Under the pieces are notes generated by a model. It was given only the letters and a program-made list of their open reading frames with translations, had not been told where the DNA came from and made no database searches. A stretch of 64,000 nt of DNA from Rhodosorus marinus CCMP1338 (Eukaryota > Plantae > Rhodophyta): contig JAMWBK010000002.1 in the NCBI GenBank assembly GCA_029953675.1, positions 2,170,001 to 2,234,000 of the forward strand, given 5' to 3'. The translations under genes and the position numbers were made by a program. Shown piece by piece: positions 1 through 64,000 of the stretch (position 1 is the first letter of the stretch; every line of letters starts with the position of its first letter).

Positions 1-2247
1 TAGCTGTGGCGCAGAAAAGCTTCCAGCGCTTGTTTGAGGGAGATTCAAACTTGCACAGAGAGATACACGTGTTGTTGCTCGGGGCACTAAAGGACATTTG
101 CCCGAGGTTGTCGAAGGACTTTGTCACTTGGCTGGCATATTCGGATGAACCACGCAAGTACGACCGGGAGTGCGCGCTAGCGCTGATGAAGCCGAAGAAC
201 TTGCTTAGCATGCCGGACTATGACTCAAGTTTGGCAGGGGCAATTGAGAGTGGTAGGGACGCACTAGCTCTAGACTTCGCCTCATACCTTGTGCGTCGGT
301 GCATGATCGAGGAGGCGTTATTGACACCGCCGGATTTGACAAGCACTCTTGACGCTCTGCAGAAGGCTGGCTCCAGACCTGATCCGCCGATGACGTCATC
401 CGCCCCCGAGGGCTTGGCGGCGCTTGTGGACACCGCTCGGAGGCAAGGAATCAAGCCCGTGTTGGTGATTTCGCAAGTTCCGAGTGAGTCGTGGGAACAG
501 TTCATGACCGTCCTGGATGAGTGGAACGTGTAAGAACTCAGCGCAAACTTTACCCAAACAATCAACTTTTAATCGATTACTAATCTAAGATTTTGTTCGT
601 GCTCTCGCTGCCCTCGTTCTATTGCTTCAATTCAGGGTTTTCGCAAAAGGTGTCACAACGGATCATAGCAACAGGAGTGCCTTCCTGCAACTCAGGCTGG
701 GAAAGCTCCTCGAGTCTTCTGAAGGAAAGGAAAAGTTCTATCGCCTAGGAATGGATATTGCGATGGAGAACGTGGCTCGGCAGTTGAGCATCAGAGACAT
801 GGACGAAGGAGCAGAGTCCAGGTCGGCATCCGCTTACTCCAGCGTTGACTCGTTCTGCCAGCTTGTCTCGACGCTGGTAATGATGGGCGGCAACGGTTCT
901 GCAGCGCTGGATCTGGTCCTCAGCGAGCTCTGCGAGAAGCTGAAAGCAGCGCACTCGACGTCTGCGACTGTTGATACGAGGCCATATTTTCGGTTCTTCA
1001 ACAACTTAATGGTTGAGTTTTGCGGGACCGGGACGAGCTCGAATGAGTTGCGGAACGCAGAAGGCACCGAGGTATCCGTGAGAATTATTTTCGCGCTAGC
1101 TCTTGGGTCTGTCAAACCTCAGGTGCTGCCCGAGTTTGCCTTCGCCTGGTTGGAGCTTATTTCCAGCAAAGAATTCATGCCGAAGATTCTTGAGTCGAAG
1201 GAGGCCATGTGGTCGATTTTCGAGGGGTTACTCGTGGACTTGCTGAGCTTTTTAAATCCTTACCTGAGGGGAACAACGCTGACGGACAGTATCAGAAGCC
1301 TGTATGAAGGCACTCTTCGCATGATGCTCGTGCTGATCCACGATTTTCCTGAGTTTTTATGCTCGTACTACCTGAGTTTCTGCGACGTGATTCCTTCGAA
1401 CTGTATCCAGTTGAGGAACTTGATCCTGTCCGCAGTTCCACGGTCAATGCGGCTTTCCGACCCGTTTACTCACGGTCTGAAATTGGACAAACTACCGGAA
1501 ATGTTGATCCCTCCGAACGTGCTCTCAGATTACACGGCCGCGCTAAATAAGAGCAACCTGAAGAATTCTCTGGACCAGTATCTGGATATGAGAGCTCCTC
1601 CGTCGGTAAGTAGAGGATCTACAATTGCTTGAGTTTGAGGAAATGGTGGTTGGCACAATCTAACAGGTTTGCATATTTTTGGTGTTCTCTGATCGATTCT
1701 ACAGATCCTATTGGACATACGTAATCGGTTGCAGCTTCCTGCAAGTGAAGTATCAGGTGCGGGGACGAAGTACAACATTCCGGCTATCAATGCGCTGGTA
1801 TTCTATGTTGGACAACTTGCTGTGGGTCGGCCGATCGAGGGTACACCACATACAGAGTTGTTGCAGCACCTTGTAACTGACCTTGATTCGGAGGGCCGGT
1901 ATTATGTCTTGAACGCCGTTGCAAACCAGTTGAGGTTTCCAAACTACCATACGCACTACTTCAACAGGGTGCTACTGTATCTGTTCGCCGAGGCGAAGCA
2001 GGACATAGTGCAGGAACAGCTCACGAGAGTTCTTGTGGAGAGGTGCTTGGCGAATTTTCCACATCCGTGGGGACTTTTGCTCACTTTCATTGAGCTGATT
2101 AAGAACCCGAGGTTCAACTTTTGGAACCACTCCTTTGTCCGCTGTGCTCCAGAAATCGAGCGACTTTTCAAGAACGTTGCGAAGAGCTGTATTGGGAATA
2201 TGAACGCATCTCCCCATGACGAAACAGGCGTTTCTGCCTTTGGCTAA
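1..2247 (+). CDS. CNOT1: CCR4-NOT scaffold subunit NOT1, C-terminal part (5' end outside window); introns 530-635 and 1606-1704
   Basis: ORFs 6-533, 622-1632 and 1711-2247 join in frame through GTAAG...CAG introns. They contain Not1 C-terminal motifs FAFAWLELIS, IQLRNLILSA, NQLRFPNYHTHYF and PHPWGLLLTFIELIKNP. Confidence 0.95.
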
Positions 2248-2571
2248 GGAGCCGGCGGGGTTTTTACTCTGCCCTCCGGCCAGTGTAAAAAAAAACGGAA
2301 CGAGAAGAAGAAAATCGAGTAACTACAGCAATGATGTCAGTGTAGATATATAGAAGGAAACAATTGAAACAATTATTGTGAGTGCATGTAAAGGCAAAGG
2401 TTTTAGATTAGTGTGGCTCGAGTCTGTCCAATTTTTTTGACGACTTGGCAAACGAACGAAAAACAGAAAGAAAACGTTTGATGGGTTTCTTTCCTATACT
2501 CCGTTGCTTCTTTTTGTACACTGTTATGATCTTGTACAATACTCTCTCTTGACTCTACGGCTTGTTCAAAA

Positions 2572-3943
2572 TCATGAGGAGCTCATTCGTAAGTGGCGCA
2601 GTTCCTGGAAAACCTGCTTCACCAGCTCGTAGCATCCCATCATTATTGCACAACTCGGGGCCACTTTGGCAAGGCGCGGTCCCGCACCGGTCATCAGGCT
2701 GAACAAGCCTTCCTCCCTCGCCACGAGTCTTAGCGAAGCTGCGGATTGGGGGACAGAAAAAAGATTCCTCTAAGAATCTAGAAAAGATCTCACGATGATC
2801 CGAGGATTCGGTGGCTCCCGATCAAGGACTGAAGCTGTGCTGTTTTGGACTTTTCTTGTAGTTCTTACCCAGGAAGGTTCTGTCCGCAAATTTAGATTCA
2901 GCTGCTGACAACTGGATCGCTTGTCTTCTTGTTTTGATCACGTCTGCGGGGGTTGTTACCAAGGCCGCAACACTTCCAGCGCCGGTGCCGGCGAGCAAGG
3001 AAACAACGATCGGAGAACTGGTCAACCGGCAAAGCAAACCTGGGCGAAGAATCGTCAACCACAGAGAAGGCGAGTCAGTGAGTACAACCCTGTCATCTAT
3101 CGTTGGCGTTAAAGCTCTTTCATCACCATCCTCCCGCTTCAACTGTTCATACGAGGTCCAATAGATAGCGGAGAACGGTGCGTCCCTCCACAGGGTAGGT
3201 AACAATCCAGCCCAAAGGCTGCGTATCCCCCTGTCCCTTACTAGATTCGCCAAGACTTGCAGGACTGTTCTGTTCCCTTCCATTCCGCTCTGGATTCTTG
3301 TTCTCGCGAGCTCTAATGGTCCGAAAACCGTCGTCGTCATCATCCTCGCGCTTGCGCCTTGTTTGGTTAAACGTTAGACAGAAACAGACGAACGGAATAA
3401 GCAACCATACAGTGATGGCTTGTACTTCTCATCCGTTCACACTAAAATTGTAATTCATTGTTTGGTTTACCCGCAATGAGAGTCGCTTGAGTATGTTCAA
3501 GAGACATTCCGCTCCTCAAAAACTTGGAAAACCCGTCATAAACTGTAAAATACACCGCCGTTGATGGGACCACAATAGTTAAAGTAACGTTGAAACCTCT
3601 CCATAGAGCCCTAGTTCCATCCATCCGCCAAATCTTTCTCATCCCGTCCTAGTGTATCCAAGAAGAACTTTCAGCGAAGGTGTATCGAGAGCAAAACAGC
3701 GCTGTGCACGAGTCCACCCCGCCTGAGGTTGAGAAAGGAGCTCGTTACCAGAGGACCACCGAAATGAGCCTGATTCACACAAACGCCAGCATCGCACACG
3801 TGGGACTGCATTCTGGTCTTGACCACATCTAGAGGAGTCGCAACGAGAGCAGTGCATGAAGCACCTACGCTCGCTGCAAAAGCCGTTTCGAACAGATTGC
3901 TTGTCAACATCCCTGTTGCGATGCCATTTTCAGTCGAGTCCAT
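2572..3943 (-). CDS. SLC25A40: Mitochondrial carrier, SLC25A39/40 (Mtm1)-type; 4 exons
   Basis: Three carrier signatures (TPLDVVKTR, GPLELARTR, TPADVIKTR). The last exon, not in the ORF track, reads ...EEGLFSLMTGAGPRLAKVAPSCAIMMGCYELVK...TGA(2572). GT-AG introns join the frames. Confidence 0.85.
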
Positions 3944-6900
3944 CGATTACACATTGCTTCCCCTTCTTCAATGGGTCCGTATAAAGAAAAAAACAATGCA
4001 GCACTTTTGAAACACAGTGATGAATGCACGCTTGCATCCAACAGCTTCCCTTTGCCCCGCCACTCCCTCATTAGCCAGCACTTTGGAGGAGCTTTGTGTC
4101 CCGCTTAACTGAATGGCGTTTTCATCAACGGGCGGACGAATTTCTGGGAAAGTCAGTCGTCTCTCTGACGGATCCCTCTCGGACCGGAGTAGGCGTTGAT
4201 ATACTATTGAACGAGAACCAGACGTTTAGAATACTCGTAGTCGCATGCCGAACTGAGAAACAGCTCAAATGATAGCCTGAGACCGATGCCTGGTGAAAAC
4301 TGGAATCGCCTTGTCTGTACCAAACCCGCTGCGTTAAAAGCAGTTGGGGGGACCGCAGCCTTGTGCCACTTGGGGTGTTTCGTTTCTGAATATCTTCTAC
4401 CCTGAATTATGGACTTCAGACTGCCCCTTCCTGCTAACAGGCTAAATGCTTCTATCTACCACAAGCTATTTCAGTTAGTCCTTGCCACCCTCCCTGCGTG
4501 CTGCTCATTCGCTGGAAGGACATGATGGACGGACCAACAAAGACTGCTCGACACAAACCAGCACGCTGCATTCATGCAAATCCATTCTATCAACATGGCA
4601 CCAACCTCCCGCCCATCACTTCGCTAGTAAACCGCGTTAGAAAACGCTCCGCAAACACTCCCCAACCTGAATTTCAAAAGCTTCCACAGCCAGCGCACAT
4701 CAATGGACTGATCAAATTCGAGCGATGCTGATTTGAAGACAATCTGTCCATCACCCTGGGCCGCTTACAGCCCTCGTACCAGACTGGTAAACAAAGTTGT
4801 TACTGTGGCATCCTAAGGCCCTTTTAACTCCCTAACCGCAACATCAAAATCTTCCTTTCACACCGCGCTCAGCACAAGAAAATGACAGGATCCAGAAGAA
4901 ACAAAAAAAAAAAAACTCTCATCGTGCTCCCCTCCTCCACCCAATCCTAAAGTCGCCCCTGCCATAGCACGCAAACCGACACGAAGAATGAAATTCTTGT
5001 GGCCCTTGAGCAATTGCATCAATTTTTCTTCTTAAATTCAAAATAAAGGCATGGAAAGGACAGGTGTCCGTAGAGTGTTTTCGTTGGACAACTGTTGGGG
5101 GCTGTGTGGATCTGGGTAGCTTCCCGTCGATCTGGAGTCATGAGTAAGTGCGGCGTTTTAAACACGCCCTTGGGCTTTCGGGTTTGAAGAACGCACCTGG
5201 GGGTTTTTATCCGAAACATTACCGTCGACGATCGTCACAGACATATTGGACGATTTTCTCAATCGGTGTGTGGAGCTTGGAACTTTTTGTCAACTACAGA
5301 CTGGTGCGATAGAGGGAGCTAAAACAAGGAGAAAAGCTGCCCCCTCGACGGGATGATGAACATGAAAAATGCGATGTGCAGCCGATGTGAACCGCGTGCC
5401 ATCGCGCTGGTTCGCCGCCAACTGGGCATTGCCTCGCCTTTGCGCTCAAGATTCTATGTAGCTTTCCCAAAAACATCCGTCGCTGCTTGCCCAAGTCGCC
5501 CAAATTCCTCAACACAAAAGGTGGGCAAGGCTGACATCTTTGTAATCGCGCAGAGCGCCTCGATGATGGGTCCGCTTTCTAGTTTCTGCTCGAACACTCG
5601 CATAACGCGAATATCTAGCGGCGTATGACAGTTCCTGTCGAGCCGGTGGGGACGGGACGTTCGCGTCAATGACATTTTTTTTTGCCAGTGCGGTGAGCGG
5701 ACCGCGATGTCCGACCGCAATCGAATTCTTGTAAAAGGGCTCAGATTCCCCCTAAACATAGCAATGTTCCTTGCGGGGGTGTGCCAGTAGCTCGCCTCGG
5801 AGGCAGTTGCGCCTGAGCGTCCAGATGCCGGAAGACGATCGCAATAGCATTGCCACTTCCCAAGGAAACCAGAGTGGACGGGCAGAAACACAAACGGAGC
5901 GATTTCATTGAGAAATCTGGCCGCCTAACCCAAGTAGCAATTGAATGGAGCATAGTGAATTAACGATCTCTCTTTAGCCTCCTATTTCACGCTTTCCTTC
6001 GAGGCACGCCCAAAAAACCCTTGTATCCGAGACGCTTCAGCACACAAAGCCTCTCTACTCGAGCATCTTCAAACCTGGGACGTGTTCTGCAAATCTTTAG
6101 CACTTCCGTTGTCGATCTGTACTGCCACTGCTGTATGACAGCATCTGTGAGCCTGCCATATCCCTCCAGAGACTCTTCTCGAATGTAGCATGAAAAGTGC
6201 TCGCGGGCTTGGAAAACTGAAAATGGAAAACAAATAGCTTGGACAGGCTGTATAAGGAATACAGCAAAAAAGCTGGTGTCAGCAAGGTACTTCGACTGGC
6301 CCATTGCCAAGGATCTTTCAGCATTCGTGGTAGAGAGGGTTTTGATTGAGGCAATTACAATGAGAACCTGTCCCCAAAGCGATAGAAAACTGGTTGGGGG
6401 TACTGCGGTTGGACTGTGGTTGGATTTTGGCGCTGGAGTTGAGGTCTACTCAACAGTACTGCGAAGGTCGTCTGGGGATAGATGATTGGAACCTGATTCG
6501 AAAGATCTTTTTGCGTTTCTAGGCGTGCAAGTCTTCTCTAAAAACAAGAGTTTTCATCGTTCTCGACGTCAAAAATGAAGCACTACGGCCATAAGATAGG
6601 GGGGACCTTCGAAGCTGGCGCTCCTTGTGCCAATGGTTGCAGGCTATGAACACGCTGATCGCGACAGAGCAGTCGCAGGACAAGCACCCTGCCTCAGTGC
6701 ACACCACACAAGTCGATACGTTTGCCCCGTTGTCTAGCTCAAAAAACAAACAAAAATAACCGCAGCTAGTCCATTCCTGGACGTTTCCCAAACCACCTTT
6801 CCAGCCGAAAAACAGCACGTCCCTACTACAAGCGATCCTGTCGATGACGCTTTATACCGGCAGCCCTAACTAGCTGCACATACAGAAACCCCCTTGCATG

Positions 6901-7912
6901 AGCCTCTAACCTAGCGGTGCAGGCAATCAAAAACAGTCAATCAAGTCGCAGCACTTCGGGCCGAGCGCAACAAACGCAAGCGGTGATTACAGTAAAGCAG
7001 TAGAAAACGAAGAAGAAGAGAAAAAAAAAAAAAAAGGTCCCCTGAAACCAACAATCCCAGTATACACATTGCCCGCCCGGAAAAAAAACAACATACCAAT
7101 AAAAATAAATACAGACAGCCTGTCCAACAAACAATAGCCAATCAAACACAAATATGATGAAATATCAAAAGAAAAAAGAAAAATAACTGATTGCACACCC
7201 AGATGGCACAGTCCGACCAAAAGAAGCTCAATTTTCATCGATGCCAATTCCCAATCGCAAAAAATGCTGTCCTCTTGTGGTTGCGAAATATTGTTACGAA
7301 TATGAATAAATGTATTTAATATTAAATATAAAAATCATCAATATACTTAAAATTTTCCTTTATGTTTTTTGTCTAGAAAATTGATATACCGAAGGTCTTT
7401 TTTTCTTTGATTTAAGATATCATATCTTTTTAAAATGAAACAATAAGGATCTTTAACGGTGTTACTTCTTATTTGGATAGAAAATAATGGGCGCCTGTTT
7501 TTCTTCTAATTTTCAATCTTCGCACACCCGGAATTCGTGAACTTTGTTTGGTTTTTTTTTGTTTTTTTTGTTGTTGATGTGGTGTTGAGCGAGCTTGTGC
7601 TTAACGGGCATTGTTTCTAAGGAAATCATTGTTGGAAGGGGTTTCCTATGAGGGGTGTGCAAACCAGTGTGAATAGGCAAGTAGGCCCTGGTTTGCTTAT
7701 GATGCCTTAAGCCGAGGCGTGCAAACGTCTTTTTTTCTTTGTTGCAGATGAGCCCTAAAGCAGCAGCAGCAGCTGTTACTGGTGAACAAAAAAGTCTGGG
7801 CTCCTAGGATATATATATATAACATAGCGGTCGTTGGGTAATCTGCGGGGTGTGTGTGTGTTGGGGGTAGGGAGACGGTAGAGACTAGCTTTGAATCATT
7901 GGGTGCGCAAAG

Positions 7913-9232
7913 ATGGAGAGCTTTGGTGAGATGAACGAGCTGTTGTGGAGTCGAACATCGCTGATGTCCACTAAGGGCAGACGCGTCACTTCACTTGTTG
8001 GGAGGGAGCATGTGGAGATTGAGCTGAGAAGTGGCTTTGTTGTGGTATCCGGGAAATCCGGAATTCAGGCGGTGCCCGTCAATACGGAGACTCTGATCAT
8101 ATGCGAAGGGAGGAGGATGTTAGCGATCAAGACCTTCGATCGAGTAGTTCGGCTTGTGTTTAACACGATCGAGGAGAAAAGTAGTTGGCTGGAAGCCATC
8201 AAGGAGGAGCAGAAAGCGAGGAACAGGAAGAGCTTGTCGGACTTCAAGGTTATCCGAAAGCTGGGAGAAGGGGGGATGGGACAGGTGTTTCTTGTACAGG
8301 ACGCGGAGACGGGAGAGAGGGCCGCAATGAAGGTCGTAGAGAAGTACTCAGATATAACCTCTACAGCACTTAGGAGAGCTGTCGATGAGCGCTTGCTTCT
8401 AGAGAGCTTCAACTTCCCCTTTGTTGTCGATCTGAAGTACGCGTTTCAGAGCGAACACCACCTATTCATGTTGACGGAATACTGTGAAGGTGGCGACCTG
8501 CATCACTACATGAAGAAGAGAAACTACAAAATCAGCGAACAGACCGTCAAGGATATTCTTGCTGAGCTCGTGCTCGCCCTTGAATACGTCCATCAGAACG
8601 GCGCAATTTATAGAGACCTGAAACCGGAGAATATTCTGCTCGACGGCAAGGGCCATGTGAAATTGGCCGATTTTGGGTTGTCTAAAAAGCTTGCTGGAGG
8701 TCGTGACGGACGAGCCTATTCTCTTTGTGGTACGAGGCACTACATTGCTCCGGAATTGTTCCTACAGAAGGGATACAGACAGAGCGCCGATATTTGGTCT
8801 CTTGGAATCCTCCTGTACGTATTGCTCGAGGGATACGCTCCGTTTGAAATGAATCCTACTGCTACCGCCTTGAAGAAGCAGTTGCTGTCTTTCCGGTCTG
8901 ACGTAAGCATGGAGGCTAGGGATACCGTTTACGCCCTGCTTTCATTCAGCCCAAAGGAAAGACCTAGCATAGAGCAAGTGAAGAAACTACCATTTTTCCG
9001 TGACGTGGACTTCGCATTAGTCAAGCAGAATGCTCAGACGCTGAACGCGAAGCTTTACTCGCAGATGGACATACCCTCGTTCTTGGATGGAGCCGACGAG
9101 GAGGGTAGCGACTTTGCTTCCAAAATTTCCATGATCAGCTCTGAAAGCCAGCCCAAGTTCTTTAGGAAGATCATCTCGAAGAAGTCGACGAAGGATTTGA
9201 TTCCAGGATATTCGTTCTGGTCGTCGTCTTGA
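7913..9232 (+). CDS. Intronless AGC-family Ser/Thr kinase with N-terminal PH-like region
   Basis: GEGGMG loop, AMK, YRDLKPEN, DFG, SLCGT, APE. The N-terminus ends in a PH-type helix (EEKSSWLEAI). The C-terminus has a hydrophobic-motif-like IPGYSF. Confidence 0.9.
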   Translation: MESFGEMNELLWSRTSLMSTKGRRVTSLVGREHVEIELRSGFVVVSGKSGIQAVPVNTETLIICEGRRMLAIKTFDRVVRLVFNTIEEKSSWLEAIKEEQKARNRKSLSDFKVIRKLGEGGMGQVFLVQDAETGERAAMKVVEKYSDITSTALRRAVDERLLLESFNFPFVVDLKYAFQSEHHLFMLTEYCEGGDLHHYMKKRNYKISEQTVKDILAELVLALEYVHQNGAIYRDLKPENILLDGKGHVKLADFGLSKKLAGGRDGRAYSLCGTRHYIAPELFLQKGYRQSADIWSLGILLYVLLEGYAPFEMNPTATALKKQLLSFRSDVSMEARDTVYALLSFSPKERPSIEQVKKLPFFRDVDFALVKQNAQTLNAKLYSQMDIPSFLDGADEEGSDFASKISMISSESQPKFFRKIISKKSTKDLIPGYSFWSSS

Positions 9233-12200
9233 ACTACTATACGCGATCTGAAACAGACGCCACAGTGTAGATATGAAAACCATGGTTATAACCAGTTCAT
9301 AGATTATTCTTAAATATATGTATATTACCGCCGTCAATTGTTTATGTGTTCGGTACATTCTCCTCGATCAAATCCCCCTTTCCGATGCCAATGGCTCCGT
9401 TCAGTCGGAATGAAGGTTTTGAAACGGATCTCAGGTAGTGCATACACGAGACAAAAAGTCGACAGGGGTAGAAACGTTCTCCATTGAGACACACCCGATA
9501 ATGGGATATGGCTATGCACTAATGGCGTGCTCTAGTTCTATGCTAAAGAGACCCCGGCCTGGAGTCTTCTTAGAATAGCCTATTTTGCTTTTCTTGCGTA
9601 TCCCTAGGGCTACATTCGGCAGTTGGAATAACGGACACAGTTCTATGAACGAGCACGGATAGTCTGAATAAACGGATGACGATTTAGACAGTGCTTGCCT
9701 GTAGCAAACCGCTACATCAAACAGCAGGTCAAAATTTTGGTTTCAGGGTACTAATAAGAATCGGCACGAAAGCTGATTGTTCGGGCTGTGTTATGGTTCG
9801 GGCTGTGTTGAATGAATCTGTTTGATTGGAGATTGAAAGAAAAACCCCGGGGAGGGAAAAAAAGACCATTCGCGGCGACGATTGCACGGCTGTGGTAAGG
9901 TTCGGGCTGTGATAAGGCTCAATAAACGAAATATCCTCTTGCCCGACCCGAAACTTTTGATGCCAAGTGACTCCTTTTTCGTGAAAACGTGGATAGTATC
10001 AATAGAATAGTAGGGAGAGATTATACGGTCTACGTTGATCTCAACCCCCCCCTCCCGGACCAAGCTCAGAACCACGTTGCTGTCCGTGAAGAAAAACACT
10101 TGGGTCACACACTCCAGCAAAAAAAAGCAATGCATTTTCTAGAGAAAAATCCACACTCTTGATCCGGCCGTGCCAAACGGACCATGAAAGCCAATACGGG
10201 AGGACTCAGGCACTTTTCGGGAAGGAGTGAGTATCCATCAAAAGAGATCACAAACGAGCTTAAACCCTCAAATTTCGGTGCGGAATGGAGCGCGCTCTCC
10301 TGTGGGGCGGGAAGCAAACGAACAGAAGGATCTGGGAAGATTCAAGAGGAAAATCAATCTCGCTGGAATCGAAAGGATTCCCATGAATCGAAAACCCATC
10401 TGAGAGCCCAAAACGCGGGACATCATCCGCTGCCCCGCTCCCTTTCCTGAAGTACTTGAACAGCTGTGAGGGACACTTGCGCTCGAACAGAGAAACTAAT
10501 TGCTGACGCGTTTCGTCGGGATTTGCGTACCAAATTCTATTTTTGTATCCGATTTCCCACTCCAATTCTGTTTCCTCACAATCAAAGATCATCAACGCGA
10601 GTTGTACCTGGAAACAGGCTCCGTCCTAAACGGATCGTTGTCGCTTCTAAAAATACACGTTTTAGCATCTCCTGCGTAAGCCCAAAAATGAAAAAAATAT
10701 TCGCCCCTTCTCTCCGAGTCCCGAGTCTCCGGACTATAGAGCAACCAACGGTCGACCTGAAAAGTTTTTACTAAGATATGATTATCGAAGGCTTTTTTTC
10801 GGACTGTGCAAGAGAGCTAATTGTTTTCAATCTCTTTCTGAAAAGATTTGGAGATAATTTTAACTATTCGATTTATATGGCCCGATGGGGTTTCATTGTT
10901 TTTCCAGGATGTGCAACTTACTCATGGATGTTGCAAATTAAGCAAACTCAAATCGGCCACGCAAACTGTCTATCGACAGCCACGATTTCTCTCCTTTGCA
11001 AATCAGTGAGGAGAAAAAAGCCCAAACTCAAAAGGCTAGCGAATTAGAAAGTGCGCCCCAGCTTTTTTTCAGATCTCACAGAGACAGACAGGGTCGTAGG
11101 GCTCACTTGAGGAGGCTACTTAAGACAGGTTTTGTATGGATTCCCAATCCCAACCCACAAATTGTTCATTATTTCTCATTTCCAGAAATCCTTGGGCGCA
11201 AATCTTCTTTCATTGGCTAGTTTCAGAGTATGGATACTTGTGAGTGGTCAACGGATAGTCATTGATATGATATAGTTTCAGCGTTCAATATTACAATGGA
11301 ATTTCTTTCGATAAAATTCATATAAACTACAGTTTTTTAATTCCGGCACGGGGAGCGGAACATTCTGCCGGCCAGGGCGAGGGTTGCCTGAATTGAATTG
11401 AATTGCTACGTTGCTTAGTTCCGGCCTGTCGGAGCGCGAAATTCTCGGCCAGGAAACAATGAGGATTCATTTTCTTGTTAAATATTGGTATCGAAATTTC
11501 ATCGAAATACTGAGCAAGGGTGGAGGGGAAGAAGCAGCCAAGATATTAATTTTACTTTATTCTATGGGTTGTGCCAAGTGTCATACAGAGGCTTGAAAAG
11601 TGCTCCTTGCCAGAAAGAACAGCCCGCATCCAACAGATCTCGCCAGCCGTCTACCTAGAATTCTCGCATTTGGATATTTTTGGGCGTACATTCGAAGAAT
11701 TTCCGTATTTCAAGAATATTATAGACCCTCTTCATAATATTGAATGCATTGGGGAGGTGACCGCAGATCTGCGACTCTCGACGGTACGGGTTTGAGGGGT
11801 AGAGCCCAAGTTTATTTTGTGCTATACAATAAAAAAAACCGGTGTGGAAAGAAACTATTGGATGTTTTAATATACGTTGGTAACGTGCATTCCACCCCCC
11901 TAGACCTGGCCTCCGTCTCGGTTTCCGGAGAGATTAACGATTTTATTTCCACCGTAGGAGACCGCCTTAGCACATCCTGACATCCATGACATCATGAGAA
12001 TGGGGCTGGCAACACTCAGCCCGAACAAGGGGATGCTGTCCAATGGATCCGCACATTTCATAATTACATTAAAATACAAAGAATACTATTCTATCCTAGT
12101 ACAGTAACAAATCACAACACACAAAGTCAATTCTCTATTGGTCCAACCAAGTAGTTTTCCTTGAATATACAGCGCCCGCACGAAACTTATCTGGAGAGTT

Positions 12201-13046
12201 CTAGCTCGATCGTCTACGAAAGAACATATGAAAAAGGTAAGACTGTTTTTCGGAAGGACTCCAGACTACTTGCGACAGCACAGCTTCTCTCGATAATGCC
12301 CACCCTCGTTCCAACCCCCCCCCGGCCATGAAATTTAATCGCTCATCGCAGACTTATATTATCAACTAAAAGTATTTTGTTTATAGGTTTAGTTGGTCGG
12401 ACCAACATGTAAGTTAGACTTAAAACACCCCCGCGGGCACACCCTTTTCTTGATGCCGGTAGTTACTTCCACACGCTGTGTATTGTGAGACAGCTGAGTT
12501 GCGAACTTAGTTTTCGGGGGGTGCAAGTCTCGGGGTTCTTCTGGAGCATTACTATTATTTTGTATGAAAAAAGGATGATTACTGATGACAGGGGATCCAA
12601 TTTGGTCAGTGAGCCCTGTCTTTAGGGAACGTGGAGTTCGTCTTGGTTGGTCTATTTCTTTACGTATGGGCCCATTGGAAAACATAAACCTTTGTTTCAA
12701 AGGTTTTTGTTTTTGTTTTTGTTTTTTTCCGGATGTGCGAAGCTGATTCAGATTTGCACATCGTTGCAAAAATATTATGGTTTCTTTAAAATTTGCAAGC
12801 TGGTTGGATAAGGATGAATCCAATTATTTTGTGGTGCTTTTTTCTCTTGTTCGTAGAAGAGCTTTGTACGTTCCGCGCTGCATTGGGACGGTATTCTGTT
12901 ACGATAGGAATTGAAATGCTGGAATATGGCGGGTGTATATATATGTATGTAATAGCAGATGGCATACAAAATGGAGAGCTCTCGTGTAGGGGAGGAGGTG
13001 TGTGTATAACTGTGTAGAGAGCGTGCGCTGAATTTATCTAGGGAAG

Positions 13047-14516
13047 ATGGAAATGGACTTATTGCAGATACGGGATAACGGGATGGCGGGAGCATACGGG
13101 AGCGTGAAGCCTGCGAAGATGAGCAAGTTCACGACGAATCTTGGGGACTCGTCAACGCAGCTTGTGATGAAGAGCAGCGCGGATTTGATTGGTGAGGCGA
13201 AGATCATTCAAGAGGGCTGCTTGTTCAAGAAAGCCGCTAACGCGACTCGTCTGGAGTTGCGGGGGCGAGTTCTTGTTTTGGGAACTGGAGAGGTTATCGA
13301 CTTGGATGACTCATGCTTTGAAAGAGGGAAGAAGCGTGAGGAAATTAAGGTGCGGGTGATGTGCGGCGAAAGTCAATTCAGAATGCAGTTCGCTTCGAAG
13401 GATGTGGCGGATAGCTGGTTCAAAAAGATGAGTCAATACACCGACAAGGTTGCCCTTGGTGACTTTGAGATAATCACACCAGTTGGAAAGGGAGGAATGG
13501 GATCAGTTTTCCTCGTGAAGCACAAGGAAACTAATGAACTCTGCGCAATGAAAGTGCTGAGGCGATACTCCGTCGAAGAGAATGAGAAGTCAATGCGAAG
13601 GGCTCTGGATGAGCGCATGGTTCTTGAAATGGTTGCTGGACACCCTTTCATGGTGCAATTGAAGTATGCTTTCCAGACTGAAAAGAATTTGTACATGGTT
13701 ACCGACTTTATGCCCGGAGGTGACCTCCACGACTATTTGCAGTCCCATAACTTCAACTTGTCGGAGGCAGTCGTGAAGCACTTATTCTCAGAAATTTTGC
13801 TTGCGATTGAGTACCTGCATGGGCTTGGAGCAGTGTACAGGGACTTGAAACCCGAGAACGTTCTCTTGGACAAGAATGGTCATATTAGGCTAGCAGATAT
13901 GGGATTGACGAAGATTCTGGAAATGGGCAGGATGGGAAGAACCAGGTCGTTCTGTGGAACTAAGAAGTTCATGGCCCCGGAAATCATGAAGAGGAAGGGC
14001 CATGGACAGGCTGCTGATATGTGGTCTCTCGGAGTGTTGCTGTTCTCCTTGCTTACTGGATTCACCCCGTACTCCGATCCGAGCTCATTCGTTCTGGAAG
14101 AGCTATCTTTCCCGAAGAAGGTGTCTCAAGACGCTACTGACTTGATCAGGAACTTGCTGCAACCAGAGAGCTCGCGGTTCACAATTGATCAGGTGAAGAA
14201 CCACAAGTGGCTTGAGGGAGTAAAGTGGGAGGATCTGTATGAGCAGGCGTACGAACCTGTTCCGGATGTTTTTGAAACCTGGGAATTGAAGATCCTGGGT
14301 GAGGGAAGGTTCCTGCACACGAAGATGGATAAACTCCGGGACTTGACAATCGGGGACTCGGTGGAGAAGGGAGAGCACTTCGCTCCTCGGCGAACAGGCA
14401 AGCTTCACCGCCTCGTGAAGAGGGGCTCGCGTGTGAATCTCATCCCCGGCTACATGTTTACCTCAAGCGTGTCTCGTGGCAGTTTCTCTGCCGGAAGTTA
14501 TGTCTCGTCCGAGTAG
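13047..14516 (+). CDS. Intronless PH-AGC kinase, paralog of 7913-9232
   Basis: PH beta1-like IIQEGCLFKK and helix DVADSWFKKM. Kinase motifs GKGGMG, AMK, YRDLKPEN, DMG, SFCGT, APE. Shares RRALDER and LIPGY motifs with the upstream kinase. Confidence 0.9.
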   Translation: MEMDLLQIRDNGMAGAYGSVKPAKMSKFTTNLGDSSTQLVMKSSADLIGEAKIIQEGCLFKKAANATRLELRGRVLVLGTGEVIDLDDSCFERGKKREEIKVRVMCGESQFRMQFASKDVADSWFKKMSQYTDKVALGDFEIITPVGKGGMGSVFLVKHKETNELCAMKVLRRYSVEENEKSMRRALDERMVLEMVAGHPFMVQLKYAFQTEKNLYMVTDFMPGGDLHDYLQSHNFNLSEAVVKHLFSEILLAIEYLHGLGAVYRDLKPENVLLDKNGHIRLADMGLTKILEMGRMGRTRSFCGTKKFMAPEIMKRKGHGQAADMWSLGVLLFSLLTGFTPYSDPSSFVLEELSFPKKVSQDATDLIRNLLQPESSRFTIDQVKNHKWLEGVKWEDLYEQAYEPVPDVFETWELKILGEGRFLHTKMDKLRDLTIGDSVEKGEHFAPRRTGKLHRLVKRGSRVNLIPGYMFTSSVSRGSFSAGSYVSSE

Positions 14517-16337
14517 ACGTATGGTGATAATAATATTGCACATAGAATGTAACAATTTCAAACTATTTTAAAGCTCACTTATATTAATATAAAGTATGTT
14601 CACGGGCTGAAAAAACCCCAACAATGAAAAGAAATCTTGCACAGTCAATGAAAACCAAACAAGCGTAAGAAGTATGAGCCACCCTTACAACGAAAAAACA
14701 GTCTTGTACAAGCAAAAAAAAACCAAACAAGCCTCGAGGCTCCGTTGCTTGAAAAGAGAGGGCTCTCAGCTCTTGCGGAGGACGCCTTAAACAGGCGGAG
14801 TAGTAGAGATATGTGGCGACTATACCACACAAGCGGTGGGGCGACACCGCTTGCTTGCCCGACTCTTAATGCTCTAAACGAAAACAGGGCTCATGCTGGT
14901 GGGAGAATACCAATCATCTCAACAACTGAAAGGGCAAGGTAGAGCGAGGCGCATATCTTCACGAGACCCCCCCCCTTACAGCTTCTTCCACGGTTTCTTC
15001 CACCCTGCTTCGTAGCGCCGAAAATTCCGCTTTGATAGTATTGCAGTGATTCCATTCTTTGAGTCTGACTTGCTTGTACTGAACAGCGCCCTCCACGACC
15101 TTGCTCGAGTACCTTATTCGGGGACCTCAGCCTCCCATTAAAATGACGATGATTCCAATTTCTCATGAACGGCTGGTGTCAGTGAGGTGAAAGTCCAGCG
15201 GCAATTCTGCGGTTCCAGCAAGTACCAGGTCTGCAATGAGGCGCTCCGGACAACCAGGAGCAACAGCGGGCAGGGGCGAGGATGGGCGCCAAAAAAAAAC
15301 CTATTTTCTAGATAGTTTCTCTTGGAACCCCGTCTGGCAACTTGGGTTTAGCCTAGCCTTTTTCTTCTCAGTGTTGTGGTCTCTGAATAAACGATAAGGA
15401 CAACTCGATGATCAATGGAATGACTTCAAAATGCTCGTCGAGCGGCCGCACAAGTCTCCCCGCACAAAGCTCAAAAAAACAACAATTTGGTGGATAATCA
15501 GATCCATTCCACTTCATCAAATACAAACGAAAACAATATCTTAATTAACCAATTATGTCTCTGTTTGAAACAGAATTTCAATAATATTTATATTATTATT
15601 TACGAACACAAAGAATAAGGGTGTATAATGAAAAAACAAATAGGAACACATTCTCGGCGGATAAATTTAGAACTGATTCATTGGCTTACGGAATAGGTTT
15701 TTCCAAAATAATATTGTGAATACAGGTTTGGAATCACTGTAAGGTTTGGGCATGGACGAGCCAAGATATGAATTTCAAATTTTTCTGGGTGTGTGCATGG
15801 ACATGCGATTTTGGATCATTGATCTGGTCTATGTCGGCACGGCTCGGCTGACACCTTTTTAATTTAGTAGTAGATCTCTCTGCCTCAACGGCGTCGCCTA
15901 GTTGTGTGATCGCATCGCACTGTGGAGACGATCGACCCTGTAGTTATCTGGTGTGAACCTCTCTTGAACTGAGTTTATTAGCAACCGGCAGTTCCCATTG
16001 CTCAGCAGCAAGACCCTTCAGAAGAGAGGGGAATTGGCTCACTCTTGAAACCACTGAGAAACGGGACTCGATGTTATGAATCACGCTTCATCGTCACACT
16101 GGCGGAGCTCTTCGAACTTCAAAAAGTGCCTCACCACGATCAGGATGCGTATGAACGCTCTGTTGTGATGACAGTCAAAAGCCTAAAAGTCTCACAGTTT
16201 CTTTACATCAATCAAGAGCAGGTAATCAATTTCTGTTCCCCACCAAAGTCTGAAATCTAAAAGTTGGTTTTGTTCAAGTTGAGTAAACTTTCAGCAAAGT
16301 TGATAATTGTTATGCCCTATGGAGGCATCTCCATCCG

Positions 16338-17291
16338 CTACATGAATGCCACAGCCTTTGGCTCTGGGGAAATAGAAAACTCCTCCGCCGCTCGGGATAG
16401 CCGTGATGCGCCAATAATAGGGGTTCTGGTCCTAGCAAGATGATCCTCAGCGCCGCCTTCGAACATACTGGAAGCTCGCTTCAAGTTTCCCACGCTCACG
16501 ACACGCTTTAACACTTTCTTCTGCCGATGGCCCTTAGTGTCCCGCAGCCGTTCTCTAGGAATTCTAGTCCACGCCGAGACCACGCAAAGAACAGATTCAT
16601 CCGTTACTCGGCGGTTTCCACCGACAGCAACTTTGCAAGCCGCCAATAAGACGTCCACAGCCTTCAGAGGCTGCAGTCCACTAGGCATATACGACTCTGT
16701 GACGTTAACAGCAGTCTCCAAGGCATTTTCGCTAACTAGCACGTTGAACTTCAGCTCGTACTCCTCACGCTTTTTTCGAAGCACGTCCACAGTCCTTTCC
16801 ACGCTCATTGGTGATAATCTCACGACCTTGACTCTTCCTGTGACATGTGTTGTCCGCTCGAGCTCCTTTTCCGAGATCGTACCCACCAATACCTTTCTTG
16901 GATGATTGATCGTTTTCCTTATCAGCTCATGCACAGTAGGCACACCGTGCACAACAAAAACATCCTCGTACAATAGTGTTGGGTGCTCGCTCAGTGCTAG
17001 GAGCAAGTCCAACCCGTTTATGAAGACATTGTCTGATTCGTTAAGGTGGCTCTCAAGCATAGTCAGAAACTCTTCAAAACTTCCCGCTTCAGCAGCAAGC
17101 TTGCTCCAGTTCAGCTCAACCACCTTCTCGGTGGCGTGGACAATACTCCGACGTCCAGTTCCAGGCTCTCCTACCACGAGCACACTCTTCCCAGCCCCCA
17201 ACTCAATCGAAATGGCCTTCAATTCCAATTCCCTTCCAACCACCACTACGTCTCTTGTATCCGCACCCCACCGAACCCCCACGTTCGCCAT
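16338..17291 (-). CDS. Truncated Clp/Hsp100 (ClpA/B/C NBD1-like) AAA+ protein with degenerate Walker motifs
   Basis: VVGRELEL, LVVGEPGTGRR, lid helices (YELKFNVLVSENALETAV...PLKAVDVL) and VTDESVLCVVSAWTRIP align to ClpB/ClpA NBD1 and linker. Uninterrupted 317-codon ORF. Confidence 0.75.
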   Translation of the reverse strand: MANVGVRWGADTRDVVVVGRELELKAISIELGAGKSVLVVGEPGTGRRSIVHATEKVVELNWSKLAAEAGSFEEFLTMLESHLNESDNVFINGLDLLLALSEHPTLLYEDVFVVHGVPTVHELIRKTINHPRKVLVGTISEKELERTTHVTGRVKVVRLSPMSVERTVDVLRKKREEYELKFNVLVSENALETAVNVTESYMPSGLQPLKAVDVLLAACKVAVGGNRRVTDESVLCVVSAWTRIPRERLRDTKGHRQKKVLKRVVSVGNLKRASSMFEGGAEDHLARTRTPIIGASRLSRAAEEFSISPEPKAVAFM

Positions 17292-19682
17292 GAGTCCTCA
17301 AACCTTCGCCAAAATAATCTCTAGGTCACTAAATCCTCCCAGTCCATACTCTACCTTCCCCACATCGTCATCAACAAAATAAACACGCAAATCACATTCA
17401 CGTAACCGTAAGCTTTACTGGGCAGCTGCCCCAAGCACTATCCATCTCCAACTCACTTGTTAACCCAAAAACTCGGACGACACACAACGTAGGGGAAAAA
17501 AACGTTGCACTGCCGTCCTCCCTTCGGTCACGCTCCTCCGAACCACTCAAAACAGAGAAAGCAGAAAAATGCCCTCAAACCAGCGAAACCGTTTACCGCA
17601 CACTGTCCAAACTTCCACTTCAGGTACAAGCTTCCTTTCCCCCCAACCCCTCACTCTCCACACGTCGGCAAAATCGCCTACTCTAGCACATCCTCGAGCT
17701 CTCCTCCCTCCCTTCCAGTCTTCCCCCCACTCCCTTCCAGTCTTCCCCCCCCTCCACCGCCCCGCCTTACCCTCGCTCTTCTCTGCCAGCAGCCAACACG
17801 CCCAAAAAAAAACCCACGCCTTTTACCTTCTGACGGGCCCTTGGAAAAACCACCAGAAAACCCTCCATCAACACGCCATCCTAAGTGCCTTTTATTCAAC
17901 AAAGAATAAAAAAACACCTTGTTTTCCCACTCGTTATCTCATCCAACAAACTCCCCCGACCAAAAAAACCAACCTTTCCTTCATCTCAAGCAGCGTAGAA
18001 ACAAAAGAAGCAGTTTTGTGGGCCCATCAAAACAGAAGAAAAAAATAACATGGAAATCCCTCCCCCCCCCCCAGAAAACGATAAAACTAAACAGGGTAAA
18101 AGCTTGATCGTTCCGGTTACGGGTCTATTAATATTTATCTCATACGGCGGCAAATGGCAGAATCCCAACCCTACCCTAGTCTTCTGGTACCCCCCTAAAA
18201 AGGGGAGAGATCTTTGCTGTTTTTTTTTTCACTCTATTGCAAAAAGGTGGAATATAGTTTAGTTCTTCATATTAATCTACCCTTAGGCGAAACGGGATAT
18301 GTAAAAAAGAAAAAACCAAAGGGTGCGATGAATGGTTAATCTGCCCAGTTGAAACTCAACCCGTCTTCCATATGAGGGGTTAAGTAAATTTTTGTTCCTT
18401 TTTTGACAGCAAAACTAGATTCAAAAATAGGGAGAGGGAAGAGGTAACATTGGTTATTTTTCAAACGGCTTTTTTGGCCCATGCTCATATTGAAATTCCC
18501 CCTCTTTTTACCCACTCCAAAAAGAATATTTTTTAGGCGTAAAAACACTTTTTTTAACGATAAATATCGATCTGTATATATATCTCAACAATAAAATTAC
18601 AAAAGATAAAGGAAAAGAACGCTGGTAGATTCTATTGAATAGTCGAAAACAATTTCAAGTACTGCAATTAAATAAATCCGGGACTGCATTTCATTGTATT
18701 TCTATTCGACAATTTCATCTTGAATAGTTTATATTTTTGTGAAATCGTGTTCTGGAGGTCTTCGTCTTCGATTTTTCGGTGTCAGCTTACAAATAAATAA
18801 CGAAAAATGTGATTAGTACACACCCTGAAGAACCGTGAGGGAGCACACTCGTTGCAAACACTTCGAAAGCGTCATCAAAAACTTCAATCTATTTTAGGAT
18901 ATATCTGTCTTTTCTTTCATATTTAAGCTATAATGTTGAAGTTGACTGAAACGTTTTGGTGACGTTTATAATGGTACTAAATTTCCTGCTGTTTGGAGTT
19001 TGAAATGGGAAAGGGAAGGTGCTTCTGGAAAGAGTCGAGCGAGGCGTGTACAGAAAGTTGTTAGTTTAGATGACAAAAAAAAAAGTGTGTACAAGTTGAT
19101 TTTTGATGTGAACTCCCACTGTACAAATACGCAGGGCGCCGCAGGTTGCAGCGGACGCCATCGGAACGCTTACAAAGATGTTTCCCACGTCTGCGCGACA
19201 CAATGCAATAATCAGTCGTAGTACAGCTGTTTTTCACGCAACTTTTATCCGTCATAGTACAGTTTTTTCTCACGCAGCTTCTAGAGGCCAGCTGCTCTGA
19301 CGAACGCTCCCGACGCGTTGCGGCGCTGGCTTCGAAGTGAATGACTGTCGAGAAAAGCGGATTGGGTGCGACGCATTTTCCCTTGTGTTGTTGTGCGAAG
19401 CCCCCGCACTCCAGGACGCGTGTTGTTGCGGGAGATGGACACTTGTTTTAAGGGCCTCCTTGTATGTACAGATACAAACACAGAATCGATGGTCAACATC
19501 ACCCGCTGAAGCTCGTATTTTAACTCCTTAGATATTTCTCCTTTGTTGTGCAAGGCTGTTTTCCCACTATTCGTTCTCGGCAGCTTTTACAGCTCTCGAC
19601 AGCGCTGTTGATGACGCTCGCTCGTTTAGTTGCCTACTCGCAGCTCTGTTTCTATTCGCCTCTCAAGTAGAACCATGTGGAA

Positions 19683-20987
19683 TCACTGACTCTCATAAAT
19701 CCGCCGAATGTCAGAAGTTGTGGATGGAATCATCGTCACCGGGCACCTGCTGTGCTCTTCTACATATTCAAAAATGCATCGATAGCAGTACGCAAAACCT
19801 GAGGTAGTCTGCGTCCAATTTCAGTTGGAGAAGAAGAACGCGAAGAGCTTAGCGGCGAAACCCGAGCACGCGAGCAAATATGCCCGAATCAGTGTTCGCA
19901 TGGGTCTACTTACGCAAGCTGCCGGGTTTGTTCTCTTCTTGCGACAGATTGGACAATCATCTTTGGACCTTGGCAGGCCCGCGTCAGCACTCTGTGATTG
20001 ACCGATGGGCTCTGGTGGCTTCAAGATTGCATTGGACTTCCTCGAGGAATGGTTCTGCAGACACAATGAGAGGCCCTGGTCTTTCAGAAGCGGCGTGGCT
20101 TCTTGCACCACGGGTAGGCGCGAATCCACATGGACGTACCTCAACGCGATAATAGTACTCGATAGCTTTGAACGCGAATACGCCAACGATCAGGCCGTAC
20201 TTGAAGCCAGTCAAAACGGAACTGAGGAAACGCCAGAATTTGCTTTTCGGGAGGTCTCTTGGTCCGGGCTGTCTCATAGTGACCTGCATTTCTTTTAGCG
20301 ACAGTCGTCTCACAATTACTGTGGAAGGGAACGAGAACTTCAGCACTCCCGCGGAATCGTTTTTAACAGTTCAGAGGAATTCGCCTTACATCTTTGCATA
20401 TGCAGAAGAGGAGAAAAATATTGAATCCTCTCGAATAAATACAGCAGGTTATATGCAAGGTGCACCAAGTCGTAAGCTGAGCTTAGAAAAGGGTACAGCC
20501 TGATTAGCGCTGACTTCAGTCTCGCTCTAGGATGTTGCTCATCCCTTTCAACATTCGAACTCAGCCCTTGGAGCAGTCTGGTCGCGTTTCCTCCTGAAAC
20601 GCGCTCGTACAATTCATCAAACTTGGATTTCAGGTATGGAACCATCACGTTGCAGAGCAAAGAGGTAGCAATGCTCTTGCGAGGCAAGGCCGCAAGCTCA
20701 GAATTGGCTTCGAACGCTGACTTTGCGCAGTCTCTTCGCAACGAGTAGAAGGCTTCGGAGATTGAACCGCTCGACCTCACGAGCGAGTTCCACTCCAGGG
20801 AGAAATGGAGTAACAAAAAGCACTCATCCGAATACGGTATGAGCTTAAAAAAAAGCGGCTGTCTCACGGCCAGAACCTCGAGAGCGAAACTCACGGCAGG
20901 TCGAAGCGCCAAAATCAGTTTCTCCTGTGCGTACATCTCAAAGAAAGATGGGCGCAACTCGCCGTTTATGGCACTTGTAAAAAACAT
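19683..20987 (-). CDS. PEX12: Peroxisomal RING ubiquitin ligase subunit PEX12; 4 exons
   Basis: N-terminal RPSFFEMYAQEKL. Spliced C-terminal RING CPICRKKRTNPAAC|TTSGFAYCYRC...RCPVT. Three GT-AG introns restore the frame. Confidence 0.9.
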
Positions 20988-21737
20988 ACTGCCTCCGGGC
21001 TCTCCCTTACGCACGAATTAAACCGCTCTAGGCCAATCCTGCATCTCAAGACTTGTACATAATCTTGCCCAAACCTTTGCAAAGCTGACAACCCCCGATC
21101 CTCGCTTAATCTCTTGAAAGCTTCTTGCTTCGAAACTCCCTGCAACATTTTTTCGCCTTTCTCCCACCGACACTTACCACTTTCGCTCTTACTCTCTTTT
21201 CCGAGTAGGAGAGCAAAACGTCATCTGATGATGGAGGACAAATCTTGGGAATTGCGATCATTTCTCAAAAAATTTCAGGCAAACTGCTTGAGTGGAACAT
21301 TTGATTTTGGCCTGATCGATCAAGTTCTACGTCATGAGGAGAAAGTCGCCCGCGCGTGGGAATCATTCACAAAGTTTTAGAGTTGGACATCATGATGTGG
21401 ATGGTATGGATAGGAAATCAAGGACGTGAATTATGTTCAGCTCCTGAAACGTGGTGGTGGGTTTAAGCGGAGCAGCTTGACCTTGTCCTCACCCCTCTGC
21501 AGCACCTTTTGTAATCCTGATGCTTTGCGCTTCCGCTGCACATTGATGGCCCGGCCGTGTTCAAGGGGTTTCTCCCTGTCAGACGACGTGGGTCACCTTA
21601 ATAAGCATCAGAGCTCCGGTCATCACCCGGGCTACGGGAGCTTTGCGGCACTTAGCTGCGAAGTTGAGTTTTCTTGTTTTTGGATATGTCCCTCAACAAC
21701 GGTTATTAGAACTACACAACAAGCTTAGTCATTACAG

Positions 21738-24955
<3,218 letters not shown>

Positions 24956-26053
24956 AATTCGTTCTCCGGGAGGGCGGACGTTGCCCCGCCTCAGAGGAGA
25001 CGCCTCTGCCGGTACTCCCCTACCCTCACCAAAAAAAAAACTAAAAACGCTCAACGCCCTTCCCTCAGCAAAAATACAACCGCATCCACGAATCTATCCC
25101 TAACGCCAAACATCTTTCGCACCATCCAAAAAACGCTCCCATCCATGCAATCCAGCAACCCCAAAAATCCAAACCAGCCAGACAAACAACCAGACTCCTC
25201 CTACTCCGACCAAAAAATCTATAAAACGAAAAAACCACCCAACGATCACTCCTTCGCGCGCTGCTGAATTCAACACTTTCGATTCTTCTTTCCAACCTCT
25301 ACCTCTCTCCCACTCCACGCAAAAAAGGCTTCCCTCACCCCCCACCCTTCCCACCCTCCCTTTCCCAATTAGCAAGTTTCCAATGGCTGCACAACTTCTC
25401 CCGCAGAAATAAAGCAGTCATAAATCCGGGCACGAAAGAAAACGCTCCCTCTGGATGGAGCGCAACAGTTTCCGAAGAGTTTTTCCGGCCCAAAAAAAAA
25501 AAACACGAGAACAATTGACCCTTTTATTCTTAATTTAATTGAACAGTGGAACAATTTTCGAAGGGCACCTACGTGTATTATGGGCCAGTCTACTGAGTCC
25601 TTTTGGCCCTCTAAAAATCTCAAAATTCCATCTTTTGGAAGGTTTTCATTGGATAAAAGTCATGTTGGATAGGGTATTTCTCCAATAGATAGTGAGCAAT
25701 GTTCGGTTACCGAATTTTTTGATTAGAAATATGAGAGTTTTGGGTGTCAAAATCGCTTAGACGTTGGGCGTTGACGACCTCAATGGCATTGTTTCGCAAG
25801 CTTTTGATTGCGTATTGATTAGGCAGAGGTTGGAGCACTATGGAGGACTGGGAGGGGGAGAAGGGAGGGGAACGCTGTTCAGCGGTTGGGCTGACATCCA
25901 TTGCTTTTTTTCACGACGAAATTGATGATTTTAAGCTTCGTCTCAATTATCGATCTCTTTGCAATTTGCGGGCGTTCCGTTTTGCCTAGTATGTAGGGTA
26001 TGCGGAGGGTTGAGTGAAGTGACTTTTACCGCTTGCTTTTTGGGACGGGTACG

Positions 26054-27543
26054 ATGGGACGACTTCTGAGGAGGCTCGGGCTGATCACTGTGGGATCGCT
26101 GACAGGAGGCAGCGCGTGGTATTACTGGAGGTTCTGTGCAGCATCCAGCGATACCGATGATAGCATATCTCATTATGAGCAAAACGTTTACCGAGCGGTG
26201 CCGTTGAGATTTTTTTCTCGCGCCGTGGGTCAGGCTGCCCAGGTGAGGTCCCACAGCGGCTTTGATTTGCTTTGTGCGTTTGGTTAGCTGAAATCGGATG
26301 TTCTTGCAACTGCACGACGAAAGATCCGAATTCCATCGGTTGTGAGGGAACCATTGTACGGTTCGTTCTGCAAGGCAACAGGCTGCAAGTTGGAAGACGC
26401 TGAGAAAGCAGCCAGCGAATACCGGAACTTTGGTGAATTTTTCTCTCGACGGCTAGAAGAGCATGTCAGGCCTATATCGGACGCAGGTGAGCGCAGCTAG
26501 CATGAGGGTGAAACACCAGGCCTAATGCTGACAGCTATCCAACTTGCGATGAAGGAGTTCTTGTTTCCCCATGTGATGGGCAGATTGTTTCGTGCGGGCG
26601 AGTTGCGGTAGCTGGAACGATTGAGCAGGTGATGAGAATGCGTTGGCGACCGTTGTTTCTGGGTTCTTCTAGGGTGTCCCACTAAGGCGTCCCGAGCAAG
26701 AAGCACAAAACGAGTTGAACTCTATCTGACATGGTAGTTCGTTTGTGAATCATTGGAAAGGTAAAGGGAAGGAGCTTCGGTATCCGTGAGTTTCTTGAAG
26801 CGGACGACGATGAACCGATTGCTATCGGTCCTGTCAACGTTGGTACCAGCACTAAAGGAGACGTTCAGGCGTCAAAATCCTCGCTTTACTACGTGAACAT
26901 ATACCTTGAGCATGGAGCGTACCACTGCTTCCATTCACCTGTTGACTGGCAACTCCGCAAAAGGAGACATGTGTCCGGGAACCTGCTCTCCTTGCGACCC
27001 GTAAGTATAGTCTGAATAAGTCTGTAGACTTTGAATCCCGCTACGCACGGACGCACGCGGTAGCTCATTTTTCAAATCTCGATTGCTGTAGAGTGTGCTG
27101 CGGAGAATGCCAGACGTTGTCAATGAGAACGAGAGAGTCGTGCTGATTGGTAGATGGAGCCATGGACTGTTCGCGATGGTCCCAGTGGGTGCCACCGGAG
27201 TTGGTAGTATCGAGCTCAAATTTGATGATGAATTGGAAACGAATCGCTTCTACAGTTCGAAGGGAGACGTTAAACTGTCCCGCTACGCGAACAAGGATAG
27301 GAAAGTAAGTACGGACTCGAAGGGTAGTCTTAGCGCCTGAAAAGCCGTTGCTTTGTCTATATCAACTGACCACTCGAAACGAAATTGTACATCGAACAGT
27401 TCATTGACTTTACAAGAGGAGAATTTATGGGGCGCTTCAAATTAGGATCATCGGTAGTTCTCATCTTTGAAGCTCCGACGGACCTTGACCTTGGAATATC
27501 AGCAGGCGATAAGCTCTTGCAAGGGCAGCCCATTGGCTCATGA
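26054..27543 (+). CDS. PSD1: Mitochondrial-type phosphatidylserine decarboxylase proenzyme; 6 exons
   Basis: EFFSRRL...RPI, SPCDG, EQ|[25 protein letters not shown] and self-cleavage motif [12 protein letters not shown], all recovered by splicing. Confidence 0.92.
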
Positions 27544-27966
27544 TGACGACCTTGGTGTTTCGCGTTGACATCTAGGTCTCTCGCAACTCACGTGTCTGTT
27601 AGCCAAAACCTCATACTAACAAAGATATATATCAACCAAGCTAGTACGCGGTTAGCCTTGGGTGACGCTCAAGGAACCCACTCATGGACGCGCGGTAACC
27701 GCAACACCCGTAAACACCTCATGCGAACCCTTCTGTGGGCACTGTGCACTTAGTCTGCCAGGGGTGGAGCACGCAATCCGGGCGAGGTATAATTTTCATT
27801 TCTCAACCGTTGATGCCCTACCCAAGATCGAATTCCGCTCCTTTTCGACAAGGTCGTGCCGGTGAGGCTAAATCGACCATTCGTCGAGTACTGGGTGGGA
27901 ACAGCCGTCTCCCAAGCTCATCACTGGGAAGTTCATTTAATTGTTTATTCGCTCGCCTAGATGTGA

Positions 27967-28506
27967 TCATGTGAAAAGGAGCTGGATCCCGGTCGCGATG
28001 TGAGCCCCAAGAACGAGACACACCGTAATACCAACACCTGTATGCAAGGATCGAAGTTTGCTGATACCGAGGATGGCATTTGCCGAGAGTAGTACAAGAA
28101 GAGCAACGGCTGATTGACTGTGGATGCTTTTCCATATTTCCTTCTGCTGCATCGCGTACGAAAGTGTTCCACCGCCAAACCCAAGAGCGCAGATTCCTAA
28201 AAACGACGCCATCAGAATTTTATGGAGACTTTGTTGTCGTTCGGCGGAGTCTTTGCCTCTTGATTCAAATCCTAGTTTAACGCCAATACCCGCGAGCAGC
28301 GCCACCGATGACGTCATCAGGAGAGGATGCTCAATCCTCACAACTTCCGCTGGAATCCCAATGTACTTGTGCAAGATGGCCAAATCGGCAAAGTACGATT
28401 GAGCAGCGGCCTGGAAGGCCTCCCCGTACAGTCCCATCCTCGCCGAGCATCGCCTTACCCTCCGGACGGAAGACCCAACGGCACCTCCTCCCACAAACGC
28501 ATGCAT
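27967..28506 (-). CDS. Plastid-targeted membrane protein, DUF4079-like
   Basis: MHAFVGG... transit-peptide-like start. Conserved-looking histidines in EHPLLM, LHKILM, SIHSQ, RSLHTG and AHIATG between hydrophobic helices. Family call is from memory of the motif layout. Confidence 0.6.
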   Translation of the reverse strand: MHAFVGGGAVGSSVRRVRRCSARMGLYGEAFQAAAQSYFADLAILHKYIGIPAEVVRIEHPLLMTSSVALLAGIGVKLGFESRGKDSAERQQSLHKILMASFLGICALGFGGGTLSYAMQQKEIWKSIHSQSAVALLVLLSANAILGISKLRSLHTGVGITVCLVLGAHIATGIQLLFT

Positions 28507-28948
28507 GACTCCTCACTAGAAAACTGATTCCAGCAACACGTCACGGAGACAAGAAAATTACCCCATGCTCATACCTTCATTATCCATCTCTCATTACAAA
28601 AACCCAAGGAATGACTCTCGAACATGCACAATATGTTCGCCCGTCGACTTTTTGCAGATTCTCCCTAAAATTGCCAACCTCCCGTTGACAATTTGGATGT
28701 TGGCGATATGGGTTAACATTCCGAACTGGAAAAGTCACAAAAGAATTCCGAACCACAAACTGCATGCAGCGTTAAAAACTTCGCAACTTGATTTAATACC
28801 GAAATATTCCCATAAAACAATAATAATACAATTGGCCGACTACTATACAAAAACAAAGACCTGGTTTTCCGTTCTAAAAGTTGGGAAGAGTTACTTCCTA
28901 ACTGGTAAGGGATGACAGAATAGTTGTGTCTGCTCATCGCATCAAATA

Positions 28949-30337
28949 CTAGGTGATAGCCTGCATTGTGTTCTTCTGGCCTACTGCCGGCTCATGGAAC
29001 GAGTCTCGACGATTATCGATATTCTCACCGGCGTTTCCAGTAAACAGGCCCCCAAATATTTGAACAATTGAGCCGAGAGTATTCTTGCCATCCTCTGCAT
29101 TCTTCTCGTTTCCTTCGCTGCCATGAGAACTCGAGCGATCCTTCCTTTCCGTGCTAGTGGATTTGTCTAAGTTATGGCAAAGGCTCGCGTAGAGAATCTT
29201 AACAACGCTGGATTCTTCCGAGCGCAGTTGCTCCTCAACAGTGGACTCAGTACCCCATCCCATATCCGTCAACCACTGCACCACCTCTGAGTCTGGGTGC
29301 GCAAACACTTCTTGCGCTGCGTGTTTGCACTTCTCCTCAACCTCTTTGTACTTGGGGCGCCCGTTACCCGAAAACCAACTATGATCCCATACTTGCTGCA
29401 TGCTTGGCCTCGCTTCCGGGTATTTCACTACCATCATTCTGATCAGACCGGCACAGTCTTCACTGAGATACTGCATTGGGCAAAACCAAAAAAAATCGGT
29501 TAACTACAATGCTAGCGCTTCGTACGAAGCACTTCTGAGGCGCCTACCATTGGAACGTAAAATCTCCCCTGTCTCACTTTCTCCATCAAGCGTGTGAGGT
29601 TGTCGTCGTCGAAGGGTAGACTTCCCGTTACCAGTACGTACAAAATAACGCCACAGGCCCACATGTCTGCTTGCCGGCCGTTGTACAGTCTACCTTCCAG
29701 AACCTCGGGGGCTACGTAATGCGGTGAACCGCAGCAAGTAGCAAGAAGCGAAGTCGGCTTGATGTTCGAGGACAACCCGAAGTCCGCAAGCACCAGCCTT
29801 CCATCCTTGCTAAGCAGAAGGTTTTCCGGCTTTAAATCACGATGACAAACGTGTCTATCGTGACAGTGCCTCACTGCGGCGACCAGCTGCCGGAAATACT
29901 TGAGCGCCTCCTCCTCGTCCAGCTTCCCATTTTCGACCAGGTGCGTATACATGTCTCCTCCATCCATGTACTCAAGAACGAGCACAATCTTGTTCGGCGT
30001 TGAAATTACCTCGTGGAACTTGATAATATTTGGATGATCGAGCAACCTCATCAACGCCATCTCCCGCTTCAACAAGGTATGCAAGTGAGGTTTTTCCTCC
30101 AGCTTCTCCTTCTTAAAAACTTTCAAGGCAACCTTCTCTCCAGTTTCCGCGTTCCTCCCGGCATAAACTTTGGCTACAAGATGAAGAAACACAACACGAC
30201 CCTGTTAGAAACGACTGCGCCGACAACATAGAAAAGCAAATCCACGCCTCGGTCTTACCTGAAGAACCCTTCCCAAGCAGCTCCTCAACCACATACTTCC
30301 CATACCCCTTCCCAGGGGCCGCGCTCTCGTTGCACAT
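28949..30337 (-). CDS. BRSK/SAD/Gin4-type AMPK-related kinase; 3 exons
   Basis: HRDLKPEN, DFG, CGSPHY and LPFDDDNLTRLMEKVRQGRF (BRSK-like), followed by a UBA-like segment. Introns 30174-30258 and 29471-29547. Confidence 0.88.
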
Positions 30338-32662
30338 CTTTAGGAGAATAAAACCCACAAGATCTGGTAAAGCAAAACCCTCTCCCCAAAGCTCCAACTC
30401 ACCCAAATGAAAAAAAACCCTCAGTCCACTAAAAGCCCTCAACTTTCCTCCGCCTCACCTCCCACAAAATATAATATATATATACTCCCTCCAACCCCTT
30501 CCCCTCCTTCACTATAAAATGTCCACCAACTCAACACATGGTCAGACCACCAGCCTCATCACATACCCAACGTACTCTAGTCCCGCCCGTGACGTGATCC
30601 TATCCTCGCTACCATATATTGCAGTTGAAAAAAAGAACTACAACACAATACAACCCAGAAGCCCCCCCCCCCCCTTTTTCTTCCTCTTCCCTCCATTCAC
30701 TACCTACCCTCTTTCATCCGTTATAAGTTATCCAAAATCTACGATATTTAAAGTTTTTACCTTTAAATTAAATAAAATCCTAAACTATTTTTAAGAATTG
30801 CATTTTCTTCATTTTGTGGAAAGGTCGAAAGAATATCTTTTATAGATGTATATGAAAACTAAAATAGGTAGAATGCCCTGAATTGAGCATTAGGTTTCGC
30901 TTTTTTAAAAATGAGTATATTTTTCAGCTTGTTTTCGAAGAGAGAGGGGGGGGGGGGTGTGGGGCGGGAAGCAAAGACAAAATTAAAATAATAATGATAG
31001 GGGAAAAATTGCAATCATGCAACGTCCAGCGCAATATTAGAAAAGTGACGGGGGCACCAAATAGAGTTCAATCGGAGCGGTATTGGGGGAAAAAAATTAT
31101 TTTGAAGCTTTTTTTGTTGCCTAATCCAACAGTTGTGTGACAGCCTAGCATTCATTTTTGGTGGAAAAAAAATGGGTGGAGGGCGTCGATGAGGGAAGAG
31201 CAGCAATATGAGGCCACGTCTCAGAGTCACAGGTATTTGACCTCCCCTTACAAGACTGAGTATAGGAGCAAGACAAACAATGACCAGTGCATATGAAGAG
31301 GGGGATAAAATTTAGGACTCGGTTTGAATCTCCTACCGGATATTTGAATCTATTTATCAATATTGTCTTTAAGTATGTGCTTGAAAAATTCTCAAGACTT
31401 ATTTTATATCGTTTCGTTTCGATTTACCGATATTCCTGTAAAAAAGACCGCGAACAACTGATTTATTAGTAGGGGTTGCGTCGGAACGATACTCGACTGC
31501 ATCGAAAAACCTTCCCCCCGGGAACAGTTGACAAATCTCCGGCATGATGGTTGACTCACCTTGTTTTCCATTTTGGATAAATTTGTTTCTGGCCACAGAT
31601 TGCGAACAAAAATTGAGAAAATAGGATTTATCTAATCACAATGAGAAGAACCCTAAAAATATAATAAAGAATAAATTTTCAATGGTGGAATCCAATATCC
31701 TCTACCCCCTGAAAACGCGTGCTCCCTATAAGTATCTGGTGACGAGGGGGGCATGGCACAGTGCTCCTTTGTTTTTATTGATCCATACTTTATTCAACTC
31801 TTTCAATAAAATGTGCATTAAAGAGTCCACCATTAGGGTGGGTAGATGCCCAACCCATTTGATATGCTCGTCCAGACACGATTTTTAAAGACACTTGGTC
31901 ATACTGATTGAATCTCTCGGAGGCAACAGACTTTATACCAATAATACGATGACATCTGTCCAATTTGAAAATATCTTGTGAGAACCTGATCAGGATTATG
32001 AATGGAAACGCTCTTTTGTGTTGCGAGATACGAGGGAAACTCATTTCAGCCAATGGGAGGAAGAAATTTCATTATTGATTGAGGTTCTTTGGCATTTGAA
32101 TGGCGTTTTGCGCTCCACATTACTTGCATTTTGGATACCGTTTGCCAGCATGTATATCCAATCATCTCCGAAGACACCTTTTACGCCATCGATTTGATGA
32201 GCTGGGGAAGCCCGCTTTTTGAAGTGCATTTTTGGGTGTTTCTGGAAAAGTGAACAGAAGAGAATGGGAGGGGGCCAGGGGGTGGGAAGGGTCAAGTGTA
32301 GTATCGATGACGGGAAATTTTTTTTGGCTTACGCATGATTATAATATAACCAAACCATATATTTTATGTTGCCTTCCTGTATCTCTGTTCATTTGCTATA
32401 TTTTGACTTGGGGAGGGGTTGCTGCCTGTTTCAGGATCCGGATAGTAAGATGGCAGAACAGGGCAGTCGCTATTAGCTGGTAAAACGTCCTATAGTTCAG
32501 TCTCCTGAATTTGCTTGCGAATTCGGTTCAAAACATTCTGACGGATGTGATATGATTGATATGTGGCATATGAGCTTCCCTCACTTTCGGCTGTGCTCTA
32601 TGTGAGGTTCGAGTGGGGCGCATATGGCAATACACTGGTCTAAATAACGCTTCTCCCTAGCG

Positions 32663-32906
32663 CTGTCGAAGACCGTGTGGTGAGGGTATCCTCAAGACTC
32701 TTGCTGATGAGTTTCCAAAGTGATCAGTGTGGATGTTGTTTAGTCGGTCTGTCGAAGACCGTGTGGTGAGGGTATCCACAAGACTCTTGCTGATGAGTTT
32801 CCAAAGTGATCAGTGTGGATGTAGTTTAGACGGTCGTGTGGTGAGGGTATCCACAAGACTCTTGCTGATGAGTTTCCAAAGTGATCAGTGTGGATGTAGT
32901 TTAGTC
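32663..32906. repeat. Three near-identical tandem copies of a ~70-bp core (periods 86 and 75 bp)
   Basis: CGTGTGGTGAGGGTATCC(T/A)CAAGACTCTTGCTGATGAGTTTCCAAAGTGATCAGTGTGGATGT(T/A)GTTTAG starts at 32674, 32760 and 32835. Confidence 0.95.
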
Positions 32907-33559
32907 CTTGGCTGTTGTACAAGCGCGAGCGTTCGATTGGCATGTGGCGTGATTTCTTGACGCAATGCCAATCTCGGCCAAAAACCAGCACCAGTATCCT
33001 CGCCTGTCACTCGCCCATGTGCACAGGGTAGTCTCTGGCAGCCTGCTGCAGCGCCCCCCGCAAAGATGACATGTCAAATGCTCAAGCGCAGTCCAAATCT
33101 TTGTCTCCAAATGGTAGAGCGGTCCCCGGAGCATCCCCACACTCAGCCCCGCGGTATGCCAACCAACATACTCAACTCAATCGTCTGCCAGGCAATATAC
33201 TCAACTCGGTCCTCAGAGACGGGTGACTCGAACCTGAAAACTCCCTCCCAAAATATGTACTAAACGACAGTTTGCCCTCTGAAGGATAAAGACTGTGGCG
33301 CGGGAAAAATTGATGTAGTATCGAATCTGCTTCTTGCTACTGGCAGTCTGGGGCAGCTGATGGACCGCTAACCATCGAGCATCCGCTACGGCTTCCTCAT
33401 CAAATTAAGCCAGGCGCTCGCTTGTGTTGTCGTGTTTCAGTCTGTGCCAAGTCATGATCGGTTTAATCGGATTCGAAGGTCTCCGAATGAGGTTCTCTAG
33501 AAGGGGCGTAGAGAGCGTGCCTTCCCGAACTCACTCCACCAATCATCGGCATATCTTGC

Positions 33560-34150
33560 CATAGTCGATGAGCCAACGGTCCCAGCGTAGGCGAGGGCAC
33601 TACTTCGTTCAGCCACGGACGCCGACAGTGGCACCTAGATTCTTGACATTCCATCCCGCACGACCTTTGTGTCAAGGCAACGACTCATCGCAAACATTCG
33701 ACAACTTCTCGGCGTATCGCGCTCTGTCACCTTGCCCTTCCTGCCGGGCCACGCACGATATCAGCGGGTACCAGCCGCTCCGCGCTGCTCCCGTTCTCCA
33801 CGAATGCGAATCCACCGACACCACGAGCTGGTGGACACTGTACCGCGACTGCTGAGAGACTGGGGTTATGATGACGTTGCTGTGGAACCAGGACCCATGA
33901 AGGGGAAACTGTCTCACCGAGCACCAGATATTCAGGCGGAGCAGCCTCGGACGCACCGTTTCTGCCGTCGTACTCACGAGCCCGTCCCAGACCCAGCACC
34001 TGCGACAAACAGCTAGCCTTACCGCCGCACAGAGCAAAGTCAACAAAATACCCCGTGACCACTGCAGAGCCAGAGGACTTTATCCCGATGGCCGCGAAAC
34101 ACACTGAAGACTTGCAGCACTTACAATACCAGACCTTCGCCGCGATGAAC
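33560..34150 (+). mobile_element. Degenerate CRE/R2-type non-LTR retrotransposon, restriction-like endonuclease region
   Basis: RALLRSA...SGT*ILDIP...IRQLLG, C...RIHRHHELVDTV...VEP...RAPDI and, across frameshifts, VLTSP...AA..K..KY...FIPMA. This matches the RH/E/PD RLE layout. Stops and frameshifts are present. Confidence 0.75.
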
Positions 34151-34429
34151 CGCACCTGTGGAGAGGCAAGTCTTGGGTTGCACACTAGGTAGTTGTGAGA
34201 GCGCCAGTAGTCATAACAGTTAGTGTTTACTGAGGATTTAGTAGTCACACACTTGTGACTCCCCTTTTCCCTATCGTAGGACGCCCACCCGGGGTTGTTT
34301 GTTTTCCAGTAAACCATGAGTCAGACTCAAGAAACGTACAGTCGGGAAAGAGCATCAAGACGGGCACTGCAACACTCCTGCAACCAAGCACCCGCAGCAC
34401 TACTTAAGAATCCGCACACCTGTTCGCAA

Positions 34430-34560
34430 CGACAACAGCAGTTCATTCAGAGCCCGTCTACCCTGAGGAGCGGAAAGGGAGACGCTGAAGATGAACTAAT
34501 GCGACGAATCGATGGGCAAGCGCAGACTGCAAAGCCTCAGCGTTGGTAACCTCGGGCGTA
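34430..34560 (-). mobile_element. Second CRE-family 3'-end fragment
   Basis: Reverse complement ...CTCAGGGTAGACGGGCTCTGAATGAAC resembles + strand 36131-36158 CTCAGGGTAGTTAGGCTCTGAATAAAC. Peptide ends HLQRLPFRSSG* versus HQRLISRFSG*. Confidence 0.55.
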
Positions 34561-34689
34561 TACCCGGACTCCTCAGGGTTCCCCATAGTATTCGCTGCGG
34601 CTCCCCTACGGCGGTGCGGGCAGGTGCTAAGCCGCAGGGGAAGAAAGGGAGCGTAAAAAGTTCACATATGCATGTCCGAGTACGACATA

Positions 34690-35503
34690 ATATCCCCTGC
34701 ATAGAAGGGAAACATGGAAGGTCGGATGTACATCCATGTTTTAAGGCAGCGTCCAGGAGTGTAGGAGTAGCAACAGCAATAACCTTGCCCGCAATCTTGA
34801 ACGGTCCAAAATATCGGGGTCTGAATGCCTTCGGGTCGCGCAGAGGCAAGTTCGTCGTTGACAGCAGCACCAACTCGCCAGGAGCAAACTCCTGGTTGTG
34901 CCTACATCAGGCGCACCACGGAGTTGCAGAAGTATGTTGAAAAAGGTTTGCAAAGGAAGCAAGACATCCTATGGACATCATCGCATCTGCGTCCGCACAG
35001 TTCGTATCCGACCTGTAGCGGGAACATCACGCAGAACCTCCAGGAGATCGTTTCGGCATTCATAAAAACAGTCAACCTGCTGAAGCAACGGAATCGCTGG
35101 CCTAGTCTCTGAGAGGATGGGCCAACACTTTTGAAGTGCCAGTGCGATTTACAAGCGGCAGTGCAAGTTTGGCCCTCCGGGTGCGCTGCTGAATATGTCT
35201 TGTCAGGACGTGACAATACGGGCCCAGCAACGAAGCAAGCACGGTATCGGCGTACAGCTCATTCTTCAACAGATCCCTGATTCAAGTCGAAGATATCTCC
35301 GACTCTGCGGCCACAACCATGAATTAGGGCGTCCACAGCCAAGGCGTGGGTTCCGCATGGTGGGTGACAACGGAATCCCAGGTTTTTTTTGATCACAGAC
35401 CCATGTGAACGAGGTCAGATACCTAGCATTCACGGATGGCGAGGCAGCCGGCAGACCGATGATCACAAGACGTGCAGGATGTGTGTGATGGCGATGAGAC
35501 CAA
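34690..35503 (-). mobile_element. Degenerate Ty3/gypsy pol fragments (integrase C-terminal GPY/F region; possible RNase H end)
   Basis: FAPGELVLLSTTNLPLRDPKAFRPRYFGPFKI then, frameshifted, TLP*NMDVHPTFHVSLL. Upstream DHRS and AVDAL remnants. Confidence 0.75.
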
Positions 35504-35644
35504 CCGAAACGTGCGCGAGTTCACCTGCGGACCTGACCGCCCGAATTCTTCTTAAATTCAGATTTTTACTCCGTCCACTTTCCCAATTCAGGACGTTTCA
35601 ATTCGGAACATTTTAAAGACACTCTGTGAAACATCATCAGGCAA

Positions 35645-36564
35645 GCCGGAAAGAAAGGAATATACCATACCACGGATTACACATTCGGGCCGGTCCTACC
35701 CGCCCAGAAGCCAGGAGCTAGGAAAAGGGAAATATGCCCACCTGACCTGCCACTACTGCGGGAAGAGGGGACATTCACAGCGCATCTGCTGGAACGACCC
35801 TGCGAACGATTCACGAAATGTGCGCACTTCATTCCCACGACAACCACAGTCACCGCGCTGGAGACGGCGAACTAGTTCTTACGACATTGGACAAGGTTCG
35901 CGGGATGTCAAACCCTACTTTTCGCGACTCGGCGGTGACATACCGGTTTATCCCCCTCATTGTTGAATGCTTTGGCTTGATAGATAGTGTAGGTTCTCGC
36001 TGGCTGCGCGGTGTCTTTCGCAACGACCCAGGGCGTCTAGATAGTCTGCTCACGAAGCTTTCTTTGACCCTGTGGCGCTCAAATGCTGCTTTGTTTGTAG
36101 ACGCGCGTCATCAGCGCCTTATATCTCGCTTCTCAGGGTAGTTAGGCTCTGAATAAACGTGATGGATGGAGTACCTTCTGACATCGTCTCTGACCGTGAT
36201 ACTCGTTTCATGAGCCTGCTTGACCTTCAGGGAACGCATCAGTTCCTGCCAAAACAAGCTCATGAAACGAGTATCACGGTCAGAGACGATGTCAGAAGGT
36301 ACTCCCGCGAACCTTATCCAATGTCGTAAGAACAAGTTCGCCGTCTCCAGCGCGGTGACTGTGGTTGGTCGTGGGAATGAAGTGCGCGTATTTCGTGAAT
36401 CGTTCGCAGGGTCGTTCCAGCAGATGCGGTGTGAATGTCCCCTCTTCCCGCAGTAGTGGCAGGTCAGGTGGGCATATTTCCCTTTTCCTAGCTCCTGGCT
36501 TCTGGGCTGGTAGGACCGGCCCGAACGTGTACCCCGTGGTATGGTATTTTCCTTTCTTTCCGGC
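35645..36564. repeat. Long inverted repeat (foldback) of gypsy gag/integrase sequence
   Basis: 35645-35905 matches the reverse complement of 36303-36564 with about 11 differences in 261 nt. 36168-36215 and 36258-36305 form a perfect 48-bp stem around a 42-nt loop. Confidence 0.95.
35906..36167 (+). mobile_element. 5'-truncated CRE-type non-LTR 3' end inserted in the left arm of the foldback
   Basis: YRFIPLIVECFG...LSLTLWRSNAALF...RFSG* is the RLE C-terminal FxP/E-xG and LxRxNA pattern, followed by AATAAA. It interrupts GCGGGA|GTACC with GGA present at both junctions. Confidence 0.7.
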
Positions 36565-37130
36565 GTGCGTGGTTCCCGGTCTCGGTTGTCCCGTTTCAGC
36601 CCCTGGCTCGCGATGTCGGCCCCTTCGGTTTTGAGGGCCAGAGCCTGGGCCTCCTCAAATGTTGAAACATCCTGAATATAGAGAAGTTTCTTTATCTCCG
36701 GTTTCAGGCCTTCAACGAACCGGTCGCATTTTTCGGAGTCCGAGAATGCACCTATTTGGATTAGGCACTTGTTAAAATATGCCGAGTAGGCTGCAACCGA
36801 CGTCCGCTGTGCCGCACGCGCTAATTGTTGCATCCGCGGTGTAGAACTGCGTTTTAAGGAGTTTCTCGAAGTCTTCAGAGGTCTCGGGTTTGTGGGAGTC
36901 CGGAATCAATGACCACCAATAGGATGCGACACCGGTCAAATATCCCTCCGCCAAGGTAATTTTGTAATCGTGGTCGTCGTCGGGTAGGCGGGCAAGCTTA
37001 AGTTACGTTCTGAGGTTGTTCAAGAATGTACTGATAGCAGCGCGTCCCTTTTTCCATCGTATGCCCATGGTTGAGGGCCTGTATCTTCATTAGAGATGTC
37101 ATTCTTCTCCTTCCTCAGGAACAATTCTCT
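36216..37130 (-). mobile_element. Internally deleted Ty3/gypsy element: gag (frameshifted) fused directly to integrase core
   Basis: YDGKRDAAISTFL...KITLAEGYLTGVASYWW, FVEGLKPEI, zinc knuckle CHYCGKRGHSHRIC, then TALETANLFLRHWIRFAGVPSDIVSDRDTRFMSLFW. No protease, RT or RNase H lies between. Confidence 0.9.
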
Positions 37131-37142
37131 GCGATGAGACCA
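37131..37142 (-). promoter_or_regulatory. Primer-binding site TGGTCTCATCGC
   Basis: On the minus strand, ...CGTTACA-AAT-TGGTCTCATCGC: canonical LTR-end CA, a 3-nt spacer, then TGG, immediately upstream of gag. Confidence 0.7.
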
Positions 37143-37145
37143 ATT

Positions 37146-37740
37146 TGTAACGTTGGTCTTATTAGCTGTCTCGGATCCAAGTATTAAGTTTAAATCACCC
37201 TTTGTAATATATTGTTCTTATCTTGGATACCTTCTTCTCTGGCTCTAATCCTGAGGATGGAGGTCGTAGCTTCCGTATTTATAGGCTTTCAGGTCATGAT
37301 CTGGACTTGTGAGACTACTATTATTAGCCCTGTCGTACTATATCTTGCCCGCTGGCGGCCATCTTGGCTGTTCTATATTTTGTACGCTGGCTAAACTCCT
37401 GACGTCTTACTTGAAGATGACTTTTGTCCTGGTTTCAATTTCTTCGTAGATCGGCTTTTCCTAACTCTTCCTAACTCTTTTAGCGTTCTCCCACACGCTA
37501 TACCCTGAGAGAGATGTCATTGTTACCGTATTTATAGGCTAAGTTTGGCGTGCCAAATCTTGTCACGATTCTCCACTTTAGCCCGTAGGTTGGGCTAGGC
37601 CGTGCTAGGTTTAGCACTCTGTCTGGCCCATGCTAGTGCTAATCACTCGTCACGTTCTGTGCTCCTTTCTGGACAGCTTGTCCTTTTTATCAACCAGGAC
37701 AACCTGTCCTTATTAAACGACAGCCTGTCTCATTTTGACA
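37146..37740 (-). mobile_element. 5' LTR of the gypsy element (~595 bp; outer end tentative)
   Basis: TG...CA termini (TGTAACG at 37146; TTGACA at 37740). Two identical AGCCTATAAATACGG TATA-containing 15-mers at 37273-37287 and 37526-37540. No partner LTR found. Confidence 0.6.
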
Positions 37741-38047
37741 GTCTGTCCTGGATTTTTTTTCGCCGGCGAATGCGACGTCGACGGACTTCATATTATTTTA
37801 GTTTTCCGGGGGTTTTAGGCTTGGCATTGGCCTCAGTGATCAATTTTAGAGCGTTTTCGGGATTGTTGAGGATGGACAATGAATTTTTTCGGATATTGGG
37901 CAGTCATAGAGGAGAGAAGGGATTGAGGGGGTGTTTGTCGTAGGAGGGGAGGGGGGGGGTGGAGAAGGTCTGAGGCTTGAGAAGGAGGGCCTTTTAGGTT
38001 TTGTTGTGTTTGCAGTTGTTACGTTTCTTCTTTCATTTTTAATTAGT

Positions 38048-38751
38048 ATGGTTAGTGGAAAGCAGAAGCCGAACAACCCCATGAGGGAGTTGAAGGTTCA
38101 CAAGTTGGTGCTGAACTGTTGCGTTGGAGAGTCTGGAGATCGATTGACGAGGGCTTCGAGAGTGCTGGAGCAGTTGACAGGTCAGCAGCCGATTTTGTCC
38201 AAGTCGAGATTGACTATTCGAACGTTTGGTATCCGGCGAAACGAAAAAATCTCTTGCCATGTCACCGTGCGTGGGGACAAGGCAGAAGAAATTCTGGAGA
38301 GGGGCTTGAAGGTTAAGGAGTACGAGTTGCGTTCAAGGAACTTTTCCGACACCGGTAACTTTGGATTCGGAATCACCGAGCACATCGATCTTGGCCTCAA
38401 GGTAAGGAAACAGACAGAAGAAGCGAGCTTGTAACCTTCGGGAATCGCTGACCCACTAGCGTTACTGTATGCAGTACGATCCTACTACTGGTATCTACGG
38501 AATGGACTTCTACATTGTGCTGAAGCGAGCTGGTGACCGCGTGTCGAAGAGGAGAAGGTAAGGGTGTTGGAGGACGCATCTACTTCTGGGCATGCCGAGG
38601 GGGACCTGCTGTCCGCTTTTTCTAATGCATGTATTTTGCGGGTTTTCTTTGTCTTAGGTGCAAGAATTCTGTTGGAAAGTTCCAGCGTGTACTTAAGGAG
38701 GATGCTATCAAGTGGTTCCAAGCTAAATATGACGGAATTGTGCTCAACTGA
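38048..38751 (+). CDS. RPL11: 60S ribosomal protein L11 (uL5); introns 38402-38474 and 38558-38657
   Basis: [52 protein letters not shown]|[23 protein letters not shown]. Confidence 0.97.
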
Positions 38752-40041
38752 GAATAAAAGTAAATTGATATAGACGGCATACGGCAGAAAAATATCTTTC
38801 CAGGTTCGCACCCAGTTTGATTCTCTTCGGATGCAGAGCATCTCCCGAGAGAAACCATACGAAGTGCTCTCCAAGAAGAAAGCAAACATGACTGACCACC
38901 TCAAACTCCATTCGCCCCTTACGAGGGTGTCCATTCAGCGTGCCCGCAAGACATTGCATTCAAAGCAAAATAACAGGGACAATCATGGCATCGTAAACAG
39001 TCCTGAGCTATAGATACGGGAAGCTAGCCTCAGACTGAGATTCGACAAGCAGTATAACTGTTATACTCTTTGCCTTAGAGAATTCAGAAACCCGGAACCC
39101 GTGCACGGCGGCGTTGTATCTGTGGTTTCCGTTGAAACGGTGGGCGATGATTGTCCTTAGTACTAACGTATCTTACTGCATGGTTGTTCTGTTTGTCCTT
39201 ACGCAAGCACCAGATCCGCGATAGATTTTTGTGGAAAGCAAAACCAGAAACGCATACACGTGACGAGGCGCGTCTAAAGTATTCCTTACTCCAAAGAGAA
39301 GAAGTACTGATGCGGTTTCCCCAATGTTTTACAACTTTTTTGAGATCATATGCTTTTAGCGTCGATTACGTTACCCGCAGGTCCGCAGAACGACGTCCGG
39401 GCGGCAAAGTTTTAGTCCGAGACCCAAAGGAACTTCTCCAGATGCGGAGTATGGCAAGCAATAGCCCAGGGAGTTTGGTCATCGGGGAAGCCCAGGCTGA
39501 AGAAGACTATCGCTGTGCCCACAAACGAACCTTGCTAACCCGACGGAGTTTTCACATGGACCTTGGCATCCCGTCAGCGGGACGTTAGGGCGTTAGTCTA
39601 GTACTTTGCTCGCCGACGTTTGTCCAGATCGTCGATCCTCATCAAGCAATAACTCGCATCTCTATTCCCTGTAAAGTCTGTCCTCTCTGTCGGTAGTTCC
39701 TTCGACCCCCTAACACGATGTTGAAGGAACTCTTTCTGTCACTGCGCAGGATGGTCTGGAGTCCATCGGCTTGGGAGCTCTTCAGGTTTAAGACTAGTCT
39801 TTCTGCAAGTGAGTAGAAGGCTGGAGAGGGGGTAGCTTTGAAGAGGACGTCTACTTTCCAAAAGCAAAGTTCTGCTGTGATTTTTTCGCCGGCGTTTTGA
39901 AAGGAGAGGAAGAAGGTGGATGTAAAGCGTCAAGGACAGCTGCTCTACTTGTTTTGGAAGGGGTGTTTTGGGGTTGGGAGGAAGGGGTGGTAGAGTGAGA
40001 GTACAACCTTTGTTTTCTTTGTTTTATTGGTTTCTGCTTGG

Positions 40042-41301
40042 ATGCAAGTACAGTTCTTGGACGATTCGACGAAGGACGATCGTCTGGGGACTGAAGGAAG
40101 GAGTCCGTCCGGTTCAACAGTTCATGGTGGACAGCAGGATGCGCAGACGATACATGTTATAGATGAGAAGGATGCCGGTCCCGTGGATTTTGGTGAAGAA
40201 GAAGTGGAGGCGATTGTCAACTTACCGTTCGTAGATCAACAACCAGAAATCTCGCTTGAACATAGCGATACGGTGGCTGAACCTGACCTGCTTGAAGTTT
40301 TTCAGGGGCGTGATGAGAACGTGGTTCATTCGGAGCCAACACCCAACAGAGCGGAAGCAGCTCATGTGGAGGATCTTGCTAGTGAACTCCCACCCTTGGC
40401 CGAGCTGGAAACTAGAGTAAACCTAGACGGAAAAGGAGAGCCTGCTCGAGACGCATCTAAACGAATTCATTTCACGCCGGCAACTGTTCGACAGAAAAGG
40501 CTCTCTGCTGGTCGCCGTCTGGACCCTACCGATACGTCAATGTACGTAGAAGACGATAAGGGCCTAGACGCGGGAGAGGCAACTCTGAAAAAGGAAGCAG
40601 AAGACTTGAAACATCGGACCGGAGGAGGGCACGGCCTTCTGAAGGTATCCACTGCCCGCCTAGAAACATGCCTGGCTCAAGACCTTGGCGTTTTAGACCT
40701 GTCAAACCTTGGCTTGGATGATTCGCAATTTGAGGCGATATTCCCGCGGATCGTATCAGAAGGGGGTCACGTGTGGGCGCTGCTACTCGCTAGCAACAAC
40801 TTGACGAGACTGCCCGAGGATCTCGGGAAACTGGAGCACCTGACGATTCTCAATCTCCGGAGGAACCATCTTAAGTCGCTCCCAGAGTCCATCGAAAAAT
40901 GTCAAAACCTGAGAGAGCTCAACGCAGCTGAGAACGAGCTTGAGTCGTTGCCCTCCGGTCTCTTTGGATGTCCGGTGCTGTCGAGCCTGAACTTGTCACA
41001 GAACCAACTGACGAAGTTGATAACCGACCGTAGCTATGACTTCAAGCTCAGGTCTCTGACCGCACTGAACTTGAGCCATAACAAGATCAGCAAAGTCCCA
41101 GATGCCCTCTCACAAGCGCCGCTGACTGTCCTTGACCTTTCCCAGAACCTATTCCAAGGCCTTCCAGAGACGTTCGAAATGCTGACCTCTATAAGAATGT
41201 TTATTATCGATAACAACCCTTGCATAGATCGAATTCCCAAGGCGCTCCTTAGCGGAAACAACGCGATGGCAGTTCTGAGCCACCTCGCCGGTCGGCGCTA
41301 G
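40042..41301 (+). CDS. Leucine-rich repeat protein with acidic disordered N-terminus
   Basis: About 7-8 LxxLxLxxNxL repeats (LLLASNNLTRLP, LNLRRNHLKSLP, LNLSQNQLTKL, LDLSQNLFQGLP). Single exon. Confidence 0.85.
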   Translation: MQVQFLDDSTKDDRLGTEGRSPSGSTVHGGQQDAQTIHVIDEKDAGPVDFGEEEVEAIVNLPFVDQQPEISLEHSDTVAEPDLLEVFQGRDENVVHSEPTPNRAEAAHVEDLASELPPLAELETRVNLDGKGEPARDASKRIHFTPATVRQKRLSAGRRLDPTDTSMYVEDDKGLDAGEATLKKEAEDLKHRTGGGHGLLKVSTARLETCLAQDLGVLDLSNLGLDDSQFEAIFPRIVSEGGHVWALLLASNNLTRLPEDLGKLEHLTILNLRRNHLKSLPESIEKCQNLRELNAAENELESLPSGLFGCPVLSSLNLSQNQLTKLITDRSYDFKLRSLTALNLSHNKISKVPDALSQAPLTVLDLSQNLFQGLPETFEMLTSIRMFIIDNNPCIDRIPKALLSGNNAMAVLSHLAGRR

Positions 41302-44300
41302 AAATCGCCGCTAGAAAAGGCGAAGAATGCTTAACTATTATCTATCTCCCAGGGCCGCCGGAACTGTTACCAACGGCCCGGCAATACTTGTCAATACACA
41401 ATGTGCGAACACGAATCCAGAAAAGCCAGCAATGGTTTTCATCTTTGTTGCAAATCTTCCCGAGACTTGACGTCCAAGGGTGTGTCTTTTGCTAAGGCCA
41501 GGCTAAGACTATAGGCAACCACCAAAGCTATAGGAGGCCTCGCCTTGCTGGTATTGCTAGACTGACCCTCCCCCCACCCAACGGGGCAGTGGTGAGACAT
41601 ACAAATGAATCCTAGAAGCTGAAATTGCCAACTGTGCAGCTTTTTGTTTGCTCGGGTCGTATAGCTAATGCTAGCACTGCTGGCGACTGCTGGAGAAGCG
41701 GTGGACAAGGGTTTGAGAGCAAGCAAATGGTAAGCGCCAAAATTGGGGAAACGAACAGCATCGAAATCTGCTGCGTTCATAGCTTGCGAAAGCCCATTGG
41801 CCCTGCAAACTCCCTTGGGAGCGATTTTGTTTTGATGACCACAGACCTCACGCGAGGACTGCATCCACGGAGGCGGGCGACACCTCGAGAATCTACGTAT
41901 TGACTGAACAACGGCGAGGAAAAAACCACTGTGCGGTTAGCGCTGAGCCCATCAAACGGTGGACGAGAGGAGAACATCGAGGTTGGATTCCGCGCGGACG
42001 TGGAAACTTCTAGTCGCGACAGGAATGGTTTGGACAGCCATTCCTTATACTACCATATGGTTTGTACTCCTTACGGGAAGGCCGAAGAACTTGACCCTTA
42101 GCAAATTCGCTCAGGTCAGCTTGATCTGAGTCTGCTGAAATTTCGATCTTCCTGGAGAATGCTTAACGGGTTCAGCCAAGCCAATTGCTGGGTAACAGGG
42201 ATTGTACTGGATCGGTTGATGAGAAAATCTTCAAGAACTCCCAATGCGCCAAAAGCTATTTTGAAGATCTTCTGCGGCAGACTTTCAACTCAAGCCATCA
42301 AGAGTCAGCCGGCCTCAGCTCTTCAAGGAGCTTGGATTGTTGTGGTGCGGTCCAACCGACCAACCGGGTCTCGATGAATTTACGATGTTGTCTTCTTTTC
42401 TGAGGGCCGCGCCGGTGAACGCTTCCCGGCGCCCCCCCCCTCCCCCCCCCACTCAACAACCCGTCATCCTCCTCAGTAGCCAGAGACTCGCACGACTTGG
42501 GGGAGAAAACGTTTTGCATTCTAGCTCATGATGACTCAACGCTCACATCGATGCGTAAAATTTCTGATATAAATTTGTCAATCAGGAAAGTCCAGACAGA
42601 GAGATTAAACTCACTGCGTGATACCCCTGTCCCATGACCGCACCCGAAGAAAAAAAAGGATACTTCGCTTTTACAACCTCCTCAAAACAACTATTCCCCC
42701 TTCCACTCTCCGCCACCCACCGATGCCATTCCACCGGATCCATATCCGAACTGATACAAAGCCGAGATATGAAATGAGATAAAAAACGTTTTTCTTAACA
42801 AATTCCAATACCTTTTTTTTTTGAATGCCAAAACCCCCTAAAAAAGAGGTGGGGCCCTCGGTCGGGGAAGAATAAAAAAGTTACCCGATTTTCAAGTATC
42901 CTTAAATTACGAAAATAATTTTAAAGAACTATCGACTAGATTGACTGAATATCCGACTATAGGGAGATCGCCAAAGCATGATTGGTTGAAGCGATAGCGG
43001 GTGACTTACTCCTTAAGATATCATTGGTTGAAGCAACTCGCCCAGTTCGGCTTTTGGCGCGATCCTGTAACGATTCTATTGGTAGATTTTCTCCACTGTG
43101 AACAAATAAGGACGGAGTAATTCGCCAGATGTCCGAACTTGTGCTCTTCTGATTCGCTAGTTCATATATCTTAGGAAATATTAGATATCATCCCTTTTAA
43201 CGACTTCGAGGACCGGATAGAATATTTTGTCCCAACAACACCAAGCTTCTCGTGCCCCCATCCAACACTTCTGGACCCGGCCCCCGTCGAGAATTATGAT
43301 TTCGAATCCACTTGAATCTGTGTCCTGCTTATATAACCCCCCTAGCAACCCAAAAATGATCAGTGGCTGACGACTGCGAATAAATATCTTCTACAATATA
43401 ATTTATCCATTTATGAATTAAGGAAATAATATTTGATATAACCGATTATTCTTCATATAATCAATATAATGATCTTGTATTAAGAAGCTTTACAGAGGTA
43501 TGTAGTATATTTGTTTTTGAAACAAACATCACAGCCAAATATAAGCTTGTTTTTAAATATATTTTAGTACCTGGGTCTATTCGGGGAATGCTTTCTAGAC
43601 CCCCTTATCTTCTAAACGGATTGAACGAATGAGTTTTTCAGTGTACCAGTTGCCCCCCCCCCCACGTGGAATGTGGTATGGGGGACAAGATGCAATCTCA
43701 TCCACTGAAAAACGCAACGAAAAAACCTGTTTGTTCAAGATTTTTCACGGATCCCCGCGTTTTTTAGAGGTTTTTTTTTTTGAGGCGAAACTCATGTCGA
43801 TTCAGGCGGGCGGAAAGCCGAGCCCTTGGACGCTTGTTGAGATCCGACATCGATTGTAGCCGAAGAAGGATCCCCATTCCTTGAGCTACCGAGCAGCTCG
43901 AAAACTGCCCGGGCCGCCCGGCTCCCCGCGATCCCAGAGAGAGCAGGCACCCGCTCCCCTCCATCTTCGCGAAGATTGGTCAGGCAAAGTCACACCAAAA
44001 AACCCCACAAGCGCAACATTTACCCATAACCCTGAATCAGGAAGCAAGAAAACCGGTCCGCCTTCCTTTGTGCAGGAAAGATTTTCTGGAACCTGCAGAC
44101 CAACAAAAGCTTAAACTGTCTGCTTCTATCTGTGTGCGGGGCTGGCCCCGCCCGGGAGTGCGGCACCCATAAGCACATCAATCCATACCCATATGATGCC
44201 CATAAGCACATCAATCCATAGTAGTCCACCGGCCAACGAACACCGTTCAAAACAACGCCCGCCTCCCTTCGGACACATATCTATTAGGGTTGTTTTCTTT

Positions 44301-45344
44301 TTCTTCCTCCAAATCCATACCCCAAAAAAGAAAATCCACCCTCTCCCTCACCCCCTACCTGTCAAAACAAAGGTTTGTAATATACCCCGGCCAACATCCC
44401 CGTCCCCTAAAATTTCTTAACATAACAAACTCCCAGTATCCACCCCCCCCTCCTTTCTTCCCTCTTTCAAGCCTCTTCCTTCACATTTCCATCTCAAATC
44501 ATACTTTATCCACCAAAAAACCCATCTGCCCATTCCCAACCCCCTCTAAAACCCCATCTAAATCCAATTCTGCAATTCTCACCCAAAAATTTCAATCTTT
44601 CAAAATCTCCTAATTATCACCACCCCCCCCCCCCCAGCTCTCTCACCACCGCCAAACACAAAAATCCACAGAACCCCGTCACCCCCCCCCACCCCCTCTC
44701 CATCTATTTAAGATATATCAAATAAAAAGATTGATTCAATCCAGAATCGACGGTAAAATCGCATATTTTTATTGAAAAATAAGCTGAATCGATGGATTGA
44801 CGACAATCTCGTCTGTTGACCTCTCATCGAAATTTTTCTTGCTCCTTTTTTTGTTTCTTTTCTGTCCGTTGCAGATCGGCGCGGAGAAGGGGGTGGGAGG
44901 GGGAGGGATAACGTTTTTTAGTGTAAATTTTTCCAGTGTTTATTGGGAAAGGCTTATTTTATTTTTTTTGGGTTGGTTTGACCGCAGGCAAAGTAGCCTT
45001 TTGTTTTTGTGGGGGGGTGGGGGTGGCGGGGGTTGTTTGGATTATGTCCTTTTCATCTGTGTATAGTGAGTGTGGTGTGTGTATGGGGTGAGCTGTGGGT
45101 TTTATAATTTTTTGGGTTTTGTGGGGAGGCAGCGGAGGGAGAGAGGGGAAGGTGGGGAGATCTTAGGTTTTTTTGGGTTTTTTGGGTGAGAAGAGGTGAG
45201 TAGATAGAGTTGAGAGGTTGAAGTGTGGGAGAGGGTTGGTGGGTGGGGGGAGGGGGAAGGGGAGTTTTGATATTTGTTTTGTGTTGTGTGTTTGTGTATT
45301 TTGTTGGAATCCTGGGTGAGGATTGGGATTGGGGGGGGAGTGCG

Positions 45345-46429
45345 ATGGTGGTAGGGTTTGTTACTGGGGTTGGGGCGGGGAAGCCCGCGACGCAGAAGAG
45401 GAGCGCGACAACGTGCTCCGGGTGGAAGAGACGGGTAAGAACGTGTTTGATGTGGCGGATGTGATCTGCTATGGCAATGGGTCTCTGACAAAATCTCCCT
45501 CGTTTTCACGCCTGATGGCTGACTGCGTTTCCCTGCGGTGCTTGTTAACGAAAATGTAGAGCAAGTGGAAAGAGGCTGCAAATAAGGACGTCAATGGCCC
45601 GGATATCACAATTCCGGAGGAGCAGAAGCAGGAAAAAGCCGTGGGTACGTCCGCCGATACCGGTACGTGGCTATCTGGCATGTCCATGAAAGGGGATAAG
45701 GAACAAGAAGCGATCATGGAGCAGAAAGCGAAGGAAGTTATGAGTTCCAAGCTTGACGGTGCCGCTGATGACGACTCGCGTGGAAAGTTCCGCTCTCCTA
45801 TCGCAGGGATATGGGTGTCCGGTATGCCAGCTCCAAAGAAAGAACCCTCACCAGCACGTACTGAATTTTACCGTCGTTTAGAGGCGGATGGTCGCCGGAA
45901 TCAGAATGTGGACGATTCCGAAGTGGAAGTAAGCGGCAGAAATTCGCTGTACCCTTCCATAGGTTTTTGGCAATCTCGGAACCCACCTTACGGCCTCCCC
46001 TCTCATTCTTACGTGTAGGTACTCTCTGCAGAGCTAGTAGGCAAGATGAAATCGACAATGGGTGAAGCAGCACAGGAAGTGAAGGCTAGGCCTACTAAGT
46101 ATCTTAAATTCATTGTCTTTGGAGCTGGAAGTGCCCTTGTGTCGGCTCTCTTCCGATCGGTACTGTACTCAGTTGGCGAGCTTCCTGTCCTTCAGGATGG
46201 TCTCGAATTGGTAAGCAACCCTCCAGTGAAAGGAAACTGTATGGGGAAAAGGCTTTTTGTGAAGATTGAAGTGCTTACCACTACTCGATGCGTTTTTGGT
46301 TGATCCGATGCACAACTTTTCTAGGTTGGTCTCGGATATACTTTCTGGTTTATCTACCGATTTCTCGCATATCAGGACGTACGAGCGGACTTTGTGGAAA
46401 AGGTCAAGAGGTTCGCTTCAGAAGAGTAG
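45345..46429 (+). CDS. CURT1: CURT1/CAAD-domain thylakoid-curvature-like protein with transit peptide; 4 exons, ~251 aa
   Basis: Exons 45345-45434, 45560-45928, 46019-46210 and 46325-46429 splice in frame. C-terminus ELPVLQDGLELVGLGYTFWFIYRFLAYQDVRADFVEKV is the CAAD signature. MVVGFVTG... is transit-like. Confidence 0.8.
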
Positions 46430-48066
46430 TTGTCAGACAGTTCACCAGGTACTCTACAAGTTCGGGTGAAAGGACGAGATTCAATGACGTACGGGGTACC
46501 TCCGACTCTAGTACGGAAGGTCTAAACGATTTTCAGTGCATGGCATGGAAGGGGAAAACTCGAGCGCAAAAATCAATAGCTTCGTATTGTTTAGTTGAAG
46601 TAAAAGTAGTATCTTGTAGAGGGCACTATCCGTGTGTCTTGCTTCCCGACGATATTTTGCCTCACTGTTCCGCCAGAGCGAAGACGAATTGAGTTTTCGG
46701 TTTGGCGGGGCGCGTAACGATTACGGGCTGGACTGCGAGCTGGTGTATCTTGCCCGAAGTGGAGCCACTCCCATTCCAGCGAAAAAGCAGCCGTGTGGGT
46801 ACTGGTTTGCCGCTTCCGGCCTCGAGTGCAGGTTTGGTTCCAAGAGCTTTCTTTCCCCAGCCAACTACGTACATCAGTTCTAGACCCTTCATTGGTTCTT
46901 TCAGGAGATCGACTAGTGGCACGCTGAGCCATCCAAAACCTGCCCAACGAAAAAAATTCTGCACTTGATAGTCCCAAGTATAAGCAATCAGCTAATGACA
47001 ATCTCAGGTTGATCGCAAACCCCACAACTCCAGCTTGAATTTGCCAGCAGACAGATATCATATTTTACGACTTAAACCTCTCAGATACTGTAAATGCTTT
47101 TTTTGTGAACAAAAAGGATCCTAAAAAAGGAATAAATCCGTGAATGAGACCCAGAAGGGGTGCTTTGCTCTAAATTATTCAGACAGAGAACTATTTAAGG
47201 ACACCTTGGGTATAGGGTTGTAAGTTACAACTTGTAACCGATTTTGTTGGTTGGGCCAATCCGCTTTCCTGGGGAGTTTGTAAGAATGAAGAGGGCGTGC
47301 AAACTTTGATCGTCACGATATAGCTGATGGAAGTATTTTTTTGGATTCGATTCTCCACGGCGAGCTATTCGCATGTTGGGTTTTTGCAATGGGATGCTGC
47401 CAAAACAATAACAACGCTTCCGGCCAGCCGTTCGGCAACCCCGTGCGTGCATCGTCCATGTATGGGTTGCTCTGCTCTGTCTTCATTACTGTCCTCGCGA
47501 CTGGCTTCATTCTCGATCAATCGGGAAAAAACATTTGTCCGCTTTGAGAGGGGAAACGCGATTGCTCTTTTTTGCACCACTGCTTTACCGTCAACTTGTC
47601 CTAACCTGAAGTGCTCCGCATTCCGCAGAGCAAACTAGCCGGATGTCCAATTTTGTTTTCCTGCCACAGTGGTGAAGATCCTTATAGCCTGCCTGTATTC
47701 TGAAACACAGGACTGCTCGGCGATAAGTTCCCCGTCAGATCACTTCCTGGCAAGTGGAGCATCTGAGAGATAAGCGGCAGGCCGAATCGATCGATGAAGT
47801 CAGTCAACGTCAACACGTGATTAAAACGATTGAACAGGGTTGAATGTTTATCTTGATTCTATATATTATTGATTGAACCTATGGTGAGGCAGAAGGCATT
47901 TTCTAGGTTGACTTGAGTAACTGAGAAACTGACGCCATAGAAGGCTCAAGCGTCCCTTCTCCCCCCTCCAAGGAAGGGCACTATACCATCTGGAAGCCCG
48001 CGTTTGCTTATCTATGCCTGACTTTAGATTGGGACGTTTTGAATATCATCGCGGAGGCTGAGCTGC

Positions 48067-49452
48067 CTATTGGTCTTGTTCTTTCCGCTCCTCTTCCTCG
48101 AGTTTCATCCGCAGGTCGCGGAGCGAGTCTTCAAGTCGCTGAATTTGGCTCTTGGAATTGTAGTTGTACCGGTACAAGCCGTAGTACAGATCAAAGCTGT
48201 CTTCTGACGGAGAAGAAAAGGAGTCGAGGCACTTCGTTTCAGACAACCGTGGATGGAATTCGGCTCACGGAGCACGGGGCTAAACTCAACTGATGGTGGT
48301 ATCGATGACACCGAGAAGAGATTCGTATCCCTTCGTATCGATTGGAGTGGAAGTCAAGCTGAGCCCGGCGAGCATCCGACCTGGAAAGCAAACAAAATAT
48401 AACGACCAACGCGTTCGTTAGAACACCTCCGTCGCAAGGAAAAAAGTTGGTTCATATTTCACCTGTTGTGTGGGTTATGAACTGGGTAGATGCAGCAAAC
48501 GAATCATGCTCTTTGCTGGTCATGGGAACCATCGAGCACTGCTCAAGTTCCCATATCAAAATGAAGTCTTCAACTATTTTCTGTCTCTCCTAGAGAAAAG
48601 AAGAGACGGCGGTAAATGTGAGCGTCACCTTTGGCGCTCCTCAGCTGGCATGATTGTATCCCAAGTGCATACTTCATTATATACTCTCACGATGTCGTAG
48701 ACAAAAGGAAGGTTCTTCCACGAGTGCTTTCCACTTTCAGGTCCGAACATTGGATGTGTGCATAGGATGTCCGCAGACGGTGGAAGCATTTCCATCATTC
48801 TGGCGTTGTAAGTCAGAAGAACCTCTTTGATAAGCTATTCCTACGCAATCAGAATGATCTGCTCTCCGTGCTATTTCAGGATCGTCCTTACAAGTCTCTT
48901 GGATACTCCTTTACGCTACATACATCTACAACCACGCGATTCTCAAGCCTTCACGAGGACGAGCATAGCGAACAGAGGTTCCGTGGTTCATCTTGAGCGA
49001 AAAGTTTTGGATTGGTCACCGTACTTGAGTGGATCATTTCCATACCTCTGAAGGGGGAATTTAGTCATCACCGTCTTGAGAGACATGATACTTGTACAGA
49101 GGATGACGACGTCTGGATTCTGATCCAGGACTTCATCGGCTGTGTTGAAATACTCAGCTCCTAGTTCCTTGGCGACGGTGCTGTAGTCAGACCGACTCTG
49201 CCCGAGGACTCTTACATAAAGTACGGCAGGGAGAAAACAATAAATTTGTTTTGGTTGCCTCATGTAAGTCAGTTGTGTCTCTGCCGTTCTTCGGGCTGAA
49301 GCTGCCACACTCTAGCGCTATCCTTCATCAGAAAACCTGCTGCATTAAAAACCTCACCTGTGGCCTTGCCGTACAAACGTCTTGGCCAGAAACTGTCCAA
49401 AGTTTCCAAACCCGATAATCGCCAGGGTCTGCGGGCGTGGATGCGTCGCCAT
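48067..49452 (-). CDS. TYRA: Plant-type TyrA arogenate/prephenate dehydrogenase, single domain, multi-exon
   Basis: Spliced product: IIGFGNFGQFLAKTF, VDVCSVKEYP, DILCTHPMFGPESG, HDSFAASTQFITHTTGR, STPIDTKGYE, DSFDLYYGLY. Mostly absent from the ORF track because the exons are short. Confidence 0.92.
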
Positions 49453-50387
49453 ACCTTATTCAACCCCCCAAACCTTCTCAACCGCCGATTCTCCAAAAAT
49501 CTCCTCGCTCTCACAAACTTGTAAGATTCTAGCCTTACTTCTCGCAAGGATCGATTTCACAAGTCCAAAAAATATCCTTTCCAAACTTCGATCCCTACCC
49601 AAAGCCCAAACACCCAACAGACAGCCTCGCCCTCCAAAACACGAAAAAACCACTGTTTCCTGCCAAAAAAATTCCGTCCTTTCTGGATCTCCGTTTCAAA
49701 GGCGTTAACCCCAAATATGTTTTTTTCGGATAAAATTTCTATCTCCACTCATCGACGGGGTTTTCATCAATACATGTTTTGTCCCGAACACGACTTGGAG
49801 ATACGGAGTTCCTCGACTGTTTCCACAGATTATTTCGATTGGCTTTTCGTTGTGGGAGAAGGTGTTAGTGTAGTGAAGATCCTTTCTTCAGGTGTTCTGC
49901 CTGGCACCCCTCACCCTACGTTGACAGGAGTTGGGAGTGTTTTTGGTATTAGTTGTGACGAAGTTTGTCGTTTGGCTATTGTAGTGCTTCGTCTTCGTGA
50001 GTATCTTGAGTGTGTGAATCCGACGTGAAGACGAGGTGAAAATTGTCCGTCGAAGATCGATTTGCAGCCATGTCGGTATTTGCCCGTGGAAGCTCGGCTT
50101 CTTGGTGCTGCTTTCTTTTTTTGTTTGACCTATTTCCATCTTCCCCGAGCAGGTTGTTTGCATGATCACAGGGCGATCGGTAGCATGCTTCCATTTGGTT
50201 CGTCTCTGGTCCCTTAGAGACGAGAAGAACCTGACTTTCGAGTTTCGTTCTGTGCAGCTCTTGGTTCCTGAAAAAGTTATTCCTTTTTTTGGGTGGGTGT
50301 TTGCTTTCATCTCTGTTCTTTCTAGCTTGCACACAAGCAACAAGCGACATGCTAAGCCGTCAATAATTAAGACTTTTGCCAGAGACA

Positions 50388-53300
50388 TTAAGATGCTTTG
50401 CTCTTTGCCTTCCGAAGCTTCGAGTAGAGACTTGCCAGTTCCGGTCCTTTCAACGCCGTTTTGCACGCAGCGGCGACATACCTCCATCCATGTACTGGGT
50501 TTCTCTTGGATCTCTCGATTTCGTTTCCAATGCTAACAAGGCACTCCCTGGTTCTCCTTATCTTCACCTTTCGGTCTTCTCCTTCCTTGTTCCCTTCGCT
50601 CAGTTCACGCAGCTCCAGTAGGACTTCTTTCTGACCTGATAACTCCTCCTCCCAACTTGGTGGTTTCTTGGTGCTGCGCGTGGACCTGCTGGACATCTTC
50701 CCCCGCTTGCCTTTGGATGACTTCCTCGAAGCATCCCGGACGAGCTCCCCAAGCAACTTAGTCGCTCTCGCTGCGACAGATTTTCTGCTTGTGCTGGCTA
50801 TCTTATCCGCAAGCTTCAGCTCCTCATCGCTGCCGATAGCTTCCCAGTTGCCGTACCCGTGGCGGTGAATTCCAACGAGCATCATCGCGTCGTTGCTGGG
50901 TAGCCAGCCGCTCTGTCTTCCTCCACTCAAGCCCCTTGGGAGACGAAAGCGAATATCGTTTTCGTACTCGGAGATACGTCTAGCAAGCTCCCCTAGTTCA
51001 ACAGCTCTCCTGACCACTTCTTTCGCGGCTACCGTCTCACCAGATATTACCACCGTGCCTTTGTCAGCAGTTACCTTTTTGGCATCAGAAAGACCCTTGT
51101 CCAAAATTTCGGCAGCTTCCTCCCTCGCAATCTTCTCCGTGAGATTGGCATCCGCAAGGATTTCCTCGATCCGCGCACTACTGCCGAACTTTTTGAAGCT
51201 TCTGATAAGTGCCGCCGAATCCTTCTTGCTTAGTCGGTTATCCGCGGTCGCTACTCCATTCGCCACTTTCGTTCTTCGTCTGCTCGACGGTGGCTTGCGC
51301 TTAGCTGTGGGTGACTCCTCTGTATACTTTTTCGTCTTGGTTATCCTTCTGGGCCCCAGGTAGTTCAAGTTTTCCGCAACAGCTTCATCTTGTTCCTCTT
51401 GGGGTATCACGCGATTCCAGAAATCCATATCAGACTCCTTTGCGAGTTGCTCTTTGTCCTTCTCCTCGTTCTGTTCTGCCTCATCAGCGAGCTGCTGCAA
51501 TGCATTCTCTCTTTCCTGAAGCTTCTTGGCTGCCGCTTCGGCCTCGCTTAGCTGGGTTTTTACGGTTGCAGGCGCTTCCTCCTCGTAGTCCTCCGTGGCA
51601 AAGTCTGCCCATTTGAAAGCGTTCAAGAGCGAATCACCTACACTTCCAGCCGCGGCAGCTTCGTTCTCATCTTGTTCTTTCGGAGCTCGTTCGAGTATCT
51701 CGTCTATGTCATCCATCGCTGGAGCCTTCTCCTGTTGCTTTTCCCCGGCTTTCTCGTTCTCCTCGTTGTCCTGCTTCTCCTTCTCGAACAGACGCTCCGC
51801 TCCAAACCGTAAAATGGCGGACAGTTCCTCCTTTTTGAAGGTCATCTTACCGGGCGCGTCGCCTCCTTCCACTCCATGGATGACGAGATGCTCGAGTACC
51901 CGTTTCCGTTTCGCCCTTTCCAGAATGTCCTCCTCTACAGTATCGCGGGACAGCAAACGGAACACTTTGACATCCTTTTTCTGTCCGATGCGGTGTGCTC
52001 GCGATTCAGCCTGGAGGTCGTTCTGAGGATTCCAATCGCTGTCAAAAATGACCACTGTGTCGGCCGTGGCGAGGTTGATTCCCAGTCCACCAGCTCTGGT
52101 CGAGAGCAGGAACACGAAATCAGTCGAATCTGGGGCATTGAAATGGTCGACGGATTTCTGGCGTATCTCGTTCCCCATAGACCCATCAAGTCTCTGCCAA
52201 GCAAAGCCCCTCATTCTGCAGTAGTCTTGCAAAATGTCCAACATTCGCACCATCTGCGAGAAAACCAGTACTCGATGCCCCTTTTCTTTCAACCTCAGGA
52301 GCAGCTTGTCCAGTAGAATCAGCTTGCCCGAGGACCGGATGAGGGCATTGAGCTGATCCGGGTTTTCCATGTCCTCAACATTCGGAAATAGGTAAGGATG
52401 ATTGCAGATCTTCTTCAGCTCGACAACAATATTCTGCAATGATGTGGCGTTCGACGGACCAGACCCCTTTCTCACAGCGTTCAACTTGGAAAAGTTTCGA
52501 GTGAGGATCCACTTGTAATACTTCTGCTGTAGTGATGTCAGCCCCACTCGAAGCACGGCGTATGTTTTCGAAGGTAACGACTTCTCCACATCTTCCTTCT
52601 GTCGACGAAGGATGTACGGACGTAGCTCCGCGTGGAGCTGGGCTATGCGTTCCGCATTCCTCAACTCGCTGAAGCTATACTTCTCCTCAAAACTCTGGGC
52701 TGAAACGTATGTGGATGGATTCAGGAAATTCAACAAAGCCCAAAGCTCGCGAATGGAATTCTGAAGCGGCGTCCCAGTTATCAAGAGCCGATTTGCTGAG
52801 GTGAACGCACTTAGGGCCTTGTGCATGGAGGACTCCTCGTTCTTGAGCCTATGCGCCTCATCCACAGCGATCAAGGACCAGCGGAATTCGCTGACAAGAT
52901 AGTCCATATCAGCCAGAACTAATTCAGGCGTAGTCAGCAAAACATGGAACTTGGCGTTGTTCCTATCAGTCACAAACTCAAATCGACGGATAACGTCCCT
53001 AGAGTTTCCATCACCAACGTATACGATTACATTTAAACTCGGCAGCCACCGAGAGAACTCCCTGTGCCATGCAGCTATCGTCGACAACGGTACAACAACA
53101 AGGAACGGACTTTGGACCTTCTTCACCTTCGCCAACCAGCCAATACAGCAAATGGTCTGCAAAGTTTTGCCCAGTCCCATTTCGTCCGCCAATATTACGT
53201 TTCGGTCGTTCACCCAGCTATATGCAAGAAAGTTAAGGCCCTCCAACTGATAATCCCTCAGTTTTCGGCCGTCGTTTCCGTAGCTCAGATACTCAGGCTG

Positions 53301-54862
53301 TTCTACAATCCTTCTGAACGGTTTTCTACTTTCTCTATGCGAGAACGGATTAAACGACCCCGCAGCTCCATGTGCGTCAGAATTCCGATCAAGAAAGTCG
53401 TCAATCTTCGCTAGATCCTCCTCCGTGTTAAGACTATTTGGAGCCTCCCATGTACACTCGGCATAAGATAGGTCCGACCACTTTGCCAAATACTCTAACG
53501 CCCCTTCAGCGTTCCGTCTGTCGCTAATGATTCTCTCGAGCTTTTGGTAGGTCTGAACTGCCTCTTGAACCTGCTCCCGTGCCATTAGATAGTCTTCCCT
53601 TTCATCTGGCCCGATTTCGTTTCGATCCAGGTACTCCAGCGTCTCCTCCACGCGCTTAATAAAGTTAGTTACCTTCTTGTACCCCTTGAACATGCTAAGC
53701 TCAGAGAGTGTATGCCAGGAACACTGGCGATATGACAGTCGGTGCCATTTGATCATGAAACTTGATTCGGAGGGAAGAAACTCAAAAGGATCATCCACTT
53801 CTGCTTCTTCCAGTTCTTCTCCATCATCGCGCTTGTTCGATCTGTAGTCCAGAACTTTTTCAATTAGGAGCTCCTGTTCAACTGGGGCCATAATATCAAA
53901 TGGTTTCTTTTTCCTCGTCTGGATTTCATCCTCTAGTGACTCCTCGTCAGTATGATCGGCTGCTTTCTCGCTCTGTTCAAAATGTTCCTGAGCCAGGTTC
54001 TGTAGCTTTCTTCCTGTTCTACCAATTGCACCACCCGGCTCATAGTCTGCATCCGAATCCTGACTCTTGCTGTTTAATACATGCTTTTTGAGCTTAATCT
54101 GCACGGGCTTCAGTGCAGCATTGCTGCGCTTCTTGGGATTTCGCCGTGGAGAAGAATCCCAGTCATCGGTATCTACTTCGCTATCGAAATCGCCAGAGTC
54201 GCTGAGCTTTCGTTTTCTCTTTGTGATGGTTCTGGGCTTTGACTTTTTTCTTTTAGGTTTGACTGTAGAGGGCCATGAATAATTAAATCAGCATCGGTCA
54301 GAAACGAATCTCGAATCACAGGCAATCAGAACTCGATGAACATCGACGGACATGCTGTCTTGCGAATGAAGATTCGATCCTTACCCTCGTACTCAACGTC
54401 GGACGAGTGATCGCTGCTTTCCTCGCTGAGGTTGTACGCCTCAAAGTCGTCATCCTCAGCTGCCCAAGAATTGTTCGTTTTTCTCCCCGGGCCTTTTTTT
54501 ATTTGCACTTCCTCATCAGCATCATCTGACAAGTCCTGCATTTCCTCCGCTGCCAATTTTTTTGCCTCAGCCACTTTCTCTTCCTCGGCACGTTTTTCAG
54601 CTTCCTCGAGCGCTTTGAGCTCCGCAACCAAGTTTCCGTCCTGAGCGTTTACATTAAACATGGGATCAGTGTCACCCTCTTCAGCATCTTCATACTCCTT
54701 TCCACTCTCCACCACGACCTCTTCGTCGGAGTCCTCGTCTGATGAGGGGCTGGACTCCGCCACTTCCTCGTCTCCCTGTACAGCATCCTCCCGCATACCA
54801 TCCTCCTCTTCAGCCTCGTCCTCATGTTCACTCTCAAATCCGTTGCTTTCGTAAACATCCAT
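50388..54862 (-). CDS. CHD1: Chromodomain-helicase-DNA-binding protein CHD1/2; true start may be further upstream
   Basis: Tandem chromodomains, DEMGLGKT, DEAH, QAESRAHRIGQ, SANT-SLIDE-like region (HGYGNW) and DUF4208-like tail. The acidic upstream exon joins via an intron near 54264-54384. Confidence 0.93.
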
Positions 54863-57358
54863 CAATCCCTGAATCTTGCTTAGGACTGTTACTACTATGG
54901 CGCCCTGCAAAACGTGGTAAGACCCTCAATAATTACAAACCCCAACCCCAAAAACCTGCTCTTCCTCGCCCTCCACCGCTTCTTCCAGAGCCGAACCTCA
55001 AAACCTATCTACATCAACGGTTGGCTTGGCTTTCACCAGAAGCAGAGTAGCAAACAAAAAACATTCAAAACCAGTCAAGTATACGACCACCCAAACCCCG
55101 ATTCTCGCCCAGCCACAGAGGCTTGAGGCACACGAACAATATACACCAGACCCGCCTTGGGCGAAAAAGGAAAACAAATTCTCTCTGCCTTAACAGGCCC
55201 CTCACCAACTCAAAGCAGCCATCACGCTCCTACAAACGACTGCTAAATCCTCCACCTCGAACTAATCAACAGAACGATCCCGCCAAAAAAGCATACCGCC
55301 TCAGGGATCGAAACCTCCCCAACAAATCCTCCTCTCAAATAAAGCTCACTACCCACCCCAACCCCCCCCACAGAAAAACAAAACACAAAATTTCGTCGTC
55401 AGAATCCTACCTATACAAAATCTCCCACCTGCACTTCCCGAAAACAAGGGAAATACCCAATCCTTCAGTCCAAACAAAACAAAACCTCCCTTACCCTACT
55501 CCTCCCCCCTCCATCTTGACATCCCCTCCGCGGAAGCAAATTCGTCCTCTTCATCAGAAAACCCACTTCTCAGTTAAGCCTTTCTCGACCTTCAAAAAAC
55601 CACCCATTTTCTCTTACCACGCCACTGACCGTAAAAACCCCACCCCCCCCCCTCAAAAAAAAACGAAAAAAAAACGGAGTTTTATGAAAGCAAGCACAGG
55701 AGTCCACTGTCGCAAACTGACGGATGACAACTCCAAGGATTTTAATAGCCGTCAAAATGTATTGATATGAATAGTAATAGAAAAAGCTCTTCTTTTCTCT
55801 TCCACTGATGTTTTTTTTTCTAGAAAGAATTTGGTTCTGTCCCATATTGACCCGGTTTCAGTTTTAAAACTAATTTTTCATAATGTGCTTGATATGGGGA
55901 CTTGGGAAGGGAATCGGGTGGTGGGGGTTGGGTGGGACGGATATCTACAGGAGCGATTCCATTTTCTGTGTGTTTTGAAAATATTAGGAAGGGTATTGGA
56001 TGGGTGGTCAACGTTTTGGTAAGGGGTTGGTTGCCTTGGAAGGATTTGTGAAGGCTTTCCTGACTGGGTTATTGTCGGGCGGGTTAGGTGGGGGAGAGAG
56101 GTTGATCTAGGACTTGGTGCGCGTGATTCGCGGAGGTGAGGCTCTTTTTCGTGTGGTTCGGACTCAGGTTTAGAGGAACCTGGGTCCGAACCCATATCGA
56201 GAAGGGTCAACCTCGCTCACTGGAAGTCTCGAAAGCGTTCGAAATGGGGCAGCTATCAGGTCACGGTGTCTCGGCGCTATGGGGAACAGACAATTTTACG
56301 GAGCGGTCGTAGTCCTTGTATCGTATGACTTGCCACATCAATCAAAAAACGGGCCCAGCTAAAGCTGGGGAAATCCTGCGAACCAGTGAACCGATCTCTT
56401 ACCCAAAGTTCGAATCCCTCAACGTTTTTGAGCTTTCCGGTTCACAGCGGACACGGCATGACGAGTACGGAATCTTGCCACATCTTGTAACCTGTGTTTT
56501 GATCTCACCATGAACCTATGAAGTAGAGAACCAAGGATGTTGAGCAGCAGGAAGCTCGATTGTATGGCCGTGACACCGGCACAGACCCCCCCCGTATTTC
56601 CTGAGCACGAAAACTCTGTTTCCGAGGATCGACCGACGCAATCCACGCTCCAAAAAACTCTTCCGAAAGTAGAAGAAACAACAACTACGAATTTGTACGC
56701 AATTTCAGCGTACTGACTGCAACTACCATCCGCAGATACCGTGGAAAATACCAAATTAAGAATATAACTATTTTCGTAATATAATACTCATACATGTATT
56801 TACCTTAAGTACACTGCATATTCCCATGTAGTTGCACTCAGCTGAGTTCGATCGTACTAGTACGTGGGGGTAAGTACTTACTAAGCGGAACGAATGCACT
56901 TTTTCGAGCAAAACTCGTTTGCGCACTGAGTTTTTTGCTAGAATTTGAGGATGGGAATTGTAATAGAAAAACAGGAGCAGATTGAGGACAAAAAATCGAA
57001 AGTGCTGATTTTGTTTTTGTTATTTGGATTTCAATCATTTCCAAGAAAATCAGTCGTTTTTACCCGTCGTAAATAAGCAACCCAGACTGTATGGGTTGTC
57101 TTCCAGCTCTCAGAGGACGCTAGGCTGGGTGCTCAGGCGCTCTTTAGGTGGAACATGAAAAGGCCTTTTGAATCTGACGACATGAATCATGTCGTGTTTT
57201 TTTTCCCCTTTTGCCTTGCTATGCCGTTTCTCAACCGCTTCAAGCTCCCGAGTCTGTTGATCAACCCGTTGACTTCCTTGATCTGCAATAGTACGAATCG
57301 ATATCGGTTGGGCACGTAACTACGGTTTGCTTTGTATGTTCACCGGGCATCCCATTCA

Positions 57359-58048
57359 CTAGTCCTCCTGGAATCTGCTCGCTAGCTCCGCAAAGTTCAT
57401 TCGCTGTGATTTTCGTGGAAGCTCCTGTTTCCAGTCAGACTTCGAGACCTCTGCTCCTGGTTGCGCGAATTGCTCATCAGTTGCCTTGAACATTGATGAA
57501 ATCTCGTTGAAATTCATCATTGAGTCATCCTTCGACACTCCAAGCTCTGCAAGTGGTTCTGGAGGTGCTCGAACCTTCTTCACTATCGCGGTTGTGGTCA
57601 CTTTCTCGAACTCATCAATCAAGTTGACCACATCATCCTGTCTGCTGTCCTCAACCCCTCCGACCCGCACACTCTCTACCCCATCCAGCTTTCGTAGTTG
57701 TTCTTTAACTCGTTGGAGACTCTTTCCATGTGTGAGAGTTTTTGGAGTAGGGTCCTCATCCTCTCGTGATGAATTTGCATCCGAGGTTAGATAGCTCATG
57801 GCATCCGAATTCTTTTCCTGTCCCTCCTTCTTTGGGGAGTATTCTATGTTGCTCACGGTTTCAATGGCATGGCTCTTTTCTTTTGCGATCATCTCACCAT
57901 CCAGAATCTCGAACTCAAGGTCATTGAAAGTCCTAGGGATCTTGCACTCGGCCCATGGAGAAGCACCGAGGTCCTGCGCTTTTTCTGGCGTCCCCCGTCG
58001 GTTGCGGGAGCCTATGGTCTGCCTTGGCATACATGCAACGTTCCCCAT
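57359..58048 (-). CDS. Orphan 229-aa disordered protein starting MGNVAC (predicted myristoylation/palmitoylation)
   Basis: Single open frame with charged, low-hydrophobicity composition. Starts with the MGxxxC acylation pattern and carries three similar short helical motifs. Confidence 0.65.
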   Translation of the reverse strand: MGNVACMPRQTIGSRNRRGTPEKAQDLGASPWAECKIPRTFNDLEFEILDGEMIAKEKSHAIETVSNIEYSPKKEGQEKNSDAMSYLTSDANSSREDEDPTPKTLTHGKSLQRVKEQLRKLDGVESVRVGGVEDSRQDDVVNLIDEFEKVTTTAIVKKVRAPPEPLAELGVSKDDSMMNFNEISSMFKATDEQFAQPGAEVSKSDWKQELPRKSQRMNFAELASRFQED

Positions 58049-59137
58049 GCTGCTGTAATCCTCCTGACGAAAACTTTTCTTCAGCACAGATCCAAGCTTC
58101 CGTCTTCGCCTTGAACAACTTCAGCTCACACCCTTGTATCAACAAACCACGTGCCAGACCACCTTGCCTCGGAGTTATTAACTCTCTCGACTGGTCCTGG
58201 CAAACATTAAGAGCAATGCGTTCACGTTCTTTTCGGAATATCCTCCCTAATGGAATACCATTTAAGAATTCAATTGAATTCCAGTTGTTGCAACGGGTAA
58301 ATGGGACTTTGAAGCCAGGCACCTCGCTCGATGGGCCGAGAAAACTTAGCAGTTGCTGTTTTTTGTCCTGTGGACCTCATCCTGTGAGAGTAGGGGGCTC
58401 GGCTCGGAGCCAAAAAGCGGCGTTCCCAAGTGGAAAAAATCTTTGCCCAAACTCACTGTCAGAAAATCCCGACTCGTGAAGGTAAAACGTCTACTAGCTT
58501 CCTTTTGAACCAGCAATTTCAGTAGTAACGTCTACTTGCGTGGACATCAAAAGAATCAACGAAAATAAGCATGAAGAAATCGCCAGTATCCAATCCAGGA
58601 GAGTACCGCATACGTCTATACGGCCGAAGGTTTCGAAGATATCAAAAACTGCTTAAATTTCCATCACCACGTATAGTAACCGGCATCAGACCGGAAAACG
58701 TTTAAAATGGAACTTGCCGTTATGGACTACAAAATTCTTCCTAAATTTATATCATTCGGATAGTCTTTATCCAATAATATTCTCTAATTATAATACTGAT
58801 TGAGTATCCATCGCAATAATTGGACAATGGTATTTGAAATTTAAATTTGGGGGGGGGGGCGGGGTGTGGGCAGTTGGTAGACTAGAAGGTGATTGGGGTC
58901 CAGTGAAGAATTTGTTGATCGACAAAGGCGAACACTCCAACCGTGTTAACCCGAGAACTCTTGAGAAGGGCAAAACCCCGCGATCGATATCGGTCGGGCT
59001 ATCAAAGTCGGGCCATTTTCCGTGCATTCTAGTAGGGAACAACTGATCCGCGGACACGCGCTGGCACGCATTGCCGTGAAGGTGCTGTTCTCGTGACCAT
59101 TAAGAAAATTCCCCTCCGTTGGGTTTTTGTTTAGTTC

Positions 59138-59175
59138 AACTGCAGTCGCAAATCACATGATTTGCGACTGCAGTT
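59138..59175. repeat. 38-bp palindrome (18-bp perfect arms, 2-nt spacer)
   Basis: AACTGCAGTCGCAAATCA-CA-TGATTTGCGACTGCAGTT. Confidence 0.97.
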
Positions 59176-59604
59176 AAATGCTACGTGTCGAAGATGACCC
59201 CTTTATTATTATTCAAATAGACTCAGTCCTGTGATCTTCAGCTTGAGTGCGTAGTTTGCCAAATCCATAGAAAAAGAAATTAACAGCAATTGTCCCAAGA
59301 AATTGAAAGATATCGACTAATCCTGTTTTGGATAATGTAACGGTCTCAATAGTTGCGGGTTTGGGACGCGAAGAAGTCGATGTGCCGGGCCTGAGAAAAT
59401 TTCGATAGGCAGACAGGTCTGGTCATCTTGTATGGCAGCTGTGAACGCGAATAAATCGTCTGTGGAATATTTGTCCCGAGGGAAGCAGCGAAGCTTGAGG
59501 ACGGATAGTGTGTGGAAGGGGTTCGAGCTTGAGGTATCCGGGCGGAGATAATCCGGGAAGCACAGGGGGCCTGAAAACTGAATCGTCACGTTTTCGAAAG
59601 AAAA

Positions 59605-62203
59605 ATGGATGCGAGACCTCTTGTGGATAAGACCAATGCTCAGTTTGAGTCGAAACTCAGGGTACCTGGAGTAAGTACGAAAGGACCACCCCGATCATCA
59701 CCGAAAGGGGGGGATGGCGCCCGTCAACGAGGTGGCCAAAGTCAGGCGAGGCAGGTTGCACCTCAACGACGACGAGCAGGAGAAAGTAGGACAGCTCGGC
59801 CCAAAGTGCCACGGACTGCTGCGACGAATGGAATGCAGCATGTTCCAGAAGAGTTGCTGATAACGAAGGAGGAATTCCAACAAAAAATGGAGGATTTGTC
59901 AAAGCGGGTTGAGGACAAGGAGAAGCAGCTTAAGGACGAGATCGAACGTCACCAGAAAGAATCTCTCGCAAACTCTCATCAAGTGATCAATGCCCTCCAA
60001 ACCAACTCAACCACCCTCATGGAACAGACGAGCAATCTCGCAGCCGAAGCTCACATCCTGAGGACCGAAAAGGACAAGGTCGTGGAGCAGCTCAACTCGG
60101 AACAGCGACGGGTATTCGAGTTGACAAGTCAAGTGGAAAGGGAGCAGCAATCGACTGCCGAACTGAAGTCTAGCCTGGAGCTTGCTCAGAGGAGAGCCGA
60201 TGAAGCTGAGGCTTTGTTAGACAACGCTGAACAAGCAAGGAGCAAGCTGCAGAGTGAACTTGAGCAAGCTTCTGCTGCGAATAACCTGGACCTGGAAAAG
60301 CAGCTGGAATTATCCCAGGATAAAGAGACGATTCAGGATAGAGAGATCGCAAGACTTCGGGCGGAGATCAATGAAAGCCTGAATAGATTCGATGATTGCT
60401 CAGAAAAGCTGAAGTCGATGCACAACGATCTCGATCAAGCGAATGCAAAGAAAAGTTCCCTTGAGAGTGAGTTGAGAACGGCACAGTTTCGATGCGAGGA
60501 GATAGAACGGGAAAAGATCTCAGTTGAATACGAACTCGAAAAGTCGAGAAAAGAACATGAAAGAGAGCTAGCGAGTGTGCGAGGTGCATTGGACGGATCA
60601 GAGAAAGAGAGAAAGTCTTGCGAGGAGGAGCTTAACAGGAATAGATCGACCAACAAGATACAAGAAGATACGATTGCGCAACTGGAGTTGGTACTTGAAA
60701 GCTCACGACGGGATGGTTTGCAGAGTACTGAAGAGCTGAAACGAGTAATCGATAACTTCGAACTCGCCAAGAAAACGGAGAGGCAGCTGGAGGACGATCT
60801 ATCAAGATTGAAGGAAGAGTTGCGAAACGCCGAGAAAGCAGCCGATGAATCTGCACGCAGCATTAGTGAGCAGCAAAGCACCGTTGACTATCTTTCACAG
60901 AGGATTTTGGATCTAGAAAACGCATTGCAGACAGCCAAGGATGAGTTTACTCAGCTAGAAACGGAGCACAACGAGTTGAAGCTGAAGTCAGCGGATCAGG
61001 AGCAACAGATTCGGGACTACAAGCTATTAACCAAGAAGCTCAAGAACGAAGTGCAGGAGTTGAAGGGAAATATTCGAGTGTTCTGCAGAGTGAGGCCAGG
61101 GTTGAATGGACACGAAGCGAGTTCAGACATCTACAAACTTAATACCAGAGACGGGATGATCACGGCAGCTAATCCAGCCGTAGCTCCAGGAAAAGGAGAT
61201 CAGTGGAAGTTTAAATTCGACAACGTTTTCCATGCGCTGTCTACTCAAGAACAGGTCTTCGACGAGGTTTCACAGGTGGTTGAAAGCTCGTTAGATGGTT
61301 ATTCTGTCTGCCTGTTTGCGTATGGGCAGACAGGATCTGGTAAGACCTACACTATGCTTGGAAACGGCAGTGCTGCGATAGAAGAGCACGGAGTTATCCC
61401 GAGGGCCACCAGGCTAGTGTTCGACAGAGCCAACGAATTGCAAGAGGAGGGCTGGACGTACACGCTTAAAGCTTCATTCCTTGAGATTTACAACGACGAT
61501 ATCTGGGATCTGCTTCCAAAGGACGGGGACGAAAGGACCCCACTGAACATGAGAATGAGCAAAGGTTCACAATCTAGACATGTCCACGGGCTGAACGAAA
61601 TTCAAGTCACCAGTCCAGAGCAAGTCAATATGCTGATCAAAAAGAGTATGGCGAAGCGCGCTACAGCCGCGACTAAGATGAACGAAAAGTCGAGTCGAAG
61701 TCATTCCGTTTTCCGCATACACATTAGCGGGCACCGAGAAACTTCAAACCAGACTGTGGAATCAGCTTTGAACTTGATCGATCTTGCCGGTTCGGAACGC
61801 TTGAAGAGTTCTGGCTCGGAAGGAGAAAGGCTCAAGGAAACCCAACATATCAACAAAAGTCTAACAGCACTTGGTAAGGCAGGCCTCTTGCTTTGTGACG
61901 AGACCGAAAGCACTTGCTTCCTCCATCATCTGACTCGGTCATTTTCCGTACCCAACAGGTGACGTCATAATGGCTCTGTCAAACAGAAGAAGTCACATTC
62001 CCTATAGGAACTCTAAGCTCACGGAAGTACTCGAAGACTCCCTGGGCGGAAACTGCAAGACGCTTATGTTCGTAAACGTCTCACCCTCGGAGGCCAGCTT
62101 CAGCGAGTCAATGCAATCCTTGCGCTTCGCTTCAAAGGTAAATTCGGTTGAAATTGGCACTGCGAGGAAGCAGCAAAAGATCGACATGGGCCCTTCAACA
62201 TGA
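59605..62203 (+). CDS. Kinesin-14 (KAR3/Ncd-type C-terminal motor); intron 61874-61958
   Basis: Long coiled coil, neck [15 protein letters not shown]-loop [29 protein letters not shown]|[13 protein letters not shown]. Confidence 0.95.
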
Positions 62204-62669
62204 GTACGGTGACCCAGGCTAGTTGAAGCTGGTTCCGTTCAAACCTCGGCTATAACTACTGTATCTTGTAAATAGCGATATCTAAATCTTTAAACGGAAA
62301 CGTTTTGTTCTGCTTGTGGACTTGCATTTTTTGCCATCCAAAACATGCTATACTTTCTGACTAGAGAGTCTGACCTGCTCAGCCCATCTGAACTCTGAGA
62401 TGTTCTACAGCTCCAATCAACTACAGCCAGACCCCGAAGAGAATCAATCACCAATACTCAACGAAAGTCGCTGCTGGACTGAACGCCAACATGGCTGTGG
62501 TCTCTCAACGGCCTTTTCGCGCTACGCAAGTTGAACAATCTACAAGCTGCTGACATTCCGAAAACAGCGACTTGCACATCAACGATCAAACGTTCAGCTA
62601 AACGTACAGGGCAGAGCCGCCCGCCCAACACCGCTACAAATTCAATCCGGATGTGACCAAAACACGGAA

Positions 62670-62880
62670 CAAGACCAGTAGAAACAAAGCCACTGAACTT
62701 AATGTACTCTACCGCTCTTCGTGGGGAAGAAAAGGAACAATCGGAAATAGTTCTCTTGGGGGGCCACAGTGCCCACAACGGGCTAGGCACAAGACCAGTA
62801 GAAACAAAGCCACAATCACAGTGCAGTCGGAATGCTCTCTTGTGCTCTTCGCGTGGAAAGAAAGGAACAATCAGAAATAA
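62670..62880. repeat. Degenerate two-copy direct repeat (120-130 bp period)
   Basis: CAAGACCAGTAGAAACAAAGCCAC is identical at 62670 and 62790. GCTCTTCG...AAAGGAACAATC(G/A)GAAATA recurs at 62714 and 62844. Confidence 0.85.
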
Positions 62881-64000
62881 TTATTTTAGGGACACAATAT
62901 CCATCGGGCCAGGATCCTACCACACAAGCAGCCTCACACCCACCAAGAACCCTTTCCAGCACTGGTTACACTGCAGTGGAGAGCCCGAAGATGCTGGAGC
63001 GCATTAGCCTAACTGTGGGTCAACTTGGGACCTAGCGTTGTCCTCTAAATAGGCTTCCTTGTGAATAGAATTCACAGTGCGCTATGTAGAACCAAGGAGT
63101 TAGGTGGAAAACAGTAACGCTTTTGAGTGGGGGAATCATATATGTATGATTTCTACTCAAAAACTATACAGTTGTACTCAATAGCAGATGGAACTGTCCG
63201 GAGCCCTATCCCAAAAAACAGAAACCCAAACAATCGAGTACAGCGATCCAATCGGCCCTGTACGCGGAGAAACAAACGTTCCAGATTCGGTGGCTTATCG
63301 CCGAATCCAACGATCGAGCACGAGCAATCCAATCGGTTCTGCACCGCACCAGGTAAAATAAACGCTACAGAAGCAGTGATGCGTCACTGCATCCCAACAA
63401 ATTGAAAACAGCAATCCAATCCCTTAATTGAACCCTAGCAATTAAGAACTTCAACCCGATCAGTTGCACCAGACTGGGCAAAACAAAGATAACAGAACCA
63501 GTGATCCGTCACTGACTCCCGGCAATGCTGCACACTAATGGTAACCCTAGCGAACGAGTAAGGTGGCCCATCGCCTTCTCCACTGGCGGCCCACCACATC
63601 GGGAAGAACAACAAGCTATAGATTGAATAATCAATCATCATCCCGTTTACAATAGTGATTGATTGAATCGATAATACCACTCGGTTGTGTCGAGTTTTTT
63701 TAGTTTTTTCGTAGGTGTCGTCGCTTTATTGAAACTAATTGGTCGGAGGGTGGTAATCTCGCGATCTCTCGATTGGGTATTGGCTCATTTCCACTCCCAG
63801 AGATACTTATCATTGTCGAATCGTGATGCTCAAGGTTATCATGGAACCTAGATAACTTAAGATGGTTGGATATAGCGCGAAAATAGATTGAAACTATCAA
63901 TGAAATAACCAATAGAAAACATATAAGCCTTTTTATTTTATAATTTCATCAATCTCACCGAGAGGAGCTCTTGAAAAGCGGTTTAAAAAATACTTCCACT

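Follow-up and report, generated by a model that had tools for sequence, protein, structure and literature searches.

Mu killer (Muk) of maize is an inverted partial duplication of the MuDR transposon and represents a rearranged, non-autonomous copy of this element (PMC3440606). Inverted repeats serving as sources of siRNAs are also known as hairpin RNA (hpRNA) loci in Drosophila and as the inverted Ac/Ds duplications which initiate silencing (PMC10317233, bioRxiv 10.1101/2020.01.07.897926). A locus of comparable layout is located in the genome of Rhodosorus marinus CCMP1338, a single-celled member of the red-algal class Stylonematophyceae (PMC10250338), within the 64-kb stretch of DNA analysed here, referred to below as the window. 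Exact look-ups assign the window to contig JAMWBK010000002.1 of assembly GCA_029953675.1; a host kinase encoded in it matches a protein of this contig at 100% identity and an R. marinus transcriptome protein at 92%. The original prediction described it as a foldback derivative of a gypsy retrotransposon and a candidate source of silencing hairpin RNA. The present analysis confirms that an inverted duplication of about 320 bp (311-320 bp) is genuinely present in a gypsy relic of CCMP1338. With a probability of roughly 0.78, we consider it to be a genuine and fairly old snap-back duplication within a dead Ty3/gypsy relic, most probably a neutral by-product of transposable element (TE) decay.

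The right arm of the duplication (36260-36571, minus strand) contains the C-terminus of gag, the zinc knuckle, a gag|integrase junction and a fragment of the integrase core; this is the original copy, collinear with the element. The left arm is located on the plus strand and is split into an outer part (35638-35902), in which the deletion junction falls at 35801|35802 and the reading frame of integrase is preserved, and an inner part (36168-36213), which is a perfect complement of 36260-36305. The two arms are separated by a 46-nt spacer, the loop of the structure (36214-36259, minus strand). It consists of integrase coding sequence, FWQELMRSLKVKQ, and holds a small natural palindrome, CAGGAAC-N6-GTTCCCTG.

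Local alignment and a repeat search gave 311 aligned bp with 12 mismatches and one 1-nt indel, i.e., 96.3% identity, in agreement with the value of about 96% estimated earlier. The innermost 46 bp of the arms are matched at 100%, and the longest perfect duplex runs cover 78, 39, 32 and 46(+10) bp. The dimensions given before (48 bp of perfect match, a 42-nt loop and a 306-bp stem) differ only trivially from those found here (46 bp, 46 nt and 311-320 bp), and the limits 35645-36564 proposed at that time place the locus correctly, each end being 7 nt too short. The repeat search found no second comparable long inverted repeat elsewhere in the 64-kb window, so chance is excluded as the source of the match between the arms. 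Minus-strand RNA covering 36620-35600 is predicted to fold into a single long hairpin (-734.5 kcal/mol) with the later insert in the left arm bulged out.

The term "foldback" should be read as a geometric description and not as membership in the FB transposon family. In that family, the mobile unit is bounded by long terminal inverted repeats composed of tandem subrepeats; the assignment was considered and rejected, as the arms are internal gag/integrase coding pieces without subrepeats, and one side of the structure runs on into gag and the LTR.

Chimeric foldback reads are exact palindromes of read length. The arms described here are just about 312 bp long and differ at 12 sites and an indel, and one of them carries a 265-nt insert which has a homologue of its own elsewhere. 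Foldback chimeras do arise in long-read libraries and the assembly is Nanopore-based, but the locus is interior to a 3.48-Mb contig which was polished three times with Illumina data. Arm divergence and the one-sided insert lead us to judge an artefact, be it a Nanopore foldback chimera or a misjoin, extremely improbable. The CCMP1338 assembly is a chromosome-level one, built by NextDenovo from 6-kb size-selected Nanopore reads and polished with Pilon (PMC10250338). The locus also shows that this Nanopore assembly is able to resolve palindromic structures of this kind.

Beyond its outer end, the right arm continues in the normal order of the element: gag extends upstream to 37103 and is preceded by a primer-binding site (PBS) and an LTR. 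The 5' LTR (37147-37740, minus strand, 594 bp) has the TG...CA ends (TGTAAC...TTGACA), and its U3 contains, on the minus strand, two TATAAATACGG boxes and four palindromic GACAnnnTGTC motifs. The PBS, TGGTCTCATCGC (37131-37142, minus strand), is located 4 nt downstream of the LTR. The identical 12-mer precedes gag in the homologous R. marinus transcript L013 and occurs for a second time in the window, at 35491-35502. The 3' end of another R. marinus transcript, L004, contains integrase followed by a sequence matching the LTR region 37312-37385 at 77% nucleotide identity. The assignment of the LTR is supported by the PBS of L013 and by this run of L004 from integrase into LTR-like sequence; the LTR expected upstream on the minus strand is thus backed by its TG...CA ends, a PBS shared with L013 and the L004 match. 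It is the single LTR copy in the window: neither sensitive BLASTN nor the repeat search found a second one in the 64 kb, and the element, being truncated and rearranged, has no pair of flanking LTRs with a target-site duplication. No Rfam families and no tRNA genes, and so no tRNA to match the PBS, were found in the window.

Integrase homology to L004 is unbroken through the spacer up to about 36214, and the inverted copy begins at 36213. It follows that the spacer is natural integrase sequence and that the left arm is the secondary copy. An additional C at 36368 is found in the right arm only, being absent from both the left arm and L004, and was gained after the duplication.

The gag region with its CCHC zinc knuckle (36409-37103, minus strand) has 67% nucleotide identity to positions 266-953 of L013, a transcript which spans U5, PBS and gag and corresponds to 37103-36417 of the window. 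At the protein level, gag is 63% identical to an R. marinus Ty3-capsid-like protein (P0271). It is non-functional: the reading frame changes near 36817-36830, as can be seen from the coordinates of the tblastx match to L013. Alignment to homologous R. marinus transcripts places the gag|integrase junction of the right arm at 36402-36413 on the minus strand, with the break at 36408|36407. The corresponding break in the left arm is at 35801|35802, and the arms do not differ from each other in the sequence flanking it. About 2.6 kb was lost at this point, comprising PR-RT-RNaseH and the N-terminal part of integrase. Both the break points and the surrounding sequence thus agree with the earlier observation that the same deletion junction is present in both arms. 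Since both arms carry it, the deletion should precede the duplication; this order of events, already suggested in the original prediction, is the parsimonious one. Since PR-RT-RH is deleted, gag is frameshifted and the second LTR is absent, the locus is a dead Ty3/gypsy relic.

A 240-aa ORF (36111-36833, minus strand) passes through gag, the knuckle, the integrase fragment, the spacer and the antisense of the arm, and then enters the insert. This ORF is accidental, as it is the extra C at 36368 that brings the integrase fragment into the gag frame. Pfam returned weak matches to Ty3_capsid, Retrotrans_gag and zf-CCHC for its product. In an exhaustive HMMER search two separate blocks of homology were found: residues 2-150 correspond to gag with the CCHC knuckle, and residues 153-217 to the integrase catalytic core, located at about 1040-1220 of gypsy polyproteins of 1300-1600 aa. 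Pairwise BLASTP gave the same two-part picture, with matches to gag 62-191 and integrase 1138-1177 of P0134 and to gag 134-282 and integrase 1159-1217 of P0130. Taken together with these alignments, residues 153-211 fall at about 1140-1220 of polyproteins of 1400-1600 aa. The two top matches of the exhaustive HMMER search (P0121 and P0122) are unrelated tandem CCHC-repeat proteins and were discarded. In the polyproteins which are the best homologues of gag and the integrase fragment, integrase comes last, at about residue 1150 of 1400-1600. PR, RT and RH, from which the order of pol would be read, are deleted in this copy.

A search of 5.8 billion proteins returned a single gag from R. marinus, at 63% identity, along with one distant match and no Logan contigs. 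Scanning of metagenomes and MMETSP with the 240-aa ORF gave only distant integrase-core matches in unrelated contigs. Nearest to the element are contigs from the transcriptome of another R. marinus strain: L013, L003, which represents the 3' end of gag, and L004, which covers integrase and the 3' end of the element.

The later insert interrupting the left arm (35903-36167, plus strand, 265 nt) consists of a unit of about 255 nt and a GT(GATG)2 tail. It contains a 78-codon ORF, a stop codon and a 3' tail ending in ...GGCTCTGAATAAAC. That it is a later insertion into one arm only, as was stated originally, is seen from the empty site GGTTCGCGGGAGTACC retained in the right arm. The layout of this site, GGTTCGCGG-GA-GTACC, would be compatible with a possible 2-3-nt (GA/GGA) target duplication or microhomology flanking the insert.

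The insert unit is 86.6% identical to positions 244-497 of L014, another R. marinus transcriptome contig, and has the same 5' and 3' limits there; GATG-type repeats trail the unit in both cases. In both copies the 78-codon ORF begins at the first ATG of the unit, and L014 has an in-frame stop just upstream. Differences between the two ORFs are distributed over the three codon positions as 8/4/21, and this excess at third positions is a sign of purifying selection. The last ~31 nt of the insert recur twice more in the window, at 34441-34472 (minus strand) and 15364-15393 (plus strand). Judging by these sequence comparisons, the insert behaves as a discrete short retroposon-like unit. As the second copy starts at the same 5' end, it is more readily seen as such a unit than as a randomly 5'-truncated LINE.

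The insert had previously been labelled as a piece of a CRE element. Non-LTR retrotransposons of the CRE clade encode a reverse transcriptase with a C-terminal restriction-like endonuclease and insert site-specifically. The insert encodes 78 aa only, its product has no sequence match in Pfam or PDB, and the AlphaFold model is of low confidence (pLDDT 59); the label is thus unsupported.

The foldback lies in a nest of transposon fragments. The deposited annotation contains no genes between the kinase at about 30.3 kb and RPL11 at 38.0 kb, and neither reverse transcriptase nor PR or RH is found anywhere in the 64-kb window. Immediately to the left of the foldback (35491-35637, minus strand), the second PBS at 35491-35502 is preceded by 135 nt of U5-like DNA. 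This flank is what is left of the 5' end of a different LTR element, to which the inverted arm has become joined. Further left are a diverged gag-like fragment lying, like the left arm, on the plus strand (35232-35306), an integrase SH3 fragment (34660-34903, minus strand) and a piece resembling the L004 region downstream of integrase (33297-33446).

In such a nest, two truncated copies of an internally deleted non-autonomous family could in principle have been inserted independently and come to lie tail to tail by chance. A common deletion junction would be expected among the members of one such family, and the leftward gag-like fragment is oriented like the left arm. However, LTR elements integrate as LTR-bounded units and not as internal fragments, both copies break within 46 nt of one integrase position in a mirror-symmetric manner, and the arms are 96-100% identical, while the leftward gag-like fragment has no detectable nucleotide similarity to them. 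Two independent insertions are thus highly improbable. The possibility that 35232-35306 represents a diverged continuation of the left arm was considered separately and rejected: besides lacking nucleotide similarity, it is not collinear with the arm, and a PBS of the opposite sense is located between them.

Fold-back inversions are characterised by a mirror-image duplication with a short unique spacer. Microhomology is slight where the sequence turns, the distal end is attached to DNA of unrelated origin, and the intervening sequence is lost. The two copies in the Rhodosorus relic share one symmetric breakpoint with a short spacer, microhomology at the turn amounts to a few nucleotides at most, and the outer end of the inverted arm (35638) adjoins unrelated DNA, namely the U5 and PBS of another element. 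We infer a snap-back from this mirror symmetry, the short unique spacer, the foreign DNA at the distal end and the loss of the 3' half of the element.

The following order of events may be proposed. The first step would have been a deletion of about 2.6 kb in a gypsy copy, which removed PR-RT-RH together with the N-terminal part of integrase and left gag, at its end, fused to the integrase core. Within integrase, close to the small palindrome, a stalled strand or a DNA end would then have turned back on itself over a distance of 46 nt and been extended by about 312 nt complementary to its own sequence, either in the course of hairpin-primed break repair or through replication template switching. 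We speculate that the palindrome in the spacer may have favoured this snap-back. The new end would have been joined to the U5 of the neighbouring LTR element, with the 3' half of the relic lost or displaced. Finally, the arms would have diverged by 3.7%, the original arm gaining one nucleotide and the inverted arm receiving the 265-nt retroposon-like unit.

Both the deletion and the snap-back might instead have been made during reverse transcription, as template-switch and self-priming errors of cDNA synthesis, and the product then inserted or captured at a break. Reverse transcriptases do self-prime by hairpin and jump between templates, comparison of gag with integrase in the relatives reveals a candidate 7-nt microhomology (CGACCCT) at the gag|integrase junction, and the right end of the structure is an intact LTR terminus. 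The left end, on the other hand, is the internal U5 of a different element and not the element's own LTR end, which excludes integrase-mediated insertion of the structure as a whole. Besides, the deletion is common to both arms and hence was already fixed in the template, so that two separate events fit equally well. We regard an origin by reverse transcription as a minor possibility and prefer a snap-back at the DNA level.

The arms of the presumed snap-back are not uniformly diverged. The inner 46 bp are fully identical, whereas the middle 201 bp agree at 97.5% and the outer 64 bp at only 89% (p = 0.005 in a binomial test chosen post hoc), and, with P0271 and L004 as outgroups, most of the derived changes in the outer part are found in the inverted arm. 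The gradient could be due to error-prone synthesis at formation, conversion between the arms near the centre, or chance. Instead of simple decay, it could also indicate that the stem has been conserved or that the arms have undergone gene conversion with each other. The 12 mismatches comprise 5 transitions and 7 transversions, are not preferentially wobble-compatible or pairing-preserving, and include no RIP-like or editing signature. There is no sign of selection in the mismatch types. It should be noted that the gradient counts against the explanation given here as the best one, in which neutrality is the default assumption.

In the original prediction the locus was supposed to act in the manner of Mu killer: a minus-strand transcript driven by the LTR would form long dsRNA, and the resulting siRNAs would silence active gypsy copies in trans. 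The geometry fits this proposal, the 5' LTR and PBS being located upstream on the same strand. The LTR of the relic is the only candidate for a minus-strand promoter; no other promoter points that way, and the neighbouring RPL11 and LRR genes are on the plus strand. A transcript starting in the LTR would cross both arms and fold into an imperfect duplex, about 311-320 bp long and perfectly paired for up to 78 bp at a stretch, and the hairpin is predicted to be very stable, other perfect runs reaching 39 and 46+10 bp. As modelled, such a duplex would be a plausible Dicer substrate. This reading requires an active LTR promoter, RNAi machinery in the alga and near-identical target copies.

Some circumstances are favourable in this respect. 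Transcription of the gypsy family is seen in a different strain of R. marinus, from whose transcriptome the contigs L003, L004 and L013 are derived, and maize Mu killer provides a precedent (PMC3440606). DCL1 and AGO1 are reported as lost in Cyanidiophyceae, but red algae outside this class are reported to have DCL and AGO, with Argonaute present in Porphyridiophyceae, Bangiophyceae and Florideophyceae (PMC9812998, PMC8304369). For Rhodosorus or Stylonematophyceae, our literature search found nothing on RNAi, and the machinery is thus undocumented for this class.

Other evidence speaks against silencing activity. The relatives found, all of them from another strain, have 67-74% nucleotide identity to the relic and are too divergent for siRNA targeting, and the window contains no autonomous or RT-bearing copy. 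An exact-protein look-up of the foldback ORFs (the 240-aa one and a 107-aa ORF of the arm and insert) found no transcript or independent contig in public assemblies and transcriptomes. The LTR, which may itself be inactive, is that of an old relic with a frameshift, located within a TE nest, and the mismatches between the arms are without a bias towards preservation of pairing. On balance, a killer function of the Mu killer type is improbable, and we do not expect the locus to yield silencing siRNAs. A wider version, in which the LTR is active, Dicer and Argonaute are working, the locus serves as a natural hairpin source silencing the gypsy family and the central identity of the arms reflects conversion or selection, is distinctly improbable as well.

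If the killer interpretation were true, red algae would have their first described "killer" locus of transposon origin, and the Mu killer principle would be extended to an LTR retrotransposon of a unicellular alga. Provided that it is expressed and diced, the hairpin would also offer a sequence-defined entry point into RNAi-based transposon control in Stylonematophyceae. As found, the locus provides a clean example of retrotransposon decay, combining internal deletion, snap-back, secondary insertion and fusion with a neighbouring element; on the present evidence, it leaves general views unchanged.

Among known types of elements, the relic resembles internally deleted non-autonomous Ty3/gypsy derivatives in its LTR, PBS and gag, in the loss of PR-RT-RH and in its homology to the Ty3 capsid and gypsy integrase. 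It differs from them in having one LTR and a frameshifted gag, and no other copies were found, so it should be regarded as a relic rather than a demonstrable mobile family. In its geometry the duplication is like the fold-back inversions attributed to break repair or template switching, while the mechanism in Rhodosorus is deduced from the end product alone.

Both Mu killer and the Rhodosorus locus are inverted duplications of a part of a transposon which originated from a rearranged non-autonomous copy and would form a hairpin if transcribed (PMC3440606). Muk is a derivative of a DNA transposon with arms of about 2 kb and owes its transcription to read-through from a neighbouring gene, and both siRNAs and heritable silencing were demonstrated for it. 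In contrast, the arms described here cover about 0.31 kb of retrotransposon gag and integrase, the candidate promoter is the relic's own LTR, and the case is built on sequence analysis. With hpRNA loci, the foldback shares the nature of a genomic inverted repeat with a short spacer, an origin from a selfish element and the potential to be a Dicer substrate (PMC10317233, bioRxiv 10.1101/2020.01.07.897926). The definition of the hpRNA loci rests on siRNAs mapped to them and on targets that are known, whereas the Rhodosorus foldback is known from its nucleotide sequence only. What it has in common with both Mu killer and hpRNA loci is an inverted TE duplication which, according to the predicted fold, is able to form long dsRNA, so the resemblance would seem to be one of potential only. 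The Rhodosorus foldback is a new instance of an already known kind of sequence feature.

The two arms of the foldback are not equally similar along their length. The outer 64 bp (35638-35701 against 36508-36571) are only 89% identical, while identity further in is 97.5-100%, and the derived changes in these outer 64 bp lie mostly on the side of the inverted arm.

The inverted arm is split at 35903-36167 by a discrete unit that resembles a retroposon; it is about 255 nt long and has GATG-type terminal repeats and a conserved 3' tail ending in GGCTCTGAATAAAC. A second copy with identical ends lies within L014 (244-497), which is a transcript from a different R. marinus strain. The unit contains a 78-codon ORF, in which the differences between the two copies are distributed as 8/4/21 over the first, second and third codon positions; this pattern is a sign of purifying selection. 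The 3' tail recurs at 34441-34472 (minus strand) and 15364-15393 (plus strand) of the window.

A 12-nt primer-binding site, TGGTCTCATCGC, is common to the 5' ends of at least two different LTR elements in the window (35491-35502 and 37131-37142, both on the minus strand) and to L013, a U5-PBS-gag transcriptome contig of the other strain (approximately 138-150). No tRNA gene matching it as a primer is located within the 64-kb window. The U3 end of the LTR at 37147-37740 carries four tandem palindromic GACAnnnTGTC motifs (37671-37750), and a TATAAATACGG box occurs twice in the LTR on the minus strand (37274-37287 and 37527-37540). These motifs and boxes are candidate promoter or enhancer elements.

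To the left of the foldback, 33297-35637 is a nest of TE fragments, including a gag-like piece (35232-35306, plus strand), an integrase SH3 piece (34660-34903, minus strand) and a piece resembling the post-integrase region of the integrase-bearing contig L004 (33297-33446, minus strand); none of them is annotated in the deposited genome. Three tandem 86-nt units, 88-97% identical, lie immediately left of the nest (32663-32909). Among the host genes surrounding the locus are those for Not1 (622-1632), kinases (7913-9232, 13047-14516 and about 29512-30296), Pex2/12 (20340-21014), RPL11 (38007-38710), an LRR protein (40042-41301), a CHD-type remodeller (50388-54104) and a kinesin (59605-61962). 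Neither a reverse-transcriptase ORF nor any tRNA gene or Rfam family was found across 1-64000.

A comparable gag-integrase fusion is present in P0125, an unrelated predicted protein (425 aa) of another organism from the representative library, where gag-CCHC is fused straight to the integrase core without protease, reverse transcriptase or RNase H. This join may be an artefact of the gene model, or it may represent a deletion derivative of a recurrent type.
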